In this document: positions 1 to 64,000 of the stretch, piece by piece | Layout of the letters: each line of letters begins with the position of its first letter | Numbering within the stretch: position 1 is the first letter of the stretch | Assembly (NCBI GenBank): GCA_050953885.1 | Contig: JBMNNJ010000002.1 | Location: 41,586 to 105,585 of the forward strand | Direction of reading: 5' to 3' | DNA: 64,000 bases | Origin: Patescibacteria group bacterium | GTDB taxonomy: Bacteria; Patescibacteriota; Microgenomatia; 0-14-0-10-38-17 | Position numbers and translations under genes: made by a program | Notes under the pieces: generated by a model | Seen by the model: only the letters and a program-made list of their open reading frames with translations | Told to the model about the DNA's origin: nothing | Databases searched by the model: none

Positions 1-8083: not shown

Positions 8084-9295
8084 TTAGGCAATTACCTTGG
8101 TAATTACCCCGGCGCCCACGGTTTTCCCGCCTTCACGCACGGCAAAACGCAACCCTTCTTCTAAAGCCACCGGCGTGATTAATTTCACCTGACCGGCAAT
8201 ATTATCACCCGGCATCACCATCTCCACTCCCTTCGGCAAGGTTACCTCGCCGGTAACATCGGTGGTGCGAATATAAAATTGCGGCCGATAGCCGGTGAAG
8301 AAAGGCGTGTGCCGCCCTCCTTCCTCCTTAGTTAAAACATAAAGCTGGGCTTCAAATTCGGTGTGGGGAGTAACCGTTCCCGGCTTGGCAATCACCTGCC
8401 CCCGCTGGACTTCGTCTTTTTCTACTCCCCGCAAAAGCAAACCCACATTGTCGCCCGCCATTGCCTCATCCAGACTTTTTCTAAACATCTCAATGCCGGT
8501 AACCACTGTTTTCTTCGTTTTCTCGGAAAGACCAACAATTTCCACTTCTTCGTTAACTTTAAGAACCCCTCTTGCCACCTTACCGGTTACCACGGTGCCC
8601 CGCCCTTTAATGGAGAAAACATCTTCCACCGGCATTAAAAAGGGTTTTTCCACATCCCGCTTGGGCAGAGGAATATACTCGTCTACTTTTTCCATTAACG
8701 TTAAAATCGGCCCACACCACTGGCATTCTTTTTTGCCGCAACCGCATTCCAGCGCCTTAAGGGCGGAACCGCGAACAACGGGGATATTCTTCCCGTCAAA
8801 TTCATACTTGGTTAAAAGCTCTCTTATTTCTTCCTCCACCAAATCCACTAGTTCCGGATCATCAACAGCGTCAACTTTATTCAAGAAAACCACCATCGCC
8901 GGCACATTCACCTGCTTGGCCAAAAGAAGATGTTCTCGAGTCTGGGGCATCGGGCCGTCGGCGGCGGAAACCACTAAAATCGCCCCGTCCATTTGCGCCG
9001 CGCCGGTGATCATGTTTTTCACGTAATCGGCATGACCGGGACAATCAATATGGGCGTAATGACGGTTAGCAGTTTCGTATTCTAAATGGGAGATGTCAAT
9101 CGTCACCCCGCGCTGTTTTTCCTCCGGGGCCTTGTCAATTTGGTCAAATGATATCGCTTGCGTGGGATTACCTGGTTGGGCAGAAAGCACTTTGGTAATC
9201 GCCGCGGTCAGGGTGGTTTTCCCGTGATCCACGTGACCAATCGTGCCAATATTCAAATGGGGTTTGGTGCGTTCAAATTTTTTGCTTTCGGCCAT
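8084..9295 (-). CDS. tuf: elongation factor Tu (with an unusual CxCx4CxxC insertion)
   Basis: The 403 aa ORF carries [23 protein letters not shown] and NKVD G-domain motifs. Residues 184-194 read [11 protein letters not shown]. Confidence 0.97.
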
Positions 9296-9328
9296 GTTAA
9301 TTATTTTATAACTTAAAAGACTGTCTTG

Positions 9329-9357
9329 ATTTTAACCATCATTATTATCTTTGTCAA
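9329..9357 (-). promoter_or_regulatory. sigma70-type promoter for tuf (TTGACA-N17-TAAAAT on the minus strand)
   Basis: The minus-strand reading is TCTTGACAaagataataatgatggtTAAAATcaag. It lies about 35-65 nt upstream of the tuf ATG, in the fusA-tuf spacer. Confidence 0.55.
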
Positions 9358-9366
9358 GAGGGAAAT

Positions 9367-11484
9367 TTAATTCTTTTCTTCCCCCCTTACTTTAGCCACT
9401 AATTGCTCCTGAAGATTCCTCGGCATCACCTCATAATGGGAAGGCTCCATGTAAAAAGTGGCCCGGCCGCCGGTTAAACTGCGCACTGCGGTGGCATAGC
9501 CGGAAAGCTCGGCCAAAGGTGCTAAGGCGGTAATAACCCGCACGTTCCCCCGCGAAGCCGTGCCGCTCACCTGACCCCGTCTTGAGGAAATATCACCAAT
9601 CACCTGCCCCATATATTCCTCCGGCGAGGTCACCTCCAGCTTCATAATCGGCTCCAAAATCACCGGTTCTCCTCTCTTAACCGCCTCCTGCAAGGCAATC
9701 GAGCCGGCAATTTTAAAAGCCATCTCGGAGGAATCAACCTCATGAAAAGAGCCATCATAAACGGCCACCTTTAAATCAACCAAGGGGAAACCGGCCAAAA
9801 CTCCCTTTTCTTTGGCCTCAATCACTCCTTTTTCAATCGCGGGAATAAATTCCTGCGGAATGCGGCCGCCCTTAATTTCGGAAACAAACTCAAACCCTTC
9901 TCCCCGGCCCTTAGGCTCCACCCGCAACCAACAATGGCCATACTGCCCCCGACCCCCCGACTGGCGGATATATTTCCCCTCGGCGGTGGCGGTTTTGCTC
10001 ACTGTTTCTTTATAAGCCACCTGCGGCGCCCCCACCGCCACCTGCACTCCAAATTCGCGGCGCAAACGATCCACCAAAACCTCCAAATGAAGCTCACCCA
10101 TACCGGAAATAATCGTCTGCCCTGTTTCCTGATTGGTTTTCACCTTAAAAGTGGGGTCTTCTTCCATTAAACGGCCCAAAGCCTCGGCCAACTTTTCCTG
10201 ATCCGCCCGGCTGGGGGGTTCCACCGCCAAAGAAATTACCGGCTCGGGAAAAGAAATTTTTTCCAAAAGAATGGGGGCGTTTTGCTGGCAAAGAGTGTCG
10301 CCGGTGGTGGTTTTCTCCAGGCCGATAGCGGCAACGATTTCCCCCGCATATGCCTCACGAATTTCTTCCCTTTTATCAGCATGCATTAAAAGCAGGCGGC
10401 CAATCCGTTCCGAGGAGGCGGCGGTGGCGTTATAAACAGTCGTGCCGGCGCTAATTTTCCCCGAATAAAGACGCAAATAGGTAATTTTCCCCACATGGGG
10501 ATCGGTTTGCACCTTAAAAGCCAAAGCGCAAAAGGGGGCTTCCGGGCTTGCTTCTCTTTTTTCCTCCTGCCCGGTTTTGGGATTAACCCCTTCCACCGGA
10601 GGCAAGTCCAAAGGAGAGGGAAGAAAATCAACAATGCCGTCCAAAACCGGCTGAACCCCTTTATTACGCAAAGACGAACCGCAGTAAACAGGCACCAGCT
10701 TATTGGCAATTACCGCTTTTCTTATTCCCAACTTTAACTCCTCAATACTTGGCGTTTCGTTATTAAGATACTTTTCCATCAGGGCATCGTCAAGGCCGCT
10801 CACTTTTTCAATCAATTCTTCCCGCGCCTTGCTTAATTCTTCTTTTAATTCCGCCGGCACCTCTCTTGTTTCAATTTTTACCCCCTCTTTATCCTGCCAG
10901 TAAAGGGCTTTCTCATCTAAAACCGAAACCACTCCCTGAAAGCTGTTCTCTTTGCCAATCGGCAGGGTTAAAAAAATCACCTCTGCCCCTAACCTTTCCT
11001 TAATTGTCCCCACCGCCTGATAAAAGTCCGCCCCCAACTTATCCATCTTATTAAGAAAACAAAGGCGGGGGACATGATAACGATCGGCCTGACGCCAGAC
11101 GGTTTCCGACTGCGCCTGCACGCCTTCCTCGGCATCAAAAACCATCACCGCGCCATCCAAAACCCGCAGGGCCCGCTCCACCTCGGCGGTAAAATCAACA
11201 TGGCCGGGGGTGTCAACAATATTAATCCGGTGGTCGCGCCAAAAAGTGGTCGTGGCCGCCGACTGGATGGTAATGCCCCGCTCCCGCTCCTGCACCATCC
11301 AGTCCATTTGGGTGGTCCCTTCGTCAATATCACCAATTTTATAGGTCCTACCGGTATAATAAAGAATTCGCTCTGTTGTCGTCGTTTTACCGGCATCAAT
11401 GTGGGCAATAATACCAATATTGCGAATTTTTTCCAACGAAACTACCCGGTTTTCGGTTAAGGTAATTTTTGCGCCGCTAGCCAT
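9367..11484 (-). CDS. fusA: elongation factor G
   Basis: The 705 aa ORF has AHIDAGKTTTTERIL, DTPGHVDF and NKMD motifs and the full EF-G domain set. Confidence 0.97.
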   Translation of the reverse strand: MASGAKITLTENRVVSLEKIRNIGIIAHIDAGKTTTTERILYYTGRTYKIGDIDEGTTQMDWMVQERERGITIQSAATTTFWRDHRINIVDTPGHVDFTAEVERALRVLDGAVMVFDAEEGVQAQSETVWRQADRYHVPRLCFLNKMDKLGADFYQAVGTIKERLGAEVIFLTLPIGKENSFQGVVSVLDEKALYWQDKEGVKIETREVPAELKEELSKAREELIEKVSGLDDALMEKYLNNETPSIEELKLGIRKAVIANKLVPVYCGSSLRNKGVQPVLDGIVDFLPSPLDLPPVEGVNPKTGQEEKREASPEAPFCALAFKVQTDPHVGKITYLRLYSGKISAGTTVYNATAASSERIGRLLLMHADKREEIREAYAGEIVAAIGLEKTTTGDTLCQQNAPILLEKISFPEPVISLAVEPPSRADQEKLAEALGRLMEEDPTFKVKTNQETGQTIISGMGELHLEVLVDRLRREFGVQVAVGAPQVAYKETVSKTATAEGKYIRQSGGRGQYGHCWLRVEPKGRGEGFEFVSEIKGGRIPQEFIPAIEKGVIEAKEKGVLAGFPLVDLKVAVYDGSFHEVDSSEMAFKIAGSIALQEAVKRGEPVILEPIMKLEVTSPEEYMGQVIGDISSRRGQVSGTASRGNVRVITALAPLAELSGYATAVRSLTGGRATFYMEPSHYEVMPRNLQEQLVAKVRGEEKN

Positions 11485-11549
11485 AGAAAAGAAAATTGTT
11501 AAATTGTTATATTGCTAAACTGCTATATCACTATATCGTTAATTAGAAG

Positions 11550-12026
11550 TTACCACCGGAAGTGGCTGAAAGCCTTATTTGCCTCGGCAACTTTCTCCAT
11601 TTCCTCCCGCCGCTTGACCGCCCCGCCGGTTTTATTGTAAGCGTCAATCAGCTCGGCGGCTAATTTTTCGGAGAAAGTGTGAAACTCTTTATTCGGACGG
11701 CTTCGGGCTCCTTCCACCAGCCAGCGAAGAGCCAGCGAGGTTTGCCGCCGCCGCGAAACCGGCATAGGAATTTGATAAGCCGCCCCGCCCACCCGCCGGG
11801 AACGCACTTCCATTTGCGGATAAACATTAGCCAAAGCTTTCTCAAAAACCACCATTGGTTTTTCTTTAAGGCTTTTTTCCACCCGCAAAAAAGCCTCATA
11901 AACCTCTTTTTGAGCCACGCTTTTCTTGCCGTCTTTCATCACATAGCCAATTAAGCGCGCCACCGCCTCGCTTTGATAGACCTGATCTGGTTTAACCGCC
12001 CGAATTTGGGCTTTTTTTCCACGCAC
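11550..12026 (-). CDS. rpsG: 30S ribosomal protein S7
   Basis: The 158 aa ORF has S7 motifs (KDGKKSVAQKEVYEAF..., EVRSRRVGGAAYQIPMPV). Confidence 0.95.
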   Translation of the reverse strand: MRGKKAQIRAVKPDQVYQSEAVARLIGYVMKDGKKSVAQKEVYEAFLRVEKSLKEKPMVVFEKALANVYPQMEVRSRRVGGAAYQIPMPVSRRRQTSLALRWLVEGARSRPNKEFHTFSEKLAAELIDAYNKTGGAVKRREEMEKVAEANKAFSHFRW

Positions 12027-12287
12027 AGTATAAATATAAATTTAAAATTTAAAATTCAAAATGCAAAATCAGTAATCCGTAATATGTAATAAAAAAGCGC
12101 AAAAAGCAAAACGCAAAGAGTAAAACCTAAATCAAAGCTCAAAAATATTTTTAACTTTTGGTTTTGGTCTTTGAGCTTGGTTTTGCACTTTGCTCTTTGC
12201 ACTTTAATCTTGTTTTCTCACGAGTTACTAACTTTTTACATTTTACATTACATTCAATCCGCCAGCTAGCGGGTTGACTTTTAAATT

Positions 12288-12704
12288 TTAACTTTTGACT
12301 TGCCTCTTTGTCCCGTATTTACTCCGCGAGCTTTTGCGATCCACTACCCCTTCAACATCATACTTACCCCGAACAAGATGATATTTAATTCCCGGCAGGT
12401 CTCTTACCCGGCCATAACGAACCAATACCCGGGCACGCTCCACCACATTATGCCCCTCACCAGGGATATAGGCCGTCACTTCCTGACGATTGGAAAGCCG
12501 CACCCGCGCCACCTTCCGCAGGGCCGAGTTGGGCCTTTTGGGAGTGACGGTTTTTACCAGCAAAACCACCCCCCGCTTTTGGGGGCTGGCGGTCTTAACA
12601 AAACGCCGCGTTAAGGAATTAAAAGAATTCTTTAACGCCGCCGCTTGGGTTGGTTTTTTCTTTTGCTGGCGGCCATGCCGCACCAGCTGATTGATGGTAG
12701 ACAC
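12288..12704 (-). CDS. rpsL: 30S ribosomal protein S12 (Arg at the position equivalent to E. coli Lys88)
   Basis: The 138 aa ORF reads [17 protein letters not shown]...[19 protein letters not shown]. Confidence 0.95.
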
Positions 12705-12750
12705 GAAATTTTATCTCTTAAATTATAAATAATTTTATCTAAACAATAAA

Positions 12751-12965
12751 TAAACTCAAATGTTAAATCGCAAAACGCAAAACTACATGTTAAAACTCAA
12801 ATCTACAACGCAAAACTTAAAAGACAAAAACAGAATTACAATTTAGAAATATAAATATTAAGCCCTAAAGTTTTTTAGTTTTAAGTTTTAACATGTAGTT
12901 TTGAGATTTGAGTTTTGCGTTTTGAGCTTTAACTTATACTTTTGACTTTTGAATTTTAAATTTCC
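12751..12965. repeat. long imperfect palindromic MITE-like element, family 1 (conserved loop gacaaaaacagaattacaatttagaaata.aaatattaagccctaaagttttttag)
   Basis: Arms built of caaaac/ctcaaa words (cgcaaaacgcaaaactacatgttaaaactcaaatc versus gatttgagttttgcgttttgagc) lie between rpsL and rpoC. Confidence 0.6.
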
Positions 12966-13015
12966 TAAATTAGCGCATGTCAATTATACCATGCCTTTCG
13001 TCTTAGTCTTTCGTC

Positions 13016-16000
13016 TTAAAATTCCAGCCGGTCTTCCTCTAAAACCACCTGCTCGGGAGAAACAGGGATTAAGCGGCCAATAATCACGTTTTCCTTCATC
13101 CCCACTAAATTATCCACCCGGCCCTCAAGCGACGCCTGCGTTAAAACATTGACCGTTTCCTGAAAAGAAGCCGCCGAAAGCCAAGAGTCGGTATAAAGCG
13201 CCACCTTGGTTAAGCCTAAAATTAACCGCTTCCCCCGGGCTGGTTTAATCTTTCTTTCTTTTGCTTTTTCGTTTACCTTGCGAAAACGGAGAAGATCAAC
13301 AAAACTGCCAACAATAAATTTCGTATCGCCGGCGTTAATAATTTGCACCTTGTCACTCATTCTCCTAATAATCACCTCAAAATGGCGGTCGTTAATGCCG
13401 ATATTTTGCGACTCGTAAACCCCCTGAATACTATCCAAAAGATACTCCTGCGCCGCCCGCAAGCCCCGAATTTTTAAAACTTCTTCCACATCTAGCGCTC
13501 CGGCGGCCAGTTGCGTTCCGGCCAAAACCTTCTCTTTGTCATGCACCAAAAGCTGATTTGCCGGCGGAACAAAATATTCTCTCTTTTCCTCCTTTCCTCT
13601 TATTTCCACCACCATGCCTCCGCCGCTTTCCTCTTTAATCCACACCTGGCCATCTATTTCCGCCAAGGGGGCCAAAGATTTGGGAAGACGAATTTCAAAA
13701 AGCTCTTCCACCCGCGGCAGGCCTTGGGTAACATCAACCCCTAAAACTCCACCGCTATGTTTGGTTTTCAGGGTTAATTGCGTTCCCGGTTCGCCAATTG
13801 ACTGGGCCGCTAAAATTCCTACCGGAGTGCCAATCTCGACTAACTTTTTGTTGGCAAAATTCCAGCCATAGCATCGCTGACAAACTCCGTAATGAGTCTT
13901 ACAGGTTAGAGGAGAACGAACCAAAACCGAGGTTATCTTCTCTTCTTTAACAATTAAGTCTACCTTATCGTCATCCAAAAGTTCTCCTTTCTTAAGAAGT
14001 GTTTTTCCTCCCACCTTAACATCGGCCGCTAAAAATCGCCCCAAAAGACGCTCGCCAAACTTTTCCGCCCGCGCCCCTTCTCTTTTAATCTCAATTCCCT
14101 TTTTGGTACCGCAATCTTCTTCGCGAACAATCATATCATGGGCGGCGTCAACCAAACGCCTCGTCAGATAACCAGCATCGGCTGTTTTTAGCGCCGTGTC
14201 GGTTAAGCCTTTCCGGGATCCCCGCGCCGAAGTGACATATTCGAAAACCGCCAGCCCCTCCCGAAAATTAGATTTTGTCGGCAGAGGGACAATGCGCCCC
14301 AGCGGATCAACCGACAGCCCCCGCATTGCCGAAAGCTGTTTCACGTTATCCCGCGACGCCCGGCCCACCTTAGCATCAATAATCAAGCGCACCGGCGAAT
14401 CAGGAGGGAAAAGCTCCCAAGTTTTATCCGCCAGCTCATCGGTAGTTTCAATCCAAATATTTTGGGTCAGCTCCCGCCGCTCGTTGGCGGTAATCAGGCC
14501 TTGATTAAAGCTTCGCTCAATTTCCAAAACCCGCTGCTCCGCCGCCTTAATAATCTTTTCCTTTTCCGGATGAATCACGTTATCGGCAATACCAAAAGAA
14601 AGCCCTGAGAGGGTTCCCGCCCAAAAACCTAGCGCCTTAACCGCATCAATTATTTCCACCATTTTCCCCTCCTCCACTTTAAACAAAATCTTGCTTAAAA
14701 GCGATTTTAAAACCTTGGAATCAATCGCTTCGTTCACAAAGCGAAATTCCGGCGGCAAAATTTGGTTAAAAATAATCCTTCCTATGGTTGTTTCCAAAAC
14801 TTTCCCTTCATAAAAAAAGTTAATTTTTTGCCTTAAATTAATTTTCCCCGCCTGATAGGCTAAAAATACCTCTTCTTCGCTCATTATTTCTTCCCGTTGA
14901 GGCAGGTCGGAATTAATCGTGGTCAGATAATAAATCCCCAAGGCCATCTCTTTTGAGGTGGGCACGGAAACCGGTGCCCCGTCCGCGGGTTTGAGCAAAT
15001 TCTTTTGGGGAAGCATAAAATTCTTCGCTTCTTCTTGTGCTTGTTGGGAAAGAGGCAAGTGCACCGCCATCTGGTCACCATCAAAATCGGCGTTAAAACC
15101 GGAGCAAACACAAGGATGAAGCTGAATCGCCAAACCATCCACCAAAACCGGATAAAAAGCCTGCAAAGAAAGTTTGTGAAGAGTAGGGGCGCGGTTCAAA
15201 ACCACCACCTTATCTTTAATAATCTCGTTAAGAATCCCATAAACTTCCGGGGGGCGTCGGTCCAGCGTTGCCTTGGCGGAACGAATGTTGGGAGCAACTC
15301 CTTCCAAAATCATTTGGTGTAAAAGATAGGGCTTAAAAATTTCCAGCGCCATTTCCTTTGGCAAACCACATTGATTAAGATTTAGTTTAGGACCAACCAC
15401 AATCACCGAACGTCCCGAATAATCAACCCTTTTTCCCAAAAGATTTTGGCGAAAACGGCCTTTCTTGCCCCGCAGTGATTCGGAAAGAGAGCGTAACTGC
15501 ATTCTTTTGGAAGCGCGCGGCCGCTTAATCTGGGAAGCGTCAATTAAATTATCCACCGCTTCCTGCAGCATCCGTTTCTCGTTTCTTAAAATAATCTCCG
15601 GCGCGCCGATCTCCATCAGGCTTTTCAAACGATTATTGCGATTTAAAACCCGGCGATACAAATCATTTAAATCAGAAGAAGCAAATTTCCCTCCCGAAAG
15701 CTGGACCATTGGCCGCAAATCGGGTGGCAAAACCGGTAAAACCTGCAAAATCATCCACGAGGGATCCACCCCCGACTCCAAAAGATTGGTCAAAAGCGCA
15801 ATTCGCTGATAAAGTTTTTTCCGTTTTGCCTCACTTTCGGTTAAGCCTACCCGGCGGCGCAACCGCGCCAATTCTTTGGAGAGATCAATTTTCCCCACCG
15901 CCTCAAGCACTGCCTCGCTTCCCATTTTCGCCTCAAAAAATGAATCGGCGCCATGCTGGGCAAAGGTAGTCATCTCGTTTCCCGAAATAAAAGAGCCAAA

Positions 16001-16720
16001 ACCAATTTTTTTAACCTTTAAAACTAACGAATGATAAAAACTTTTGAGCGTTTCCTCTTGTTTTTCCTTTTCCAAAATTGCCTGTTGGATTTTTCTCTTT
16101 AATTGCAACTCCCCTTCCCTTAAGGCCAAATCCCGGGCTTCTCCCGACTTAATTCTTTTCTTCACCCTTTCTTCTTCCTCCCGCGCCTCATCTTTAATTT
16201 TTTTCAAAAGCTGCTTTTTCTTCAGCTCCAGTTTTTCCCGCTCTTCTTTTTCTTCCCGGCCTAAATTAGCCAAAACTTTCCCCCTTTCTTTCTCGTCAAC
16301 GCTAATTACCAAATAATGGGTAAAGTAAATTACCCCCTGGAGATACTTATTGGAAACCCCCAAAAGAATAGAAAGAGGAGAGGCTGATCCTTTGAAATAC
16401 CAAACATGAGCGCAGGGAGCGGCTAGGTTAATATGGCCCATTCTTTCCCGCCGCACCCGGGAACGGGTAACCTCCACTCCACACTTATCACAAATTACCC
16501 CCTCGTAGCGGCGGCGCTTATACTTACCGCAGTAACATTCCCAGTCACGGGTGGGCCCAAAAATCCGCTCGCAAAAAAGACCGTCTTTCTCCGGCTTAAA
16601 AGTGCGGTAGTTAATTGTCTCCGATTTTAAAACCTCGCCACGCGACCAAGAAAGAATTTCCTCTGGCGAGGCCAGTCTTACTTGAAGAGCTTTAAAATCG
16701 TTAATTGGTTCGGAATCCAT
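13016..16720 (-). CDS. rpoC: DNA-directed RNA polymerase subunit beta-prime
   Basis: The 1234 aa ORF has the N-terminal zinc-binding CxxC motifs, NADFDGDQMAVHLP catalytic motif and trigger-loop region. It also has a lineage-specific charged coiled-coil insertion (KEEREKLELKKKQLLKKIKDEAREEEERVKKRIK). Confidence 0.97.
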   Translation of the reverse strand: MDSEPINDFKALQVRLASPEEILSWSRGEVLKSETINYRTFKPEKDGLFCERIFGPTRDWECYCGKYKRRRYEGVICDKCGVEVTRSRVRRERMGHINLAAPCAHVWYFKGSASPLSILLGVSNKYLQGVIYFTHYLVISVDEKERGKVLANLGREEKEEREKLELKKKQLLKKIKDEAREEEERVKKRIKSGEARDLALREGELQLKRKIQQAILEKEKQEETLKSFYHSLVLKVKKIGFGSFISGNEMTTFAQHGADSFFEAKMGSEAVLEAVGKIDLSKELARLRRRVGLTESEAKRKKLYQRIALLTNLLESGVDPSWMILQVLPVLPPDLRPMVQLSGGKFASSDLNDLYRRVLNRNNRLKSLMEIGAPEIILRNEKRMLQEAVDNLIDASQIKRPRASKRMQLRSLSESLRGKKGRFRQNLLGKRVDYSGRSVIVVGPKLNLNQCGLPKEMALEIFKPYLLHQMILEGVAPNIRSAKATLDRRPPEVYGILNEIIKDKVVVLNRAPTLHKLSLQAFYPVLVDGLAIQLHPCVCSGFNADFDGDQMAVHLPLSQQAQEEAKNFMLPQKNLLKPADGAPVSVPTSKEMALGIYYLTTINSDLPQREEIMSEEEVFLAYQAGKINLRQKINFFYEGKVLETTIGRIIFNQILPPEFRFVNEAIDSKVLKSLLSKILFKVEEGKMVEIIDAVKALGFWAGTLSGLSFGIADNVIHPEKEKIIKAAEQRVLEIERSFNQGLITANERRELTQNIWIETTDELADKTWELFPPDSPVRLIIDAKVGRASRDNVKQLSAMRGLSVDPLGRIVPLPTKSNFREGLAVFEYVTSARGSRKGLTDTALKTADAGYLTRRLVDAAHDMIVREEDCGTKKGIEIKREGARAEKFGERLLGRFLAADVKVGGKTLLKKGELLDDDKVDLIVKEEKITSVLVRSPLTCKTHYGVCQRCYGWNFANKKLVEIGTPVGILAAQSIGEPGTQLTLKTKHSGGVLGVDVTQGLPRVEELFEIRLPKSLAPLAEIDGQVWIKEESGGGMVVEIRGKEEKREYFVPPANQLLVHDKEKVLAGTQLAAGALDVEEVLKIRGLRAAQEYLLDSIQGVYESQNIGINDRHFEVIIRRMSDKVQIINAGDTKFIVGSFVDLLRFRKVNEKAKERKIKPARGKRLILGLTKVALYTDSWLSAASFQETVNVLTQASLEGRVDNLVGMKENVIIGRLIPVSPEQVVLEEDRLEF

Positions 16721-16868
16721 AAAAATATATTATTAAATTGTCGATAACAATTCGTAAATGTTATTCTGACGAAAGTCAGAACCTAAAATCCCCCCCCCTT
16801 ATTTTGCCAACCGGCAAATTAACTCGGCGCGGACTGCTTGCTTCTGGCAGAAATCCGCTCTCTGTCTT

Positions 16869-19800
16869 TTACCGCGCTGTGTCCATTATACTATTAATAT
16901 TATCTTTTTCAGCCCCTAATTGGTTGGCCTCATTATCTTTTGCCTCTAAAGGTTTTTCTTCTTCTGCGGGTTTTTCTTCCTCTGTTTTTACCTCCTCTTC
17001 TTTAGTAACCACCGCCAAGCCCAAGCTCTTAAGCTCGGAAAGCAAAACCTTAAACGACTCCGGCACTTTTGATTCCGGAATATCCGTGCCTTTAACAATC
17101 GCCTCAAACGCCTTGGCCCGACCCACCACATCGTCGCTTTTAATCGTCAACATTTCCTGCAACATATGCGCCGCCCGATGCGCCTCCAGTCCCCAAACCT
17201 CCATTTCTCCAAAACGCTGGCCACCCATTTGCGCCTTGCCTCCCAACGGTTGCTGGGTTACCAAAGAATATGGGCCAATGGAACGGGCGTGAACCTTATC
17301 CTCCACCATATGCAAAAGCTTTAAAATATAGGCCACACCAACAACCGCTCTCTCCTCTAACGGCTCGCCAGTGCGACCGTCATAAAGAACTGTTTTATAA
17401 TCTTTATCTAAACCTGCCTTTTCAAATTCCCCTTGTAAAAACTGCTCATCGAATTTCTCAAAAACCGGTACGGCCACCTTATAACCTAATTTTTGCGCCA
17501 CCAAACCCAGATGAGCTTCCAAAAGCTGGCCCAAATTCATCCGCGCCAAAACCGAAAGAGGAGAAATAATGATATCTACCGGCGTCCCGTCAGCAAGATA
17601 AGGCATATCCGCCGCGGGCACAATTTTAGAGATAACTCCCTTATTGCCATGCCGCCCTGCCAGTTTATCACCTTCGCGGATTTTTCTTGTTTGCGCCACC
17701 CAAACGGTAATCACTTTTATCACCCCGGGAGAAAATCCCTCTTCATCTTCTTGCCGGTCCAAAACCTCTACTCGCACCACCGTTCCTTCCACCCCGTGGG
17801 GAAGACGCAAAGAGGTATCCCGCACTTCCCGCGCTTTCTCGCCAAAAATAGCCCGCAAAAGCCTTTCCTCGGCCGTTAACTCCGTTTCTCCTTTGGGGGC
17901 GATTTTGCCCACCAGAATATCATTAGCCTGAACAAAAGACCCCACCGTAACCAAACCATCTTCACCCAAGTTTGCCAGCTCTTCTTCGGCCACATTGGGA
18001 ATATCCCGCGTTAGCTCCTCCGGCCCCAGTTTTGTCTCCGCCACCTCACAAGAAAATTCATGAATGGTTATCGACGTAAAGGTGTCTTCCTTAACTAACC
18101 GGTCGGAAATAACAATCGCGTCTTCAAAGCCCAAGCCTTCATACGAGCAGTAGGCAATTAAAAGGTTTTTCCCCAAGGCCAACTCACCACCATCGCAGGC
18201 TGGTCCGTCAATTAGCACCTCGCCCTTTTTTATTTCCTCGCCCGCCGCCACTTGAGGCTTTTGCGAATAACAAGTTCCATAAGGAGAAGTCCGCTTAAAT
18301 TTCTCCAGATAATAAATTTCCTTATCGCCTTCTATTTTAACCGTCGACACTCCCCTTTCTTCCTCTTCGGCATTAATCTCTTTGGGATTAATTTTAACCA
18401 CCACCTTACTGCTGTCGGCAAAAATTACCCGGCCGGAATGACGCGCCCGCGCCACCCAGCCCATTTGCTCCGGGACCACTGCCTCCATGCCCGTGCCTAC
18501 CACTGGAGCTTCGGTTTTCACCAAAGGCACCGCCTGACATTCCATGTGTGATCCCATCAACGCCCGCGCCGGCTCATCATGATCTAAAAAAGGAATCAAA
18601 GAAGCCGAAGCACCCACCACCTGCTGGGGGCAAATATCAATTAGCTGGACCTTTTCTACCGGCACCTCCAAAAATTCTCCCCCAAAACGCGCCGGCACTA
18701 AAGAGGGAATTAAAAAACCTTCTTCATCACGAGCAATATCGCCGCTGGTAATATAATATTTTTCTTCATCATCAGGGGGAAGATAAATAATCTCCTCCTC
18801 AATTTTCATTCGTGTTTTTCCATCTTTTTTAACCGGGGCTACCTTTTTATAAGGCGTCTCCAAGAAACCATATTCGTTAACGCGGGCATAGCAAGCAAGA
18901 TAGGTAACCAAGCCAATGTTTTGCCCTTCCGGACTTCTTACCGGACAAATACGGCCATATTGGGAAGAAGAAATATCCCGAATCGAGAAGGGCGCCCTTT
19001 CCCGCGTTAGCCCGCCCGGCCCCATTACCGATAAACGCCGCAAATTGTCAAGCTCCGACAGGGGATTGGTTTGATCCAAAATTGTCGAGAGCCGGTTAAC
19101 CCGGAAAAATTCATTAATTGAGGCAATCAATGGCTGGCTGTTCACCAAGAAAGAAAGGTTAACCGTTTTGGGGTCCAAAAGAGCCAAACGTTGCCGGAGC
19201 ATGCGTTCAAACCGCAACAAACCAAGCCGATAAGGAACTTGGGCCAAAAGTGTGCCAACACAACGGACATAACGATTAGCCAGATGATCAATATCATCGG
19301 TCTTGCCCCCTTCTCCCTTCTGAAGGGTAATTAAATACTTAAGAGTGGCCACTAAATCTTCCCGTTTTAAGGTCCAGTTTTTAGGCTCGTTGGGAATCTC
19401 CAAACCCAACCGTTTGTTAATTTTATAACGGCCTGTTTTATCCAAACTATAGCGCCGCGGGTCAAAAAAGAGGCTGTTAAAAAACTCCTGGGCTTTTTCT
19501 AAAATTACCGGCTCGCCGGGGCGCATCCGCCGATAAATTTCCATTATCGCCTCCTGACGGGTTTTCGTGTTATCGGCCTCAATCGTCGGCATGAGGAAAT
19601 CGGAAAATTCGTGAATCAGCTCTTCATCGCTTTCTATCCCCAGCCCCCGCAGAAGAAGGGTGACGGGCAGTTTGCGCCGTCGGTCAATTCGCATCCAAAT
19701 TGTTTCGTTGGGAGCCACCAAAAATTCCAGCCATGAACCAAAAAGGGGCCTAATTTCCGCCTGACTTAAAAGCCGGCTCGTCCGCTTATCTACCTCTTGG

Positions 19801-20240
19801 GTAAAATAAACACCCGGCGCGCGGGTGATTTGAGAAACAAGGCAACGCTCCACCCCGTTAATAATAAACGTTCCCCGCGCCGTCATTTGGGGCAGGTCAA
19901 AAAGATAAACTCTTTTTTGCCAACTCTGGTTTGTGGGTTTATAAAGCAAAGAGGCTTCTGTTTCCACCGCCACCGTGTAGGAGAGATTGCGCCGCCGCGC
20001 TTCTTTTTCCGAACGCAAGGGTTCGGAAATATAAACGTTATCAAAAGAAAGCTCCCAATTGCCGCTTTGATCAACCACCGGGGAAATATTTGCCAACCCA
20101 CGCGCTAAATCTTGCGCCAAAAATTTCTCCCAAGATTCTTTCTGCACCGCCAAAAGATCCAAGGGAGGAAGCCGGTGATAGTTTCTGCCTAAAAAAACGC
20201 GTTTGTTTTTCACTTTACGCCTAAGAAAAAATAGCCACAA
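16869..20240 (-). CDS. rpoB: DNA-directed RNA polymerase subunit beta (exact start codon uncertain; an internal GTG or ATG is possible)
   Basis: The 1123 aa ORF has the Rif-cluster region (LSELDNLRRLSVMGPGGLTRERA), GDKLAGRHGNKGVISKI and MPYLADGTPVDII motifs. Confidence 0.97.
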   Translation of the reverse strand: MWLFFLRRKVKNKRVFLGRNYHRLPPLDLLAVQKESWEKFLAQDLARGLANISPVVDQSGNWELSFDNVYISEPLRSEKEARRRNLSYTVAVETEASLLYKPTNQSWQKRVYLFDLPQMTARGTFIINGVERCLVSQITRAPGVYFTQEVDKRTSRLLSQAEIRPLFGSWLEFLVAPNETIWMRIDRRRKLPVTLLLRGLGIESDEELIHEFSDFLMPTIEADNTKTRQEAIMEIYRRMRPGEPVILEKAQEFFNSLFFDPRRYSLDKTGRYKINKRLGLEIPNEPKNWTLKREDLVATLKYLITLQKGEGGKTDDIDHLANRYVRCVGTLLAQVPYRLGLLRFERMLRQRLALLDPKTVNLSFLVNSQPLIASINEFFRVNRLSTILDQTNPLSELDNLRRLSVMGPGGLTRERAPFSIRDISSSQYGRICPVRSPEGQNIGLVTYLACYARVNEYGFLETPYKKVAPVKKDGKTRMKIEEEIIYLPPDDEEKYYITSGDIARDEEGFLIPSLVPARFGGEFLEVPVEKVQLIDICPQQVVGASASLIPFLDHDEPARALMGSHMECQAVPLVKTEAPVVGTGMEAVVPEQMGWVARARHSGRVIFADSSKVVVKINPKEINAEEEERGVSTVKIEGDKEIYYLEKFKRTSPYGTCYSQKPQVAAGEEIKKGEVLIDGPACDGGELALGKNLLIAYCSYEGLGFEDAIVISDRLVKEDTFTSITIHEFSCEVAETKLGPEELTRDIPNVAEEELANLGEDGLVTVGSFVQANDILVGKIAPKGETELTAEERLLRAIFGEKAREVRDTSLRLPHGVEGTVVRVEVLDRQEDEEGFSPGVIKVITVWVAQTRKIREGDKLAGRHGNKGVISKIVPAADMPYLADGTPVDIIISPLSVLARMNLGQLLEAHLGLVAQKLGYKVAVPVFEKFDEQFLQGEFEKAGLDKDYKTVLYDGRTGEPLEERAVVGVAYILKLLHMVEDKVHARSIGPYSLVTQQPLGGKAQMGGQRFGEMEVWGLEAHRAAHMLQEMLTIKSDDVVGRAKAFEAIVKGTDIPESKVPESFKVLLSELKSLGLAVVTKEEEVKTEEEKPAEEEKPLEAKDNEANQLGAEKDNINSIMDTAR

Positions 20241-20363
20241 AAAAATTCCCTTTTTTCAGGGAATATTTCTTCTGGCTATAGCTAATTTAATTTAAGGGAA
20301 ATCACGTAAGCCGTATTTTACTCGCCAATTTTCTTTCCGTCAAGGGGAAAAAAGTTATTTTCT

Positions 20364-20392
20364 ACTATATCACACTATTTTTGGTTTAGCAA
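20364..20392 (-). promoter_or_regulatory. candidate rpoB promoter, TTGCTA-N17-TGaTATAGT (extended -10) on the minus strand
   Basis: The minus-strand reading is gTTGCTAaaccaaaaatagtgTGaTATAGTag. It lies about 125-150 nt upstream of the rpoB start. Confidence 0.45.
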
Positions 20393-20595
20393 CTATCATT
20401 CTTGACTCTTTGCGCCTTCTATTTACACCTCTGGAAAAACCCAGCTCTTCCCGCTTACAGCAACGTGATAACGAATACTTTAGCTTTCCCTTTTTTAATA
20501 AATTGCTTATTATATAGTAATTTAGTTTTTTAAAAAGTTAACACCCGCTGGTAAATAATATTAATGCCGCCAATGTGTTTGACTTATACAAAAAA

Positions 20596-20624
20596 TTGAC
20601 ATTTCTTCTCAATCCTGCTATAAC
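20596..20624 (+). promoter_or_regulatory. near-consensus sigma70 promoter (TTGACA-N17-TATAAC) driving a plus-strand transcript
   Basis: TTGACA at 20596-20601, an exactly 17 nt spacer, and TATAAC at 20619-20624. About 400 nt downstream are ORF-free on both strands, then a small ORF with a strong SD. Confidence 0.55.
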
Positions 20625-20630
20625 TCCAAT

Positions 20631-21020
20631 TAATTTAGAATTAAGGAATCAACAGCGATTCCCCTAAGCTCTAATGGTTCTTTGAAATATTCAGTTGTTG
20701 CATGGGATAGTTGATCCATCTCAAAGGCGAGGTGGGGAAACTATAAACACCCTAAGAAGATCCTTGGAAGAGAATCTTTGGAAAGATTAAAGCCAAGAGT
20801 CCCTCTTTATTGCCAAAACAGGCGTTTCTGTCTTAACTGACAGCTAAGAGCCACTAACCCCAAAGGGGTTTAAAAAAAGGCAAGAAGGGCAACTTACCGC
20901 TGAAAATCTTAACAAGAGACTCTGACAAGCATCGAAGCCCGATTGGCGGGAAACTGATTAGGCAATCCAAAACAGCGGATTAAATCTAATCAGGCAAACC
21001 TTTTCTTCACTTGAAAGGAG
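20631..21020 (+). ncRNA. candidate structured 5-prime leader or independent small RNA (unclassified); ORF-free, with several local hairpins
   Basis: No ORF of 60 aa or more on either strand between the promoter and the ORF at 21027. Local stems include ggaatcAACAGCgattcc, ctgtcTTAACTgacag and ccccAAAgggg followed by TTT at about 20858-20871. This could be a cis-regulatory leader or a sRNA that terminates at about 20871. Confidence 0.3.
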
Positions 21021-21026
21021 TGAAAA

Positions 21027-21254
21027 ATGGCAGGACCGTTGGGCGGTGGGTTTGGGAGAAACCCCTTTGGGGATCCTTTCGGAAGTCCTCCTGGCTACCC
21101 CTCAATACAAGTAGGGGGCAGAACAATGTACCCCGATATCCAAGGAGAACTTCATAACACCAAGGCCGAGGCAATTCTCGCCAACCAACGCTTTGAAGAA
21201 AACTTCAATCACGTTACTGGCGGTAATTGCGGTCAAGATCCCGACAGGGCCTAG
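21027..21254 (+). CDS. small Gly/Pro-rich protein (75 aa), function unknown
   Basis: A strong Shine-Dalgarno (GAAAGGAG, 7 nt before the ATG). The product is MAGPLGGGFGRNPFGDPFGSPPGYPS..., with no signal peptide. It lies in an AT-rich island. Confidence 0.45.
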   Translation: MAGPLGGGFGRNPFGDPFGSPPGYPSIQVGGRTMYPDIQGELHNTKAEAILANQRFEENFNHVTGGNCGQDPDRA

Positions 21255-21372
21255 GGGTAGAAAAAGTTCCAATAACTGAATAAGTGGTAAAATAAGAAAG
21301 AAGATTGTCGCTAAAGCGATATCCATGTTACCACCATGGTAGGTAAAAAACCCAATCTTCTTTCTTTCTCTC

Positions 21373-22674
21373 TTACTTAAAAACTGAAATCGCCTTTTCA
21401 ATTTCATCTTTCTTTAAATTTCCCATCAAACCAATATTTATCTTTGAAAAATCAAAAATTTCTTGCACTAAACAGTCAATCTCTTCTTTTGATATTTTTT
21501 CAACTATCCTCATATATTCCTCCGGAAGTCGGATTTTCCTACCCGCAAGCTCCTCTCCTACCACCCAATCGGCAATTTGTAACGGCGTTTCAAAATTGAA
21601 ACAAACAATATTCCTTCGATATAAATTCTTTGCTTTTTGCGTTTCCTTCTTTTGGACGCCATTTTTCTTAATCTTTTCCAACTCTTTCTTAATTAATTGC
21701 ATTGAGAGAGAAAGATTTTCTTTAGCCACCGAACCACCGATAATAAATTCTCCCATAAAAGGAAAGTCTACGGTATCGCTACCAACAGAATAAACTAAAT
21801 TATTATTTTCTCTCAAAAGCTTTGCTAGCCTTGATGAAGGGCTATCGCCGACAATAAAACTTAAAAGCCCCAACCAAAGAAGCTTTCTCATTTTTACTTC
21901 CTTAAAGCCAAAGGTGGGAAAAGTGAGGAGAAATCTAATTTGGTTTGATTTTTCTTTCTGATAATAAGTTAAAAAATCAGAGTAAGTAATTTTTAAACGA
22001 GAAGGTTCTTCAATTTTTTCAGTGTTTTTCTTCTTACCAAAACTGTTTTTAATTTTCATCATTATTTTCCTTTGATTAAAATTACCCGCAACAGAAAGAA
22101 TCATATTAGCTGGTTGATAATATTTATTTTTCCAAGCTAAAAGTTTTTCCCTCGTAAACGATTGGATTGTTTCTGGTCTGCCCAAAGAATCATATTGATA
22201 AACGTTCTCGCCTCTCATTCTTCTTAAAAACATTTTTTGTTTAAATTTGTTCTGGGGTTCCGACCAGTAACCAAAATATTCGCTTAAAACAATTTTCTTA
22301 ACATGATTAAGCCGCGAGGCAGGCAGGGTAGGAAGGAAAACAAGCTCATATAAAAAATCAAGCGCCTTTTCTCCTTTCTCAGAAGGAGAGTCTACATAAT
22401 AAACAGTACTAAACCTACCAGATTGCGCATTTTGATACATTCCCTCAAATTCGATCGCTTCTGAAAGAAGTTCAAAGCTTTTATAATTTTTGGTCCCCTG
22501 ATGAATAAAATGCTCTAAAAAGTGAGAAATACCATTATTTTTTCTGTCTTCGTTAACGGTCCCAACCTTAACATACAGGCTGACATAAAAAGTTTTCACC
22601 GTTTTTATATTAACAAGAAACACCGTTAACCCATTGGGGAGGAGCAGTTTCCGGTAAGGAAGTTTCCTATTCAT
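21373..22674 (-). CDS. M16-family (pitrilysin/insulinase-like) zinc peptidase
   Basis: The 433 aa ORF has the inverted zinc-binding motif HxxEH (GISHFLEHFIHQGT) near its N-terminus. Its codons are visibly AT-richer than those of the ribosomal genes. Confidence 0.8.
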   Translation of the reverse strand: MNRKLPYRKLLLPNGLTVFLVNIKTVKTFYVSLYVKVGTVNEDRKNNGISHFLEHFIHQGTKNYKSFELLSEAIEFEGMYQNAQSGRFSTVYYVDSPSEKGEKALDFLYELVFLPTLPASRLNHVKKIVLSEYFGYWSEPQNKFKQKMFLRRMRGENVYQYDSLGRPETIQSFTREKLLAWKNKYYQPANMILSVAGNFNQRKIMMKIKNSFGKKKNTEKIEEPSRLKITYSDFLTYYQKEKSNQIRFLLTFPTFGFKEVKMRKLLWLGLLSFIVGDSPSSRLAKLLRENNNLVYSVGSDTVDFPFMGEFIIGGSVAKENLSLSMQLIKKELEKIKKNGVQKKETQKAKNLYRRNIVCFNFETPLQIADWVVGEELAGRKIRLPEEYMRIVEKISKEEIDCLVQEIFDFSKINIGLMGNLKKDEIEKAISVFK

Positions 22675-23006
22675 AGCACAATTTTAGCATATTCTCGCCG
22701 TATTTTCGTAACAGTGCAAGTTCTAAAAACAATGGCCACTCTCTAGACAGTTAAAACATTATAGTTACACCTTAGAGGTGAGTTTCTATTTACACCTCCG
22801 GTATTTTGCCTGCGTTTAGACCCTAGCAATCAGTAGACTATAATTACGGATACAAGAATAAAAAATAAAAGTAATTGCTCAGCTTTTACGGCAAAACTAG
22901 CCCTTAACTTATTCTGAAGTTATTCAACCCCTAAAGCTGACAAGCTTTCCAAAACCCAAAAACCTCGGGAAATCAACTAACTTTTAGCCCACGGCTTGCT
23001 TCGCCA

Positions 23007-24803
23007 TTACCAGCTACCGCCCCCTCCGCCGCCAAAACCACCACCAGATGAGCCGCCGGAGGAGCCGCCACCGGAAAACCCCGAACCCCCCGACCATGAA
23101 GATTTCCCTGACGGTGAAGAAGATAAAGCCGTGGTTGAGCTCTTGTAAAAACCGCGCCAGTCGCTATAAAAACTGGCCGCCACTGCCCCTTCAAAATAAT
23201 CGGGCGGCTTAACCCCTAAATCTGCCATCTCCTTAGCTAATTTCTCTACCACTCCCAAAGAAATGGCTAAAGGCAAGATTTCCTCTAAAAACAAATGCTT
23301 TTCGGCAATTTCTTCCCGCCATTTACTTTTATTAATATACCACTGAAGGCCTTCAATTTGGCGATAAAGAGAATATCCCCAAGCTGTCCGCCGCGGCATT
23401 GACTTCGCCATTAAAATCGTCGGCACCAAAAAGAGAAAAAACAAAACCAACGGAACGCTGCCGGCAAAAGAAATAAAAGAACTTAAGAGCAGAACAAAAT
23501 CTCCCAAAAGCATTATTATCGCTATCGTCAGCCATTTAGCCCTGACCGTCTCCGGATTACCAACAAAAATTTTCTCCTCGACTAAATTTTTATAAAGCTT
23601 TTTCTTAAATTCGGAAAGATATTTATAAAAATTATTTTTCAGATCAGACAAGGAAACTTCCTTGCTATGGGCAAATAAACTTAGCAAAAGATATTGCTGA
23701 TAATCTTTCAGCTTGTTCTTATCTTTTTCTTTCTTAATAAAAAGATAATCGGTTTTCTTGCCAATCAAACCCTTCTTTTCTGTCTTTTTAATATGCAAAT
23801 ATCCTAATCGCGCCATTTCCACAATTTCCGCCACCACATCCTGAATATCCACCTTCTCATCAATAATTGTCCCCGCTTGGGCAGGAGTCAGGTTATCAAG
23901 GGGAGAGTAAACTGTCGGTAAATAATCGCGATGAAAAAGGGGCACCGTCTCGGTTTTTTCCTCTTCGGGCTGATAATAAATATTATCGGTTAAGTATTTT
24001 TTATCACGACCTTTCTTATACCAAAAAGCAAATATTATCAAAAAAGGGGTAATCGCCGCTAAATAGCCCCAATTATCGGTTAAGAAATTAACCATTCTCT
24101 TAATTAACCCCGGAAATTTGAGCTGATTGTCTTTACTCAAGGCAACCACGATGGTAAAATCATCGCCCGGATTAAGAGAAACACTTGAAGTAAAAACCGC
24201 CTCTTGAGAGTTAAAATCACCCGTACACTGTTCTTCCTTGCTGCCAAAAGGCCCGCTAAAGCAGGCAATTTTAGTAATCGGGGCAAAGGGGGAAACAACT
24301 TTGGCGGAAGATTTTTTAATGATCGTGTCCCACTCATGACCGGTTACATTCCAATAAACCTCATCATGATCTTCATACGGCAGTAAAACTTCACTGATCG
24401 TGTATTTAATCACGTAAATATGGGGGCCGGTAATCGTTTCTTGCGGATCGCCAATTTTAAGATTAATACTTTGCCGATAGCGGCTTTCCTCATAATGATA
24501 ATCTTTGCCCATCTCGTCGGTTATGGAAACTACTTTTAAATTAGCGCGAATTGTTCTGCCGCCACTATTATAAATAACGGGGATAACCCGGAAAATCCCG
24601 TGTTTGGGAACAGAAAAATGGACACTAATTCTTTCTTCTACTGTTAAGGAAGTGTCCTGATTAACGGTAATCTCGCTGGAAAAATCCTCAATGGTATATT
24701 CCGACGATGCTACTGCCGCCGCTTCGGCAGGCAAAACTGCCAAGAAGAAAAAAGAAGAAAGAAGAAAGAAAAAAAGCAAAAAGAGTTTTTTCATCTTTAA
24801 CAA
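23007..24803 (-). CDS. DUF2207-like envelope membrane protein (signal peptide, extracellular domain, TM segments, Gly/Ser-rich C-terminal tail)
   Basis: The 598 aa ORF has a signal peptide (MKKLFLLFFFLLSSFFFLAVLPAEA), internal TM helices and a C-terminal tail SGGSGFSGGGSSGGSSGGGFGGGGGGSW, which is typical of DUF2207 proteins. Confidence 0.65.
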   Translation of the reverse strand: MLKMKKLFLLFFFLLSSFFFLAVLPAEAAAVASSEYTIEDFSSEITVNQDTSLTVEERISVHFSVPKHGIFRVIPVIYNSGGRTIRANLKVVSITDEMGKDYHYEESRYRQSINLKIGDPQETITGPHIYVIKYTISEVLLPYEDHDEVYWNVTGHEWDTIIKKSSAKVVSPFAPITKIACFSGPFGSKEEQCTGDFNSQEAVFTSSVSLNPGDDFTIVVALSKDNQLKFPGLIKRMVNFLTDNWGYLAAITPFLIIFAFWYKKGRDKKYLTDNIYYQPEEEKTETVPLFHRDYLPTVYSPLDNLTPAQAGTIIDEKVDIQDVVAEIVEMARLGYLHIKKTEKKGLIGKKTDYLFIKKEKDKNKLKDYQQYLLLSLFAHSKEVSLSDLKNNFYKYLSEFKKKLYKNLVEEKIFVGNPETVRAKWLTIAIIMLLGDFVLLLSSFISFAGSVPLVLFFLFLVPTILMAKSMPRRTAWGYSLYRQIEGLQWYINKSKWREEIAEKHLFLEEILPLAISLGVVEKLAKEMADLGVKPPDYFEGAVAASFYSDWRGFYKSSTTALSSSPSGKSSWSGGSGFSGGGSSGGSSGGGFGGGGGGSW

Positions 24804-24896
24804 CTATCATATCACGTCCAAACTTCCCTAAAAACTGCCAAATAAAACTTAATTTACTTATTCTAAAAAAGCAGTTATACCTTAGAGGTGGGTTTC

Positions 24897-24957
24897 CCCG
24901 CCACAGCGGGGTCCGCCTTTGGCGGTCCGCTCGGGGCGGATCCCGCCACGGCGGGAC
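24897..24957. repeat. 61 bp GC-rich multi-hairpin insertion (CCCGCC-N3-4-GGCGGG type) splitting an otherwise conserved promoter-proximal motif
   Basis: Copy 1 of the motif (22778-22802) is uninterrupted. Copy 2 has ccccgccacagcggggtccgcctttggcggtccgctcggggcggatcccgccacggcgggac inserted between ggtttc and tatttacacc. A related GC-hairpin block with gactatttac is found at 52822-52862. Confidence 0.6.
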
Positions 24958-25110
24958 TATTTACACCTCTGGTATTTACGCCTTTTGGTATCAGTAGACT
25001 ATATTACGGATACAAGAATAAAAATATTTTCCCGCTTTCCCCAATTCAGGGCATTTTAAAAAAGGGAAATTGCCTTTTAGCCCCTAATTTGCGACGGGGA
25101 GCAAGGTTAA

Positions 25111-26178
25111 TCAGCTTTGGGCGTTGTTTGGCGCCGACTTAAAAATTATTTCCAAAATTGCTTCCGGGGAAGTTGGCGAGGCAACAAAGTTTGTTGTTTT
25201 GCTAAAGGCCTCTATTGCCTGAAAAATTTCGGGGTTATCCCAATTAGCCTCATTTTTAGTTAATGGCTCATCTTTGCGCCAGCTAAACAAAACTGCCGCC
25301 TTAACTGGCCAATTTCTTAAAGATTCCAGACCTTCCCTAAACCAAAAATAAGGATTTTCCAAGGCAGTACCCACTTCGGCGATAATCATCGGTTTTTTAC
25401 CCTTAGTGAGCCTTTGTAATTCTTTAAAATCTGGCCCAAAAAGCTGTTTAAAAGAAAAATTGGGGTTGAAGTGACGGGGTTCCAGCAGGTGCTCGGCATC
25501 AATAAGATTAACTCGGTGTTTGTTATAACCGTCTAAACCAACAATGTCTACCCATTCGTCTCCGGGATAATAAGGGGCAATTGCCGCCGCCCCAACCGTA
25601 ACATTGGGAGAAAAAACAAATTTAACGTTGGGAGCATAATGGCGAAAAAGGCCAACCAGATAACGCCAACTTCCCACAAAGTCTTCGGCCGTATTTATTT
25701 TTGCTCCGTGAGCAAACCAATTACCATTCATTTCATAAAAAGGCCGAAGCAAAACTGGTCCCGGTAAATTAGCAAAATCCTTGGCCCTCTTGACTAAAGA
25801 GTCTTCAAACATCATTGTTTTTGACAAGAGAAACTCACCATTAAAACCTTGTGGAGTAAAAGAAAGCATCGGTAATTTTCCCATTTCCAAAATTTGCCCA
25901 AGACAAGCTAGCCCCCAAGAAGATTCTAAACCATCTTCAAAAATATTAACAATAGAAGAGCAAGCGGGCCTCAAAAGGCTTAAATCATTTCTATCAGGCG
26001 CCATCCCAAAGACTAAGGAATCTGGTTGCCGAAGTTCATAATTGGGTTCGCCCACTCTCCCCAAGCCCTCTAATCTACTTAGCATATCGGGGCCAAATTG
26101 GGCGGTTACTCCGATTGCGCTGGCTCCCAAGGTAAGCATTTTTAAAAATTCTCGTCGGGAGGCGCTTTGCTCTTTCAT
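25111..26178 (-). CDS. Tat-secreted glycoside hydrolase (GH26/mannanase-like fold suspected)
   Basis: The 355 aa ORF has a twin-arginine signal (SRREFLKMLTLGASAIGVTA). The RPFYEMNGNWF motif resembles the GH26 catalytic-acid region. Family assignment is tentative. Confidence 0.5.
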   Translation of the reverse strand: MKEQSASRREFLKMLTLGASAIGVTAQFGPDMLSRLEGLGRVGEPNYELRQPDSLVFGMAPDRNDLSLLRPACSSIVNIFEDGLESSWGLACLGQILEMGKLPMLSFTPQGFNGEFLLSKTMMFEDSLVKRAKDFANLPGPVLLRPFYEMNGNWFAHGAKINTAEDFVGSWRYLVGLFRHYAPNVKFVFSPNVTVGAAAIAPYYPGDEWVDIVGLDGYNKHRVNLIDAEHLLEPRHFNPNFSFKQLFGPDFKELQRLTKGKKPMIIAEVGTALENPYFWFREGLESLRNWPVKAAVLFSWRKDEPLTKNEANWDNPEIFQAIEAFSKTTNFVASPTSPEAILEIIFKSAPNNAQS

Positions 26179-26291
26179 AGGGAAATTTAAAAATCCCGGG
26201 GCTTAAAGCTATTCAACCCCAGCGTTGACGACCCTCCCACTTATTGGCAAATCGGAGAAATACCGAGGCGTTAAGCGGAAATTGCCAAAAA

Positions 26292-26498
26292 TTACACCTC
26301 TTCAAACAAAGCCCGGCGGTATTTCTTGGTTTTGGGGTCATAAATATAAATCCGACCGCACTTACAGCTCACCTTTTTTGTCCCATCCTGACGCGTTTCT
26401 TCCTTCCCGTCTTTTAAGGGATTGCCGCAACCAACACACCGGCCTTGCGATAAAAGCCAAGCCTGTACTGGAGCAATAATATTTTTAAACATTTTCAT
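26292..26498 (-). CDS. small zinc-ribbon protein (68 aa; CxxC...CxC)
   Basis: The ORF has two Cys pairs (CVGCGNP ... CKCGRIY). It is co-oriented with and overlaps the end of ruvX by 14 nt. Confidence 0.4.
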   Translation of the reverse strand: MKMFKNIIAPVQAWLLSQGRCVGCGNPLKDGKEETRQDGTKKVSCKCGRIYIYDPKTKKYRRALFEEV

Positions 26499-26874
26499 CT
26501 CCCTTTTTAACTAAAAACGAGGCTAAAATTTCCGCCGCGGCGGCGGCATCAGCCTCTTTTTTTCTTTTTTTTCTCCTGCTTCCTGTTTCGATCATTGTAG
26601 CAACTCCCGCCCGACTTGTCAAAGTTTCGTCTTCAAACTCAACCGGCAACCCCAGATTACTTTCAAGACTTTCTTTAAATGTTTTTATCTTTTTTCCTAA
26701 ATCTTCTGACCAACCCAAAACCAGCCGGTCAATCGCTTCTTTTTGGCAAATTTGGCCGATTTTTTCCGTTATTTCCTGATTATTTGGCAAAACTCCCCAG
26801 GGCCGCGTCAAACCTTTTTCGCCTAACGCCAAGCCAATCCTTTTCTCGCCATAATCAATGCCTAAGTAACGCAT
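26485..26874 (-). CDS. ruvX: Holliday-junction-resolvase-like nuclease YqgF/RuvX
   Basis: The 129 aa ORF starts MRYLGIDYGEKRIGLALGE, the RNase H-like YqgF signature. Confidence 0.85.
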   Translation of the reverse strand: MRYLGIDYGEKRIGLALGEKGLTRPWGVLPNNQEITEKIGQICQKEAIDRLVLGWSEDLGKKIKTFKESLESNLGLPVEFEDETLTSRAGVATMIETGSRRKKRKKEADAAAAAEILASFLVKKGDENV

Positions 26875-27083
26875 GAAAAATTAAACGGCTAAATTGTTAA
26901 ATTGCTAAATTGATAGAAAAGCATACTGGATACAACAGGATTTATAACAGGATTGAACGGGATCTTTTATCCTGTTTTACCCCGTAAACATCCTCTTTAA
27001 TCCCGTGTGCTTTGCCCCTTATTCGCTCATTCGTGTTTATTCGTTTCCCATTCGTGTCAATTCGCGTTTCAACAGTTTAACTG

Positions 27084-27797
27084 TTATTTTGCCAGTCTTG
27101 CCCGGACCACCAAACGGCGCAGATATGTTCCCGGCGGCACGCAAGTGACAAGGCTGATATAAGAGTCATCATAATGCTGTTCTAAAATCGCCAAATCATC
27201 AGGGGGAAGCTCAACCATTTCCGACACTAAGAACCGATAGCGCACGCCGTCAAAGTCAACCAAAATCTCATCGCCAATTTTTAAAGTCGGTAAGGTGGAA
27301 AAAATCGTCATATAATCTTTGGGGTTAAAAAACTGCGGCAAAACCGAATGGCCAAAAATAACCGCGTTACCGTAATTACCCGGATAAGCGGTTCCCCCAT
27401 ACTGGACTAAATTGCGGGAAAGATCCTCTCCGCCCACCTCCACCGTAGCATTAAAAACCCCAAGCTTGGGAATACTCAAATTGTAATAACGAATTTTGCC
27501 AACATTATTTTGCTGAAAGCCTACCGGCAACCAATTTTGAATTTCGGCCAAGTTTTGGTCGGCCACCCCCACCACGCCAAAAAGAGGCAAGCCTTTTAAA
27601 TCATTAGCATCCCTAAAATAAGGAGTGATAATTTTTTTCTCTCTAAATTGAGAAGCGGAGAGCTGATAGGAAATAATCGGCCAGCCGGCATAAGTAATAA
27701 TCATCAACCCTAGGGTAAAGATTAAAACCGGCAAGGTCCGCAAAATTTTTCCCAAGCGGCTGGGCCTTTTTGGTGGAGCTTTAAGATAAGAATACAT
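27084..27797 (-). CDS. sortase-family transpeptidase (the true start is probably the internal Met at about 27797; the ORF extends to 27863 through a repeat module)
   Basis: An N-terminal TM anchor (LPVLIFTLGLMIITYAGWPIISY), the catalytic His region (VIFGHS), the TLxTC motif (ISLVTCVPPGTYLRR) and a conserved Arg. Confidence 0.8.
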   Translation of the reverse strand: MYSYLKAPPKRPSRLGKILRTLPVLIFTLGLMIITYAGWPIISYQLSASQFREKKIITPYFRDANDLKGLPLFGVVGVADQNLAEIQNWLPVGFQQNNVGKIRYYNLSIPKLGVFNATVEVGGEDLSRNLVQYGGTAYPGNYGNAVIFGHSVLPQFFNPKDYMTIFSTLPTLKIGDEILVDFDGVRYRFLVSEMVELPPDDLAILEQHYDDSYISLVTCVPPGTYLRRLVVRARLAK

Positions 27798-28028
27798 GGT
27801 TAAGATACACGAATTTACACGAATGAGAAACGAATAGACACGAAAAATAAACTCAAAACGCAAATGGCAAAACTACATGGTAAATCTCAAACCACTTTAA
27901 AATGTAGTTTTTCAGATTTAAGTTTTGAGTTGTAGTTTTGATCCGCCAGCTGGCGGATTGCGATTTAACATTTGAGTTTATCTTTTGTCTCCTTGTATCT
28001 TAATATCTTAGTATCTTAGTATCTTTTC

Positions 28029-30152
28029 TCATTGCTTTGTCTTCACCTCTATCTTAATCCTTTCTTCCCGATGAGGCAAGGTTAAAAGGAAATCGGGCAT
28101 TTTGGGGCTTACTTTGATCTCACAGTCTTCTACCGAAGGCAAAAGCCCTAAATAATCTATCGCCGCCGCCGGCCGCTTGCCCTTTAATTTCTTTTTCACC
28201 TCTTCCTCGTCAATGTTGGGATAAAGACTGGCCCTAACTTTAGCCTCAAAAACTTGCCCCTCACCCTCGCTTTCCTGATAAGAAAAGTTAACTTCCCTCT
28301 CTTCTCCCAAAATAAATCCCGCCGGAATTTTTGGTTTTAAACGCTCCTCGATAAGCTTATTCAAATCTTCTTCCTTAAAAACAAGCCCCTTTAATTCCAG
28401 TTTAAGACTTAAAGAGGCCTCTTCGGCCTCATCGCCTACTTGATGGTCATAGTCTTCGGCAATAATCTCCTCTTCAATGCTTTCGTTAATCAATTTTTTT
28501 CCTTCGCCCAAAGTTTTTGCCAACTTTTCCCGGCCCTCTTTAAGCAACTCTTCCTTTAAAGACTCTTTCAAAGAAGTTAAGTCTTCTTCGGCCACCACCT
28601 TTACCTTGCGGCTGCTACCCCCGGAAAAATCGCTTTCATTCTTAGCGATAAAGTCTTTGTTGGAAAAATCATTAACCTTAAACTCTGTTTCTTTTGTTAA
28701 ATTATATTGAGGACCAATGTCGGCCGCTTTTACCTTGACCGTCTTTTTCCCTGGGATAAGCGTATAATCCGGCCCGGCGCTGGCGGAAGCCACCTTCACC
28801 TCTTCCTCTGTCTCAAACTCCAAGTCACCGGGGGCAATTAATTTTGTCCCTTTCTCCAAAGTTTCCTCCACCTCGGTACGGTTATAAATCGTTGCTTCTC
28901 CCGTGGCTTTTTCTCCTACCTCTTTCTCCCCGCTTGTCGCCGCGCTTTTTTCCCCCTCAACGGTAATGGCAACTTCTTCGCCAGGGATAATTCCTTCTTC
29001 AACACTCAATGCTGACCCCGGAACCACCTTAACGGTAAAACTTTCTTCCAAAAATTGAGGCGAAACCCGAAGAGTGACCGTTGCCTGCGGCCAAAACCAC
29101 CAAAGCAAACCCAAAATCGTCAGAAAAAGAAGCGGCAAAAGATATCGCCAGGAAAAGTGTTTTGGCCCTTTTTTTAATTTTGGTAAAAAGCCACCTATTT
29201 TAGCAAAAAAACTAAGAACTCTTTGTTTTTGAGAAGCAAAGTCTACTTTTCTTTTTTGGGAGACTACCTCTTCTTTCTCTCCTTCAGCAGAAAAATCCTC
29301 TAATTGCGCCACATCCTGATTCTTTAAGAATCCCGGCAGTGCTTCTTCTTGTAAAACTTCTTCCTCTTTTTGCTCCGCATCAAGATGGGCCAGGCCTCCT
29401 TTCTCCAAAAGATTACTCGCCGTTTCCTCAATTAAGGTCTCCAAAAGAAAAGAAGAAGGGAGAAGCTCTACTTTGGGAAGGTGCAAAAAAAGGCCTCCTT
29501 CCGGCTTAACCCAAGGATAGGAAAGAAGGCGTTGCCGCATTGCTTCCTGATCCCCAAAACCCCAAAGAAAAATTCGCGGCGGAAAAGGCTCTTCCCTCTC
29601 AAAAGAAAAGAGCCCCTCTTCCAAATCAGACACAAGATTATCGCTGCGCTCAATTTGATAAACTCCCTCCATTTTCCCTCTCCATAAAAGCGCCACCTCG
29701 ATCACTTCCTCGCCCACCCCCACCAAAACAAAATTAAGAAAAGCGCCTTCGCTTTTAGCAAGAGAGGCGCAAATAACTTTTTCCTGGGTCACAAAACCTA
29801 ATGGCGTACTTTCTAATTTTTGACAAATTTGCCGCAAAAGACTGGCCTTATCTTCCTCTAATGCCCCCTTGGCCCAGGAAACCGGCAGAGAAAAAATTAT
29901 CCCCTCAATTTTCCTTTTTCCCTCCCCAAGTGTTTTAAAAGCGCTTTCAAGGCTTTTTTGCGCCGCTTCCGGCAAGCCGGTGTCTTTTTGATAATACTCC
30001 CGACTGCCAAGAGCCAATAATTTTGCCCGCCGTTTCCCTCCCTCTTCTTCAATTGTCCAAAGGCCCCCCATTACCTCGTTAAGGCCAATAAAAAAGGCGG
30101 CAAAAATATGTTCGAACATAATAAAAAGAAATGAATTGTCACATTGCTTCAT
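28029..30152 (-). CDS. bitopic membrane protein: cytoplasmic N-terminal domain with a weak FtsA/PilM-like (actin-fold) resemblance, one TM helix, acidic extracellular C-terminal domain
   Basis: The 707 aa ORF has the N-terminal segment FIGLNEVMGGLW...LLALGSRE, which resembles actin-like ATPase phosphate-1 and connect motifs. Its TM helix is WRYLLPLLFLTILGLLWWFW. The C-terminal half is E/K-rich. Confidence 0.55.
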   Translation of the reverse strand: MKQCDNSFLFIMFEHIFAAFFIGLNEVMGGLWTIEEEGGKRRAKLLALGSREYYQKDTGLPEAAQKSLESAFKTLGEGKRKIEGIIFSLPVSWAKGALEEDKASLLRQICQKLESTPLGFVTQEKVICASLAKSEGAFLNFVLVGVGEEVIEVALLWRGKMEGVYQIERSDNLVSDLEEGLFSFEREEPFPPRIFLWGFGDQEAMRQRLLSYPWVKPEGGLFLHLPKVELLPSSFLLETLIEETASNLLEKGGLAHLDAEQKEEEVLQEEALPGFLKNQDVAQLEDFSAEGEKEEVVSQKRKVDFASQKQRVLSFFAKIGGFLPKLKKGPKHFSWRYLLPLLFLTILGLLWWFWPQATVTLRVSPQFLEESFTVKVVPGSALSVEEGIIPGEEVAITVEGEKSAATSGEKEVGEKATGEATIYNRTEVEETLEKGTKLIAPGDLEFETEEEVKVASASAGPDYTLIPGKKTVKVKAADIGPQYNLTKETEFKVNDFSNKDFIAKNESDFSGGSSRKVKVVAEEDLTSLKESLKEELLKEGREKLAKTLGEGKKLINESIEEEIIAEDYDHQVGDEAEEASLSLKLELKGLVFKEEDLNKLIEERLKPKIPAGFILGEEREVNFSYQESEGEGQVFEAKVRASLYPNIDEEEVKKKLKGKRPAAAIDYLGLLPSVEDCEIKVSPKMPDFLLTLPHREERIKIEVKTKQ

Positions 30153-30232
30153 TGCTTCATTGTTTCATTGTTGCCAGCTTTATGGTCACATTATCTCAAC
30201 AATGTAGCAATGTAACAATGAAACAATGTTTT
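30153..30232. repeat. mirrored array of CATTG(c/t)TT repeats at 8 bp spacing (cattgcttcattgcttcattgtttcattgtt ... aacaatgtagcaatgtaacaatgaaacaatg)
   Basis: Direct reading of the spacer between the 707 aa membrane-protein start and the alaS stop. Confidence 0.6.
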
Positions 30233-32053
30233 TTACTCTAATACCCCATAAATTCTTCTTTTCCCCGCCCCCACACTTTCTTCTTTAATAATTTTAAATT
30301 TCCCTAAAACCCCGGTACGCTCAACATGTGGCCCACCGCAAACTTCCCGCGAAAAAAAATCCGGCTCCCTGCCAATAGTATAAACTTTTACCGCCTCTTT
30401 GTCATATTTTCCCTCAAAAAAGGCTAAGGCGCCCATTTTTTTGGCCTCTTCCAGACTTACTTCCTGAAAGCTAACCGGTAAATTTTCCTTAATCTTCTCA
30501 TTAGCTAAGTTTTCCACTTTTTTAATCTGCTCCTCGGTTAACTTTTGGGGGTAGGGGAAATCAAAGCGCAGCCTTTCCGGAGTGATATTTGAGCCCGCCT
30601 GATAAACACTTTTCCCCAAAACTTGCCTTAACGCCTGGTGCAAAAGATGGGTGGCGGTATGAAGCTTGGTGACCGCCAGAGAATGGTCTTCCAAGCCCCC
30701 TTTAAATTTCCTCGCCGTTTTCGACTTTTCCTGATGAGCCTTAGCCGCCTTGGCAAATTCTTTTTCAAATCCAGGGCTGATACCCACCCCCGCCGCGGCA
30801 AATTCTTCCAAAACTAAATCTTGCGGTAAGCCAAAACTAGTTAAAAGATAAAAAGCCTCATCGCCGCCAAGAAGCGCTTTTTCTTTCTTCTTAAAAGAAA
30901 CCAAACGCCTAATTTCTTTCTGCCCCCGACGCAACGCTTCACCAAATTTTTTTTCTTCTTCTTGTAAAACATTTTCAATAAGCGGCCGCTTTTCCGCCAA
31001 AAAGGGATAACGTTTTTGATAAATTTCCTCGACCACCGTCGCCAATGAGGGCAAAAATGAAGACCCATTTTTTCCTTCTTCTAATAATTTTTGTTTTTGC
31101 CACGAAGCTCTTCTTATCAGCCGGCGTAAAACATAGCCTTGTTCCAAATTAGACGGCAAAACGCCGTCGGCAATAAGAAAAACCGCCGCCCGCAGATGAT
31201 CCGCCACCACCGCCATTGCTTTTCTTATCTCTCCGCCTTCTTCCCACTGGTGGCCACTTAATTGTTTAATTTTTAAAATTATTGGCCAAAGTAAATCGGT
31301 TTCAAAAACGCTTTCTTTTTTCTGCAAAACCATCGCCATTCTCTCCAGACCTGCCCCGGTATCAACACTTTTAATAGACAAATTCTGGTATTGGCCGGAA
31401 AGGGTGCGATTGTATTCCATAAAAACTCCGGCGTTCCAAATCTCCAAAAAACGGTCGCAATCGCATCCTGGCCGGCAATTAGCCTGACCGCAACCCCTTT
31501 CCTCTCCCTGATCAAGATAAACTTCGGTGCAAGGGCCGCAGGGACCGCTCTCGCCTACTTGCCAAAAGTTTTCCGCCGCCCCCAAACCAACAAGATGGTC
31601 TTTTCTCATCCCTACCGCTTGCCACGCTTTAGGCGTTTCGTGGTCGGGCGCAATTTGGGGCAAACTGGAATCACCGGCAAAATAAGTGGCCCAAAGCTTC
31701 TCGCGGGGCAACTTTAGCTCTTTGGTTAAAAACTCCCAGGCCAAAGCCACTGCTTCCTTCTTAAAATAATCGCCAATCGACCAGGAGCCCAACATTTCAA
31801 AAAAAGAAAGGGTGCGCCGATTTTCGCCCACCTTTTCCAAGTCGGTGGTTCGCAAACACCGCTGAATATTAACCAGCCGCTTTGCCGGTGGTTTCTTCTT
31901 GCCTAAAAAATAAGGCTTAAACTGCACCATGCCGGCACTGGTAAAAAGAAGCGTCGGGTCATTTTCCGGTACTAGAGAAATTTGAGGCACAACTTGATGC
32001 CGGTGACGAACAAAAAAGCTGATAAACTTCTGGATAATTTCTTCGCTTTTCAT
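30233..32053 (-). CDS. alaS: alanyl-tRNA synthetase, short form (catalytic and editing domains; no C-Ala domain)
   Basis: The 606 aa ORF has the AlaRS N-terminus (DPTLLFTSAGMVQFKPYFLG, FFEMLGSWSIGDYFK) and the editing motifs (HTATHLLHQAL, CGGPHV). Confidence 0.9.
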   Translation of the reverse strand: MKSEEIIQKFISFFVRHRHQVVPQISLVPENDPTLLFTSAGMVQFKPYFLGKKKPPAKRLVNIQRCLRTTDLEKVGENRRTLSFFEMLGSWSIGDYFKKEAVALAWEFLTKELKLPREKLWATYFAGDSSLPQIAPDHETPKAWQAVGMRKDHLVGLGAAENFWQVGESGPCGPCTEVYLDQGEERGCGQANCRPGCDCDRFLEIWNAGVFMEYNRTLSGQYQNLSIKSVDTGAGLERMAMVLQKKESVFETDLLWPIILKIKQLSGHQWEEGGEIRKAMAVVADHLRAAVFLIADGVLPSNLEQGYVLRRLIRRASWQKQKLLEEGKNGSSFLPSLATVVEEIYQKRYPFLAEKRPLIENVLQEEEKKFGEALRRGQKEIRRLVSFKKKEKALLGGDEAFYLLTSFGLPQDLVLEEFAAAGVGISPGFEKEFAKAAKAHQEKSKTARKFKGGLEDHSLAVTKLHTATHLLHQALRQVLGKSVYQAGSNITPERLRFDFPYPQKLTEEQIKKVENLANEKIKENLPVSFQEVSLEEAKKMGALAFFEGKYDKEAVKVYTIGREPDFFSREVCGGPHVERTGVLGKFKIIKEESVGAGKRRIYGVLE

Positions 32054-32459
32054 TTAAAACACGAATTTACACGAATAGGAAACGAATGAACGCGAACGAG
32101 CAAATAATATAAAAATAAATCAAATATCAAATATCAAAGCGCAAAACCAAGTTCAAAGACCAAAACCATAAACTCAATCCGCCAGCTGGCGGACAGAATC
32201 TAACTGATTCTGAATCAAGTTCAGAATGACACTAATCGTGACCGTCATTCTGACGAAAGTCAGAATCGAATAGCTAAAAGTTAAAATTCAAAAGTAAAAA
32301 TTAAAATTAAAAAGTAGAGCAAAAAAAACTTTTAACTTTTGACTTGCAATTTTGAATTTTGACTTTTTAATTTTGACTTTCCAAACCGATTTAGAAACGT
32401 ACACGTACCACCACCTATTTGGTATAAATTGCCACTGACGGACGATTCGTGAGCCTCCC

Positions 32460-32738
32460 CTATTTCAGCGGTCTGTTGCCCCGCTTAAAAACCCGGGGCT
32501 TATCGGCTGGTTTTGCTTTAACAACCACAGAAGAAGAGGGGGAAGAATTTTGAGGAAGAACCGTCTTGCCAAGCTCTTTAAAATCCCCGGCCGAAAGCTG
32601 GTGAATAATTTTCAAGATTTTTTCTTTTTTAACCTCTTCTTTATCTTCCAAAAAATAAGCCAACGCCCCTCCCAACAAAACTCCTAAGCCAAAACCGGAC
32701 CAAAACTGGTTTGTTTCAATCTTCTTTTTTTCCCCCAT
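32460..32738 (-). CDS. small membrane protein (92 aa), hypothetical
   Basis: One TM segment (FWSGFGLGVLLGGALAYF). Overlaps the next small ORF by 23 nt. Confidence 0.35.
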   Translation of the reverse strand: MGEKKKIETNQFWSGFGLGVLLGGALAYFLEDKEEVKKEKILKIIHQLSAGDFKELGKTVLPQNSSPSSSVVVKAKPADKPRVFKRGNRPLK

Positions 32739-33012
32739 TTTTCTTTTCTTCCTTTTTTTCTTGTTTTTTCTTCTCCCTGCCGGAAAAAATTTCCAAAAAA
32801 GAACCTAAGCCTTCAATAAAACCGCTTATGCCCAAAAATGGCCGGCTTAATTTTTGCGAAAAAACCAAAAAAGGGTTCAGCGCCTCATTAAGATTCTTAA
32901 TCGCCTTCTTAACTTCCTGAAGAATCTGGAAAACCTGCACCCCAATTACCGTTAAAAGAGCGGTTAAAATAACAATCACCACCACCAGTAGAACTTGCAA
33001 AGCGTTTTCCAT
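32716..33012 (-). CDS. small membrane protein (98 aa), hypothetical
   Basis: An N-terminal TM segment (LQVLLVVVIVILTALLTVIGV) and a Lys/Glu-rich tail. Confidence 0.4.
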   Translation of the reverse strand: MENALQVLLVVVIVILTALLTVIGVQVFQILQEVKKAIKNLNEALNPFLVFSQKLSRPFLGISGFIEGLGSFLEIFSGREKKKQEKKEEKKNGGKKED

Positions 33013-33349
33013 AAGAAACTAAATTGTTAAATTGCTATACTGTTATACTGTTAAATTGTTAAAACACGAATTCACGCGAATTGGAAACGAATTAACACGA
33101 AAAATAAACTTAAAACGCAAATGGCAAATGGCAAAACTATCCACCTAAAATGGCGGATCCGCCGTCTGAGGCGGACATGTTAAATCTTAAATCTTTCTTA
33201 GAGCTTAAAAGTGTTTTTCAGATTTGAGTTTTGAATTTTAGTTTTGCGTTTTGCGATTTAACATTTGAGTTTATCTTTTGTTTTTGAATTTTGATTTTTG
33301 CATTAATTTAGTGTCTTAATATCTTTATATCCTAATTTCTCCCTCTTTG

Positions 33350-33985
33350 TCAATCACCGCAATAAAAGCGTCTTTCCAACTGGCTTTTTTTGCCATGAGG
33401 ATTAGCCGCTTCCAATAAAACCAGATTTTCTCCCGACAAACATTCTCTTTCTTGTTGAAAAGAACCGTCCGAGCCAAGCGTTACCGGCTGGCCTTCAATA
33501 GTAACCACATCTCCCCCTTCTATTTTCCCCTGGATAACAACACGGTAGCCGCTAATTTTCTCCTCTTCACGCGGCGCCTCAAGAATAATTTTGGGAGCGC
33601 TAAAGCGAAAAAAAAGCTGGCGACCCAGAAAAAAAACCATCAATAAAATAAAAATTACCCCAAAAAAGGCGCCTATTTTCCCCGGCGTCACCTTTAATTT
33701 CTTTTTCGTCTCTATTCTCTTGGGCATTAATTCTTGAGAAGAGGCAGGGGGAATAAAATCGCGCCTGAAAACTGCCACCACTTTTTCCCCGTCCAGGCCC
33801 AAAATTTCCGCGTAAGAACGAATTAACCCTTGAATTACCGCCGGTCCGCCGGCAATTGCCTGATAACGATCTTCTTCCAGGAAAACCAAATACTCTTCCC
33901 TAATTTTAAGTTCCGTTGCCAGAGAGGAAATTTTTTTCCTCTTTTCTTCTCGCTTGCTTTTAAGAATTTGTCCCGCTGTCTTCAC
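33350..33985 (-). CDS. RodZ-like protein (HTH domain + TM + C-terminal domain)
   Basis: The 211 aa ORF has an N-terminal XRE-type HTH (ILKSKREEKRKKISSLATELKIREEYLVFLEED), one TM (IGAFFGVIFILLMVFFLG) and a periplasmic C-terminal domain. Confidence 0.6.
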   Translation of the reverse strand: MKTAGQILKSKREEKRKKISSLATELKIREEYLVFLEEDRYQAIAGGPAVIQGLIRSYAEILGLDGEKVVAVFRRDFIPPASSQELMPKRIETKKKLKVTPGKIGAFFGVIFILLMVFFLGRQLFFRFSAPKIILEAPREEEKISGYRVVIQGKIEGGDVVTIEGQPVTLGSDGSFQQERECLSGENLVLLEAANPHGKKSQLERRFYCGD

Positions 33986-36083
33986 TGTTTGGAAGAATTA
34001 ATTTTTCTTTACCGGCTAAAAGCTCCCGCGACTTTGAACCGTCGGGAGGTCCCACAATTCCCGCTTCCTCCATCTGGTCTAAAATCCGGGCCGCTCGATT
34101 ATAACCAATACGAAACCGACGCTGAAGCAGAGAAGAAGAGGCGCGATTTTCCTGACGGAAAAGCTCTACCGCCTCGTCGAAAAGCTCATCGCGCTCTCCT
34201 TCGGCGGTAATCACTGTGGCGCCCTTTTTCCCAATCGGCATTTCGACTACCTCTTGGGTGTAAACCGGCTCCACTCCCATATTTTTAACAAAATTGATTA
34301 AGTTTTTAATCTCGCGGTCGGAAACATAAGCGCCTTGAATTCTTAAGGGCTTAGCCCGATCCGGGGGAAGATAAAGCATGTCACCCCGCCCCAAAAGCTT
34401 TTCCGCTCCCGGCGTGTCCAAAATCACCCTCGAATCGGTCATTGAGGCGACAGCAAAAGAAATCCGGCAAGGAATATTAGCCTTAATTAAACCGGTTAAA
34501 ACATCTACTGACGGCCTTTGGGTGGCAATCACCAAATGAATTCCTGTTGCCCGCGCCATCTGCGCCAACCGGCAAATGGCGGTCTCCACCTCAGCGGGAG
34601 AAAAAAACATAATATCCGCCAGCTCATCAATGATAATTACCAAATAAGGAAGAGCGGCAAAACCGGCCTTCTCGTTATAATCATCAATGTTGCGCACTCC
34701 CGCCTCGGCAAAAAGTTTATAACGATTATCCATTTCTTTGGTGGCCCACTTTAGCGCTGAAACCACTTTAGGCGGGTCAACAATCACCGACGAAAGAAGA
34801 TGGGGAATCCCCTCATACTGGGTTAGCTCGACTCTTTTAGGGTCAATTAAGATCATTTTTACCTCCTCCGGGGTGGAGCGGAAAAGAAAAGTCGAAATCC
34901 AAGCGTTTAGTAAAACACTTTTCCCCGCTCCCGTCTGGCCGGCGATTAAAACATGAGGCATTTTGCCAATATCCGCCACCACCGCCTGACCGGAAACATC
35001 CAGGCCCAAACCTACCGTTAACTTTGATTTTGATTTTTTAAGAGCGGGCGAAGCCAACATCTGGCGTAAATTTACCACCCGCAGGGAAGAATTAGGTAAT
35101 TCAATCCCTGCCAAGGATCGCCCCACAATAGGAGCCTCAATTCGGATTTGCCCCGTTGGCGCCGCCAGCGCCAAAGCCAAATCATTGCTTAAGCTCAAAA
35201 TTTTGGAAAGCTTTGTTCCCGGCGCCACTCTAATAGCATATTGGGTTACTGCCGGCCCGGGGTTAACTTCAACCACTTTCGCCTTAATGCCAAAAGAATC
35301 TAATGTTTTCTCAATAATATCGGCATTTTTGTTAACTTCAGCCGCGGTTAACTGCTTTGTTGGCGGAGTAGGATCAAGCAAGCTTAAGGGAGGATAATGC
35401 CAAACTCCGGCTCGCGCTCCCGCCAAGGGTAGGCTTTCTTTTGGTTTTCCTTCCTGACCGACAAGAGGCACCTTGGCCAAGTCCGGCTTTTCCTCTCTTC
35501 CCTGACTTTCAAAATCTGAGGCAAGAGGGGTTAATCCGGAATCGGAAGGAAACTTAACCCCAATTTCCCTCTTTTCTTTAGGCGCAAAAATTTTCTTTAC
35601 CTTTCCCCAAAGCTCGGCTAAAAAATCGCCAATTTCCTTTAAAGAAACATCCCATAAAACCAAAAACCCTGCCAGAGAAAGAATAAAAAAAATAATCCCG
35701 CTGCCCACTCCTCCTAGAAAGGAAGCCGCTTTTTGAAAAAGAAAACGACCCACCTGACCGCCTTGAACTAACCCTAAAAAGGAGAAAAAAAATAAAAAAC
35801 TGCCCAAGAAAACATTAAGAGAAAGAAAACTTAAATTAAGACCGGAAAAAAGCAATCCCAAAAGAAGAGTCAGGAAGGGGAGAAGGAAAGCGCCTCCGCC
35901 AAAAAAAGCCAATAATTTTTCGTTTATCTGGGAAAGAAAGGGTGTTTGGCCAAAGAAAGAAATAATCAAAAAAGCGGTCAGCAAGAAAAAAAGGAGGGAA
36001 AAAACCGAAAAAAGGGTTTTTCTCCCCACCCCCATTCTTAAACCTTTCTTTTTTTTAGGCCGTCCCCGTTTTTTCTTAACCAT
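33960..36083 (-). CDS. ftsK: DNA translocase FtsK/SpoIIIE
   Basis: The 707 aa ORF has N-terminal TM helices, Walker A (GQTGAGKS), Walker B (VIIIDELAD) and a C-terminal winged-helix gamma domain. Confidence 0.9.
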   Translation of the reverse strand: MVKKKRGRPKKKKGLRMGVGRKTLFSVFSLLFFLLTAFLIISFFGQTPFLSQINEKLLAFFGGGAFLLPFLTLLLGLLFSGLNLSFLSLNVFLGSFLFFFSFLGLVQGGQVGRFLFQKAASFLGGVGSGIIFFILSLAGFLVLWDVSLKEIGDFLAELWGKVKKIFAPKEKREIGVKFPSDSGLTPLASDFESQGREEKPDLAKVPLVGQEGKPKESLPLAGARAGVWHYPPLSLLDPTPPTKQLTAAEVNKNADIIEKTLDSFGIKAKVVEVNPGPAVTQYAIRVAPGTKLSKILSLSNDLALALAAPTGQIRIEAPIVGRSLAGIELPNSSLRVVNLRQMLASPALKKSKSKLTVGLGLDVSGQAVVADIGKMPHVLIAGQTGAGKSVLLNAWISTFLFRSTPEEVKMILIDPKRVELTQYEGIPHLLSSVIVDPPKVVSALKWATKEMDNRYKLFAEAGVRNIDDYNEKAGFAALPYLVIIIDELADIMFFSPAEVETAICRLAQMARATGIHLVIATQRPSVDVLTGLIKANIPCRISFAVASMTDSRVILDTPGAEKLLGRGDMLYLPPDRAKPLRIQGAYVSDREIKNLINFVKNMGVEPVYTQEVVEMPIGKKGATVITAEGERDELFDEAVELFRQENRASSSLLQRRFRIGYNRAARILDQMEEAGIVGPPDGSKSRELLAGKEKLILPNSEDSGTNS

Positions 36084-36240
36084 AAGGTTGGATATTAAAC
36101 ATTTATTTTTATTTATTAAGTAAGCACACGGGATTAAACAGGATGTTTACAGGATAAAACAGGAAAAAAATCCCGTTCAATCCTGTAATAAATCCTGTTG
36201 TATCCTGTGTGCTTTGCGCCCACCATTCGCTCATTCGTGT

Positions 36241-37959
36241 TCATTCGTTTCCCATTCGTGTCAATTCGTGTTTCCATTCGCCTATCTTCCTCACCACTTC
36301 ATTATATTGTAGTATTTCTACTTTCTCTTTGTCTCTTTCTTTATACTCTATTGAATCGCCTGTTTTTGGGGAGACAATCAAACGAACAGGAATGCCGACT
36401 AAATCCGCGTCGGCAAATTTTTCCCCCGCCGAAACCTCCCGACGATCATCATAAAGAACTTCAATGCCATCTTTTAAAAAACGGTCAAAAATTGCTTCCG
36501 CTTTTTCAAAAGCGCCTTCTAAGGCGATCAGATGAACCTGATAAGGAGCAATACTCTTAGGCCAAATAATTCCCTTTTTATCATGATGAATTTCTACCAC
36601 CGTGGCCATTGTTCGTCCCAACCCAATACCATAACAACCCATATAGAAAGGCTTTTCTTTGCCCTTTTTATCAATAAAATTCGCTCCTTTCATAAGACGG
36701 GTATAGTGATAACCAAGCTCAAAAATATGGCCCACTTCAATCCCTTTAATTTCCTGAAGTTTTCCTTGACGACATTGGGGGCAAAAATCACCCTCTCGCG
36801 CGCAAGTAATATCCGCCAGTAAAGAGTAGGAAAAATCTCGGCCGTAATTAACATTAACCGTGTCGGTTTTGGCTTCTTTTTGGCCGCCAATAAAATTTTT
36901 TACCATTTTTAAACCTAAATCGCCTACATAAACCACTCCTTGATGTCCCCAGGAATGAACCCAACCATGTTTAGTGCCTATTTTCTCTAAATCTTCTGCC
37001 GTTGCCGGTTCAAGGCTTTCCACCCCCAAAACTCGCTTCAGCTTTGCTTCGTTTACTTCCTGATCACCGCGCAGGGAAGCAATAATTATTCTTCCTTTCT
37101 CGTCTTTATAAACAACATTTTTCAAAAATCGCCAAAGCGGTTGGCGGTAATGCTTTACATTATCCTCCATGGTGCAAACCCATTCCGGCTGGGGAATAAT
37201 TTCTAAAGGTTTTTCTTCTTCGTCAGGATTAAGGGGCGCAAGATAGGCTTGCGCTTTCTCCAAACTGGCCTGATAAGAACATTGGCGGCATTTTAAAACC
37301 GCATCTTCTCCATTTTTATCAGGAACCACAAATTCATGGCAACGCTCGCCGCCAATATAACCGCTGTCAGCTTCAACTACCAAAAAAGGCAACTCTAAGC
37401 TCTGGAAAATTTTTTCATAAGCTTGCCAAAAAAACCGGTAGGTTTCGGCAAAATCTTTCTTATTTTGGTCAAAAGAATAAGCGTCTTTCATGATAAATTC
37501 CCGCACCCGCAACAGCCCGCCCCGAAAACGCCGTTCGTCACGAAATTTGGTGGAAAATTGGTAAAGAAAAAAAGGCAAATCTTTATAGGAAAGCTTTTTC
37601 CGGCGCACCAGATCCACAAACATTTCCTCCGCCGTTCCTCCTAAGGCAAATTCCGCTCCTGACCGGCTCTTAACCTTCATCAACTCAAAAGAAACTGACG
37701 TTGTCCTTTTCGTTTCCTGCCATAAAGAAAGAGGGTGTAAAATCGGGGTGATCATCTCCTGCGCCCCAATCGCCTCCATTTCTCTTCTGATTACTTCTTC
37801 TATTTTTTGATGGACGCGCCAACCTAAGGGAAGAAAATAATATTCTCCGGCTGAACTTTCCTCAATAAAGCCGCCGCGCCGTAAAAGCTGGTGGCTTGCC
37901 ACCACTGCCTTTTTAAACGGCTCCTTGCTGGTTTTGCCAAAAAGTTTTGAATAACGCAT
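36241..37959 (-). CDS. proS: prolyl-tRNA synthetase (bacterial type); its last 15 codons read through an ATTCG repeat module
   Basis: The 572 aa ORF has class II motifs and a ProRS N-terminus (MRYSKLFGKT..., FRDERRFRGGLLRVREFIMKDAYSF). The C-terminus KIGEWKHELTRMGNE is encoded by the repeat ...ccattcgtgtcaattcgtgtttcc. Confidence 0.9.
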   Translation of the reverse strand: MRYSKLFGKTSKEPFKKAVVASHQLLRRGGFIEESSAGEYYFLPLGWRVHQKIEEVIRREMEAIGAQEMITPILHPLSLWQETKRTTSVSFELMKVKSRSGAEFALGGTAEEMFVDLVRRKKLSYKDLPFFLYQFSTKFRDERRFRGGLLRVREFIMKDAYSFDQNKKDFAETYRFFWQAYEKIFQSLELPFLVVEADSGYIGGERCHEFVVPDKNGEDAVLKCRQCSYQASLEKAQAYLAPLNPDEEEKPLEIIPQPEWVCTMEDNVKHYRQPLWRFLKNVVYKDEKGRIIIASLRGDQEVNEAKLKRVLGVESLEPATAEDLEKIGTKHGWVHSWGHQGVVYVGDLGLKMVKNFIGGQKEAKTDTVNVNYGRDFSYSLLADITCAREGDFCPQCRQGKLQEIKGIEVGHIFELGYHYTRLMKGANFIDKKGKEKPFYMGCYGIGLGRTMATVVEIHHDKKGIIWPKSIAPYQVHLIALEGAFEKAEAIFDRFLKDGIEVLYDDRREVSAGEKFADADLVGIPVRLIVSPKTGDSIEYKERDKEKVEILQYNEVVRKIGEWKHELTRMGNE

Positions 37960-38029
37960 GTTTAGATAAAATAACGATTTGGATCTTGTTGTGGATTAGC
38001 GCACTTTAGTGCGCGCCAATTCCCGCACA

Positions 38030-38175
38030 AAAGATAAACTCAAATGTTAAATCGCAAAACGCAAAACGACAACTCAAAACTCAAATCTAAAAAACAACTT
38101 TAAGCTTTAAAAAGTTTTAACATTTGCCATGTAGATTTGCCATTTGACATTTGCGTTTTGAGTTTATTTTTCGCG
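38030..38175. repeat. palindromic intergenic element, family 2 (core ctaaaaaacaactttaagctttaaaaagttttaacatttgccatgtag)
   Basis: It shares at least 60 nt of near-identity with the copies at 48196-48380 and, inverted, at 60500-60670. It is flanked by ATTCG modules. Confidence 0.6.
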
Positions 38176-38193
38176 TCCATTCGCGTCTCTACC

Positions 38194-39876
38194 CTACAGG
38201 CTAATATCTACCAAAAGCACCATCGGCCGCCGACCGGTAGTTTGGTAAAAAAGCTTTTCCAAAGAATCCTGAATAATCACCTTTAAATCTTGCCAGTCAA
38301 GCTTATTATTCTGAATTAAAATATTTTTAATCTCTTCCTTGGCACCGTTAAGAATTTCCCGACTGTCTTTTAGCTGTCCGTAAAGAAAGCCCCGACTCAC
38401 CAAAAGCGGTTCCATTAAAAGCGTTTTTTTAGTTTTATCTAAGGCCAAAATGGCCACCACCAAACCCTCGCGGGACAAAATTTCCCGATCGCGCAAAACC
38501 ACATTACCCACATCGCCCACTCCCAAACCGTCAACCAGCACTTCTCTAATCTCCATTTTGCCGTCAATTCTCGCCTGGCCGTCTTTTAGGCAAATAACAT
38601 CGTTTTCGTTTGGCAGAAGAACGCTTTGGGAGGAGTAACCCATTTTTTGGGCCAAAACCGCATATTGCTTCATTTGCCGGAAATTGCCGCCAATGGGAAG
38701 CAGGAATTTGGGCTTTACCAAATTAATAAGCAGGGCCAAATCGCCTTGGGCGCCATGGCCGGAAACATGCAAATCCTCGGAAATATCCATATAGGAAACC
38801 TCGGCTCCTTGTTTAATCAGATCGTCAATTAAAGCTTGAATCAGCGATTCATTGCCGGGAATATAATCGCTTGAGAAAACCACAAAGTCATTTTTCTCTA
38901 TCTTAAAATGAGGGTGCTGACCGGAAGTAATCCGATCCAGCGCCGAACCCACTTGAGCTTGGGAGCCGGCGACAATTAAGGTAAGGTTTTGGGGCAAAAA
39001 ATTCTTGGCCCGCTCCGGCTTAATTTCGCTTTCGGGAGGAAGATTAATGTAGCCAAACTGGCGGCCGATTTTCACCGCTTCCTTAACCGAGCGGCCCACC
39101 AAAACTATTTTGCGGCCAAATCGCCGCGAGGCATCAATGGCCGTTTTCAGACGGCTGATGTTGGAAGACATGGTGGTCACAATAAACCGCCCTTTGGCTT
39201 TTCTTATCTCCCGCTCAAAAATTTCCACCAAAGTTTGCTCCGAAGGGGTGTAGCCTTCTCTTTCCGCCCGCAAACAATCAGAAAGCATTAAATCCACCCC
39301 CAGGCGAGAAGCTTCCACCATTTTTTCTATCCCAATTTTGGTTTTGTCTACCGGTGTCCAGTCAAATTTAAAATCCGGACCATGATAAACATTGCCAAAA
39401 GGAGTTTTAATAAAAAGATGGCCCGCTTGGGGAATGGAGTGGGTAATGGGCAAAAGAGTAATTTTAAAATCACCCAAAATAATCTCTTTGCCAAAAGGCG
39501 CTTCCTGCAAATTAGCCGCCACCTCGGCCTCTTTCAGCTTTTCCCGCGCCAAGGCAAGCGTTAAAGGAGAACCAAAAACCGGCAAGTTAGGAAAATAGGG
39601 CAGAACATAGGGAAGCGCACCAATATGATCTTCATGGCCATGGGTAAGAAAAATACCTCTTATTTTATTCTTTTTTTTCTTAAGGTAGGTGATATCGGGA
39701 ATAATCAGGTCAATGCCAAACATTGTTTTCTCCGGAAAGCCAATGCCGCAGTCAACCACCAGAATATCCCGCGGGGTTTCGTAAACAAACATGTTCTGGG
39801 TAACCTTCCCAAACCCGCCTAAAGAAAAAATCCGCAGGCCTTCTCCCTTATTAGTATTATTTATAATATTGTTCAT
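38194..39876 (-). CDS. rnj: ribonuclease J (metallo-beta-lactamase/beta-CASP)
   Basis: The 560 aa ORF has the HGHEDH motif, beta-CASP motifs and a C-terminal domain typical of RNase J. Confidence 0.9.
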   Translation of the reverse strand: MNNIINNTNKGEGLRIFSLGGFGKVTQNMFVYETPRDILVVDCGIGFPEKTMFGIDLIIPDITYLKKKKNKIRGIFLTHGHEDHIGALPYVLPYFPNLPVFGSPLTLALAREKLKEAEVAANLQEAPFGKEIILGDFKITLLPITHSIPQAGHLFIKTPFGNVYHGPDFKFDWTPVDKTKIGIEKMVEASRLGVDLMLSDCLRAEREGYTPSEQTLVEIFEREIRKAKGRFIVTTMSSNISRLKTAIDASRRFGRKIVLVGRSVKEAVKIGRQFGYINLPPESEIKPERAKNFLPQNLTLIVAGSQAQVGSALDRITSGQHPHFKIEKNDFVVFSSDYIPGNESLIQALIDDLIKQGAEVSYMDISEDLHVSGHGAQGDLALLINLVKPKFLLPIGGNFRQMKQYAVLAQKMGYSSQSVLLPNENDVICLKDGQARIDGKMEIREVLVDGLGVGDVGNVVLRDREILSREGLVVAILALDKTKKTLLMEPLLVSRGFLYGQLKDSREILNGAKEEIKNILIQNNKLDWQDLKVIIQDSLEKLFYQTTGRRPMVLLVDISL

Positions 39877-39900
39877 AGTTAAAATAAACGAAAATAAATT

Positions 39901-39973
39901 TGTAGGGGCGATTCATGAATCGCCCGTCAATAATTTACACCAGCATGCGGGCGCATCGTGATGCGCCCCTACA
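39901..39973. repeat. second REP/REPIN-like doublet (same architecture, different stem sequences)
   Basis: tGTAGGGGCGATTCAtgAATCGCCCgtcaa...GCGGGCGCATCgtgATGCGCCCCTACa. It shares TGTAGGGGCG, CGCCCGTCAA and CCCCTACA with the 5767 copy. The stems differ but remain perfectly paired. Confidence 0.6.
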
Positions 39974-40012
39974 ATTCGCGTCCATTCGTTTCCCATTCAC
40001 GTTAATTCGTGT

Positions 40013-40660
40013 TTAAACCAACCTTAACTGCTCCTCTTTTCCTTCTTGCTTAACAGTTGCTTGATCCCGGCCAAGGCTTTCTTTTTCTCCGTTCATTTTT
40101 TTCAAAAACTCTCCCAAGCGCCGAAAATCTTCTTCCTCCTCCCTCATTATTTTACCATTACGCAAAGCGGCCGCCGGATGATACATCGGCACCAAAACTA
40201 ACTCCTTGCCGCCAAAATCAATCAATCGCGGCCGACCATGAACTTGAGTAATTGAGGCGTTGGGGAGGAATTTGCCTAAGGAAAACCGTCCCAAGCTCAC
40301 CACCATTTGAGGGTTAATAACCTCAATCTGGTGATCCAAAAAAAACTGGCAGGCTTCAATTTCTTGAGGCTGGGGATCGCGGTTTTGGGGCGGGCGGTGC
40401 TTTAAAATATTGGCAATAAAAACTTTCTCTCTTTTTAAGCCCGCCTGGGCCAAAAGTTTGTCTAATAATTTGCCGGCGGCGCCGCAAAAAGGAATCCCCT
40501 TCTGATCCTCCCAAAATCCCGGCGCTTCGCCAATAAACATCACCTGGGCGTCACTGCTGCCTTCTCCGGGCACGGCTTGGGTGGCTTTCTGCCCTAACGG
40601 ACAGCGCCGACATTTCTTAATCTCCTCGGCAATTTGTAATAAGGCTTCTTGTTTGGTCAT
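40013..40660 (-). CDS. uracil-DNA glycosylase, family 4 (Fe-S type)
   Basis: The 215 aa ORF has CRRCPL near its N-terminus, the GEAPG motif, HPAA and additional Cys residues. Confidence 0.8.
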   Translation of the reverse strand: MTKQEALLQIAEEIKKCRRCPLGQKATQAVPGEGSSDAQVMFIGEAPGFWEDQKGIPFCGAAGKLLDKLLAQAGLKREKVFIANILKHRPPQNRDPQPQEIEACQFFLDHQIEVINPQMVVSLGRFSLGKFLPNASITQVHGRPRLIDFGGKELVLVPMYHPAAALRNGKIMREEEEDFRRLGEFLKKMNGEKESLGRDQATVKQEGKEEQLRLV

Positions 40661-40918
40661 AAAAAATAAATTACAAGTATATTACTCTCCTCATTTATTA
40701 TTACAATCTGACTCCGCCGATATAAAACGCGAAAATTAAATCAAAGAGTAAAGATCAAAGTGTAAAACCAAGTTCAAAAACCAAAACCAGAAGCTTAACA
40801 TTTTTGAACTTTGATTTAGGTTTTGATCTTTGATATTTGATTTTTGATTTATTTTTATATTATTCGCTCATTCGCGTCTATTCGTTTTCCATTCGTGTCA
40901 ATTCGTGTCGGCAGTTTT

Positions 40919-41971
40919 TCACCACATCGGCAAATATTCCTTCACATTCTCGGTGGTGATCTCAAATCTTTCCCCCTCGCCGCTGACCACTTTCTTGGCA
41001 ATCTGGCGGCAAATGCCCTCAAGATTGCGTTTTAGCGTCCGCACCCCGGCGTCATAGCCCAAGGGGCGAACAATTTTTGGCCAAACATCAGGGGTAAAAA
41101 CCACCTGTTGAGGTTCCAAACCCGCCTCGGCAATTGCCTCCGGCAGAAGATAATTTTTACCAATAATAATTTTTTCCTCGTCAGAATAAGAGGGCATCGA
41201 GATAATCTCTAAACGATCTAGCACTGCTTGGGAAATATTGGTGGTATTGTTGCAGGTGGTAATAAAAAACGCCTCGGACAAATCAAAAGGATAATCAATA
41301 AAATAATCGGTAAAGGCGTTGTTTTGCTCCGGGTCTAAAAGCTCCACCAACACCCCCATAATGGAACTACGCGCCTCCTCGGCAATCCGGTCAATTTCAT
41401 CTAAAAGAATAATCGGGTTAGCCGCTTTTGCCTGCCGTAAACCCTTAATAATTTGCCCGGGCTGGGCTTGAGGAAAAACCCGCGACCGACCGCGCAAATA
41501 AAAGGGCTCTTCAATGCCGCCGAAAGGAATTCTCACCATTTTTCTTCCTAAGGCTTCGGCAATCGCCGTTGCCAACGTTGTTTTCCCCGTTCCCACCAAG
41601 CCCACCAAACAAAGAATCGGCGCTCGCGGCTTTTCTCCCTTATCCTTCTTTAGCTTCATCACCGCCAAATATTCCAAAACCCGTTCCTTAATTTCTTCCA
41701 AGCCATAATGATACTTATCCAAAACTCTTCGCGCCTCGCCAAGATCCAAATTATCCTCGGTTTTTTCCCGCCACGGTAAATTCACAATCCACTCCACATA
41801 ATGGCTAATCGCCTCATATTCTTGGGAAAACTGGCCAAATTGGAGGGAAAGGCGCAACCTTTCTATTGCCAAAAGCGTTCTTGAAGAAAGATCGGCCGGT
41901 AAGGGAGCTTCCTTAACCTGTTTGGCTAACTTTTCAATTTCCTGGTCAACTTTGGGCTCGGCAGTTTTCAT
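40919..41971 (-). CDS. Lon-like AAA+ ATPase lacking the protease domain (truncated Lon, or stand-alone AAA+)
   Basis: The 350 aa ORF aligns to the Lon segment from ...DHYGL.evKeRIlEYLAV through Walker A (GLVGTGKTT), Walker B (ILLDEIDRI) and the sensor regions (YTREAGVR-like GYDAGVRTL). It ends at ...KEYLPMW and is followed by repeat modules and then the UDG gene. Confidence 0.75.
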   Translation of the reverse strand: MKTAEPKVDQEIEKLAKQVKEAPLPADLSSRTLLAIERLRLSLQFGQFSQEYEAISHYVEWIVNLPWREKTEDNLDLGEARRVLDKYHYGLEEIKERVLEYLAVMKLKKDKGEKPRAPILCLVGLVGTGKTTLATAIAEALGRKMVRIPFGGIEEPFYLRGRSRVFPQAQPGQIIKGLRQAKAANPIILLDEIDRIAEEARSSIMGVLVELLDPEQNNAFTDYFIDYPFDLSEAFFITTCNNTTNISQAVLDRLEIISMPSYSDEEKIIIGKNYLLPEAIAEAGLEPQQVVFTPDVWPKIVRPLGYDAGVRTLKRNLEGICRQIAKKVVSGEGERFEITTENVKEYLPMW

Positions 41972-42002
41972 TCCTTTTCTATCTTAGCACAACGTCCTTT
42001 TT

Positions 42003-44174
42003 TTATCTCCTCACCCGGCGCGAAGCATCTCCCCGACTGGAGCGCTCATAGCGCCCTCGCGGGGAAGAAAAATGACTTAAGCGGGGACGTTCTTGATGCT
42101 CTTGAGGCTGGTTTGATCCATCTAAAATCATCGTTAAATTAATTCTTCCCTGATCATCAATTTCCCGCACCTTCACTTGTACCTTCTGGCCTTCATGAAC
42201 CACCTCGGCCGGATCTTTCACAAAATGAGTCGCCATTTGGGAAACATGAACTAAGCCCTCTTTTTGAGGCAGAATTTCCACAAACGCCCCAAAAGGCCGA
42301 ATCCGTTTTACCACTCCTTCAAAAATTTCCCCCGCTTTCACTTCCCGGGTTAGGTTTTTAACCCAGTTAACGGCGCGGTTAACTTCTTCCCCATTTGTGC
42401 CGGAAATGCTTACCTCGCCATTATCCTCCACATTAACCTCGCAACCCGTTTCTTCAATAATCTGGCGAATAATTTTCCCTCCCGGCCCGATTAAACCGCC
42501 AATTTTTTCCGGATCAATTTTCACCAAGGCCACCTTAGGCGCGTACTGGGAAACTTTTTCTCGCGCTTGCGGCAAAACGGCCAGCATTTTTGCCAAAATT
42601 TCCTCGCGGGCTTTCTTCGCTCTTGCCAAAACCTCATCAATGGCCGCTAAAACCAGCCCTTCATTTTTAACATCCATTTGAATGGCCGTCACCCCATTTT
42701 TCGTGCCCGTTACCTTAAAGTCCATCTCGCCGTTAAAATCCTCAATGCCGGCAATATCGGTTAAAATCGTCCATTTTTCTTGCTTACTGGCCATCCCCAA
42801 AGCAATTCCCGCCACCGGCTCCTTAATAGGCACCCCGGCATCCATCAGGGCCAAAGTTGAACCGCAAGTTGAAGCCATCGAAGTAGAGCCGTCAGATGAA
42901 AGCACCTCGGAAACCACCCGAATGGCATAAGGAAAAACATCCTTACCCGGCAAAACCGGTTCCAGGGCCTTTTCCGCCAATGCCCCGTGGCCAATTTCCC
43001 GCCTTTTGGGACCGGAGATAAAAGCGATTTCTCCCGAAGCAAAAGGAAGCATTGAATAATGATGCATATAACGTTTTGTTTCCTCGCCCTCCGGGCTTTC
43101 AATCCATTGTTCTAAGGAAAGGGGGCCTAAAGTCGCGATGGATAATACTTGCGTTTTCCCGCGGGTAAAAATAGCGCTGCCGTGAGTCCGTGGCAAAACT
43201 CCCACCTCTGCCGTAATGGGACGAATCTCATCAATTTTTCTTCCGTCCGGCCGCTCGCCTTCCAAAAGCTTTCCTCTTAACCATTTCTTAACCGCTTTCT
43301 CAAAAGCCAAACGGACCTTAATTTTGTCTTCCTCGGCAAAAGATGCCAAAACCGCTTCTTTAAGCGGGCTTAAGGCAAATTCCTCGCCCTTTCTTGCTTT
43401 CTCCCAAGCTTCTTCCAAATCTTTCTTAATTTTTTGGCTAATCTCTTTCTCAAGTTCAGGCGAAGCGTAAGAAACATAGGCCATTTTTTCCTTCCCTATC
43501 TCTTGACGCATTTTTTCGATAAAGTCAAGCAACCGTTGGGCCTCCTTAAAACCAAATTCAATTCCCGCCACCACTTTCTTTTCCTCTACCTGATTGCCTT
43601 TAGCCTCAATCATCACCACTTTTTCCCGGGTACAAGAAATTACCAAGTTAAGATCGGAAAATTCTTCGTCACCAGCCACCGGATTAATAAAATAAGTGTC
43701 CTCTTTCATCCCCACTTCCACTGTGGTTATGGGCCCCAAGAAGGGAATGTTGGAAAAAGAAAGCGCCGCCGCCGAGGCCAACGAGGCTAAAACCACCGGA
43801 TCATTCTCGCCGTCAACCGAAAGAACCGTCACCGTCACCTGAACTTCATTTAAAAACCCTTCGGGGAAAAGAGGGCGCAGAGAGCGATCAATCAACCGCC
43901 CCGCTAAAATTGCCTCATCAGTGGGCCGGCCTTCCCGCTTCACCCACCGGCTACCCTTAATCCGGCCGCCGGCATAAAGACGCTCCATATATTCAACATC
44001 AAGAGGAAAATAATCAAGATTGGTTGGATGAGGAGAGGCCACCACCGTGGCCAAAACCGCCGTCTGGCCATAAGTGGCCCACACCGCCGCGTTTGCCTGA
44101 CCAGCGAAATCACCTACTTCCAGTTTAAGCGTTCGCCCGCCGATTTCGATTTCCCGACTAATTTTTTTGGTCAT
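42003..44174 (-). CDS. pnp: polynucleotide phosphorylase
   Basis: The 723 aa ORF has two RNase PH domains, KH and S1 domains, and an Arg-rich C-terminal tail. Confidence 0.95.
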   Translation of the reverse strand: MTKKISREIEIGGRTLKLEVGDFAGQANAAVWATYGQTAVLATVVASPHPTNLDYFPLDVEYMERLYAGGRIKGSRWVKREGRPTDEAILAGRLIDRSLRPLFPEGFLNEVQVTVTVLSVDGENDPVVLASLASAAALSFSNIPFLGPITTVEVGMKEDTYFINPVAGDEEFSDLNLVISCTREKVVMIEAKGNQVEEKKVVAGIEFGFKEAQRLLDFIEKMRQEIGKEKMAYVSYASPELEKEISQKIKKDLEEAWEKARKGEEFALSPLKEAVLASFAEEDKIKVRLAFEKAVKKWLRGKLLEGERPDGRKIDEIRPITAEVGVLPRTHGSAIFTRGKTQVLSIATLGPLSLEQWIESPEGEETKRYMHHYSMLPFASGEIAFISGPKRREIGHGALAEKALEPVLPGKDVFPYAIRVVSEVLSSDGSTSMASTCGSTLALMDAGVPIKEPVAGIALGMASKQEKWTILTDIAGIEDFNGEMDFKVTGTKNGVTAIQMDVKNEGLVLAAIDEVLARAKKAREEILAKMLAVLPQAREKVSQYAPKVALVKIDPEKIGGLIGPGGKIIRQIIEETGCEVNVEDNGEVSISGTNGEEVNRAVNWVKNLTREVKAGEIFEGVVKRIRPFGAFVEILPQKEGLVHVSQMATHFVKDPAEVVHEGQKVQVKVREIDDQGRINLTMILDGSNQPQEHQERPRLSHFSSPRGRYERSSRGDASRRVRR

Positions 44175-44446
44175 TCTTTACTTTTTAAAGATAATTTACT
44201 TGTTAAAGCCTGATAGCGCTCTTTATCATTTTGCGCCAAATAATTAAGCAAGCGTCTTCTTTTGGAAACCAAAGAGAGAAGCCCTCGCCGCGAGTGAACA
44301 TCCTTAGGGTTTTCCCCCAAGTGAGCCGCCAGCTTATCAATTTGGGCGGAAAGCAAGGCCACCTGAACCTCCGGAGAACCGGTGTCTTCCTTGTCGTGAG
44401 AAAACTCTTTGATAATTTTTTCCTTTTCTTCTTTGGTTAGGGCCAT
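44171..44446 (-). CDS. rpsO: 30S ribosomal protein S15
   Basis: The 91 aa ORF has S15 motifs (GSPEVQVALLSAQIDKLAAHL..., HSRRGLL) and overlaps the pnp start, as in the canonical rpsO-pnp arrangement. Confidence 0.95.
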   Translation of the reverse strand: MALTKEEKEKIIKEFSHDKEDTGSPEVQVALLSAQIDKLAAHLGENPKDVHSRRGLLSLVSKRRRLLNYLAQNDKERYQALTSKLSLKSKE

Positions 44447-44449
44447 TCT

Positions 44450-45900
44450 GCGCGGTTAAAAAATGAAGCCTTCTTTTCTTTTAAGAAGCCCAATTTTTAC
44501 TCCTTATTTTTTAAGCTTTTCTAAGTTTAACCTAAAATTCCCCAAAAAACAAGAGGGAAATGTGCGGTGTCCAGGACATGCTATACACTTCATGAGGTTT
44601 GGGTATGAGGAATATGTAAGAAGAGTGTTAAAATTGGTGGGTGTTAATTTTGAGAGTGTAGTAAAGGGGGTGAAAAAGCATGAGTCCTGGAATCCATGGA
44701 ATCCGGATAGACTACAAGGAATTAAGAAAGATTAATCCAGAAGCAGCCAGACAAACAGTGATTGAGTATCTAAAGACTAATGGCCACAACATTGCTGATA
44801 CCGCCAGGGTTTTTAGGGTCAACAGGACAGTGGTTTATGACATCTTGGCAAAAAGCAAAGAGGGCAATCTTAAAGACAGACCCAAGATACCAAAACACCA
44901 GCCCAACAAGACACCAGCCAAGACAGAAGGTAAAGTCATTAAGGCCAAGAACAAAACCCACCTGGGGCCAAAAAGATTATCACGCTACCTTGAGAAACAT
45001 GAAGGGATTCTTGTTCCTCCAGGAACAATCAGGCACATTCTAAGGAGGAATAAAGACAGGCTTACTTACAAACTAAAATCAAACAAGAGAAGAAAACAAC
45101 CAAGGGAGTTTGTTGACTGGTATTCAGCTAAACCTTTTGAGATTGTCCAAATGGATATCAAATTCATTAGGGATCAGAAAGCCCTGACTAAAAAGCAAAT
45201 TATTCATCTTAACCAATATGATATTCCCAACTATCAATGGGGAGCCCTGGATGTTAACTCTAGGTTTAAACTAATTGCTTATTCCAAGGAAAAATCTTGG
45301 ACTAATGGTTTGTGTTTTTACCTTTGGACTATTTCCTGGTTAAGGTCTCATGGGGTTAAATCAGAGATTGCCTTTACTGTTGATAATGGTGAGGAATTTG
45401 GGGGTAGATCCTGGTTGAAGGTCAAAGAGTTAAGAAAACTGATCAGGGGTTTTGGCTGTAGATTAATCCAGAACCACAAAGGTCATCCTGAGGAGAATGC
45501 TCATTTGGAAAGAAGCCATAGAACCGATGACGAAGAGTTCTACATTCCCAGGGTCCTACAGATTAAGAGCAAAAAAGATCTCTTGAATGAGGCCCTGGGT
45601 TACATTTATTACTACAACAATGTCCGGGAACACTCATCCTTAGACTATCAAATACCCTACCAATATCTGAAAATGCAATTACCAGAGATTGATGATAACA
45701 TACGTTATGTACAACCGATTATCCTTGATGATGTCTCGGTAAAACTAGGCCCTTGGAGTGGATACAATGTCTTGGCACATCACCGAAAAAAGAAAGCAAA
45801 AGAAATTCTCAACCCTCGCTTACGCCTGAACCACGATAAATTTTGGGAGGATTAAAGTTTGTGGCCGTTGGGGCCTGAGAAAAAGAAGGGAAACGGCCTC
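44450..45900 (+). mobile_element. IS element insertion between rpsO and the DHH-like gene (ends not mapped)
   Basis: An intact transposase interrupts the conserved nusA-infB-(rbfA)-rpsO-pnp gene string. The 3-prime end of the transposase overlaps the stop region of the adjacent minus-strand gene by about 47 nt. Confidence 0.55.
44680..45855 (+). CDS. DDE (integrase-core, rve-type) transposase with N-terminal HTH; IS family uncertain (IS481/IS30-like single-ORF type)
   Basis: The 391 aa ORF has an HTH (TVIEYLKTNGHNIADTARVF), a DDE triad context (QMDIKF, ALDVNSR, ENAHLERSH) and a C-terminal NNVREHSSLDY motif. It is the only long plus-strand gene in a minus-strand operon. Confidence 0.85.
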   Translation: MSPGIHGIRIDYKELRKINPEAARQTVIEYLKTNGHNIADTARVFRVNRTVVYDILAKSKEGNLKDRPKIPKHQPNKTPAKTEGKVIKAKNKTHLGPKRLSRYLEKHEGILVPPGTIRHILRRNKDRLTYKLKSNKRRKQPREFVDWYSAKPFEIVQMDIKFIRDQKALTKKQIIHLNQYDIPNYQWGALDVNSRFKLIAYSKEKSWTNGLCFYLWTISWLRSHGVKSEIAFTVDNGEEFGGRSWLKVKELRKLIRGFGCRLIQNHKGHPEENAHLERSHRTDDEEFYIPRVLQIKSKKDLLNEALGYIYYYNNVREHSSLDYQIPYQYLKMQLPEIDDNIRYVQPIILDDVSVKLGPWSGYNVLAHHRKKKAKEILNPRLRLNHDKFWED

Positions 45901-46624
45901 CCCGGCGCAGACAAAAAGCGGCCGCCTCAAAAGCATCGGGAGAAGTTTTGGGATCAGAAAAAGAATCCGTGGCCACCTTAAGCCCCAAAAGTAAATTGCT
46001 CGCCTCCTCCTCGCCCAAAGGCAAGGAAAGTCCTTCAGCCAAGGCGGCCACGATTTCCGCATAAGAGGAAGCGCCGCCGTCAACCACCTTCAGCTGGCCA
46101 AAAGTGGCCATTTCGTTAAGATTAATATTTAAAATTTCTAATTTATTAAGATCGGGCGGGGTAGGTAACAATTGCCGTAGAACTTTTTCCAACTCATTAA
46201 GATTATCAAAACCAAAGGCAATTAAGTTTTGAAGCTCGCCGCCGCGATTGGCAAAAGAAACCATTTGGGGGGTAATTGTCGGGGCGCCTGCTTTTGGCTG
46301 AATTAAGAGGCTTACTTTTCTCTCCCGATCGTCCCAGGAAATTTTTTCAATATAATCTAAAGAATAGTCGATATTGACCACAAAAATTTTACCCTTAATT
46401 TCCTCGCTCACTTTATCTATCCCATAAATTTGGCTAAACTCTACCTTAAGAGGCTCGGGGCTGATAACCGGTGCCGCCTTGCCGGCTTTTGTTAATGCCG
46501 CGGAAAGAGCGCAAGCGGCCGCCACCTGATCAAGCTTCGGTTGCGACGGCAAAAAAATCGGCGTTTCTTCCGCCCGCGCTAACCAAACGTTAACTTCGGC
46601 AAAAGGATAATTTCTCTTATTCAT
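45809..46624 (-). CDS. NrnA-like DHH-family protein with a degenerate DHH motif (probably not catalytic)
   Basis: The 271 aa ORF has an N-terminal region (IFLPSQPKLDQVAAACALSAALTKAGK) that aligns to the DHH motif region (H..PDGDA.GS.LAL). The His/Asp residues are replaced. It occupies the rbfA/nrnA slot after infB. Confidence 0.45.
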   Translation of the reverse strand: MNKRNYPFAEVNVWLARAEETPIFLPSQPKLDQVAAACALSAALTKAGKAAPVISPEPLKVEFSQIYGIDKVSEEIKGKIFVVNIDYSLDYIEKISWDDRERKVSLLIQPKAGAPTITPQMVSFANRGGELQNLIAFGFDNLNELEKVLRQLLPTPPDLNKLEILNINLNEMATFGQLKVVDGGASSYAEIVAALAEGLSLPLGEEEASNLLLGLKVATDSFSDPKTSPDAFEAAAFCLRRGGRFPSFSQAPTATNFNPPKIYRGSGVSEG

Positions 46625-46629
46625 AAAGC

Positions 46630-48075
46630 CTATATATTTTTCTTGTATCTTATCACATCACCAACAGCAAAATCAAGACGGGGAGAAAAGACAGCGCCAA
46701 ACTCTTCTTTTGCCTTGGCTTTTTCAATGTCTTTTTTTCCTTCGCGAAGCGAGATAATTTTTGCTTCCCCCACCTTTTCCTTGCCTCGCCAAAGCTCAAC
46801 TTCTCCCCCTTTAACAATTTCTCCCCGCAAAACCTTGCCGCCCGCCACCATTTCTCCTTCCACATTGAATTTGGCCAAAATGCTTACCTCTCCCAAAATA
46901 TTTGCCTCCTCTTTTTGGGAAGAAAATCTTTTTATCTCTTCCTCTAAAGCCTCACTTAATTCGTAAATTAAATTAAAACGCTGAATCTTTACCCTCTCTA
47001 CCTCGGCTATCTCCTCGACCCCTTTCCCGCAAGAAACATTGAAGCCAAAAATTTTACCGCCAAAAGAAGACGCTAAAACCACATCCGACTCATTAATCTC
47101 TCCCACCCCCGAGTCTAAAATTGCTAATTTAGAAACGATCGGCAAGTTTAAAATTGCTTCCAAAACCCCTAAGGTGTCGGCCTTAAAAATTACCGCCAAT
47201 TTTCCCTCCGTTTCTTCAACCACTAATCTATCTTTTTGAAGACTCAATTTTTCTTCTAATTCCGCCACCTTCTTATTACTTAAAACCTTCTCTCCCACCG
47301 GCACCACGGCGGAAAAACCCAAAACTAAAACTGGCTGGCTTACTTGCGCCTTTACAATTGAACCCCCCCGATCATCAAAAATCGCCTTTACCTTTGCTTT
47401 TTGATTACCCGCCCACACTTCATCGTCTTTCTTTAGTTCTCCTTCTTGAACTAATAAACTCACCTCCGCTCCCCGCTGCGGATTAACCCCGCTTTCAATC
47501 ACCACCCCCGAAAAGGGAGCGTTAACAGGCGCCTTAAGATCATTCATCTTTGTTAAAAGCAAAATCATTTCCAAAAGGTCTTCTATCCCCGCGCCGGTTT
47601 TGGCCGAAACCGGCACCATTACCACCTCGCCCCCCCGCTCTTCAACCAAAACCCCTAAGGCCGTTAGCTGATTTTTCACTTTTTCCGGATCAGCCCCGGC
47701 AAGATCCATTTTATTTAAAGCAATTAAAAAGGGAACATTGGCTTCCTGAATATGCCGCAACGACTCTTCGGTTTGGGGCATCACCCCTTCGTTGGCGGCA
47801 ATCACCAACACCGCCAAATCGGTAACTTGGGCCCCACGAGATCGCATGTTAGCAAAGACTTCATGACCGGGAGTATCAATAAAAGTAATCTTTTCGCCCT
47901 GATATTCAATTTGATAAGCGCCAATTTTTTGGGTAATACCGCCAATTTCTTTTTGACTAATATTAGTTTGGCGAATTTTATCCAAAAGTGAAGTTTTCCC
48001 GTGATCAATATGACCTAAAAAGGCGACTACCGGCGGGCGAGGAGAAAACTGCGGGGAATAATTTTTGTCGACCAT
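46630..48075 (-). CDS. infB: translation initiation factor IF-2, short form that starts at the G domain
   Basis: The 481 aa ORF starts with the G domain (VVAFLGHIDHGKTSLLD, DTPGHEVF, NKMD). It has domain II and a C-terminal beta-barrel but no N-terminal extension. Confidence 0.9.
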   Translation of the reverse strand: MVDKNYSPQFSPRPPVVAFLGHIDHGKTSLLDKIRQTNISQKEIGGITQKIGAYQIEYQGEKITFIDTPGHEVFANMRSRGAQVTDLAVLVIAANEGVMPQTEESLRHIQEANVPFLIALNKMDLAGADPEKVKNQLTALGVLVEERGGEVVMVPVSAKTGAGIEDLLEMILLLTKMNDLKAPVNAPFSGVVIESGVNPQRGAEVSLLVQEGELKKDDEVWAGNQKAKVKAIFDDRGGSIVKAQVSQPVLVLGFSAVVPVGEKVLSNKKVAELEEKLSLQKDRLVVEETEGKLAVIFKADTLGVLEAILNLPIVSKLAILDSGVGEINESDVVLASSFGGKIFGFNVSCGKGVEEIAEVERVKIQRFNLIYELSEALEEEIKRFSSQKEEANILGEVSILAKFNVEGEMVAGGKVLRGEIVKGGEVELWRGKEKVGEAKIISLREGKKDIEKAKAKEEFGAVFSPRLDFAVGDVIRYKKNI

Positions 48076-48195
48076 ATATAAAAAGTATTAAAAAATATCC
48101 CGCCATAGGCAAAAAAAATTTTTCTGGCTATTTTGTTAAATCGCAGAATTCTTTAAAAAATTCAAAATTCAAAATTTAAAAGTCAAAGATAACGA

Positions 48196-48380
48196 ATAAA
48201 CTCAAATCTCAAATCGCAAAACTCAAAACTACAACTCAAAACTCAAATCTAAAAAACAACTTTAAGCTTTAAAAAGTTTTAACATTTACCATGTAGTTTT
48301 GCCATTTGCCATTTGCGTTTTGAGTTTATTTTTCGTGTTTATTCGTTTCCTATTCGTGTTAATTCGTGTATCTTAACAAT
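48196..48380. repeat. palindromic intergenic element, family 2, second copy (infB-nusA spacer)
   Basis: Near-identical core to the copy at 38030-38175. Confidence 0.6.
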
Positions 48381-48398
48381 TTAACAGCTTATCCCTTT

Positions 48399-49400
48399 CT
48401 ATTTCTCCTTCTTTTTCTTTCCCCCTTCTCCCTCAATATCAATCTCATAACCGGTTAATTCGGAAGCCAGGCGTACATTTTGGCCATTTTTACCAATCGC
48501 CAGAGAAAGTTGGTCCTCGGGCGCCAAAACTTTTGCCCGTTTTTCTTTTTCATCAATTTCAATTTTCAAGTTTTCGGCCGGCAGAAGAGCCGCCTCAATC
48601 ATCTCTTGGGGATTATTACTATATTGGATCACGTCAATTTTTTCTCCCCCCAAACTGTTAATCACTTGAGTAACCCGGACTCCTTTCTGACCTACACAAG
48701 CTCCCACCGGATCCACATTGCGGCGTTTAGAATAAACAGCAATTTTAGTTCGCACCCCCGGTTCCCGCGCTATTGCTCTAATCTCCACCGTTCCATTGGC
48801 AATCTCGGGCACTTCTCGCCGAAAAAGCGCTTCCACCAATTCCCTCGTGGCGCGCGAGAGAATAATTCGCCGCTCCTCTCCTTCGCCGCTAATTTCTTTA
48901 ATATAAAAATCAAATTTCACCCCCGGTAGATAATCTTCTCCTTTTAACTGCTCGCTTGGGGGCAAAAACCCGTAAGTGCGGCCAATATCAATAATCGCCT
49001 GCTTCTGATAATCATCAAAGCGGATTACTGTTCCCTGCACCACGGTGCCGATTTTCCCCTGATAATCGTCAATCACCGCCATTTTTTCCGCCTCTCTTAC
49101 TTTCTGGATAATCACCTGCTTGGCCACCTGGGTGGCAATCCGGCCAAAACCAGGCGGGGTCACCTCTTCCTTGCCTTTCTTGCCTTTAATAAAAACTTTT
49201 GCCTCACCCGTCTTCTCGTCGATAATCACCTCATAATCGCCTTCCGGGGCAACACCATTTTTTTCCTGATAATCTTTTTCAAAAGCGGCTAAGATCGCCT
49301 CAATAATTGCCTCAATAATTGCCTCGGCGTCAATGTGGCGCTCCCGAGCCAGTTCTTCCACGGCAGTGGCAAACTCAGTTCGTTGTAATGTTCTTGGCAT
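48399..49400 (-). CDS. nusA: transcription termination/antitermination factor NusA (S1 + KH domains only)
   Basis: The 333 aa ORF has the NusA N-terminal domain, S1 and two KH motifs (VGACVGQKGVRV, IGKNGQNVRLAS). Confidence 0.9.
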   Translation of the reverse strand: MPRTLQRTEFATAVEELARERHIDAEAIIEAIIEAILAAFEKDYQEKNGVAPEGDYEVIIDEKTGEAKVFIKGKKGKEEVTPPGFGRIATQVAKQVIIQKVREAEKMAVIDDYQGKIGTVVQGTVIRFDDYQKQAIIDIGRTYGFLPPSEQLKGEDYLPGVKFDFYIKEISGEGEERRIILSRATRELVEALFRREVPEIANGTVEIRAIAREPGVRTKIAVYSKRRNVDPVGACVGQKGVRVTQVINSLGGEKIDVIQYSNNPQEMIEAALLPAENLKIEIDEKEKRAKVLAPEDQLSLAIGKNGQNVRLASELTGYEIDIEGEGGKKKKEK

Positions 49401-49419
49401 AAAAAATTAAATTTAAATT

Positions 49420-49449
49420 AATATTAAAAAAGGTGGGTCGCCCCACCTT
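49420..49449 (-). terminator. rho-independent terminator-like hairpin on the minus strand, just upstream of nusA
   Basis: The minus strand reads aaggtgggGCGAcccacctt (8 bp GC-rich stem, 4 nt loop) followed by TTTTTaatat. Confidence 0.5.
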
Positions 49450-49509
49450 AAAACCTCCCTTTCTGCGAAAATTCTTTCCCTACTTTTCTTTCATCGTCCC
49501 CAAAAATTC

Positions 49510-49895
49510 TTAAGTTAAGATTGTTTTTAATTTAACACAACCACCCCTTAAAGTCAAACACTGTGTACTGGCTGACCACATCGGCCTGCCTGCCGGCAAG
49601 GCAGGTAACACTTTAAAGAATCTTTCTTGAGCATACCCTAAGGGTGTTTGGTAATCAAGGGCTTGATGAGGACGATGAGCACGGTCTTCAATAAACCATT
49701 TAGTTAAAAAAAGATTAGCCTGACTAATGTTATCAAGCCCTACCAGGCTTGGGGACAACCATTCTTCCTGAAGAGTCCGGTTGAATCTTTCTGAGGAAGC
49801 ATTATCCTTAGGCTGTCTTACCCAAGAAGAGACTGGGGTGATATTAAGATCTTGACAGGCTTTGGTAAAGTGTCCGGCAGGAAAGTTTCTTTGGC
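49510..49895 (-). pseudogene. 3-prime remnant of an IS481-like transposase (integrase-core C-terminus only)
   Basis: The minus-strand translation reads ...KACQDLNITPVSSWVRQPKDNASSERFNRTLQEEW...HRPHQALDYQTPL, the C-terminal rve region. There is no N-terminal HTH or first Asp. Confidence 0.6.
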
Positions 49896-50185
49896 CATTT
49901 TAAATTAGAAGCCGGAGGCCTAAATCGTTTTAAATTACTTGGAGAACTGATTGAATACATTTACCAACAAGGATATTATTAAATAAACGAATTCACTCAG
50001 TTCTTAAAATGACGCCAACAGAAAAAAGAAAGGGGATGACTGTCTAAAAAATTAGGTACTTGACATTTTTATGCCCTCTAATTCTTCTTTATCAAATATT
50101 CCCCACCCCTTCAAAACCAGCGGTGGCTTTAATTTTGAGTTTTTGTTTGAATTTATTCTATCCATTGTTTTATTTTTGGTAAAAC

Positions 50186-52714
50186 TTATAAAGAAATTAT
50201 AAGCGCATCAGGGGATAGTTCCGAAGGCAGTTTAGCAACTAACTCAATTTTTCCTACTTTAGAAAAATTCCTAATGTCATCTAAAAATGGTCTTAGAAGA
50301 TTCTGCGTCTCAGAATCGCAAATAATTAAAAGTAAAGGAAATGCCCCCCCCAATCTTATGTTTCTCTCTGTCTTGCCTTTTCTGATTTTTTCTAGTATAG
50401 AAAGAGCTGTCTCTGCCCCTTTCTTTATCTTATTATTGATCTTGGTCTTTTGGGCATCCAGAGAGAACCAAGAACAAAGATGAATACTTGAGACTCTTTC
50501 GTGTTGGTAAAAAAACCCTTTGTCTTTAGCGGACCTTAATCTTAAACCTGTGGGAGATTGTTCACAATAACTATGATACATCTCCTCTGTGATATGTGGC
50601 AAAAAGGGCGCCGCCATTTTAAGAACAGCTAGATATGCATGATATAAAGCATACTGGGCAGAGCGTCGACGTTCCTCGTCTTGTCCATAAATTCTCCCCT
50701 TAGCTATTTCTAAATAATCATCACAAAAATCTCTCCAGAAAAATTCCTCAAATATTTGTTTTGCCTTTCCAAATTCATATCTTTCAAATTCGCGTGCTAT
50801 CTTGGCAGTCGTTTCTTGAACTTTGGACAAGATCCAGCAATCAAAAGCCTCAAGAACTTCTTGGGCTATTTCCTCCTGGGGGTTAAAATCCTGTAAATTA
50901 GAAATGGCAAATTTCCCCGCGTTATATAATTTTGTCACTAATTTCTCACCCTTTTTTATTTCCTTTTCCTCAAAATAAACATCTTTGCCCAATGCTCCTC
51001 CAGACATGGCATAACGGATAGCGTCAGCTGAATATTGATCAATCAATTTTTCCGGGTCGTACTGGCCTCCCCCCGTTTTTTTACTTATTTTCTCCCCCTT
51101 TTTAGCCAATATATGACCGGAAATCATAATATCTTTCCAAGGAACTTCATTATGAAGTAGAAGCCCCATCAAAATAGTATAAGTCGCCCAGGTTCTAATA
51201 ATATCGTGAGCCTGAGGTCTCATTGACATAGGATACATCTTGCCGGTTAAAGAACCATTAAGAGGATGGTTGTTATTAATATCGGGTGTTAAAGCAGAAG
51301 TAAACCATGTGTCTAGAACACCCGTTTCTGGCTGGATATTCTTCGACCGACAGCGAGAGCAATTTCTTTCTTTTTTATCTAGTCGAGGATCAATTGGTAA
51401 CTCTTCGGGTTTCGGCAGTATAATTTCCTCGCAGTCTTGGCAATAAAAAAGAGGGATAGGAATACCGAAAAATCGCTGTCTTGAGATACACCAATCCCAT
51501 CCAAGTCCTTCAACCCAATTAAGATATCTTTTTTTCATATGCGGAGGATACCAATTAATTTGTTCAGCGGCGGTCAGAAGCTGAGGCTTCATTTCTAAAA
51601 TTTTAACAAACCATTGAGTAATAGGAATAATTTCAATCGGTTCTCCGCAGCGCTCATGAACACTAATTTCATGGGTGATGGGCTTTTCTTCTTTAATTAA
51701 TCCCTTTTTTCTCAACTCGCTTACTAATATCCTTCTTCCTTCCACAACAGATTTTCCTTCCATCCCGGAGATACCAACCTCGGTGGTAAACCTTCCTTTT
51801 TTATCAAGAATGATTCTTTCTGGAAGATCGTGAATTCTTGCCCAATAAACATCAGTGCTATCTCCATAGGTGCAACACATTACCGCTCCTGTTCCTTTTT
51901 CCATGGAAACTTTATCATCAGCAAGAACCTTAACTTTTGATCCCAAGGGCGTTTCTACTTCGGTTCCCACGATATCTTTGTATCTTTTGTCATCAGGATG
52001 GATAAAGACAGCCACGCAGGCAGGAAGAAGTTCAGGCCTCGTGGTAGCAATTATTAACTCGCCTCTACCGGGGTTTCTAAAAATTAAATCATAAAAAATC
52101 CCTGAGCACTCCTTATCTTCAACTTCTGCCTGGGCGACCGATGTTTGGCATTCAGGACAATATAGAGCTGGGGATTCTTTCTTGTAAATTAGCCCCTTTT
52201 CAAAAAGCTTTATAAAGTTCTCTTGAGATAATCTTTGTACTTCTGAAGAGATTGTAGAATATTCTAACCGTAGGTCCCATCTAAAACCAAGTTTTCGAAA
52301 CAAATCTTCGTATTTCGGTACGAAACGAGCAACAACTTTAAGACATCTTCGAGTAAATTCCTCCGTCCCAACCACAGAAGGATCTATATTCTCTTCCTTT
52401 TCAACTAATCTCTCGGTAGGAAGACCATTGTTATCAAGACCAAAGGGATAACGAACATTAAATCCCGCCATTCTTCGGTAAGCGGCTATAACCTCTGCCT
52501 GAGTGTAGGAAAAAACATGTCCCAAATGAAGCTTTCCGGAAATAGTTGGAGGCGGAGTATCAATAGTAAAAAGCGATCCAGAGGCTTCTGGATTAAAACG
52601 AAAAATTTCTTTCTGTCCCCAAAATTTTTGCCAATACGGTTCTTGAGAGTGATGGTTATATCTTTCGGAAAATTCTGTTCCTCTTCTCATAATTCTTTCT
52701 TCATCCATAATCAC
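50186..52714 (-). CDS. valS: valyl-tRNA synthetase, archaeal/eukaryotic-like type
   Basis: The 842 aa ORF reads IDTPPPTISGKLHLGHVFSYTQAEVIAAYRRMAGFNVRYPFGLDNNGLPTE, which matches the archaeal-type ValRS N-terminus. The WCISRQ motif and KISKK (a KMSKS variant) are also present. Its codons are strongly AT-rich compared with the flanking operons. Confidence 0.8.
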   Translation of the reverse strand: MIMDEERIMRRGTEFSERYNHHSQEPYWQKFWGQKEIFRFNPEASGSLFTIDTPPPTISGKLHLGHVFSYTQAEVIAAYRRMAGFNVRYPFGLDNNGLPTERLVEKEENIDPSVVGTEEFTRRCLKVVARFVPKYEDLFRKLGFRWDLRLEYSTISSEVQRLSQENFIKLFEKGLIYKKESPALYCPECQTSVAQAEVEDKECSGIFYDLIFRNPGRGELIIATTRPELLPACVAVFIHPDDKRYKDIVGTEVETPLGSKVKVLADDKVSMEKGTGAVMCCTYGDSTDVYWARIHDLPERIILDKKGRFTTEVGISGMEGKSVVEGRRILVSELRKKGLIKEEKPITHEISVHERCGEPIEIIPITQWFVKILEMKPQLLTAAEQINWYPPHMKKRYLNWVEGLGWDWCISRQRFFGIPIPLFYCQDCEEIILPKPEELPIDPRLDKKERNCSRCRSKNIQPETGVLDTWFTSALTPDINNNHPLNGSLTGKMYPMSMRPQAHDIIRTWATYTILMGLLLHNEVPWKDIMISGHILAKKGEKISKKTGGGQYDPEKLIDQYSADAIRYAMSGGALGKDVYFEEKEIKKGEKLVTKLYNAGKFAISNLQDFNPQEEIAQEVLEAFDCWILSKVQETTAKIAREFERYEFGKAKQIFEEFFWRDFCDDYLEIAKGRIYGQDEERRRSAQYALYHAYLAVLKMAAPFLPHITEEMYHSYCEQSPTGLRLRSAKDKGFFYQHERVSSIHLCSWFSLDAQKTKINNKIKKGAETALSILEKIRKGKTERNIRLGGAFPLLLIICDSETQNLLRPFLDDIRNFSKVGKIELVAKLPSELSPDALIISL

Positions 52715-52878
52715 AATTTAGGAATAGCATTTGGTAAATTTTATTATAATAGTCATTACATATCAAGAGAGTGTACTGGCTGACCACATCGGCCTGCCTG
52801 CCGGCGAGGCAGGCCGATGTATCTTGGCGCGGGCGCAAACCGCGCGGACTATTTACCCGCCGTAGGCGGGCCTGTTCC

Positions 52879-53715
52879 CTATTCAAAATTTATCTTGGCT
52901 AATTTCAAGCTAGGGTTTTGACTTTTACCCAAAAAAAACCTTACTAACGAAGGGTAAGGGGAATCTTTTTTCGTAAAATAAAGCTTGAGAGAACGTCCGC
53001 GGCTTAATTTTTTCTCCAAATCGTCATGCCTTTTAAAATAATCCCTCAATTTTTCAGCGACAATTTCTCCCTGAGTAATAATTCTTACTCCCGGCATTAA
53101 CGCTTCAATTTGGCGGGCAATTGAATTATAGTGAGTACAGCCTAAAACTAAAACGTCAACTTTTTCTTTTTTTAAAGGCGCCAAGGAAGCACTTAAAATT
53201 TTTTTAAAACCTTGACTTTTAAAATCTCCTTTTTCAATTCTCTCCACTAATCCCGGGCAATCTTTTTGACAAAAAATAAGTTCTTTTTGGGGAAAAACTT
53301 TCTTAAAATCATTATAAAAAATATTGGCCTTAATGGTATTCGTCGTCCCGATAAAACCAATTTTCCCAAAATGATGATCAGCCAAAAATTCGCTCGTCGG
53401 GCGAATAATCCCTAAAATTTTAATTTTTTTTCCGAATTCCTTCTGAATTGTCGGGAGGGCCACCGCCGTCACCGTATTGCAGGCAAAAATTACCAAAGCG
53501 CAGTCTTTCTTTATAAAAAAGGGGATAATTTTCCGCGCCCAAAAAATAATCTCCTTACAAGGGCGGTTACCGTAAGGAACATGAAGATTATCTCCTAAAT
53601 AAAGATAATCATAAAAAGGAAGCTCTTTTCTTAAGGCTTTTAGAATAGATAAACCCCCCAAGCCGGAATCAAAAACGCCAATTTTCATAAAAATAATTTT
53701 AACAAAAAAGCGCAA
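52879..53715 (-). CDS. murI: glutamate racemase (the true start is probably the internal Met at about 53688)
   Basis: The 278 aa ORF has IGVFDSGLGGLSIL, ACNT and GCTHY motifs. Confidence 0.85.
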   Translation of the reverse strand: MRFFVKIIFMKIGVFDSGLGGLSILKALRKELPFYDYLYLGDNLHVPYGNRPCKEIIFWARKIIPFFIKKDCALVIFACNTVTAVALPTIQKEFGKKIKILGIIRPTSEFLADHHFGKIGFIGTTNTIKANIFYNDFKKVFPQKELIFCQKDCPGLVERIEKGDFKSQGFKKILSASLAPLKKEKVDVLVLGCTHYNSIARQIEALMPGVRIITQGEIVAEKLRDYFKRHDDLEKKLSRGRSLKLYFTKKDSPYPSLVRFFLGKSQNPSLKLAKINFE

Positions 53716-53757
53716 TATTGCCCCAAAACAAAGAAAACTTTTTGCTATAATAAAGCT

Positions 53758-54162
53758 ATGTCTGAAAACGAACCAACAGAAACTATTCCCCCTTCTGAAA
53801 ATACCAAAGAAATGTCACTTTGCCCCCCAAAAACAGATTCTCTTAAAGAATGGGAAACTTATTTAAAAGAAATGGGCTTGGCAGTAGATCGGGGTGAAAA
53901 TCCCCAAGAAATTACCTTAAGCACTTTGGCTCGCTTCGGTGAAAAAAACCGCCCTCCCGATTATAATCATGAAAACGATCTATATATCGGTAATACTCCA
54001 GAACTCTACGATGAGGATGCGGTCCAATGCGACGCCAGAATTGGCGCCGATGCTGCCCGGCAAAAGCCGGAAGAATTTGAAAAATTTATCAAAAAATCGC
54101 TAGCAGGACAAAGCAAAAAAGGTAATAAAGAGAAAAATAACGTTAATGACGCCGGAGTCTAG
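53758..54162 (+). CDS. acidic hypothetical protein (134 aa)
   Basis: A TATAAT lies 7 nt upstream of the ATG, suggesting a leaderless or short-leader mRNA. The ORF overlaps the downstream methyltransferase gene by 17 nt. Confidence 0.4.
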   Translation: MSENEPTETIPPSENTKEMSLCPPKTDSLKEWETYLKEMGLAVDRGENPQEITLSTLARFGEKNRPPDYNHENDLYIGNTPELYDEDAVQCDARIGADAARQKPEEFEKFIKKSLAGQSKKGNKEKNNVNDAGV

Positions 54163-54973
54163 CGCCTATCATCAAGATGAAAATTTGACCAAATTAGCCC
54201 AGTTAGCACAAGGTGTCTTCCGGCTTTCCTCCCCCGAGAGAAATTGGATGTTTTACGATTCCGAGCATCCCAAGGAAAAGATATTCAATCTTTATCAAAT
54301 ATTTTCCCAAATTCGCACTAATTTTTCCCAAAAAAACGCCTCTTTTTTGGATTGCGGTAGCGGCAATGGTCTGGTTACTCTTATTGCCAACATCGCCGGA
54401 TTTGAAAAAGTTTACGGTATAGAAAAAAACCGGCCGTTATTTCTTGAAGCTCAAAATAATCTTTCTTACTGCCAAGAACAGAACTTACTTAAAAATGGTG
54501 TCGTCTATTTCTTCAACGCCTCTTATTACCAGCTTGTTAATCATCACGAAGACGTTGTTGCCTCTTGCCTTAGGGAACTTAATAATTTTTATGAGCAAGA
54601 CGGAATTTTTTATAGCTCAAGCCTCTTAGAATATGCTCGGGCCTTATTAGAAGAAAAAAATCATTCTCTTAAAAAAATGGTCGGAAACTACTTGTCCCCC
54701 CCTGATAGCAATAAAAATTTAAAAAATTCCTCGCTTTTAAGAGACGGCCAGCTAACTGCTGATTTTGTTTATATTTATCCCGCCGACTTATTTTTTAGCC
54801 GCGTCTTTTTGCCCCAAATAGCAAAACTTTTAAAAAAAGAGGCTTCTTTAGGAATTCTTTCTCCGGCTGATGATAAAAGCGAAATTGAAAAGGATTTACT
54901 TCAAAAAAAAGAAGAAATTAAACTCTCCGCCAAGCCTGTTTCGCTGGTTTTATCAATTTTTCAAAAGAGATAA
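54146..54973 (+). CDS. class I SAM-dependent methyltransferase, substrate unknown
   Basis: The 275 aa ORF has motif I (FLDCGSGNGLVTL) and the acidic post-I residue context. Confidence 0.55.
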   Translation: MTPESSAYHQDENLTKLAQLAQGVFRLSSPERNWMFYDSEHPKEKIFNLYQIFSQIRTNFSQKNASFLDCGSGNGLVTLIANIAGFEKVYGIEKNRPLFLEAQNNLSYCQEQNLLKNGVVYFFNASYYQLVNHHEDVVASCLRELNNFYEQDGIFYSSSLLEYARALLEEKNHSLKKMVGNYLSPPDSNKNLKNSSLLRDGQLTADFVYIYPADLFFSRVFLPQIAKLLKKEASLGILSPADDKSEIEKDLLQKKEEIKLSAKPVSLVLSIFQKR

Positions 54974-55043
54974 TTTCCCTAAAAATACCCAAACAGAAAC
55001 TTTACCCCTTGCCATTAGGGAAAAAATCAGTTAAAATATTTTT

Positions 55044-55736
55044 ATGATTGAAAAAAGCAAAGAAAAAACCGCCAAGAAAGCTTCCGGAAAAGTAAAAGCA
55101 AAAGTTAGCCAGCCAAAGACGATGAGTCAAGAAAAAACCCCGGCAGAAGAAAAATCTTTCAAAATTTCCGTCAAAAAGCTGATTATTTTCTTGGCGATTA
55201 TTATCATTGGTTTTCTCCTTTATCAAAATAAAGATTTATTTATCGTCGCCACTGTTAATAACCGCCCCATTAGCCGCCAACGTTTTAACCAGCAAATAGA
55301 ATCCCAATATGGCCAGCAGGTTTTGGAAACCATGATTAATGAGGAGCTGATTAAGCAGGCCGCCAAGGATCAAAACATTGTTATTGATCAGGAAAAAATT
55401 AACGAGGAAATGGCTAAAATTGAAAAAAGCCTGCCGGAGGGAATGAACCTTGACCAGGCTCTCCAAATGCAAGGAATGAGCCGGGAAAATCTGGAAGAGC
55501 AAATGCGGTTGCAACTGGCCATTGAGGAGATTTTGGCGCCTAAGATTCAAATTACCGATGAAGAATTAAAACAATATATTGAAGAAAATAAAGATTATTT
55601 CTCGGCAACACAAGAAGCGCAAATCAGGGAAGAGGCCCAAGAAGGCCTGCGCCAACAAAAATTAAACCAGAACTTCCAAGCATGGCTTCAGGAATTAACC
55701 GAGAAAGCCAATATTAACCGCTGGCTTAAGTTTTAA
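55044..55736 (+). CDS. membrane-anchored SurA-N/PrsA-like chaperone domain protein (no PPIase domain)
   Basis: The 230 aa ORF has an N-terminal TM segment ([14 protein letters not shown]) followed by a helical SurA N-terminal-like domain ([18 protein letters not shown]...). Confidence 0.5.
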
Positions 55737-56569
55737 AGCCCCCACGCCTTTAATTTTTCCTCCTGTTCACGAGTTAATTTTTGGGGCATTTTAAGTTTCA
55801 ACCTCACATATAAATCCCCCCGACCGCGACCGTTAAAACGAGGTACGCCTTGGCCACGCAAACGAATCATTATTCCCGGCGCTGTCCCCGGCCGAATTCG
55901 TAACTTTAAATTCTTCCCTTCAACCGTCGGCACTTCAATTTTATCTCCAAAAACCGCTTGGGTAAAACTTATTTCCTGCTCTACAATTAAATCATCACCC
56001 TGACGAATAAAGTGGGGGTCGGGCAAAACTTCAACCACCAGGTAAAAATCGGGAAATTTAATCCGCGAACCGTTATCTACCCCGGCGGGAATTTTAATTT
56101 TTCTCCGTTTTCCCTCGATTTCTACCTCTTTTTGTGTTCCCAAAATTGCTTCTCTCTGCGTTATCCTCACCTGATAAGTAGGAAGCCTTTGCTGACGATA
56201 GCCGGAGAAGGGGGAGCGTTGGCCAAAAAAACTTTCAAAAATCTCAAAGGGGTCGGAAAAGCCACCAAAAAGATCCTCTAAATCACCAAAGTTAACAGTA
56301 TAAGAAAATGGGCCTTCTTGCCCTCCCGCCCCGGGGAAACCCTGCCTAAACGCTTCATGGCCAAACTGATCATACGCTTGCCGCTTGGCCGGATCAGAAA
56401 GCACTTCGTAGGCCTCGTTAATCTCCTTAAATTTTTTTTCTGCCTCCGCATCCTTATTACGATCCGGGTGCCATTTTAGCGCCAAACGACGGTAAGCTTT
56501 TTTAATCTCCTCAACGCTAGCATCGCGGGAAACACCCAAAATCTCGTAAAAATCTTTATTATCGGCCAT
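55733..56569 (-). CDS. dnaJ: DnaJ-family co-chaperone lacking the zinc-finger domain (CbpA/type II-like)
   Basis: The J domain ([13 protein letters not shown]...HPDRN), a G/F region and C-terminal substrate-binding domains are present. There are no CxxCxGxG repeats. Confidence 0.85.
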
Positions 56570-56741
56570 AATATTTCAAACATTATGGAATAGCGCAGTT
56601 TACTGTGCACCAATTATTCGCTCATTCGTATCCATTCGTTTTTAATTCGTGTCAATTCGCGTTTTTTAATAATTTAGCAATTTGCTTATCATGCCTCATG
56701 AATAGGGGAAATTTGAAGCAAAGAATTTACCTTCGTCTTTC

Positions 56742-58673
56742 TTAGCTAACCACTTCGCCTTCTTCGGGCTCATCCTCTCCTTTTTTCTCATCCCCTTCGC
56801 CTTTATTTTCATCTTGAGGTTGGTTCGGGGTCTGCTCTGCACCGTTCTGTTGTGGGGCCTGATAAACCTCCTGACTTATTTTCTGAAGCTCTTCTAAAAG
56901 CTCGTTGGTTCTTCTTTCTACCTCCTCTTTCTCCGGTTTTTCTTGTTTCAAAAGCTCCTGAAGAGATTTTATTTTCTCTTCCACCGCCTCTTTCTCCGCC
57001 GGTTTTACTTTCTCGCCTAAATCCTTAATTGTTTTCTCCGCCGTATAAACAGCATTTTCGGCTTTATTTTTTGCCTCAATAAGTTCTTGCTGACGCCTGT
57101 CTTCCTCGGCGTGAGCCTCCGCTTCGGCCCGCATTCGCTCGACCTCTTCCTCGGAAAGCCCCGTCGCTCCCTTGATAACAATACTTTGCGACCGCCCTGT
57201 TGCCTTATCTTTGGCGGTGACGTTTAAAATGCCATTAGCATCGATATCAAAAGTAACCTCAATTTGGGGTATTCCTCGCGGCGCCGGCGGAATCCCGTCG
57301 AGGATAAATTCACCTAAAGATTTATTATCTTTAGCTAAGGGTCGTTCTCCTTGAATAACATGAACCTCCACCTGAGTTTGACTATCAGCCGCGGTGGTGA
57401 AAACCTGCGACCGCGAAACAGGAATAGTGGTATTTTTTTCAATTAAAGGCGCCACCACTCCCCCTAAAGTTTCCACTCCTAAGGTTAGGGGAGTAACATC
57501 AAGTAAAACCACATCTTTTACCTCTCCTGACAAAACTCCCCCCTGAATGGCCGCTCCTAAAGCCACCGCTTCGTCCGGATTAACCGACTGGTTAGGTTTT
57601 TTACCAAAAAACTCCTCCACAATCTGCTGCACCTTGGGCATTCGCGTCTGACCACCCACCAAAATCACCTCATTAATGTCAGAGGCTTTCATTTTCGCGT
57701 CTTTTAAGCAGGCTTCCACTGGCGGAGTTAAGCGCGCCAAAAGATCAGCAGTAAGTTGCTCTAATTTAGCCCGGCTTAACTTTACCGATAAATGAAGAGG
57801 GCCTTCTTTTCCTTGAGTGATAAAGGGAAGATTAATCTCTGTTTCGGCGGCAGTGGAAAGCTCAACTTTAGCCTTTTCCGCCGCATCTTTTATCCGTTGC
57901 ATTGCCTGACTGTCGGTGGCCAAATTTATCCCGTATTCTTTCTTAAATTCTCCCACCACATATTCCTCAATTTTCCGGTCCCAATCGTCTCCTCCCAAAT
58001 GGGTATCCCCATTGGTCGCCTTTACCTCATAAACCCCCTCCCCAAGCTCCAAAATAGAAATGTCAAACGTTCCCCCACCCAAATCAAAAACCGCTACCGT
58101 TTGCACTTCTTTCTTATCCAGACCATAAGCAAGCGCGGCCGCCGTAGGCTCATTAATAATCCGGGCCACTTTCAGACCGGCGATTTCCCCCGCTTCCTTG
58201 GTTGCCTGCCGTTGGGAATCGTCAAAATAAGCGGGGACAGTAATCACTGCCTGTTCTACTTTCTCGCCCAAATAAGCCTCAGCATCTTTTTTGGCTTTTT
58301 GCAAAATCTTGGCGGAAATTTCTTGAGGCGTAAATTGACGACCATCTTCTGTTTCCACCACCGCCAAATCATTTTTCCCTCTGACCACTTTATAGGGAAG
58401 CCATTTAATATCCTCCTGCACCAAAGGGTCGCTAAAACGGCGTCCCATTAACCGCTTCACCGAGAAAAAGGTGTTTTTGGGATTAATAACCATCTGCCGT
58501 TTAGCCGGCTCACCCACCAAGCCTTTAATTGGTTCCACCACCGACGGGATTAACCGCCCTCCCTCCGCGGTGGTGATAATTACCGGTTTACCGCCTTCCA
58601 TAATCGCCACCGCCGAGTTGGTGGTGCCCAAATCAATACCAATAATTTTGGTAGTTACTTTTTCGTTAGCCAT
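56742..58673 (-). CDS. dnaK: chaperone DnaK (Hsp70)
   Basis: The 643 aa ORF has [21 protein letters not shown] and the full NBD+SBD, with an acidic EEGEVVS C-terminus. Confidence 0.97.
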
Positions 58674-58775
58674 TTTTACTTTTAGCTTAATAAATAATAA
58701 AGGTTAAAAAACAAATTTTCAAGAGAGAAAACAAATAAACACGAACTGAACGAATTAAAAACGAATGGATACGAA

Positions 58776-59030
58776 AAATAAACGCAAATGTTAAATCGCA
58801 AAACTCAAAACTACAACGCAAAACTTAAAACTTGAAAGACAAAAACAGAATTACAATTTAGAAATACAAATATTAAGCCCTAAAGTTTTTTAGTTTTAAG
58901 TTTTAACATGTAGTTTTGAGATTTGAGTTTTAAGTTTTGAGTTTTAACATGTAGTTTTGCCATTTGACATTTGCGTTTTGAGTTTTTTATTGTTTTTGAA
59001 CTTTGATTTAGGTTTTAATCTTTGACATTT
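58776..59030. repeat. second copy of palindromic family 1 (between dnaK and grpE)
   Basis: The same conserved loop sequence and arm words as at 12751-12965. Confidence 0.6.
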
Positions 59031-59076
59031 TCACTTTGCGCTCATTTTTACGTATTACGCATTGCGTGTTACCCCT

Positions 59077-59559
59077 TTACTCTCCTTTTCCCACCTTCAC
59101 CCTTGCCGGCCGCAAGCATTTACCGCGGTATAAATATCCCGGAGAAACCTCCTCGACTACATAATTTTTCCTCCCCGGCGCTAATTCTAACGCGTCCATC
59201 AGGTGAGGATCAAAGATTTCTCCTTCAGTTTTAATTCTTTCTACTCCCTCCGAGCTCAAAACTTCCCAAAACTCATTTTTTATCATCGCCAAACCCCGGT
59301 CTTCCCTGACCCGACAGGCCCGTTCTAAATTATCAAAAACATTTAAAATTTTATCTAAAAGTCCTTCATTGGCAAAACGGATAAAATCTTGCTGCTCACG
59401 ATTAATTCTTTTTTCCAAGTTTTGATAATCGGCCAAAGCCCGTTTCCACTGTTTTTCCAATTCTTCCACCTTCTTCTCCAAATCCACTATCTTTTTATCT
59501 TCCAAAGAACTTTTTTTCTTCATCTTTTTAAAAACTAAATTCTGATAAAAGACGACCAA
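59077..59559 (-). CDS. grpE: nucleotide exchange factor GrpE (the start is probably the internal Met at about 59523)
   Basis: A coiled-coil N-terminus, a GrpE core and a C-terminal beta domain (RPARVKVGKG). Confidence 0.85.
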   Translation of the reverse strand: MVVFYQNLVFKKMKKKSSLEDKKIVDLEKKVEELEKQWKRALADYQNLEKRINREQQDFIRFANEGLLDKILNVFDNLERACRVREDRGLAMIKNEFWEVLSSEGVERIKTEGEIFDPHLMDALELAPGRKNYVVEEVSPGYLYRGKCLRPARVKVGKGE

Positions 59560-60250
59560 AAAAGTTTACCAACGGGATCACCCGACTATATTGTAAACGG
59601 CAGGGGCCTAAAACCCCAATCGCATAATCACGATTATTCCAATTAAAGCGGCTAAAAACAAAACCGCAGGAGGAAAGATAATCTCCTCCTAACTCCTCCC
59701 CCAAAAGAACATAAACCGGCATTTCCTCCCCCTTTTTGCTAATTACCCCCTGCCAAAAAGAATAGTTATCCAATACCGACAAAAGCGATTGGGTTAAGTC
59801 AATATCCCAAAATTCCGGAAAATTTAAAATATTCGCCAAACCGGCCAAATAAAATTCCTCGTCAGGTCCAATCACTAAAGAAAGAACCCCCGACCGCCGC
59901 GCTAATTCTATTGTTGCCTCCCTAATCAACCTTTCCTTTGCCTCTCGGTGCGGCCAAATCCGCTCCTTAATCCCCGCTTCATCTTTCACCGAAATCTCCT
60001 GGGGTTTTAAAAGATTATGAACATAAAACTTCAGCCCTAAAGGGGTGGGCACCCTGCCGGCAGAAATATGCGACTTTTGCAAATAGCCAGCTTCGGCCAA
60101 ATCGCTCATCTCGTTTCTAATCGTGGCCGGAGAAACACCTAAGCTATACTTTTTCTCAAGCCTGTCCGAGGAAACCGGCCGTGCTGTTTGTACATACTCA
60201 TCCACCACCGCTTTCAAAATGGCAATTTGTCTTTCTGTTAAAGTAGTCAT
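59528..60250 (-). CDS. hrcA: heat-inducible transcription repressor HrcA (short form)
   Basis: The N-terminus LTERQIAILKAVVDEYVQTARPVSSDRL...LGVSPATIRNEMSDLAEAGYL...SAGRVPT is the HrcA winged-helix signature. The gene heads the hrcA-grpE-dnaK-dnaJ operon. No canonical CIRCE was found upstream. Confidence 0.8.
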   Translation of the reverse strand: MTTLTERQIAILKAVVDEYVQTARPVSSDRLEKKYSLGVSPATIRNEMSDLAEAGYLQKSHISAGRVPTPLGLKFYVHNLLKPQEISVKDEAGIKERIWPHREAKERLIREATIELARRSGVLSLVIGPDEEFYLAGLANILNFPEFWDIDLTQSLLSVLDNYSFWQGVISKKGEEMPVYVLLGEELGGDYLSSCGFVFSRFNWNNRDYAIGVLGPCRLQYSRVIPLVNFFGRLLSEFSF

Positions 60251-60499
60251 CAGCTTTTCCTTTTAGCAAAAATATACCACGACTGCCAAAAATTGTCAAC
60301 CGGAATTTTTTCCAAAGGCGCTTTCTTAAAAAGTGGAGATAGAATCTTTAGCCTTGAGAAGCCAAATTTTACCAGAGGTGTAAACAGGGAACTACCTCTA
60401 AGGTGGTGTAATTTGCTGTATTTTTTTGCTTCTCTTTTAAGCCCCTTGGATGCTATACTTAAAAAAATAATGATACAAGGATACAAGGAAGCACGAGAA

Positions 60500-60670
60500 A
60501 TAAACTCAAAACGCAAATGGCAAATGTCAAATCTACATGGCAAATGTTAAAACTTTTTAAAACTTAAAGTTGTTTTTTTTAGATTTGAGTTTTGAGTTGT
60601 AGTTTTGAGTTTTGCGATTTAACATTTGAGTTTATTTATTATCTTTTAATTTTAACTTTTGAATTCCTTT
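60500..60670. repeat. palindromic intergenic element, family 2, inverted copy (hrcA-murJ spacer)
   Basis: ctacatggcaaatgttaaaactttttaaaacttaaagttgttttttttag is the reverse complement of the family-2 core. Confidence 0.6.
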
Positions 60671-60679
60671 TAACCATCC

Positions 60680-62311
60680 ATGTTGCTCACCCACTTCTGG
60701 CAAACCATCAAAAATGGCCGACAGGCGCTCTCCCGCCAGCAAACCAACATTTTTTCCGCCGCCGGCACGATTGCTTTGGCGATGCTTGCCTCAGCTCTCT
60801 TAGGCATCTTGCGCGATCGGCTTTTGTACGCCCGTTTCTTCGCCTCCTCTCCCCAAGAACTTGACGCTTATAACGCCGCCTTCAAAATCCCCGACATGCT
60901 TTTCCAGCTTCTAATTACCGGCTCTATCTCGGCCGCTTTTATCCCCCTTTTCTCCCAGGCGTTGGAGAAAAAAAATTTTCAAAAAGCACAAAAAATCGCC
61001 TCCTCGCTTTTTAGCTCCTTGCTTCTTTTGTTTACCATTTTGGCCCTCATCCTTTTCATTTTCGCCAAACCTCTTTCTCAGCTGATTACCTCGGGATTTT
61101 CCCCCCAACAGATTAATCTCATGGCCCAGCTAACTCGTTTCCTTTTGGTTGCCCAATTTTTTCTAATTATTTCTAACTTCTTAACCGCTGTTTTACATGC
61201 CCACCAATACTTTCTCCCCTCGGCTCTTTCTCCCATCTTTTATAACTTAGGAATAATTTTGGGAACGGTTTTCCTCACCCCCTTTTGGGGAATTTACGGC
61301 CCCACTGCCGGAGTTATTTTGGGAACCATTCTCCACTTTGCTGTTCAGCTCCCCCTTTTTAAACGCCTTAATTTTCCCCTTGCTCTTTCTTTTAAAAATC
61401 TTACCAGTCAGGAAAACAAAAAAACCATTTCTTTGATGATCCCCCGCAGCCTTGCCTTAGCTATCTCCGAATTTGAAGCCATTATCACTATTTATCTAGC
61501 CACGGCTTTAGGCGAGGGGGTTCTTTCCCTTTTCTATCTTGCCCAGCATTTGGCCCAACTGCCGGTGCGACTTTTAGGCGCCTCTGTTGGCCAGGCGGCC
61601 CTGCCCATTTTTTCCCGCCAAGCTTCCAGCCGCCAAGGCAAAATTTCCTTCGGCGCTCTGGCGAGTTCACTTTTGAGCCAAATAGTTTTTTTTACCCTTC
61701 CCCTTTGCGCTCTTTTTTTAATTTTAAGAATTCCTTTAGTTCGGCTTGCCTTTGGCGCCCGGGAATTTCCCTGGGAAGCCACTCTTTTGACCGGAAAAGT
61801 TTTAGCCATTCTCACCATTAGCATTTTTACCCAAACGATAAACGAAATTCTTCGCCGCTATTTTTATGTTTTTAAAGATACGAGAAGTGTTTTAAAAATT
61901 GACGGTTTGGCCACCCTGCTTTATCTTCTTTTTACCGCCGCGGCCATTACCAAAACTTCCTGGGGCATTTTGGGTTTAGCCGCCGGTCTTTCTCTAGCCA
62001 ACCTTTGCCGTTCCCTGATGTTTCTTTTTGCTTTAAACAGAAGAATTGGCCCTCTTTTCCCCAAAGAAAAAATCATTTCTTTTTCAAAAATGCTTTTAGC
62101 GGCCGCTTTTGCCGCCCTGACAGCTTGGGCGGCGATGCGTTTTTTAGACGCTTATGTTTTTGACACTTCAAGAGTAGTCCCCCTTATTGGCCTTACCATT
62201 GCGGCCGCCCTGATGGGAGGCTTGGCCTATCTTTTGGCGACCAAAATTTTAAAAGTAGAGGAATTCTCTTCTTTCAAGCTTATGCTCAAAAAGGGATTAA
62301 AGCTGTGGTAA
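60680..62311 (+). CDS. murJ: lipid II flippase MurJ/MviN
   Basis: The 543 aa polytopic membrane protein has the MurJ N-terminus (LSRQQTNIFSAAGTIALAMLASALLGILRDRLLYARFFASS...DAYNAAFKIPDMLF). Confidence 0.85.
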   Translation: MLLTHFWQTIKNGRQALSRQQTNIFSAAGTIALAMLASALLGILRDRLLYARFFASSPQELDAYNAAFKIPDMLFQLLITGSISAAFIPLFSQALEKKNFQKAQKIASSLFSSLLLLFTILALILFIFAKPLSQLITSGFSPQQINLMAQLTRFLLVAQFFLIISNFLTAVLHAHQYFLPSALSPIFYNLGIILGTVFLTPFWGIYGPTAGVILGTILHFAVQLPLFKRLNFPLALSFKNLTSQENKKTISLMIPRSLALAISEFEAIITIYLATALGEGVLSLFYLAQHLAQLPVRLLGASVGQAALPIFSRQASSRQGKISFGALASSLLSQIVFFTLPLCALFLILRIPLVRLAFGAREFPWEATLLTGKVLAILTISIFTQTINEILRRYFYVFKDTRSVLKIDGLATLLYLLFTAAAITKTSWGILGLAAGLSLANLCRSLMFLFALNRRIGPLFPKEKIISFSKMLLAAAFAALTAWAAMRFLDAYVFDTSRVVPLIGLTIAAALMGGLAYLLATKILKVEEFSSFKLMLKKGLKLW

Positions 62312-62336
62312 AATAAAGTTGGCTTCAAGTTTTTTT

Positions 62337-62411
62337 GGCCTGGTGCCCAAGTAGTAAGGGAACTGTCTGCAAAACAGTTATACGCGGGTGCAATTCCCGC
62401 CCAGGCCTCCC
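62337..62411 (+). tRNA. tRNA-Cys (anticodon GCA), CCA encoded; atypical D and T loops
   Basis: A 7 bp acceptor stem (GGCCTGG/CCAGGCC), discriminator U plus CCA (U73 is the tRNA-Cys identity element), a 5 bp anticodon stem (ACTGT/ACAGT) with loop cuGCAaa (U33, A37) and a 5 bp GC T-stem (GCGGG/CCCGC). The D-loop lacks the GG dinucleotide and the T-loop reads UGCAAUU. Confidence 0.6.
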
Positions 62412-62433
62412 AAAAAATTCCTCACCGGTATTA

Positions 62434-63264
62434 ATGAAAAAAAAGTGGTTTCTTGCCCCCATTATTATCCTTATCCTCGGCGCGATTTTTTATTTCTTCC
62501 GCCACCAAATTTTGGGAAAAACTGGTTTCTTGGAAGTTAACACCCAACCCCAAACGATTGTTTTTTTAAACGGGCAACAGGCAGGGGAAACCCCCTTTAA
62601 AAAAGAGCTAACCGTAGGAGAGGTGGAGGTAAAAATTTTTGCCAAAAACGGTGATTTTTCTGAGCCCCTTTGGGAAGAAAACCGGGTAAAGATTAACCCC
62701 AACACTCTCACTTTAATAAATTATAATTTTCAGGATGAGCCTGCCTATCAAGGCGGTGAAATGCTCACCCTAAGCCCTATTTCCCAAAAAGACAGCGCCG
62801 CCTTAAAAATTATTACCTATCCCAATCAGGCCATTGTCAACATTGATGGCCAAACTAAGGGATACACCCCTCTTTTTTTGGAAAAAATTGAAAGCGGACA
62901 GCATATTGTGGAAGTTACCAGCCCGGCCTACCAAAATTATGTTTTAAAACTTAATCTTAATGCTGGTTACGAGCTTGAGTGCCAAATAAAGCTGGCCGCC
63001 GAAAAAGAAGAAAAAAAGGCAGAGAAGACTCTTCCCGTCGCCACTTCCTCCCCCCAAGAAATGATAGAAATTTTAGCTACTCCCAATGGTTGGCTAAGGG
63101 TACGACAAGGACCGGGGACAAATTATCCAGAAATTACCAAAGTTAATAGCGGCGAAGAATTCCCTCTGCTTGAAGAAAAAGATAGCTGGTTCAAAATTAG
63201 GATAGAAGAAGGGCAGGAAGGTTGGATTTCAAGCCAGTATGCCCAAAAGGAAGAAAATTTTTGA
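62434..63264 (+). CDS. membrane-anchored PEGA-domain protein with a C-terminal SH3b-like domain
   Basis: The real start is the internal Met after the tRNA; the ORF-track N-terminus overlaps the tRNA. It has a TM segment (WFLAPIIILILGAIFYFF), two PEGA-like repeats (TQPQTIVFLNGQQAGETP; YPNQAIVNIDGQTKGYTP) and a C-terminal GWLRVRQGPGTNYPEI...SWFKI motif, which is SH3-like. Confidence 0.6.
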   Translation: MKKKWFLAPIIILILGAIFYFFRHQILGKTGFLEVNTQPQTIVFLNGQQAGETPFKKELTVGEVEVKIFAKNGDFSEPLWEENRVKINPNTLTLINYNFQDEPAYQGGEMLTLSPISQKDSAALKIITYPNQAIVNIDGQTKGYTPLFLEKIESGQHIVEVTSPAYQNYVLKLNLNAGYELECQIKLAAEKEEKKAEKTLPVATSSPQEMIEILATPNGWLRVRQGPGTNYPEITKVNSGEEFPLLEEKDSWFKIRIEEGQEGWISSQYAQKEENF

Positions 63265-63271
63265 AAAACTC

Positions 63272-64000
63272 TTAAGAGGGTTGACGGGGGAATAATTTTA
63301 GCCAAGCATAAAAAGCGGCTAAAATTAAAAAAACCAATAAAAACGCATAAAATTTCTGTTGAGAGTTAAGAAAAAGAGCGATTAGTCCTAAAATTAAAGA
63401 AAAAAACCAATAAAAAATCGCAATTTTGGGCTTTTCAAAACCCATATCAAGCAGGCGATGATGAAGATGGCCGCGGTCGCCCCAGACCGGAGAATGCCCT
63501 GAGGAGAGACGCCTTAAAACCGCCACAATCGCATCCGCCGTCGGCACCCCTAAAACTAAAATCGTCGTCGCCACCTTAGCGCCGGAAAGAATCGCTAAAA
63601 CCCCCAAAAAAAAACCCGCCAAACTTTTTCCCCCATAACCGGGCATAATTTTCTGTGGGTAAAAATTCCACGGCAAAAAGCCTAAATAAGCCCCGGCCAC
63701 GGCGGCAGCCAAAATAATCACCGGCCATTGGGTAATGTCAAAAGAATAACGCCCCCCTAAAGCGGCAATCACCAGAGAAGCAATCACCACAAATCCCGGC
63801 AGTTGACCATCTACCCCCGACGACCAACCAACAATATTCATATTCCAAATAAGCCAGAGAAGACCAAATAAAGAAGAAGCCACCCATATCTCGCGCGTTT
63901 GGCCTAAAAACTCAAAAATAATCCGCGGTTGGTCAAGATGAATCACGCCATCAAAAGGGTTACTAATAAAAGCAATGCCAATACCTGAGGCCACCACCAA
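63272..64000 (-). CDS. MraY/WecA-family polyprenyl-phosphate sugar-phosphate transferase, C-terminal part; the gene runs past the window end
   Basis: Multiple TM helices and the conserved HHH-type motif (GDRGHLHHRLLDMG) near the C-terminus. Confidence 0.65.
   Translation of the reverse strand: MVVASGIGIAFISNPFDGVIHLDQPRIIFEFLGQTREIWVASSLFGLLWLIWNMNIVGWSSGVDGQLPGFVVIASLVIAALGGRYSFDITQWPVIILAAAVAGAYLGFLPWNFYPQKIMPGYGGKSLAGFFLGVLAILSGAKVATTILVLGVPTADAIVAVLRRLSSGHSPVWGDRGHLHHRLLDMGFEKPKIAIFYWFFSLILGLIALFLNSQQKFYAFLLVFLILAAFYAWLKLFPRQPS

What the first reader, a model, noticed from the sequence alone, without database searches (positions are those of the whole stretch)
8705..8761. EF-Tu carries a CxCx4CxxC insertion replacing the usual GDAEWEAKI segment
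In the G-domain segment that normally reads ...ALEGDAEWEAKILEL..., this tuf encodes [21 protein letters not shown]. The four Cys (residues 184, 186, 191, 194) are spaced like a zinc knuckle. I do not know of an EF-Tu with a metal-binding insertion, so this is worth checking. It could be a lineage marker, a regulatory redox or zinc site, or an assembly error.
Basis: partly seen in the sequence, partly recalled or inferred. Interest (0 to 1): 0.55.

Follow-up and report, generated by a model that had tools for sequence, protein, structure and literature searches.

The report
EF-Tu with a conserved four-cysteine loop
This bacterium's translation factor EF-Tu carries a four-cysteine loop, probably a small structural zinc site, next to its GTP-binding pocket; the loop is real and occurs in EF-Tu of many bacterial phyla, but I found no structure or paper describing it.

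Summary
The tuf gene (8084-9295, minus strand) encodes ...[26 protein letters not shown]..., with Cys184/186/191/194 at 8714-8746. It is not an assembly error: the same tuf DNA, or DNA differing at 4 bases, was recovered in 8 other assemblies.

It is not a marker of this lineage. The hits include Moorella, Sulfobacillus, Desulforudis, Dehalococcoidia, Nitrospirae, anammox Planctomycetes, Aquificota, Desulfobacterota, Actinomycetes and Saccharibacteria.

In an unselected metagenome sample, 5 of 80 full-length EF-Tu had all four Cys, 74 had none and 1 had one. The pattern is all-or-none. The Cys-containing loop has a fixed length, with near-invariant Gly185, Gly187 and an acidic residue at 190. 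Cys-free loops vary in length.

AlphaFold2 models the loop at pLDDT 95-98, between the helix after the G5 motif (SAL) and the last G-domain helix. No solved EF-Tu contains this loop, and 8 valid literature searches found no description.

My best reading is a structural Zn(Cys)4 knuckle, gained or lost repeatedly, like the zinc sites of some ribosomal proteins. This is inferred: no metal was measured and no model coordinates were available.

The parts
8084..9295 (-). tuf gene, elongation factor EF-Tu, 403 aa
   Evidence: ORF. NCBIfam TIGR00485 EF-Tu equivalog scores 707.9 bits against a cut-off of 522.4. Pfam GTP_EFTU, D2 and D3 domains match. The protein is 64-69% identical to the Thermus and E. 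coli EF-Tu structures listed by Foldseek.
8714..8746 (-). Cys4 core C184-G-C186-G-K-K-E-C191-Q-W-C194, the putative metal-binding knuckle
   Evidence: Among 68 Cys-containing sequences not selected by motif: C 68/68 at all four positions, G185 67/68, G187 63/68, D/E190 67/68. The C184..C194 segment is 11 residues in 151 of 152. AF2 pLDDT is 95-98; residues 185-193 are non-regular, between helices 178-184 and 194-207.
8759..8767 (-). G5 guanine-recognition motif S177-A178-L179, five residues upstream of the first Cys
   Evidence: Read directly from the sequence. S177, A178 and L179 are invariant in alignment A1. The assignment as G5 rests on established EF-Tu knowledge (E. coli S173-A174-L175).
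8870..8881 (-). G4 motif N139-K-V-D142
   Evidence: Sequence. N139 and D142 are invariant.
9215..9238 (-). G1 / P-loop G20-HVDHGK-T27
   Evidence: Sequence. All positions are invariant.
9367..11484 (-). fusA (EF-G), upstream neighbour in the str operon
   Evidence: ORF. Pfam families of the same gene on related contigs.
7745..8053 (-). rpsJ (ribosomal protein S10), downstream neighbour
   Evidence: Pfam Ribosomal_S10, 108.5 bits.
16481..16537 (-). Comparator, not part of the feature: the RpoC (beta-prime) N-terminal zinc motif [19 protein letters not shown]. It shares the ECxCGK...CxxCG signature with the EF-Tu loop.
   Evidence: Motif scan of all window ORFs. That this motif binds zinc in beta-prime is established knowledge, not tested here.

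Best explanation
The four cysteines form a small structural metal site, most likely Zn(II) bound by four thiolates. Cys184 caps the short helix that follows the G5 'SAL' motif. Cys186 and Cys191 sit in a 9-residue loop. Cys194 sits at the N-terminus of the last G-domain helix. The metal would staple this loop into a rigid knuckle. That would stabilise the G domain next to the guanine-binding pocket without taking part in catalysis.

This is a 'C+' form of EF-Tu. It coexists across bacteria with 'C-' forms in which ordinary polar residues or a longer helix fill the same space. Lineages have switched between the two forms repeatedly. The same pattern is known for the zinc sites of ribosomal proteins and for the adenylate kinase lid.

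Shown here: the presence of the motif, its conservation, the all-or-none pattern, the fixed loop length, its position in the fold and its broad distribution.

Inferred: that a metal is bound, that the metal is zinc, and that the role is structural.
For: 1. All-or-none pattern. In sets not selected by motif, 96 of the best homologues have 4 Cys and 22 have 0. In the metagenome sample, 74 have 0, 5 have 4 and 1 has 1.
2. Tight constraint typical of knuckle turns. The consensus is E-C-G-C-G-K-x-[DE]-C-x-[WN]-C-G, with G185 67/68, G187 63/68 and D/E190 67/68. The length is fixed in 151 of 152 Cys-containing sequences, whereas Cys-free loops span 20-32 residues over the same interval.
3. Selection acts at the amino-acid level. 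TGC and TGT are both used at every Cys position across 120 species genomes. Neighbouring residues 196 and 199 vary among variants at 93-100% identity while the Cys do not.
4. AF2 models the loop with pLDDT 95-98. Helix 178-184 ends at C184 and helix 194-207 starts at C194. In a Cys-free relative, the last helix extends about 5 residues further towards the N-terminus instead.
5. A precedent exists in the same window. RpoC carries the known Zn(Cys)4 signature ECYCGK...CDKCG.
6. The state switches often. Fitch parsimony on a loop-masked neighbour-joining tree of 282 EF-Tu gives at least about 18 changes, and Cys-free relatives at 81-83% identity are closer to this protein than many Cys-containing ones. 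That suggests the site is dispensable rather than catalytic.
7. Every other EF-Tu feature is normal.
Against: - No metal was measured.
- A C-x-C first half-site is less common than CxxC in zinc knuckles.
- Sequence cannot tell zinc from iron.
- The neighbour-joining tree is rough and the sample is biased, so the number and direction of switches are uncertain.
- The site lies 5 residues from G5, so a regulatory effect on nucleotide binding is not excluded.
Confidence: 0.6

Rival explanations
1. The site is a redox or zinc-release switch. The Cys4 site, with or without zinc, senses oxidants. Oxidation releases the metal or forms disulfides, perturbs the adjacent G5 and guanine pocket, and slows translation elongation under oxidative stress.
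For: The site is 5 residues from G5. Many carriers bear names of groups I know as anaerobes: Dehalococcoidia, Syntrophomonadaceae, Moorella, Desulforudis, anammox bacteria, Desulfobacterota. Inactivation of EF-Tu by oxidation of a specific cysteine, at a different site, is documented for cyanobacterial and chloroplast EF-Tu (abstract of PMC10212517, listed).
Against: No experimental link exists. By my own knowledge of these groups, carriers also include aerobes or acidophiles such as Sulfobacillus, Leptospirillum, Thermoleophilia and Gemmatimonadota. Frequent replacement by non-Cys loops in close relatives suggests no indispensable regulatory role. This reading partly overlaps with the structural zinc reading.
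Confidence: 0.15
2. The site binds iron. It is a rubredoxin-like Fe(Cys)4 centre or ligates an Fe-S cluster, reflecting iron-rich anoxic habitats.
For: The second half-site C-x-x-C-G is the rubredoxin knuckle consensus. The carriers lean towards anaerobes, judged from names. About 4% of Cys-containing sequences have a fifth Cys at position 196.
Against: The first half-site is CxC, not CxxC. Only 11 residues span all the ligands. There is no electron-transfer context. EF-Tu is extremely abundant, which would make an iron cofactor costly and oxygen-sensitive.
Confidence: 0.1
3. No metal is bound. The four Cys form two structural disulfides or are simply a packed hydrophobic/thiol cluster.
For: From memory, some archaeal aIF2-gamma knuckles were crystallised with disulfides and no zinc.
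Against: The bacterial cytoplasm, especially in anaerobes, is reducing. The strict all-or-none pattern of four Cys with invariant glycines fits a single shared ligand better than two independent pairs, which should leave 2-Cys intermediates. None were seen.
Confidence: 0.05
4. The loop is a sequencing or assembly artefact, or a frameshift specific to this contig.
For: None found.
Against: Seven of the 8 assemblies read have tuf DNA identical to the window, and the eighth differs at 4 bases. The motif is present in at least 120 species genomes. The reading frame is intact and EF-Tu is full length.
Confidence: 0.01

Closest known systems
Canonical bacterial EF-Tu (E. coli and Thermus; TIGR00485)
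   Same: The three-domain architecture, all G1-G5 motifs, the str-operon position between fusA and rpsJ, 64-69% identity and a GTP-form fold with TM 0.89 all match.
   Different: The loop between the G5 helix and the last G-domain helix carries C-G-C-G-K-x-[DE]-C-x-x-C. It is 5 residues longer than the E. coli-type loop. No solved EF-Tu has this.
Thermus / cyanobacterial-type insertion at the same EF-Tu site (e.g. 1EFT; Synechococcus 8YLY, 'ALEAIQGGASGQKGDNPWVDKI')
   Same: The insertion point is the same, right after ...SALxALE and before the conserved W-x-x-K-I helix start (alignments). This loop is therefore a known hot spot for length variation.
   Different: Those inserts are longer, have no cysteines and bind no metal. 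Here the loop is short, of fixed length and Cys4.
C+ / C- forms of bacterial ribosomal proteins (the Zn-ribbon 'two C or not two C' pattern) and the Zn(Cys)4 lid of Gram-positive adenylate kinase
   Same: A four-Cys site is present in some lineages and replaced by ordinary residues in close relatives, in a core housekeeping protein. The pattern is all-or-none with repeated switching.
   Different: The protein and fold context differ. No Cys-free paralogue in the same genome and no Zur regulation was tested. The comparison rests on my own knowledge of those systems, not on a test here.
N-terminal Zn-binding element of RNA polymerase beta-prime (E. coli C70/C72/C85/C88)
   Same: The local signature is the same: E-C-x-C-G-K ... 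C-x-x-C-G. The window's own RpoC reads [22 protein letters not shown]. It shows that a CxC plus CxxC pair can make a Zn(Cys)4 site.
   Different: The spacer is 12 residues in beta-prime and 4 in EF-Tu. The protein is unrelated and the resemblance is probably convergent.
Zinc knuckle of archaeal/eukaryotic initiation factor 2 gamma, an EF-Tu paralogue
   Same: It is a Cys4 element inserted in the G domain of an EF-Tu-family GTPase.
   Different: From memory, the aIF2-gamma knuckle lies between the G2 and G3 regions and uses CxxC...CxxC. Here the site follows G5 and starts with CxC, and the EF-Tu G2-G3 hairpin has no Cys. It is an independent insertion.

Membership tests
Bacterial elongation factor Tu (TIGR00485) | Whole-protein score above the curated equivalog cut-off | tested here: met
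   707.9 bits against a cut-off of 522.4.
Bacterial elongation factor Tu (TIGR00485) | G1 (GHVDHGKT), G3 (DCPGH), G4 (NKxD) and G5 (SAL) motifs, and the GTP_EFTU + D2 + D3 architecture | tested here: met
   All motif residues are invariant in alignment A1. Three Pfam domains match.
Bacterial elongation factor Tu (TIGR00485) | EF-Tu fold | tested here: met
   AF2 model with pTM 0.83. Foldseek best hits are Thermus EF-Tu in the GTP form, TM 0.89.
Bacterial elongation factor Tu (TIGR00485) | Genomic context in the str operon (rpsL-rpsG-fusA-tuf-rpsJ) | tested here: met
   S12, S7, EF-G, EF-Tu and S10 lie in order on the minus strand.
Structural Zn(Cys)4 site | Four Cys ligands close in sequence, conserved jointly (all or none) | tested here: met
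   Of 198 EF-Tu sequences not selected by motif, 197 have 0 or 4 Cys at the four columns.
Structural Zn(Cys)4 site | Tetrahedral arrangement of the four sulfurs (about 3.5-4 A apart) in a structure or model | not testable with these tools
   The model coordinates are not exposed. Only pLDDT (95-98) and secondary structure are available.
Structural Zn(Cys)4 site | Stoichiometric zinc in the purified protein | not testable with these tools
   This needs ICP-MS or a PAR assay.
Classical CCHC zinc knuckle (Cx2Cx4Hx4C) | Spacing Cx2Cx4Hx4C with a His ligand | tested here: not met
   The motif is C-x-C-x4-C-x2-C with no His.
Rubredoxin-type double knuckle | Two CxxCG knuckles | tested here: inconclusive
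   The second half-site is C-x-x-C-G (G195 in 57/68). The first is C-G-C-G, that is CxC and not CxxC. One metagenome variant, L170, has CxxCx6CxxC.
aIF2-gamma / eIF2-gamma G-domain zinc knuckle | Insertion located between the G2 and G3 regions | tested here: not met
   The Cys4 lies after G5, at residues 184-194. There is no Cys between T65 and D84. The aIF2-gamma position is from my own knowledge.
C+/C- zinc-dependent paralogue system (ribosomal-protein type) | Both Cys-containing and Cys-free forms occur among close relatives | tested here: met
   Cys-free EF-Tu are 81-83% identical to this Cys-containing protein.
C+/C- zinc-dependent paralogue system (ribosomal-protein type) | A Cys-free paralogue in the same genome, induced under zinc limitation (Zur) | not tested
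   Only one tuf lies in the window. The one two-copy case seen, on a single anammox contig (L034 and L110), has both copies Cys4.

The most novel reading that the evidence does not exclude
The Cys4 site next to the G5 guanine-recognition motif acts as a metal- or redox-responsive switch. It would couple EF-Tu nucleotide binding, and so the global translation rate, to cellular zinc or oxidant status in about one bacterial EF-Tu in twenty. By my own knowledge EF-Tu is the most abundant cytoplasmic protein, with several copies per ribosome. It would then also be the largest zinc pool of these cells, and the repeated losses would track zinc scarcity or oxygen exposure.
Probability: 0.12. Interest if true: 0.7.

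Novelty: new variant of a known kind. Interest (0 to 1): 0.45.

Why it matters
EF-Tu is one of the most studied and most abundant bacterial proteins. Even so, a conserved probable metal site, present in roughly 5% of environmental EF-Tu genes and in many phyla including cultured species, has no solved structure. I also found no description of it in the searchable literature.

If it binds zinc, EF-Tu would be a major and so far uncounted part of the zinc quota in these organisms. The Cys-containing / Cys-free pattern would extend the ribosomal-protein zinc story to a translation factor.

There are practical consequences too. The loop matters for ancestral EF-Tu reconstructions and for tuf-based phylogeny, because it is a homoplastic indel and should not be used as a lineage signature.

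Tried and rejected
- Assembly or frameshift artefact: rejected. Seven of the 8 independent assemblies read have identical tuf DNA and the eighth differs at 4 bases.
- CPR lineage marker: rejected. The motif occurs in many phyla, and both forms occur in Patescibacteria.
- Solved structure with the motif: none. I searched PDB sequences with the whole protein and with the 45-aa loop segment. Foldseek against the PDB returned only ordinary EF-Tu.
- Literature: 8 valid full-text searches and a look inside PMC7264889 found no description of a Cys4 or zinc EF-Tu. sought the adenylate kinase analogy. Searches failed on a term-length rule. Subscription-only papers are not covered.
- Measuring sulfur-sulfur distances in the AF2 model: not possible, because no coordinate file is exposed.
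- Rfam scan of the window: only tRNA-Cys, with nothing relevant near tuf.
- Classical CCHC zinc knuckle and aIF2-gamma-type knuckle: rejected as memberships, on spacing and position respectively.
- Direction of evolution (ancestral or derived): the Fitch root state came out Cys-free on a biased, midpoint-rooted neighbour-joining tree. I do not regard this as resolved.

Full report
**Observation**

The minus-strand ORF 8084..9295 encodes a 403-aa protein whose residues 176-209 read [34 protein letters not shown]. The DNA of 8705-8761 reverse-complements to residues 179-197. The cysteines are residues 184, 186, 191 and 194, at 8714-8746. The only other Cys is C85, in the DCPGH motif.

**The gene is a genuine tuf**

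- It scores 707.9 bits on the NCBIfam EF-Tu equivalog TIGR00485, against a cut-off of 522.4.
- It has the three Pfam EF-Tu domains.
- All G1-G5 motif residues are present and invariant among relatives.
- It lies between fusA and rpsJ, downstream of rpsL and rpsG.
- Its AlphaFold2 model (pTM 0.83) superposes on Thermus EF-Tu in the GTP form with TM 0.89.
- Against solved EF-Tu sequences, the Cys loop is a net 5-residue insertion relative to the E. coli-type or ancestral loop. It sits at the same point where Thermus and cyanobacterial EF-Tu carry a longer Cys-free insertion.

**The loop is not an artefact**

The exact protein is encoded on 12 contigs. I read 8 of them, from five JGI metagenomes and three SRA-run assemblies. 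Seven have tuf DNA identical to the window and one differs at 4 bases, with an identical loop. About 34 protein variants at 93-100% identity from NCBI, JGI, ENA and Logan all keep [12 protein letters not shown]. The adjacent residues 196 (P/S/A) and 199 (T/A/E) vary among them.

**The loop is not a lineage marker**

I scanned one genome per GTDB species for DNA encoding A-L-x-A-x-x-C-G-C-x3-[DE]-C-x2-C. About two matches were expected by chance. All 120 translate to the EF-Tu context ...[13 protein letters not shown].[DE]C..C...L.D..D.YIP.P.R..KPFLMP.

The record titles cover these groups:
- Bacillota: Moorella mulderi, Sulfobacillus harzensis, Caloramator, Desulforudis, Syntrophomonas, Symbiobacterium
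- Dehalococcoidia
- Deltaproteobacteria / Desulfobacterota: Desulfocarbo, Pelobacter
- Thermodesulfobacteriales: Thermosulfurimonas dismutans
- Nitrospirae, Nitrospinota and Aquificota
- Anammox Planctomycetes: Kuenenia, Scalindua
- Omnitrophota, Elusimicrobia, Gemmatimonadota and Binatus/Binataceae
- Actinomycetes / Thermoleophilia
- Leptospiraceae
- Saccharibacteria, Parcubacteria and Aminicenantes

Within Patescibacteria both forms exist. The closest Cys-free proteins are named Shapirobacteria or Microgenomates and have the loop ETEGKDEKWAKPIL. With the loop masked they are 81-83% identical to the window protein, closer than the Nitrospirae Cys-containing proteins.

**Frequency and the all-or-none pattern**

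To get a sample not selected for cysteines, I scanned metagenome contigs for DNA encoding the universal DCPGHADY motif and read the loop about 100 codons downstream. Of 80 full-length EF-Tu recovered, 74 have none of the four Cys, 5 have all four and 1 has one. Among the best homologues of the window protein, 96 have four and 22 have none. So 197 of 198 unselected sequences are all-or-none.

Single cysteines do appear in other EF-Tu loops, in the form KCIxELM. They fall in a different column, equivalent to P196. One metagenome EF-Tu (L170) has a different Cys4 loop at the same site, ECTTCDVSGACEWCDAI, which is CxxCx6CxxC.

**Constraint on the loop**

In 68 Cys-containing sequences not selected by motif, the consensus is E-C-G-C-G-K-x-[DE]-C-x-[W/N]-C-G. 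Counts are G185 67/68, G187 63/68, acidic residue 190 67/68 and G195 57/68. The C184..C194 segment is 11 residues long in 151 of 152 Cys-containing sequences. Cys-free loops span 20-32 residues over the same interval, where the Cys-containing span is 27. TGC and TGT are both used at each Cys position across the 120 species, so conservation acts at the protein level.

**Structure**

AF2 gives pLDDT 95 and 98 for residue blocks 181-190 and 191-200. Helix 178-184 ends at C184. Residues 185-193 are non-regular. Helix 194-207 starts at C194. In the Cys-free relative P0047, the loop is only 5 residues and the last helix is longer, 187-203 in its numbering.

The Cys4 form therefore replaces the first turns of that helix with a closed knuckle. 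The first Cys is five residues after the G5 motif S177-A178-L179. The role of G5 in guanine recognition is established knowledge, not tested here. I could not obtain model coordinates, so the geometry of the four sulfurs is untested.

**Evolution**

I built a neighbour-joining tree of 282 non-identical EF-Tu with the loop masked. Fitch parsimony on it needs at least about 18 changes of state. Seventeen of 97 Cys-free sequences have a Cys-containing nearest neighbour. The tree is rough and the sample is biased. It still indicates repeated gain or loss, or transfer, rather than a single event. I do not consider the direction resolved.

**Interpretation**

The best-supported reading is a structural tetrathiolate metal site, most likely zinc, that staples the loop between the G5 helix and the last G-domain helix. 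The support is the all-or-none pattern, the fixed length with invariant glycines, the Cys positions at a helix C-cap and a helix N-terminus, and the easy replacement of the site in close relatives.

There is also a precedent in the same window. RpoC carries the beta-prime zinc signature [22 protein letters not shown]. Its ECxCGK...CxxCG pattern matches the EF-Tu loop except for the spacer, which is 12 residues rather than 4. That this beta-prime element binds zinc is established knowledge.

Rival readings are a redox or zinc-release switch acting on the nearby nucleotide pocket, an iron or rubredoxin-like site, and metal-free disulfides. Sequence cannot separate them. I rank them lower for the reasons given in the rivals section.

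**Comparison with what is known**

The protein is a member of the EF-Tu family by every feature tested. The loop is not a classical CCHC knuckle, because the spacing is wrong and there is no His. It is not the aIF2-gamma-type knuckle, because the position in the G domain differs; the aIF2-gamma position is from memory.

In how it works, the closest parallels are the Cys-containing and Cys-free forms of ribosomal proteins and the Zn(Cys)4 lid of Gram-positive adenylate kinase. Both comparisons rest on my own knowledge.

No PDB chain contains the motif. Eight valid full-text searches found no paper describing it. Subscription-only literature was not searchable, so an earlier mention cannot be excluded.

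**Verdict**

The feature is real, conserved and widespread. It is a probably zinc-binding variant of a very well-known protein and appears uncharacterised. I rate it a new variant of a known kind, of moderate interest.

Noticed in passing
window 4596-7744 (minus strand): Two ORFs with no Pfam match sit between rpsJ (S10) and rplC (L3), which are normally adjacent. They are followed by about 525 nt (7220-7744) without a long ORF. The ORFs are 5936..7219 (427 aa, N-terminal hydrophobic segment, Gly/Thr/Ala-rich) and 4596..5750 (384 aa, signal-like N-terminus and a C-terminal membrane helix). The 427-aa ORF is also present downstream of rpsJ on related contigs.
   Followed up: partly
window 16481-16537 (minus strand, rpoC aa 62-80): RpoC carries [19 protein letters not shown], the beta-prime N-terminal zinc motif. 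It shares the ECxCGK...CxxCG signature with the EF-Tu loop. Apart from one motif in the ORF at about 51442, these were the only such Cys4 motifs found in window ORFs of at least 60 aa.
   Followed up: partly
L170 (metagenome contig Ga0074195_1027413): This EF-Tu has a different four-Cys loop at the same site, SALKSLECTTCDVSGACEWCDAIDKLM (CxxCx6CxxC). It suggests a second version of the same solution.
   Followed up: no
L034 and L110 (both on contig JAURAC010000004.1, Ca. Subterrananammoxibius californiae): Two tuf copies about 16 kb apart on one contig both carry an identical Cys4 loop (QCGCAGKECKKCGPIS). In this case there is no Cys-containing / Cys-free paralogue pair.
   Followed up: no
L025 and L037 (genome-contig loci): In two MAGs the tuf reading frame breaks just after the Cys4 motif (…CEWCSSILAAHQGPRR…*, …CQWCSGIWKLIGCGGQ…*). 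These look like frameshift errors in those long-read assemblies rather than biology.
   Followed up: no
window 62337-62410 (plus strand): A tRNA-Cys (GCA) is the only tRNA and the only Rfam match in the 64-kb window.
   Followed up: no
L198 (human-gut metagenome contig): This EF-Tu loop...NVDGPECKCIFELM..., keeps one Cys at the C194 column and one at the 196 column. It may be a remnant of a decayed Cys4 site.
   Followed up: no

What the first reader, a model, noticed from the sequence alone, without database searches (positions are those of the whole stretch)
24897..24957. A mobile 61 bp GC-rich multi-hairpin element has inserted into a conserved regulatory motif
Copy 1 of the promoter-proximal motif reads ggtgagtttctatttacacc uninterrupted. 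Copy 2 reads ggtgggtttc + 61 bp of consecutive CCCGCC-N3-4-GGCGGG hairpins + tatttacacc. The same GC-hairpin block type, with gactatttac at its end, recurs at 52822-52862 next to valS. The palindrome catcggcctgcc-tgccggcga-ggcaggccgatg flanks valS on both sides. So there is a second, GC-rich miniature mobile element family, distinct from the AT-rich modules and the REPINs. The insertion may modulate expression of the DUF2207 gene.
Basis: seen in the sequence. Interest (0 to 1): 0.55.

Follow-up and report, generated by a model that had tools for sequence, protein, structure and literature searches.

The report
Mobile 31-nt double-hairpin repeat, inverted dimer
The 61-bp GC-rich block upstream of the DUF2207 gene is real: it is two inverted copies of a 31-nt double-hairpin repeat that is present or absent at unrelated sites in closely related strains and turns up in very distant ultra-small (Patescibacteria) bacteria, so it behaves like a tiny mobile DNA element whose moving enzyme is unknown.

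Summary
Positions 24896-24956 form an 80% GC block of four perfect short hairpins in a 35% GC spacer, inside a motif that is uninterrupted at 22777-22796.

The block is an inverted dimer of a 31-nt two-hairpin unit, T-CCCGCC-NNN-GCGGG-A + TCCGCC-TTT-GGCGGA.

A sister strain (L007; flanks 97% identical) lacks exactly these 61 nt and has no target-site duplication. More distant relatives have one hairpin at the same spot.

The same 31-nt unit lies at unrelated sites elsewhere:
- It sits between pilC and a pilin gene in a close relative, where the window's own population has the precise empty site.
- It sits inside the T-loops of tRNA-Thr and tRNA-Leu 3'-end remnants in distant Patescibacteria (RNase J only 34% identical).

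So a dispersed, insertion/deletion-polymorphic miniature element is well supported.

Several points are not supported or remain open:
- The direction of the event at this locus is unresolved.
- A regulatory role for the motif is untested.
- No transposase was identified.
- The "valS-flanking palindrome" is a separate repeat, probably insertion-sequence (IS) ends, marking a valS translocation.
- The 52.8-kb hairpins are not clear family members.

The element is closest to REP/REPIN elements and yeast mitochondrial GC clusters, but it fails some of their defining features.

The parts
24896..24956 (.). 61-nt GC-rich block: inverted dimer of the 31-nt double-hairpin unit. The two units share base 24926.
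   Evidence: Sequence; 80% GC; two full-length covariance-model matches of 50.4 and 43.9 bits. Absent from L007: exact indel 24895-24955 against L007, or 24896-24956 against the paralogous motif.
24896..24926 (+). Unit R: CCCCGCCACAGCGGGG-TCCGCCTTTGGCGGT
   Evidence: 50.4 bits, E 1e-10
24926..24956 (-). Unit L: TCCCGCCGTGGCGGGA-TCCGCCCCGAGCGGA
   Evidence: 43.9 bits, E 5e-9. Its first hairpin is the one present alone in L008, L009 and L133.
24896..24911 (.). Hairpin 1, CCCCGC-caca-GCGGGG
24912..24926 (.). Hairpin 2, (T)CCGCC-ttt-GGCGG(T)
24926..24940 (.). Hairpin 3, TCCGC-tcggg-GCGGA
24941..24956 (.). Hairpin 4, TCCCGC-cacg-GCGGGA
24885..24890 (.). Left arm (GAGGTG) of the weak outer hairpin whose loop holds the block
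   Evidence: Folds. The empty-site hairpin in L007 is only -4.1 kcal/mol and not significant.
24964..24969 (.). Right arm (CACCTC) of the outer hairpin
24870..25024 (-). Copy 2 of the roughly 100-nt conserved spacer module (TTATTCTTGTATCCGTAATATAGTCTACTGAT...GAGGTGTAAATAG[block]AAACCCACCTCTAAGGTA), 75-230 nt upstream of the DUF2207 start
   Evidence: Alignments A1, A3
22762..22866 (-). Copy 1 of the same module, uninterrupted, upstream of the M16 peptidase gene. It contains the 20-mer at 22777-22796 and serves as a paralogous empty site.
23007..24794 (-). DUF2207 membrane protein gene. Its start lies 101 nt downstream of the block.
   Evidence: Pfam; exact protein on record; distance
25111..26178 (-). 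GH26-like gene. Its stop codon lies 154 nt upstream of the block on the coding strand.

Best explanation
The block is two inverted copies of a 31-nt GC-rich double-hairpin repeat: T-CCCGCC-N3-GCGGG-A followed by TCCGCC-TTT-GGCGGA. This repeat is a small, low-copy, non-autonomous mobile element of Patescibacteria.

Shown:
- Near-identical units lie at unrelated loci in related and very distant genomes.
- At two unrelated loci, close strains differ by exactly one unit or one dimer.
- There is no target-site duplication.
- The units occur in either orientation.

Inferred:
- Units are cut or copied and pasted as structured single-stranded DNA by an enzyme acting in trans. This would resemble the way HUH/Y1 transposases move IS200/IS605 ends and REPINs. 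I put that specific enzyme class at about 25%.
- Insertions land preferentially in exposed loops of existing hairpins (two tRNA T-loop remnants, and the GAGGTG/CACCTC hairpin here).
- Single hairpins, as in L008 and L009, are decay products formed by slippage between the 8-nt direct repeats GTGGCGGG inside the dimer.

At this locus the dimer turns a weak hairpin into a very stable one in the spacer between the GH26 and DUF2207 genes. Any effect on DUF2207 expression is unproven and probably indirect.
For: Anatomy:
- Two full-length model matches in inverted orientation share one base.
- The whole block can also fold as one long hairpin.

Locus polymorphism:
- L007 has a DUF2207 protein 96% identical and upstream DNA 97% identical.
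- It reads TAAATAGT|AACCCACC where the window has the 61 nt.
- L126, which is 98% identical to the window, has the full block.
- L008, L133 and L009 have only CC(C/T)GCCGTGG(C/T)GGG at the same position.

Second, reciprocal polymorphism:
- L088 and L129 carry one 31-nt unit between pilC and a pilin gene.
- Seven contigs of the window's own population, including one from the same JGI sample as L001, have the precise empty site GTAATTTG|TTATTTG with otherwise near-identical flanks.

Other unrelated sites:
- A unit lies inside the T-loop of a duplicated tRNA-Thr 3' end (L128).
- A unit lies inside a tRNA-Leu 3' remnant (L127, L130, L132), in opposite orientations relative to the GGTT flank.
- A diverged unit lies between rpsB and tsf in L128.

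Breadth:
- The L132 host is a Parcubacteria-side organism whose RNase J is 34% identical to the window's.
- Its unit nevertheless matches the window's at about 27-28 of 31 positions.

Other points:
- No TSD at any of four sites.
- The 8-nt direct repeat that would generate the singlet is at offsets 7 and 52 of the block.
Against: - Copy number looks low. Full units occur at only one locus in this 64-kb window and at none in 63 kb of further contigs from the same population. Only five or six distinct loci came from one strict metagenome scan.
- No candidate transposase was found. The window ORFs screened with Pfam (most of those of 100 aa or more) include only an IS481-like DDE gene and a remnant of one, and no Y1/HUH gene.
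- The whole genome could not be searched.
- The direction of change at this locus is unresolved, because the outgroups have a singlet.
- No conserved flanking tetranucleotide was found.
- The association of AAATAGT with GC hairpins is weak: 2 of 9 occurrences against a 4.6% background.
- The stems are invariant in sequence and only one base pair covaries. A conserved protein-binding or RNA motif would also produce that pattern.
- The distant copies were found with a pattern that fixed the stems, so their similarity is partly ascertained.
Confidence: 0.65

Rival explanations
1. The double hairpin is a functional host motif rather than a selfish element. It would be a conserved binding site for a Patescibacteria protein, or an RNA end-protecting, processing or insulating structure. 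In this view it is recruited or lost at sites where it is useful, and the indels arise by ordinary slippage and recombination.
For: - Stem sequences are almost invariant across hosts with 34% identical RNase J.
- Units lie in spacers next to highly expressed genes: pilin, tRNAs, rpsB-tsf.
- A related 16-nt palindrome with the same stem, TCCGCCAGCTGGCGGA, is common and positionally conserved in this lineage.
- The L008 variant changes C to T on both arms, which keeps G.U pairing on the gene-sense strand only.
Against: - Units sit in dead tRNA fragments, where no function is expected.
- They occur in both orientations.
- Close strains do without them at both polymorphic loci.
- There is no U-tract on either strand, although the genome has canonical terminators such as 49432-49447.
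- Both strands fold equally well.
- No Rfam family matches.
Confidence: 0.2
2. The block grew in place. An ancestral single hairpin at this site expanded by local duplication or template switching into four hairpins. The L007 allele is a palindrome-instability deletion, and nothing moved between loci.
For: - Outgroups have one hairpin at exactly this position.
- The block contains an internal 8-nt direct repeat and is self-similar.
- Long palindromes are known to be deletion-prone (general knowledge).
Against: - It cannot explain the same 31-nt two-hairpin sequence at the pilC-pilin spacer, in tRNA remnants and in a distant class.
- It cannot explain the exact 31-nt presence/absence at a second locus.
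Confidence: 0.1
3. The block or its absence is an assembly artefact.
For: Three Logan contigs break at the same base inside the block. Contigs around this gene are often short.
Against: - Identical block in independent assemblies from JGI and Logan samples, and in the 98% identical L126.
- The empty junctions are contiguous sequences in an NCBI MAG contig and in seven JGI contigs.
Confidence: 0.03

Closest known systems
REP elements and REPINs (REP doublets forming hairpins) mobilised by RAYT/TnpA-REP Y1 transposases (PMC3116915, PMC3333891, PMC8266576)
   Same: - Short GC-rich extragenic palindromes.
- An inverted pair of units that folds into one long hairpin.
- Precise presence/absence without target-site duplication.
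- Singlets that look like decayed doublets.
   Different: - The unit here is itself two different tandem hairpins (31 nt) and appears to insert alone.
- Copy number seems low rather than tens to hundreds per genome.
- No GTAG/CGTC tag (PMC3733652).
- No RAYT gene seen.
- Found in Patescibacteria, where the literature searches run here turned up no such family.
Yeast mitochondrial mobile GC clusters, e.g. GC42 (PMC4478555)
   Same: - 30-60-nt GC-rich hairpin clusters in AT-rich spacers.
- Presence/absence between close genomes.
- Stems more conserved than loops.
- Merging of clusters into composite arrays.
- Mechanism unknown.
   Different: - Those are flanked by short AG/ACT direct repeats taken as target duplications; none are present here.
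- Organellar versus bacterial genomes.
- No sequence similarity was tested or expected.
IS200/IS605-family single-strand 'peel and paste' transposition (background in PMC3333891; details from established knowledge)
   Same: Subterminal hairpins, no terminal inverted repeats in the classical sense, no target duplication, and seamless donor sites.
   Different: - Those elements encode TnpA and insert 3' of a fixed tetra- or pentanucleotide.
- Here there is no gene.
- The left flanks differ between sites: TAGT, TTGT, TTCT, TTGC, TTTC.
Classical MITEs
   Same: Tiny non-coding element with 6-nt inverted termini (TCCCGCC...GGCGGA), dispersed and polymorphic.
   Different: No target-site duplication, no matching autonomous IS, and far smaller than typical MITEs (100-400 bp).
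IS elements that target REP/BIME palindromes (PMC1525189)
   Same: The idea of insertion into the loop or centre of a pre-existing palindrome.
   Different: There the inserted DNA is a full IS and the target is a REP. Here a 31-nt hairpin pair lands in T-loop-like hairpins.

Membership tests
REP / REPIN (RAYT-associated) | Short (20-40 nt) GC-rich imperfect palindrome in extragenic DNA | tested here: met
   31-nt unit of two perfect hairpins in AT-rich spacers
REP / REPIN (RAYT-associated) | Replicative unit is an inverted pair of REPs forming one long hairpin | tested here: inconclusive
   The window block is such an inverted pair. Single units are what is present or absent at the pilC-pilin site and in the tRNA remnants.
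REP / REPIN (RAYT-associated) | High copy number within a genome (tens to hundreds) | tested here: inconclusive
   One locus in 64 kb and none in 63 kb of further contigs of the same population. The whole genome was not available.
REP / REPIN (RAYT-associated) | Conserved GTAG or CGTC tetranucleotide at one end (PMC3733652) | tested here: not met
   Left flanks are TAGT, TTTC, TTGT, TTGC, TTCT and TGGT
REP / REPIN (RAYT-associated) | A RAYT (Y1 HUH transposase) gene in the genome, flanked by the REPs | not testable with these tools
   None among the window ORFs that were screened. The rest of the genome could not be read.
MITE | Target-site duplication flanking the element | tested here: not met
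   Empty versus filled sites: TAAATAGT|AACCC, GTAATTTG|TTATTTG, GGTTC|GAATCC, GGGTT|CAACT
MITE | Terminal inverted repeats shared with an autonomous IS in the same genomes | tested here: inconclusive
   Termini are 6-nt inverted repeats. The flanks of the only transposase gene in the window (44680-45855) show no such ends.
Yeast mitochondrial GC clusters | GC-rich palindromic cluster in an AT-rich spacer with presence/absence between close genomes | tested here: met
Yeast mitochondrial GC clusters | Flanking AG/ACT direct repeats (PMC4478555) | tested here: not met
   No direct repeats at any of four junction pairs
IS200/IS605-type insertion signature | No TSD, subterminal hairpins, seamless empty site | tested here: met
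IS200/IS605-type insertion signature | Insertion 3' of one fixed tetra- or pentanucleotide | tested here: inconclusive
   AATAGT abuts GC palindromes at 24961 and 52853, and lies near one in L128. Other sites differ, and the in-window enrichment is weak (2 of 9 against 4.6%).
Intrinsic (Rho-independent) terminator | GC-rich stem immediately followed by a U-tract on the transcribed strand | tested here: not met
   The block is followed by AAACCCACC on the minus strand and ACTATTTAC on the plus strand. It is not called by the scan. A canonical example exists at 49432-49447.
Any Rfam RNA family | Match at the family's gathering score | tested here: not met
   Only tRNA-Cys in the window. The permissive scan of 22600-25200 gave one chance miRNA hit of 21 bits against a gathering score of 103.

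The most novel reading that the evidence does not exclude
A Patescibacteria-wide mobile element of only 31 nt, consisting of two tandem GC hairpins. It would be moved without target duplication by an as yet unidentified trans-acting enzyme, and it would home preferentially to the single-stranded loops of existing hairpins, including tRNA T-loops. That would make it a structure-targeted miniature transposon in genomes usually regarded as streamlined and poor in mobile DNA.
Probability: 0.25. Interest if true: 0.7.

Novelty: new variant of a known kind. Interest (0 to 1): 0.5.

Why it matters
Patescibacteria (CPR) genomes are tiny and are generally treated as streamlined. A dispersed 31-nt element shared by classes as far apart as Microgenomates-like and Uhrbacteria-like organisms would add three things.

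- It would be a new source of strain-level variation.
- It is a practical cause of broken metagenome assemblies: contigs end inside the block.
- It gives a handle for finding the enzyme that moves it.

If loop or T-loop targeting is real, it is an unusual target rule. For annotation, it warns that GC hairpins in these AT-rich spacers need not be terminators or regulators.

Tried and rejected
- **Genome-contig scan** with the GC-only pattern CCCGCCRYRGCGGGRTCCGCC. Only L088 was useful.
- **Viral-contig scan**: nothing.
- **Rfam**, at gathering and permissive thresholds: no family.
- **Promoter/terminator scan** of 22500-25300: counts near the shuffle expectation for promoters, and the block is not called as a terminator.
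- **Strand asymmetry** as a sign of RNA-level selection: both strands fold equally, -61.5 versus -64.9 kcal/mol.
- **Covariation**: only the closing pair varies (C-G to T-A), and it does not exceed the shuffles.
- **AAATAGT or GACTATTTAC as a target tag**: 2 of 9 AAATAGT occurrences are followed by GC-rich DNA, against a 4.6% background. This is suggestive only.
- **Site 2 as a copy of the same element**: rejected as a clear member (9.9 bits). Its hairpin plus TAAATAGT plus CCGCGCGG is already present in L150, which lacks valS there.
- **The valS-flanking palindrome as part of this family**: rejected. It is a direct repeat bounding the inserted valS segment, next to a weak rve_3 remnant.
- **More distant orthologous spacers** (69% relatives, L134-L141): unalignable, built from other modules.
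- **P0009**: not on record.
- **Outer hairpin as a strong pre-existing structure**: the empty-site hairpin in L007 is weak, -4.1 kcal/mol with z = -1.2.

Full report
**Observation**

The 20-mer GGTGAGTTTCTATTTACACC occurs once, at 22777-22796. At 24887-24967 the same motif is split: GGTGGGTTTC, then 61 nt, then TATTTACACC.

The extra 61 nt (24896-24956, boundary ambiguous by one base) are 80% GC in a spacer that is otherwise 35% GC. They fall in the longest >=80% GC island of the 64-kb window.

They consist of four perfect hairpins placed end to end. The region folds far better than dinucleotide shuffles, as RNA on either strand (-61.5 and -64.9 kcal/mol; z = -5.8 and -6.6) and as DNA.

**Context**

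- The window comes from a Patescibacteria genome of the Microgenomates type. The exact DUF2207 protein is on record as 'Patescibacteria group bacterium', and homologues are named Shapirobacteria or Woesebacteria.
- Almost all genes are on the minus strand.
- The block lies in the 316-nt spacer between a GH26-like gene (25111-26178) and the DUF2207 gene (23007-24794). It is 154 nt after the GH26 stop and 101 nt before the DUF2207 start.
- The split motif is part of a roughly 100-nt module. The module also lies uninterrupted in the next spacer, upstream of the M16 peptidase gene, and is conserved at both places in relatives.
- On the coding strand the motif forms a weak hairpin, GAGGTG...CACCTC, and the block sits in its loop.
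- Whether the module is regulatory is unknown. The consensus scan gives nothing.
- Reading the sequence directly, extended -10-like boxes abut both start codons: TGATATGAT at 24814-24806 and TGCTAAAAT at 22689-22681. That suggests near-leaderless transcripts. In that case the module and the block would lie upstream of the promoter rather than in a 5' leader. This is inference only.

**Anatomy**

The block is two copies of a 31-nt unit in inverted orientation, sharing base 24926:
- 24896-24926 (+): CCCCGCCACAGCGGGG-TCCGCCTTTGGCGGT
- 24926-24956 (-): TCCCGCCGTGGCGGGA-TCCGCCCCGAGCGGA

Each unit is two tandem hairpins. A covariance model built from seven units finds full-length matches in the window only at these two places. 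The block can alternatively fold as one long hairpin, in the manner of a REPIN.

**The same locus in relatives**

| Contig | Relationship to the window | State at the site |
|---|---|---|
| L126 | 98% identical DNA | Identical 61-nt block |
| L007 | DUF2207 protein 96% identical; upstream DNA 97% identical | Lacks exactly 61 nt: TAAATAGT\|AACCCACC, no duplicated flank |
| L008, L133, L009 | DUF2207 protein 91%, 91% and 88% identical | One hairpin only, CC(C/T)GCCGTGG(C/T)GGG, at the same position |

So three states exist at one nucleotide position. The block contains an 8-nt direct repeat, GTGGCGGG, at offsets 7 and 52. Slippage between the two copies would leave just such a singlet.

Ancestral dimer, ancestral singlet and ancestral empty site each need two events. 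The direction of change at this locus therefore cannot be decided.

**Copies elsewhere**

One strict metagenome scan returned seven loci.

- **pilC-pilin spacer (L129, same site as L088).** This contig carries the same AT-rich spacer modules as the window. One 31-nt unit lies between pilC and a pilin gene.
  - The window's own population has a PilC in the same 90% cluster, with an NCBI accession close to that of the window's DUF2207 protein.
  - Seven contigs carrying that PilC, one from the same JGI sample as L001, show the precise empty site GTAATTTG|TTATTTG. The flanks are otherwise near-identical.
  - This is a second, reciprocal presence/absence difference at an unrelated locus. It is exactly 31 nt and has no target duplication.
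- **tRNA-Thr remnant (L128).** One unit lies inside the T-loop of a 25-nt duplicate of the 3' end of the adjacent tRNA-Thr: GGAGGTTC[unit]GAATCCTCTCCTTGGCT.
- **tRNA-Leu remnant (L127, L130, L132).** One unit, in the opposite orientation, lies in the T-loop of a tRNA-Leu 3' remnant: GGGTT[unit]CAACTCCCTCCACCTGCA.
- **rpsB-tsf spacer (L128).** A diverged unit lies between rpsB and tsf.
- **L131.** At 60% GC, this hit is doubtful.

The host of L132 is on the Parcubacteria side of the phylum (best named RNase J hit: Uhrbacteria, 75%). Its RNase J is only 34% identical to the window's. Even so, the units match at about 27-28 of 31 positions. That includes features the search pattern did not fix: the completion of hairpin 2 and the closing pairs.

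**Interpretation**

Four facts are best explained by a small non-autonomous mobile element:
- the same 31-nt sequence at unrelated loci;
- both orientations;
- precise presence/absence at two loci between close strains;
- copies sitting in functionless tRNA fragments.

The absence of target duplication and the hairpin ends recall single-strand HUH/Y1 transposition (IS200/IS605, RAYT-REPIN). No such gene was seen among the window ORFs screened with Pfam, the genome could not be searched, and no fixed flanking tag exists. The enzyme is therefore a guess, at about 25%.

At three of four sites the unit lies in the loop of an existing hairpin, just after GGTT. This could reflect a targeting rule, or simply tolerance of loop insertions. 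The fourth site is not a hairpin.

Copy number appears low.

**Rivals**

- *Conserved host motif (protein site or RNA structure).* This would explain the invariant stems and the family resemblance to the common TCCGCCAGCTGGCGGA palindromes. It fits poorly with copies in dead tRNA fragments, with both orientations, with dispensability in sister strains, with the lack of a U-tract, and with equal folding of both strands.
- *Purely local growth of a palindrome.* This cannot explain the dispersed copies.
- *Assembly artefact.* This is excluded by concordant independent assemblies of both alleles.

*Site 2 (52826-52874).* On the coding strand this reads CCCGCCTACGGCGGG-TAAATAGT-CCGCGCGG..., directly after the racemase stop.
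- L150 (racemase 90% identical) has the same three pieces but then runs straight into the nusA leader.
- The hairpin and the TAAATAGT junction therefore predate the local rearrangement.
- They score poorly against the unit model.

*The valS-flanking palindrome.* In the window, valS plus a weak integrase-core (rve_3) remnant ORF (49510-49758) has been inserted after CCGCGCGG.
- The inserted segment is bounded by two direct copies of GTGTACTGGCTGACCACATCGGCCTGCCTGCCGGC (49563-49605 and 52770-52819).
- The 'palindrome flanking valS' is therefore a separate repeat, probably IS ends.

**Comparison with known systems**

The closest known systems are REP/REPIN elements and yeast mitochondrial GC clusters.
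- The element shares with them its GC-rich hairpins in AT-rich spacers, its polymorphism and the formation of dimers or arrays.
- Against REPs, it lacks the GTAG/CGTC tag.
- Against GC clusters and MITEs, it lacks the flanking direct repeats.
- High copy number and an associated RAYT gene could not be shown.

I therefore do not file it as a member of any of these. I rate it a new variant of a known kind. The literature searches run here returned no report of such a family in Patescibacteria.

Noticed in passing
window, most intergenic regions; e.g. 2483-2547, 27021-27085, 36225-36289, 40862-40926, 56616-56680; also 12743-12973, 58771-59010: Spacers are built from AT-rich modules with 7-8-nt periodicity (e.g. 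ATTCGCTCATTCGYRTNNATTCGTTT; TTTTGAG/TTTTGCG runs). They recur many times in both orientations and also occur in related contigs (L088, L129, L154).
   Followed up: no
window 4321-4336, 27942-27957, 32178-32193; variants 2438-2453, 12258-12273, 33158-33175: A 16-nt perfect palindrome, TCCGCCAGCTGGCGGA, with the same stem as hairpin 2 of the unit, sits in the middle of several spacers. It is also present in relatives down to 69% protein identity (L088, L126, L134, L137, L138, L151).
   Followed up: partly
window 49401-52878: valS lies between the racemase gene and nusA only in this lineage. L150 has racemase followed directly by nusA, and L151 has a small RNHCP gene between them. The inserted segment is bounded by two direct repeats (49563-49605, 52770-52819) next to a weak rve_3 transposase remnant (49510-49758).
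   Followed up: partly
window 44680-45855 (+): Intact IS481-like transposase gene (HTH + rve_3) on the opposite strand to its neighbours. Its ends were not defined.
   Followed up: no
window 4596-5750 and 5936-7219 (-): Two ORFs with no Pfam match lie between rpsJ (7745-8053) and rplC (3303-3953), interrupting the S10 ribosomal protein operon. Sizeable module-filled spacers separate other ribosomal protein genes.
   Followed up: no
L134-L141, about 330 nt upstream of the DUF2207 gene: In the 69%-identity relatives this spacer is made of different modules (GTCATCCTGAACTTGATTCAGGA-type). A roughly 24-nt unit is present in some samples and absent in others.
   Followed up: no
L127 about 395-435 (tRNA-Leu remnant): A second GC-rich hairpin insertion of about 39 nt (GCCGTACCTATCGGTAGACAGGTACCGGCAGGCAGGCCT) interrupts the same tRNA remnant. 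It is absent from L130 and L132. It shares GGCCTGCCTGCCGG with the window's valS-flanking repeat, which may be chance.
   Followed up: no
L149 about 1385-1425 and 3732-3772: Two copies of a nested-hairpin module, GGCGCGCAATATTTA[C/T]CCGCCTC[T/G]GGCGG[G/A]AATTGCGC. It resembles window site 2 in inverted orientation relative to the racemase gene.
   Followed up: no
L002, L005, L006 (first base of each): Three Logan contigs from different runs all begin at the same base inside the 61-nt block (ATCCGCCCC...). This suggests a graph branch there, from another allele or another copy.
   Followed up: no
window 49432-49447 (-): Canonical intrinsic terminator, GGTGGGGCGACCCACC + TTTTTT, upstream of nusA. 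It shows that the genome does use stem-plus-U-tract terminators.
   Followed up: no
window 62335-63264 (+) versus tRNA-Cys 62337-62410: The mechanical ORF for the PEGA/SH3 protein overlaps the tRNA-Cys gene, so its true start must lie further downstream.
   Followed up: no

What the first reader, a model, noticed from the sequence alone, without database searches (positions are those of the whole stretch)
40919..41971. Lon-type AAA+ module with no protease domain, ending abruptly at a repeat block
The 350 aa protein aligns with the Lon region from the end of the N-domain through the whole AAA+ module (Walker A GLVGTGKTT, Walker B LLDEIDRI, sensor 2). It stops at ...KEYLPMW, and the next 250 bp are ATTCG, CAAAAGT and CAAAG word modules, followed by an unrelated UDG gene. 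Either the protease domain was lost or disrupted by repeat insertion, leaving a pseudogene or gene fragment, or this is a stand-alone Lon-like ATPase acting as a chaperone or unfoldase.
Basis: partly seen in the sequence, partly recalled or inferred. Interest (0 to 1): 0.5.

Follow-up and report, generated by a model that had tools for sequence, protein, structure and literature searches.

The report
Protease-less Lon-type ATPase of Microgenomates
This is an intact, strongly conserved gene for a Lon-derived ATPase that has no protease domain, found across a whole group of ultra-small (CPR) bacteria; it is not a gene broken by the repeats next to it, and its altered substrate-gripping loops suggest it no longer works like Lon.

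Summary
The 350-aa ORF (40919..41971, minus strand) is real. It matches LonA only from the three-helix bundle through the AAA+ lid, so it lacks both the N-terminal substrate-binding domain and the S16 protease domain.

It is not a pseudogene:
- The identical protein is assembled in at least 4 independent samples.
- dN/dS against a 97%-identical relative is 0.036.
- At least 594 species genomes (Shapiro-, Woese-, Gottesman-, Beckwith-, Chisholm- and Amesbacteria) encode 342-377-aa orthologues. 106 of 119 end on the same C-terminal Trp ([FY]LPxW).
- The orthologues sit in a conserved rpsO-pnp-lonAAA-(udg)-rnj-ftsK string, often with no spacer after the stop.

No protease or N-domain remnant was found in the window or in 0.9 Mb of related loci. 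All protease-less forms make one clade against 70 LonA (200/200 NJ bootstraps).

Walker A/B, sensor 1, Arg finger and sensor 2 are invariant. The pore-loop-1 Tyr, invariant in LonA, is R/Y/H/F/L here and is followed by Pro. The pore-loop-2 aromatic is lost.

The downstream repeat block is one of many lineage-specific intergenic modules (11 CGAAT arrays in the window) and is unrelated to the gene's end.

Function is inferred: an ATP-driven hexameric remodeller, not a protease. Whether a Lon protease domain exists elsewhere in these genomes was not testable.

The parts
40919..41971 (-). lonAAA: complete CDS (350 aa plus stop) of a stand-alone LonA-derived AAA+ ATPase
   Evidence: ORF. Pfam AAA + Lon_lid. 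TIGR00763 model positions 252-570 only. Identical protein on 9 contigs from at least 4 samples. dN/dS 0.036.
41642..41971 (-). Residues 1-110: three-helix bundle (H5-21, H26-45, H48-63) plus linker helices. Equivalent to the C-terminal part of the LonA HI(CC) domain.
   Evidence: AF2 secondary structure. Alignment to EcLon from about residue 249. The 6n2i fragment 235-584 has the same boundaries (PMC6722904).
41186..41641 (-). Residues 111-262: AAA+ alpha/beta nucleotide-binding subdomain
   Evidence: Pfam PF00004 at 120-257. AF2 strands and helices.
41576..41602 (-). Walker A GLVGTGKTT (residues 124-132). LonA has GPPGVGKTS.
   Evidence: Invariant in 119/119 family members.
41456..41494 (-). 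Pore loop 1, RGRSRVFPQAQPG (residues 160-172). The LonA motif RGHRRTY[IV]GA[ML]PG is remodelled. This protein has F166. Across the family that position is R/Y/H/F/L, followed by Pro.
   Evidence: Column counts for 119 short versus 70 full-length LonA. Role of the Tyr: PMC8503904.
41390..41413 (-). Walker B IILLDEID (residues 187-194)
   Evidence: D191 and E192 are 119/119.
41360..41386 (-). Pore loop 2 (residues 196-204, IAEEARSSI). The F/Y/W of LonA is replaced by G/A/S, and the GDP of LonA by S-[SD]-I.
41213..41251 (-). Sensor-1 N241 (41249-41251) and Arg finger R253 (41213-41215)
   Evidence: Both 119/119. EcLonA equivalents are N473 and R484 (PMC9569914).
40922..41185 (-). Residues 263-350: Lon-type lid (alpha-helical subdomain), including sensor-2 R311 (41039-41041)
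   Evidence: Pfam PF22667 at 282-332. R311 is 119/119.
40922..40933 (-). C-terminal tail LPMW. The family motif is [FY]-L-P-x-W-COOH.
   Evidence: 106/119 members end on Trp and 6 on Tyr; 117/119 end at exactly this column. The LonA column there is D/E/A/K.
40862..40906 (-). CGAAT-word array (5 words, spacing 10, 11, 10, 8 in the sense of the gene), 13 nt after the stop codon. One of 11 copies in the window.
   Evidence: 0 expected by chance. Absent from 89 loci of other species. 116 metagenome stretches carry it.
40732..40856 (.). Imperfect palindrome of tandem ATCAAAG-type heptamers (arms 40732-40786 and 40802-40856, 75% complementary). Folds as a long AU-rich hairpin.
   Evidence: RNA fold of the whole spacer: -54.7 kcal/mol, z = -2.4.
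42003..44174 (-). pnp (polynucleotide phosphorylase), 31 nt upstream of lonAAA. Conserved upstream neighbour.
   Evidence: Pfam RNase_PH x2, KH, S1. pnp is upstream on the same strand in 63/67 species loci, median gap about 44 nt.
44171..44446 (-). rpsO (ribosomal protein S15), head of the rpsO-pnp-lonAAA string
   Evidence: Ribosomal_S15 in the corresponding loci. Order conserved.
40013..40660 (-). UDG-superfamily glycosylase gene. Frequent but not universal downstream neighbour.
   Evidence: PF03167, E 5.5e-33. Gene-order counts.
38194..39876 (-). rnj (RNase J). Conserved downstream neighbour.
   Evidence: Pfam RNase_J_b_CASP, RNase_J_C, Lactamase_B. Downstream on the same strand in 67/71 species loci.

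Best explanation
lonAAA is a functional, vertically inherited gene for a stand-alone AAA+ ATPase. It arose once from a LonA protease by clean loss of the N-terminal substrate-binding domain and of the C-terminal S16 protease domain. What remains is the three-helix bundle, the nucleotide-binding subdomain and the Lon-type lid.

Shown here:
- The gene is intact and under strong purifying selection.
- It is conserved in length and in C-terminus across at least 594 species of the Microgenomates group and beyond.
- It is usually found 0-100 nt downstream of pnp, in the same orientation.
- The ATP-binding and hydrolysis residues are invariant, including the trans-acting Arg finger.
- The two substrate-gripping pore loops of LonA have lost their conserved aromatic residues.

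Inferred:
- The protein assembles into a Lon-like hexamer that hydrolyses ATP at subunit interfaces.
- It cannot degrade anything itself.
- Pore loop 1 is x-P-[DQE]-A-E rather than T-Y-[IV]-G-A-[ML]. It therefore probably does not thread polypeptides processively. It more likely uses nucleotide-driven movements to bind, release or remodel a client or partner complex.
- The invariant terminal Trp ([FY]LPxW-COOH) serves as a docking or packing element.

The 258-nt repeat block after the stop codon is an independent insertion of this lineage's ubiquitous intergenic repeat modules and has nothing to do with where the protein ends.
For: - Domain content: AAA + Lon_lid only; TIGR00763 positions 252-570 of 795.
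- Structure: AF2 model pLDDT 88. Best reciprocal structural match is the EcLon 235-584 fragment 6n2i (TMq 0.88 / TMt 0.91, rmsd 2.2).
- Not an artefact: exact protein on 9 contigs from JGI 3300053716, 3300060679, 3300061563 and Logan SRR31128743.
- Selection: 76 synonymous versus 12 non-synonymous codon differences against L009; dN/dS 0.036.
- Family size: the best 120 homologues are all 342-364 aa apart from one 287-aa fragment (P0029). At least 594 species genomes carry the family-specific motifs. ORFs are 342-377 aa in 80 species loci.
- C-terminus: 117/119 end at the same column, 106 on Trp.
- Relatives have no spacer: L001 overlaps udg by 7 nt, L004 has a 10-nt gap.
- Single origin: 39 protease-less forms split from 70 LonA in 200/200 NJ bootstraps.
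- ATPase motifs are 119/119. Pore-loop-1 Tyr is 70/70 in LonA versus R45 Y20 H20 F14 L10 V4 Q4 I1 here; the next residue is Pro in 108/119. The pore-loop-2 aromatic becomes G/A/S.
- Tyr397 and Trp431 contact substrate and are required for degradation in MtaLonA (PMC8503904).
- No Lon_C or Lon N-domain by tblastn in the window plus 11 loci (best E 0.11) or in 0.9 Mb from 80 species (none at E<1e-3).
- Synteny: pnp upstream in 63/67, rnj downstream in 67/71.
Against: - No biochemical data exist. Hexamer formation, ATPase activity and the client are all inferred.
- In LonA the protease domain contributes strongly to ring assembly (my own knowledge). The isolated EcLon 235-584 fragment crystallises as an open helical hexamer rather than a closed ring (PMC6722904). 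Oligomerisation of a natural protease-less form is therefore not guaranteed.
- 34 of 119 members, including this one (F166), still have Tyr or Phe at the pore-loop-1 position. Some AAA+ rings engage substrate without aromatic loops, for example p97 D1 (my own knowledge). Threading is therefore not excluded.
- A partner protease encoded elsewhere in the genome was not testable.
- The synteny with pnp and rnj is shared with functionally unrelated genes (udg, ftsK) and may only reflect a generally frozen gene order.
Confidence: 0.6

Rival explanations
1. Split Lon. The AAA+ ring still works as the unfoldase of a protease, but the S16 (or another) peptidase ring is encoded by a separate gene elsewhere in the genome. 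It docks in trans, possibly through the conserved C-terminal LPxW tail.
For: - ATPase motifs and the Arg finger are invariant.
- A strictly conserved terminal aromatic residue recalls the docking tails of other AAA+ protease activators such as HbYX or the HslU C-terminus (my own knowledge).
- 34/119 members retain Tyr or Phe in pore loop 1.
Against: - No Lon_C-like sequence in the 64-kb window, in 11 related loci, or within 6 kb either side in 80 species.
- Neighbourhoods of divergent members show no conserved peptidase.
- The pore-loop aromatics needed to feed a protease are not conserved.
- Extensions in divergent members are low-complexity tails, not degenerate protease domains.
Confidence: 0.1
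2. RNA-decay accessory motor. The ATPase has been recruited to the PNPase / RNase J machinery, remodelling RNA-protein substrates or the nucleases themselves. This would explain its fixed place between pnp and rnj.
For: - pnp lies upstream on the same strand in 63/67 species loci with a median gap of about 44 nt. rnj lies downstream in 67/71, directly adjacent in about 20.
- The pore-loop-1 position is most often Arg or His (65/119), as in nucleic-acid-translocating AAA+ rings (my own knowledge).
- In E. coli the ATP-dependent helicase gene deaD lies just downstream of pnp (my own knowledge; analogy only).
Against: - The same string also keeps udg and ftsK in order, so the synteny may be non-specific.
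- More divergent members (L013, L014) are not next to pnp or rnj.
- The pore loop also carries conserved Asp and Glu, which is unfavourable for binding a phosphate backbone.
- No RNA-binding domain was detected.
Confidence: 0.15
3. Pseudogene or gene fragment. A full-length lon was truncated by insertion of the repeat block, or by a frameshift or assembly error, and the ORF is decaying.
For: - The ORF ends 13 nt before a repeat array and lacks two of the LonA domains.
- JGI annotates homologues as 'ATP-dependent Lon protease'.
Against: - dN/dS is 0.036.
- The identical ORF appears in independent assemblies.
- Orthologues of the same length and C-terminus occur in at least 594 species, many with no repeat block after the stop.
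- No protease remnant in any frame.
- Catalytic ATPase residues are invariant.
Confidence: 0.01

Closest known systems
LonA protease (endopeptidase La; E. coli, B. subtilis, M. taiwanensis, human LONP1)
   Same: - 40-45% identity over the three-helix bundle, AAA+ alpha/beta subdomain and lid.
- Same fold.
- Same Walker A/B, sensor-1 Asn, Arg finger and sensor-2 Arg.
- The DPEQN...DLS segment is retained.
   Different: - No N-terminal LON substrate-binding domain and no S16 Ser-Lys protease domain.
- The pore-loop-1 Tyr-[IV] and the pore-loop-2 aromatic are not conserved.
- Walker A flank is GLVGTGKTT rather than GPPGVGKTS, and DEIDR replaces DEIDK.
- A terminal Trp is added.
- Forms a separate clade.
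EcLon(235-584) limited-proteolysis fragment (PDB 6N2I)
   Same: - Almost identical boundaries: query residues 10-348 align to 9-340 of the 344-residue chain.
- TMq 0.88 / TMt 0.91.
- Shows that this portion of LonA is a stable, nucleotide-binding unit that packs as a hexameric spiral (PMC6722904).
   Different: 6N2I is a laboratory fragment of a protease. The protein here is a natural, selected gene product with remodelled pore loops and a conserved C-terminal tail.
LonC (e.g. Meiothermus taiwanensis MtaLonC)
   Same: A Lon-family member that has given up one half of the ATPase-protease partnership (PMC3391209 and PMC13069640, listed).
   Different: It is the mirror image. LonC keeps an active protease and has a dead ATPase module. 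This family keeps an apparently competent ATPase and has no protease.
Non-proteolytic members of the HCLR clade and protease-free AAA+ remodellers (RuvB, ClpB NBD2)
   Same: Hexameric AAA+ motors related to Lon that act without a fused protease. The LonA AAA+ module resembles ClpB NBD2 (PMC6722904).
   Different: No DNA-binding or middle domain was detected. Sequence affinity is clearly to LonA, not to RuvB or ClpB. ClpB keeps the aromatic pore loop (my own knowledge).

Membership tests
LonA protease (MEROPS S16 / TIGR00763 endopeptidase La) | C-terminal S16 proteolytic domain with Ser-Lys dyad (PF05362) | tested here: not met
   No Pfam hit. The protein ends at the A-P linker, TIGR00763 position 570 of 795. 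tblastn with 12 LonA protease domains finds nothing below E 0.1 in the window or 11 loci, and nothing at E<1e-3 in 80 further loci.
LonA protease (MEROPS S16 / TIGR00763 endopeptidase La) | N-terminal LON substrate-binding domain (PF02190) | tested here: not met
   No Pfam hit. The alignment starts at model position 252. pnp ends 31 nt upstream, so there is no room for it. tblastn with N domains is negative.
LonA protease (MEROPS S16 / TIGR00763 endopeptidase La) | AAA+ module with Lon-type lid preceded by the HI(CC) three-helix bundle | tested here: met
   PF00004 + PF22667. 3m6a E 1.7e-83. AF2 model matches LonA structures and 6n2i.
LonA protease (MEROPS S16 / TIGR00763 endopeptidase La) | Whole-protein score at or above the curated NCBIfam cutoff | tested here: not met
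   334 bits against a cutoff of 608 for TIGR00763. 239 against 891 for NF008053.
LonA protease (MEROPS S16 / TIGR00763 endopeptidase La) | Conserved pore-loop-1 Tyr-[IV], and pore-loop-2 aromatic, used for substrate translocation | tested here: not met
   Tyr is 70/70 in LonA. In the family the position is R45 Y20 H20 F14 L10 V4 Q4 I1, followed by Pro in 108/119. The window protein has F166-P167. The pore-loop-2 aromatic becomes G/A/S.
Catalytically competent AAA+ ATPase | Walker A GxxGxGK[ST] and Walker B hhhhDE | tested here: met
   GLVGTGKTT and IILLDE. K130, D191 and E192 are 119/119.
Catalytically competent AAA+ ATPase | Sensor-1 Asn, trans Arg finger, sensor-2 Arg | tested here: met
   N241, R253 and R311 are all 119/119 in the core family and 13/13 in divergent members. 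The EcLonA equivalents are N473, R484 and R542 (PMC9569914).
Catalytically competent AAA+ ATPase | Hexameric assembly and measurable ATP hydrolysis | not testable with these tools
   Only a monomer model could be predicted. There is no biochemistry.
Pseudogene / truncated gene fragment | Shorter than its orthologues, or a disrupted frame | tested here: not met
   Orthologues are 342-377 aa in 80 species. 117/119 end at the same column. The identical ORF appears in independent assemblies.
Pseudogene / truncated gene fragment | Relaxed selection (dN/dS near 1) | tested here: not met
   dN 0.017, dS 0.47, ratio 0.036 against L009.
Anti-phage Lon-like proteins (BrxL and similar) | Significant match to a defence-system model | tested here: not met
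   PADLOC gives only weak generic AAA hits (best is DolB, E 5.9e-07, 27 bits). There is no BrxL hit.

The most novel reading that the evidence does not exclude
In the Microgenomates lineage a Lon protease was converted, once, into a non-proteolytic hexameric motor. It now serves the RNA-degradation machinery. It is co-transcribed with pnp and rnj, and it would dock through its invariant C-terminal LPxW tail onto the pseudo-hexameric PNPase ring (or onto RNase J). In these minimal cells it would take the place that DEAD-box helicases hold in other degradosomes.
Probability: 0.1. Interest if true: 0.8.

Novelty: new variant of a known kind. Interest (0 to 1): 0.5.

Why it matters
Every described Lon subfamily (A, B, C, BA) is defined as a single chain carrying both an ATPase and a protease domain (PMC9569914).

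This locus is an example of a large, monophyletic clade under purifying selection that keeps only the ATPase half. The clade spans at least 594 species. It has an intact catalytic site, remodelled pore loops and a new conserved C-terminal tail.

Three things follow:
- Current 'ATP-dependent Lon protease' annotations for these CPR genes are wrong. Counts of Lon in CPR genomes may be inflated by them.
- The family is a natural experiment on what a Lon motor does once it is uncoupled from proteolysis.
- Its fixed position between pnp and rnj gives a concrete, testable lead to its function in organisms with very small proteomes.

It is not a solution to a long-standing question, so the interest is moderate.

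Tried and rejected
- **Remnant domains.** tblastn with 12 LonA protease domains and 12 N domains found no remnant downstream or anywhere else in the window plus 11 loci, or in 80 species loci. Direct translation of the spacer shows many stops.
- **Extensions in divergent members.** The extra N- or C-terminal stretches of divergent members (P0139, P0142, P0143, P0151, P0158, P0160) were checked as possible degenerate Lon domains. Pfam finds nothing, and the sequences are Q/P/S/N-rich low-complexity tails.
- **Anti-phage role.** PADLOC gives only weak generic AAA hits.
- **Known RNA in the repeat block.** Rfam at gathering threshold finds only a tRNA at 62337-62408 in the whole window.
- **Canonical terminator or promoter in the spacer.** No intrinsic-terminator-like site. 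One weak promoter-like site on the gene strand (40726-40697), at about background frequency.
- **Contig for P0003.** The look-up for the 90%-identical homologue failed; it is not on record.
- **Biopython NJ with bootstraps.** It timed out and was replaced by a numpy NJ.
- **Literature.** Searches for a protease-less Lon in CPR/Patescibacteria returned nothing relevant.
- **Second transposase copy.** A suspected transposase remnant near 49.4-50.2 kb was not supported by tblastn with the 44680-45855 transposase.
- **Full Lon elsewhere.** No available tool can scan a specific complete genome, so I could not test whether the same genomes carry a full-length Lon or a separate S16 peptidase.
Full report
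**1. Observation**

- Pfam finds AAA (residues 120-257) and the Lon-specific lid (282-332).
- The NCBIfam LonA model TIGR00763 aligns residues 9-334 to model positions 252-570 of 795, scoring 334 bits against a cutoff of 608.
- The best solved relatives are LonA proteases (B. subtilis 3m6a, E 1.7e-83) and the isolated E. coli fragment 6n2i.

So the protein corresponds to LonA from the last three helices of the HI(CC) region through the AAA+ lid. It also lacks the N-terminal substrate-binding domain: pnp ends only 31 nt upstream.

The 258-nt spacer that follows is made of repeats. A UDG-superfamily gene comes next.

**2. It is not a pseudogene, a fragment or an assembly artefact**

- The identical protein is encoded on 9 contigs from at least four independent samples.
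- Against a relative whose protein is 97% identical (L009) there are 76 synonymous but only 12 non-synonymous codon differences: dN 0.017, dS 0.47, ratio 0.036.
- Of the best 120 homologues in a 5.8-billion-protein collection, 119 are 342-364 aa (57-97% identity). The exception, P0029, is a 287-aa fragment.
They come from Shapiro-, Woese-, Gottesman-, Beckwith-, Chisholm- and Amesbacteria and unnamed Microgenomates/Patescibacteria (lineage).
- Several MAG titles in that list say 'Gammaproteobacteria', 'Bathyarchaeia' or 'Clostridia'. These loci carry the same gene string, so I regard the titles as placeholders or binning errors.
- In the 80 best loci the ORF is 342-377 aa.
- 117 of 119 homologues end at exactly the same alignment column, 106 of them on Trp.
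- In relatives the next gene starts 0-10 nt after the stop or overlaps it: L001 has a 7-nt overlap with udg and L004 a 10-nt gap. The C-terminus therefore does not depend on the repeat block.
- tblastn with twelve LonA protease domains and twelve N domains found nothing better than E 0.1 in the window and 11 loci. It found nothing at E<1e-3 in 0.9 Mb from 80 species.
- The spacer is full of stops in the gene's frame.

**3. Anatomy**

An AlphaFold2 model (pLDDT 88, pTM 0.78) shows:
- three N-terminal helices (5-21, 26-45, 48-63);
- two linker helices;
- the alpha/beta nucleotide-binding subdomain (about 111-262);
- the helical lid (263-350).

Foldseek against the PDB returns only LonA/LONP1 chains. 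The best reciprocal match is 6n2i, the limited-proteolysis fragment EcLon(235-584), with TMq 0.88, TMt 0.91 and rmsd 2.2 A. That fragment is a stable ADP-binding unit that packs as an open hexameric spiral (PMC6722904). The natural protein is in effect that fragment.

**4. Family and origin**

A search of 1.84 billion cluster representatives shows further protease-less relatives of 351-669 aa at 43-56% identity. Full-length LonA follows at about 40-45%.
- The ten protease-less relatives scanned contain only AAA + Lon_lid.
- Their extra N- or C-terminal stretches are Q/P/S/N-rich low-complexity tails, not degenerate Lon domains.
- One is from Dojkabacteria, so the clade reaches beyond the Microgenomates group.
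- In an NJ tree of the shared 338 columns, all 39 sampled protease-less proteins separate from 70 full-length LonA in 200 of 200 bootstraps. This indicates a single ancient loss.

**5. What is kept and what is changed** (119 core members, 13 divergent members, 70 LonA)

Kept without exception:
- Walker A Lys;
- Walker B Asp-Glu;
- sensor-1 Asn241;
- Arg finger R253;
- sensor-2 R311.

These are the EcLonA equivalents N473, R484 and R542 (PMC9569914).

Changed:

| Element | LonA | This family |
|---|---|---|
| Pore loop 1 motif | R-G-H-R-R-T-Y-[IV]-G-A-[ML]-P-G, Tyr 70/70 | R-G-Q-S-R-x-x-P-[DQE]-A-E-P-G |
| Former Tyr position | Tyr | R45 Y20 H20 F14 L10 V4 Q4 I1 |
| Next residue | I or V | Pro, 108/119 |
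| [ML] position | Met or Leu | Glu, 116/119 |
| Pore-loop-2 aromatic | F/Y/W | G/A/S |
| Motif after pore loop 2 | G-D-P | S-[SD]-I |

The window protein itself has F166-P167. Divergent members show the same degeneration.

In MtaLonA, Tyr397 and Trp431 contact the substrate and are required for degradation (PMC8503904).

A family-specific gain is the C-terminal [FY]-L-P-x-W-COOH. The LonA column aligned to the Trp is D/E/A/K.

**6. Context**

The gene lies in the string rpsO-pnp-lonAAA-(udg)-rnj-(proS)-ftsK.
- pnp is upstream on the same strand in 63 of 67 loci that have enough flank. The median gap is about 44 nt.
- rnj is downstream in 67 of 71, directly adjacent in about 20.
- This is compatible with co-transcription with pnp. 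However, functionally unrelated genes (udg, ftsK) are equally fixed in order, so the linkage is suggestive only.
- In more divergent members the string is loosened (L012) or absent (L013, L014), and no peptidase is a conserved neighbour.
- PADLOC gives no defence-system assignment.

**7. The repeat block**

The spacer 40661-40918 consists of two modules.
- A 45-nt array of five CGAAT words with fixed spacing begins 13 nt after the stop.
- A palindrome with 55-nt arms is built of tandem ATCAAAG-type heptamers. It folds as a long AU-rich hairpin.

Neither module is special to this gene.
- The four-word core of the array occurs 11 times in the window, with 0 expected by chance. All but the 27810 copy, which lies within the listed 27084-27863 ORF, are between ORFs, often just 3' of a minus-strand gene. 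One copy lies right after udg.
- Heptamer palindromes and several other word modules fill most spacers of the window.
- The array is absent from 89 loci of other species.
- It is present in 116 metagenome stretches.
- In the 97% relative L009 the array after the stop is conserved, but the palindrome is built from a different word, ACAGGAT. Modules are therefore exchanged between strains.
- Tandem-repeat density here is 21.7 rows per 10 kb and 4.8% of bases. That is four times the median of 80 related loci, although a few loci match it.

'Ending abruptly at a repeat block' is therefore simply how genes end in this genome.

**8. Mechanism and rivals**

Best-supported reading (confidence 0.6):
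- The protein is a functional, non-proteolytic, LonA-derived AAA+ ATPase that acts as a ring with inter-subunit ATP sites. This part is near certain as to being a real, selected, stand-alone ATPase gene.
- It probably does not thread polypeptides, because its pore loops have lost the conserved aromatics. It more likely acts as an ATP-driven remodeller or switch on a client or partner.
- The terminal Trp would serve as a docking or packing element. This part is inference.

Rivals:
- A split Lon whose peptidase is encoded elsewhere (0.1).
- An accessory motor of the PNPase / RNase J RNA-decay machinery (0.15).
- A pseudogene or artefact (0.01 or less; refuted).

**9. Comparison and novelty**

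All described Lon subfamilies contain both an ATPase and a protease domain (PMC9569914).
- This family fails the membership tests for LonA on four counts: protease domain, N domain, curated score, and pore-loop Tyr.
- It passes the tests for a catalytically competent AAA+ module.
- It mirrors LonC, which keeps the protease and has a dead ATPase.
- Public annotations call the proteins 'AAA family ATPase' or, wrongly, 'ATP-dependent Lon protease'.
- I found no paper describing them.

I rate it a new variant of a known kind, of moderate interest.

**10. Limits**

- No tool here can scan a chosen complete genome, so the presence of a full-length Lon or a separate S16 peptidase elsewhere in these organisms is untested.
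- Oligomeric state, ATPase activity and clients are untested.
- The NJ tree is a quick distance analysis.
- dN/dS rests on one close pair.

Noticed in passing
window, most intergenic spacers: CGAAT arrays at 2491-2526, 4134-4169, 27029-27064, 27810-27845, 32062-32097, 33067-33102, 36233-36268, 39974-40009, 40870-40905, 48331-48366, 56624-56659: A roughly 45-nt array of CGAAT words with fixed 10/11/10/8 spacing occurs 11 times in 64 kb (0 expected by chance). All but the 27810 copy, which lies within the listed 27084-27863 ORF, fall between ORFs, often just 3' of a minus-strand gene. It is absent from 89 loci of other Microgenomates species. It is present in 116 metagenome stretches, mostly short contigs. 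Its function is unknown: terminator or processing site, protein-binding array, or selfish element.
   Followed up: partly
window 1150-1310, 3262-3310, 4184-4233, 5889-5934, 7642-7695, 12038-12300, 12752-12957, 32275-32380, 33215-33304, 38049-38154, 40732-40856, 48157-48316, 58799-58986, 60513-60660: Long imperfect palindromes built from tandem 7-nt words (TCAAAAG, CAAAACG, CAAATGG, ATCAAAG). They sit alongside other word modules: ACAGGAT palindromes at about 26900-27010 and 36100-36220, CCGCCAGCTGGCGGA hairpins, 'attctgactttcgtcagaat' hairpins, and AAATTGCT/AACAATGT 8-mer arrays. They even sit between ribosomal-protein genes at 1-8100. In the 97% relative L009 the palindrome after lonAAA is of a different word type, so modules are swapped between strains. 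Tandem-repeat density is 4x the median of 80 related loci.
   Followed up: partly
window 20419-20431, 22786-22798, 24957-24969 (minus-strand sense GAGGTGTAAATAG); variant at 60376 (+): A shared motif...CCAGAGGTGTAAATAG...CACCTCTAAGGT..., can form a hairpin. It recurs in the 5' spacers of at least three consecutive minus-strand genes and one plus-strand gene. It may be a common leader or regulatory RNA element. There is no Rfam hit at gathering threshold.
   Followed up: no
window 44680-45855 (+): A 391-aa integrase-core (rve_3) transposase is the only plus-strand gene in a long run of minus-strand genes. It is inserted in the nusA-infB-...-rpsO-pnp string just upstream of rpsO. Relatives at 62-73% identity (L001, L004, L010) have no gene there. 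It is a single copy in the window.
   Followed up: partly
L005 (JGI 3300053716 contig Ga0534105_01174) compared with window 42003-44174 and 46630-49400: In this public assembly of the same organism, pnp is called as three pieces (502 + 168 + 81 aa), and nusA and infB are truncated. In the window pnp is a single 723-aa ORF, and the infB- and nusA-position ORFs are 481 and 333 aa. That contig probably contains frameshift errors. lonAAA is intact in both.
   Followed up: no
window 45809-46624 (-); L001 6257-7084; L004 6809-7603; L010 1851-2660: A conserved protein of about 270 aa with no Pfam hit on record sits between infB and rpsO. This is the position held by rbfA/truB in the classical operon (my own knowledge). 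It may be a divergent TruB or RibF-like protein, or a lineage-specific one.
   Followed up: no
L019, L021, L022, L037, L066 and others (record titles): Many species-representative MAGs carrying this Microgenomates-type gene string are titled 'uncultured Gammaproteobacteria', 'Pseudomonadales', 'Bathyarchaeia archaeon' or 'Clostridia bacterium'. These titles look like placeholders or mis-binned contigs.
   Followed up: no

What the first reader, a model, noticed from the sequence alone, without database searches (positions are those of the whole stretch)
44450..46624. IS insertion inside the nusA-infB-...-rpsO-pnp operon, next to a degenerate DHH (NrnA-like) gene
An intact 391 aa DDE transposase (plus strand) sits between rpsO and the infB-proximal gene, in an otherwise uninterrupted minus-strand operon. 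Its 3-prime end overlaps the stop region of the DHH-like gene. The DHH-like protein occupies the slot of rbfA/nrnA but has lost the catalytic DHH residues (SQPKLDQ where H..PDGD is expected). The insertion probably separates rpsO-pnp from its upstream promoter.
Basis: partly seen in the sequence, partly recalled or inferred. Interest (0 to 1): 0.5.

Follow-up and report, generated by a model that had tools for sequence, protein, structure and literature searches.

The report
Promoter-homing IS beside dead DHH gene
A real 1.2-kb jumping gene (IS481 family) sits 8 bp upstream of the rpsO promoter in a Shapirobacteria translation operon. Over 100 related copies elsewhere sit at the same fixed distance from bacterial promoters, so this lineage seems to home to promoters; the neighbouring 'degenerate DHH' gene is a conserved, catalytically dead DHH-fold protein, not a decaying gene.

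Summary
The window carries a Ca. Shapirobacteria-like cluster on the minus strand: nusA-infB-X-rpsO-pnp. A 1,224-bp IS481-family element (44561-45784, plus strand) lies between X and rpsO, flanked by a 4-bp duplication (GAAA). It is absent from the same site in relatives. The transposase has no stop codon inside the element, so it reads 71 nt into the flank. That explains the 47-nt overlap with X.

The new point is that this spacing recurs. In about 120 independent insertions of this lineage, the left end lies 8 nt (4-bp-duplication clade) or 19 nt (15-bp clade) from a TTGACA-N17-TATAAT promoter that fires away from the element. Several of these promoters drive tRNA genes. I found no published description. 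Whether this reflects targeting or selection is inferred, not shown.

The parts
44561..45784 (+). IS481-family insertion sequence, 1,224 bp
   Evidence: The ends were fixed by register with multi-copy relatives whose target duplications are exact, and by where near-identical copies diverge from the window. The element is absent from the orthologous site in L001/L002.
44561..44588 (+). Left inverted repeat, TGTGCGGTGTCCAGGACATGCTATACAC
   Evidence: Conserved across about 80 related copies. It matches the reverse complement of the right repeat at 20 of 28 positions with a 1-nt indel (read from the sequence).
45758..45784 (+). Right inverted repeat, ending ...GGCACATCACC
   Evidence: Alignment A3: all copies are identical up to CACC or TACC and then diverge. 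In the 15-bp clade the duplication starts immediately after this end.
44557..44560 (.). Target-site duplication, left copy (GAAA)
   Evidence: sequence. A 4-bp duplication also flanks 8 of 11 MAG copies of the same clade.
45785..45788 (.). Target-site duplication, right copy (GAAA)
   Evidence: sequence.
44680..45855 (+). Transposase ORF, 391 aa. Residues 1-368 are IS-encoded; the last 23 residues and the stop codon come from flanking DNA.
   Evidence: Homologues vary in length (356-482 aa) and diverge after about 93% of the query.
44524..44552 (-). rpsO promoter-like element: -35 TTGTTT (44552-44547), 17-nt spacer, -10 TAAACT (44529-44524). It starts 8 nt from the IS left end.
   Evidence: The same element is conserved in L001 and, as CTCTTGTTTTTT...TAGAAT, in L091/L092. 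Not verified experimentally.
44171..44446 (-). rpsO (ribosomal protein S15)
   Evidence: Pfam Ribosomal_S15, 6e-32.
42003..44174 (-). pnp (polynucleotide phosphorylase)
   Evidence: translation. The orthologue in L001 carries RNase_PH/KH/S1 domains.
45809..46624 (-). X: a 271-aa stand-alone DHH-fold protein with no catalytic motifs, no DHHA1 domain and a conserved C-terminal PKIYRG. The gene is intact; its stop codon lies 24 nt from the IS right end.
46630..48075 (-). infB (short IF2, 481 aa). Its stop codon lies 5 nt before the start of X.
48399..49400 (-). nusA

Best explanation
What is there:
- A 1,224-bp IS481-family insertion sequence (44561-45784) transposed into the 134-bp spacer between X and rpsO, in a Ca. 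Shapirobacteria nusA-infB-X-rpsO-pnp cluster.
- It duplicated 4 bp (GAAA) and left both neighbouring genes intact.

Why it landed there:
- This IS lineage integrates at a fixed distance upstream of the -35 hexamer of sigma-70-type promoters.
- The promoter-proximal joint is always 4 nt from the hexamer. The distal joint is 4 or 15 bp further out.
- The left end, which carries the start of the transposase gene, faces the promoter. The transposase is therefore transcribed divergently from it.
- rpsO has its own internal promoter, and that promoter was the target.

Consequences:
- rpsO-pnp keep their core promoter.
- They lose everything upstream of about -44.
- They lose direct read-through from infB-X, which now has to cross 1.2 kb antisense to the transposase gene.

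Overlap with X:
- The transposase ORF has no stop codon inside the element and ends in flank DNA. This creates the convergent 47-nt overlap.

What X is:
- X is a conserved pseudo-enzyme: an NrnA-type DHH domain that has lost its metal-binding residues and its DHHA1 partner domain.
- It has gained a roughly 40-aa beta insertion and a PKIY(K/R)G tail.
- It probably acts as a non-catalytic binding or scaffold factor linked to IF2, S15 or PNPase.

Shown versus inferred:
- Shown: the IS boundaries, the empty site, the DHH fold, the motif loss, the conservation of X, and the statistical association of the IS with promoters.
- Inferred: that the association arises at the integration step, that the motif upstream of rpsO is an active promoter, and any function for X.
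For: The insertion is real:
- The empty site is seen in L001/L002.
- The 4-bp duplication GAAA flanks the element, matching the 4-bp duplications of clade relatives.
- The best family match is IS481, and the DDE triad is intact.
- Copies 99% identical sit in different flanks.
- The identical 391-aa product, including its flank-encoded tail, is found in three other sequencing runs. This allele is therefore real and widespread, not an assembly artefact.

The lineage sits next to promoters:
- In 16 copies within one Anaerolineaceae genome, exact 15-bp duplications define the ends. TTGAC follows 19 nt from the left end, and TATAAT follows 17 nt after that.
- In 58 unique genome sites, 64% score at least 8 of 12 against the promoter consensus at the fixed offset. 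About 1% of random positions do so, and the right flanks score like background.
- In 62 further unique metagenome flanks of the window's own clade, positions 9-14 read T57 T54 G52 A43 C42 A33 (of 62). Positions 32-37 read TA.AAT, and 81% score at least 8 of 12.
- Among 47 sites with a strong -35, 33 have TAnnnT in register. Out-of-register controls predict 4.25.
- Four of the promoters sit 11-18 nt upstream of tRNA 5' ends.
- The motif is present at the empty site in L001 and upstream of rpsO in L088-L092. It therefore belongs to the target, not to the IS.

X is a conserved dead DHH domain:
- A family profile hits NrnA-type structures at 2e-14.
- Motif columns across 186 family members show loss of the catalytic residues.
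- dN/dS is 0.04-0.07.
- Synteny is conserved.
Against: - No transcription data exist. The window's -35 (TTGTTT) matches the consensus at only 3 of 6 positions.
- Promoter proximity could partly reflect survival of harmless insertions rather than targeting.
- Most metagenome contigs (49 of 64) show no duplication at all. I attribute this to chimeric assembly across a repeat, but I have not proved it.
- A crude ORF-orientation test did not separate left flanks from right flanks.
- The IS481 profile score (134 bits) is below NCBI's curated cut-off (224).
- The right terminus ends in ACC rather than the family-typical ACA.
- A close relative's contig (L003) diverges 13 nt before the IS end into unrelated sequence. 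This is unexplained.
- No function for X was tested.
Confidence: 0.8

Rival explanations
1. The IS inserts more or less at random, or at a short sequence such as TTGAC. The promoter association is produced afterwards by selection. In compact genomes, only insertions just upstream of a core promoter are harmless enough to persist.
For: - Genomes of CPR (Candidate Phyla Radiation) bacteria and Anaerolineae are gene-dense.
- The -10 signal is weaker than the -35 signal. This fits sequence recognition of the hexamer alone, followed by filtering.
- The ORF-orientation test was uninformative.
Against: - Selection alone cannot give single-nucleotide register. TTG is at exactly positions 9-11 in 61 of 81 sites, and at positions 20-22 in up to 41 of 44 sites. 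Selection also would not fix the orientation.
- The promoter-proximal joint stays 4 nt from the hexamer in both duplication-length clades.
- Other harmless places, such as gaps between convergent gene ends, are not used.
Confidence: 0.15
2. The transposase-like gene is a domesticated, fixed single-copy host gene at this locus.
For: The same insertion allele, with an identical 391-aa product, is seen in three other samples. Only one copy lies in the 64-kb window.
Against: - It is absent from the orthologous site in all relatives examined.
- It is bounded by inverted repeats and a target duplication.
- Copies 99% identical lie in unrelated flanks.
- More than 1,100 homologues were found, mostly on short contigs. 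Up to about 25 copies occur per genome, with perfect duplications.
Confidence: 0.02
3. The 271-aa gene is a decaying nrnA pseudogene, or alternatively a still-active atypical phosphoesterase.
For: It is DHH-related and lacks the canonical residues. JGI names two homologues 'nanoRNase/pAp phosphatase'. One Asp of motif I (D32) is invariant.
Against: - The ORF is full-length and dN/dS is 0.04-0.07.
- The family has 1,292 clusters, with its own invariant residues and a conserved tail.
- Both His residues and three of the five Asp ligands are missing, and there is no DHHA1 substrate-binding domain.
Confidence: 0.05

Closest known systems
IS481 family, in particular the sublineage with 4-bp or 15-bp target duplications (prokaryotic ISMac4 and ISA0963-1; eukaryotic IS481EU; PMC10045372)
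   Same: It has a single-ORF DDE transposase with N-terminal HTH domains, and its best profile hit is IS481. It is about 1.2 kb long and has a TGT left terminus. Sister clades show discrete 4-bp versus 15-bp duplications.
   Different: The profile score is below the curated cut-off. The right terminus is ACC, not ACA. The ORF has no internal stop codon. The strict placement and orientation relative to -35/-10 promoters is not mentioned in that paper. It did not turn up in six full-text searches either. Classic IS481/IS1002 target NCTAGN (from my own knowledge).
Promoter- or signal-homing mobile elements: Ty3 and Dictyostelium TRE5-A (Pol III promoters); IS900-type IS110-family elements (between ribosome-binding site and start codon); IS1397/ISKpn1 (REP sequences); Tn7 (attTn7)
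   Same: They integrate at a fixed distance and orientation from a functional genomic signal, in a place that spares coding sequence. TRE5-A was listed; the other examples are from my own knowledge.
   Different: Here the element is a bacterial DDE insertion sequence and the signal is a sigma-70-type promoter. No tethering factor is known. The comparison concerns how it works, not family membership.
NrnA / Rv2837c (CnpB) / TM1595 DHH-DHHA1 phosphoesterases
   Different: X has no DHHA1 domain. In motif I the first Asp is replaced. Motif III (DHH) reads N-L-N and the motif IV Asp is Ala. X also has an extra beta insertion of about 40 aa and a PKIY(K/R)G tail.
Catalytically inactive DHH-fold scaffolds (Cdc45; archaeal RecJ-Cdc45/GAN; PF0399 DHH domain)
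   Different: They are much more distant than the NrnA-type hits, with different partners and domain architecture. No evidence links X to replication.

Membership tests
IS481 family of insertion sequences | DDE transposase matching the IS481 profile | tested here: inconclusive
   NF033577 transpos_IS481 is the best hit (E 6e-39, 134 bits, full length), far ahead of IS3 (3e-14). It is nevertheless below the curated cut-off of 224 bits.
IS481 family of insertion sequences | Single transposase ORF without the programmed frameshift of IS3; intact catalytic DDE triad | tested here: met
   One uninterrupted 391-aa ORF with D159, D235 and E271/272.
IS481 family of insertion sequences | Terminal inverted repeats with TGT...ACA tips | tested here: inconclusive
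   The left tip is TGTG. The right tip is ...CACC (reverse complement GGTG). The repeats match at 20 of 28 positions with one indel.
IS481 family of insertion sequences | Target-site duplication within the family range (2-15 bp) | tested here: met
   4 bp (GAAA) here; 4 bp in 8 of 11 clade relatives; 15 bp in the sister clade. The range is given in PMC10045372.
DHH/DHHA1 phosphoesterases (NrnA type) | DHH-domain fold | tested here: met
DHH/DHHA1 phosphoesterases (NrnA type) | Metal-binding motifs DxD, D, DHH, D | tested here: not met
   The window protein has K30-x-D32, N168-L169-N170 and A218. Across 186 family members only D32 is conserved.
DHH/DHHA1 phosphoesterases (NrnA type) | C-terminal DHHA1 domain with the GGGH motif | tested here: not met
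   There is no Pfam DHH or DHHA1 hit. Alignments to NrnA end at about residue 200 of the enzymes. Residues 243-271 are a low-confidence tail.
RbfA (the gene often found after infB) | Small KH-fold protein matching the RBFA family | tested here: not met
   No Pfam or NCBIfam hit. The fold is DHH, not KH.

The most novel reading that the evidence does not exclude
This IS481-family lineage is widespread in Chloroflexota and CPR (Candidate Phyla Radiation) bacteria. The most novel reading is that it is a bacterial promoter-homing transposon. Its transpososome would read the -35 hexamer, either directly or through promoter-bound RNA polymerase/sigma. It would then integrate 4 nt upstream of the hexamer in one orientation, using promoters as safe havens much as Ty3 and TRE5-A use Pol III promoters.

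If so, its insertion sites are a natural, single-nucleotide-resolution map of promoters in uncultured phyla. In addition, the dead-DHH protein X could be a lineage-specific, non-catalytic factor of the IF2/S15/PNPase module.
Probability: 0.55. Interest if true: 0.75.

Novelty: new variant of a known kind. Interest (0 to 1): 0.6.

Why it matters
As first described, an IS sitting in an operon is ordinary. Three things make this case more interesting.

1. The element belongs to a lineage whose copies mark sigma-70-type promoters with single-nucleotide register. I am not aware of this target specificity being described for a bacterial DDE insertion sequence. It offers a testable model for how a transposase recognises a promoter, directly or via RNA polymerase.

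2. The insertions give free promoter annotations for uncultured CPR (Candidate Phyla Radiation) and Chloroflexota genomes. In this window they point to an internal rpsO promoter.

3. The neighbouring gene defines a large, unannotated family of catalytically dead DHH-domain proteins locked into the infB-rpsO-pnp neighbourhood of CPR bacteria. That makes it a candidate missing factor in their reduced translation and RNA-decay machinery.

Tried and rejected
- A generic inverted-repeat search found no terminal repeats, because the repeats are imperfect and contain an indel. My first hand-drawn boundaries were ambiguous.
- I first expected a 15-bp duplication by analogy with the Anaerolineaceae copies. 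The window flanks match at only 10 of 15 positions. I rejected this in favour of the exact 4-bp GAAA once clade relatives showed 4-bp duplications.
- There is no second copy of the IS in the window.
- A mechanical ORF-orientation test for genes downstream of the targeted promoters was uninformative: 39 of 57 left flanks versus 45 of 73 right flanks. tRNA mapping worked better.
- Rfam found nothing in the region, and only one tRNA in the whole window.
- The hairpin-like stretch in the rpsO leader folds no better than shuffled sequence, z = 0.43. I make no claim of an S15 operator or terminator.
- The generic promoter scan did not flag the rpsO element, because it matches only 7 of 12 positions.
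- The transposase N-terminus shows no sigma-70 region 4 similarity and has no solved homologue by sequence.
- The idea that the -35 hexamer mimics the GACA-containing core of the inverted repeats remains speculation.
- The AlphaFold-database fold library was unavailable.

Full report
**1. What is in the window**

ORF listing and family scans show a minus-strand cluster:
- nusA (48399-49400)
- infB (46630-48075, a short 481-aa IF2)
- a 271-aa gene, here called X (45809-46624), which starts 5 nt after the infB stop codon
- rpsO (44171-44446)
- pnp (42003-44174)
- then a Lon-lid AAA protein, a UDG-family protein and RNase J

On the plus strand between X and rpsO lies a 391-aa ORF (44680-45855). 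It carries an rve_3 integrase core and N-terminal HTH domains. Its best NCBIfam match is transpos_IS481 (6e-39, below the curated cut-off). IS3 is far behind at 3e-14. The catalytic residues D159, D235 and E271/272 are present. GC content and GC skew change over 44.4-45.8 kb. The closest named relative of X is from Candidatus Shapirobacteria, so the window comes from a bacterium of the Candidate Phyla Radiation (CPR), Microgenomates group.

**2. It is a genuine insertion, with defined ends**

A Shapirobacteria genome (L001, GCA_018052565) carries nusA-infB-X-rpsO-pnp with a 181-bp X-rpsO spacer and no transposase. BLAST against it breaks at window position 45814 and resumes at 44561. Relatives whose X is only 29-51% identical have the same uninterrupted gene order.

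The generic repeat finder missed the terminal repeats. I therefore fixed the ends by comparison with other copies:
- Copies 99% identical in other contigs (L004, L005) and 81% identical copies (L006/L007) agree with the window up to ...GGCACATCACC (45784). They then diverge.
- A genome-collection scan returned 80 loci. These include 16-25 copies in single Anaerolineaceae genomes that are flanked by exact 15-bp duplications.
- Those copies define the tips as 5'-TGTG...(C/T)ACC-3'.

In register with them, the window element is 44561-45784 (1,224 bp). MAG copies of the window's own clade (68-78% amino-acid identity) carry 4-bp duplications in 8 of 11 cases. The window has an exact GAAA at 44557-44560 and again at 45785-45788.

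The 4-bp versus 15-bp dichotomy, one helical turn apart, is already documented for an IS481 sublineage (PMC10045372).

The ORF has no stop codon inside the element. Residues 369-391 and the stop codon are flank-encoded. This explains both the variable lengths of homologues and the 47-nt convergent overlap with X. X itself is intact; its stop codon lies 24 nt outside the IS.

The exact 391-aa product, tail included, occurs in three other sequencing runs, on contigs that span either junction (L093-L095). This allele is therefore real and widespread. It is not domesticated:
- More than 1,100 homologues exist, mostly on short contigs as expected for a repeat.
- Copies 99% identical sit in unrelated flanks.

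**3. Why it sits there: the lineage is found next to promoters**

Reading outward from the left end, the Anaerolineaceae copies all show 19 nt, then TTGAC(A/T), about 17 nt, then TATAAT. The 4-bp-duplication clade shows 8 nt and then the same motif. In both clades the duplicated segment is followed by exactly 4 nt before the hexamer.

Quantitatively:
- Of 58 unique genome sites, 64% score at least 8 of 12 against TTGACA/TATAAT at the fixed offset. Only 0.6-1.1% of random positions in the same loci do, and right flanks look like background.
- A metagenome scan added 62 unique left flanks of the window's clade. Positions 9-14 read T57 T54 G52 A43 C42 A33 (of 62). Positions 32-37 read T40 A39. 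A35 A35 T38. 81% score at least 8 of 12.
- Among 47 sites with a strong -35, 33 have TAnnnT at a 16-18 nt spacing. Out-of-register controls predict 4.25.
- In four Anaerolineaceae loci a tRNA gene begins 59-66 nt from the IS end. That is 11-18 nt after the -10 element, as expected for real promoters.

The motif belongs to the target, not to the IS. It lies beyond the duplication. It is also present at the empty site in L001 and upstream of rpsO in L088-L092.

The window fits the pattern exactly: IS end, TTTCCCTC, TTGTTT, 17 nt, TAAACT, then 77 nt to the rpsO ATG.

I infer that integration itself is directed to promoters. The single-nucleotide register and fixed orientation are hard to obtain by selection alone. 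The -35 element is more strongly conserved than the -10 element. This hints that the hexamer is read either directly or through bound sigma/RNA polymerase. I could not distinguish these two options. The transposase N-terminus shows no region-4 similarity. Six full-text searches found no description of such targeting.

**4. Consequences for the operon**

The core rpsO promoter-like element is intact. What is lost is DNA upstream of about -44, plus uninterrupted read-through from infB-X. Any such read-through must now cross the element antisense to the transposase gene. Consensus scans give no convincing terminator there. No transcript data exist, so the net effect on rpsO-pnp expression is unknown.

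**5. The 271-aa protein X**

The alignments place the catalytic motifs as follows:

| DHH motif | Residues in X |
|---|---|
| I (DxD) | K30-L31-D32 |
| II (D) | D86 (variable in the family) |
| III (DHH) | N168-L169-N170 |
| IV (D) | A218 |

There is no DHHA1 domain. A beta insertion of about 40 residues (around residues 88-128) and a disordered tail ending in PKIYRG are added.

Across 186 family representatives only D32 of the metal ligands is conserved. In contrast, E190, T219, G242 and the P-K-I-Y/F-K/R-G tail are nearly invariant. The exhaustive search finds 1,292 clusters at E<1e-30 with full-length matches. dN/dS against two orthologues is 0.04 and 0.07.

X is therefore a conserved pseudo-enzyme, not a decaying nrnA. 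Its tight coupling to infB and its invariant neighbourhood suggest a non-catalytic role tied to translation initiation, S15/30S assembly or PNPase. That role is inference only. I found no literature on it.

**6. Verdict**

The IS is a new member of the IS481 family. The added value is the promoter-linked placement of its lineage, which I rate as a new variant of a known kind, together with the recognition of X as a large dead-DHH family. I am highly confident about the anatomy. I am moderately confident that promoter association arises at the integration step. My confidence in any specific function for X is low.

Noticed in passing
window 48332-48386, 40837-40908, 36225-36273, 27019-27081, 56614-56681, 32056-32130, 7695-7766, 4129-4235, 2432-2543; also L005:1580-1727: A dispersed intergenic repeat with at least 9 copies in 64 kb. 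Its core is ACACGAATTRACACGAATGGGAAACGAATGRACACGAATGAGCGAATAA, with ACGAAT recurring about every 11 nt. A-rich runs of roughly 10-nt period, such as AAAAGTCAAAATTC, often follow it. One copy fills part of the low-GC 323-bp gap between nusA and infB. The repeat also occurs on the metagenome contig that carries a 99% identical IS copy.
   Followed up: partly
window 49561-49899 (-): A truncated C-terminal fragment (about 113 aa) of a different rve-type transposase lies just upstream of nusA. It contains a PKDNASSERFNRT...HRPHQALDYQTP segment and is about 30% identical to transposases found next to this IS family in other loci. It ends next to a promoter-like TTGACT-16-TTAAAT that faces nusA. This may be a second, older promoter-proximal IS insertion in the same cluster.
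   Followed up: partly
L003:1027-1269 versus window 45797: A metagenome contig whose X is 98% identical (96% nt) follows the window to 13 nt short of the IS right end. It then continues into unrelated sequence that seems to start a membrane-protein gene, not rpsO or the IS. It could be a rearrangement at this spot, a different insertion, or a chimeric contig.
   Followed up: partly
L027-L083 (Anaerolineaceae MAGs) versus L008-L023 and the window: Sister clades of the same IS make either 15-bp or 4-bp target duplications. The joint nearest the promoter stays 4 nt from the -35 hexamer in both, so only the distal joint moves, by one helical turn.
   Followed up: yes
L096-L175 (metagenome contigs): 49 of 64 contigs spanning both IS ends show no target duplication at all. 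In MAG and complete-contig copies, duplications are the rule. Short-read assemblies probably join the left and right flanks of different copies.
   Followed up: no
L120, L147, L142, L164, L031 (right flanks of the IS): In several loci another rve-type transposase gene lies directly beyond the right end of this IS, on the opposite strand. L120 and L147 share the same flank sequence there. This suggests IS-next-to-IS clustering.
   Followed up: no
window 48399-49400: NusA is 333 aa here, compared with 351-404 aa in relatives (L001 373 aa). The repeat-filled 323-bp gap follows it. The C-terminus may have been shortened or replaced.
   Followed up: no
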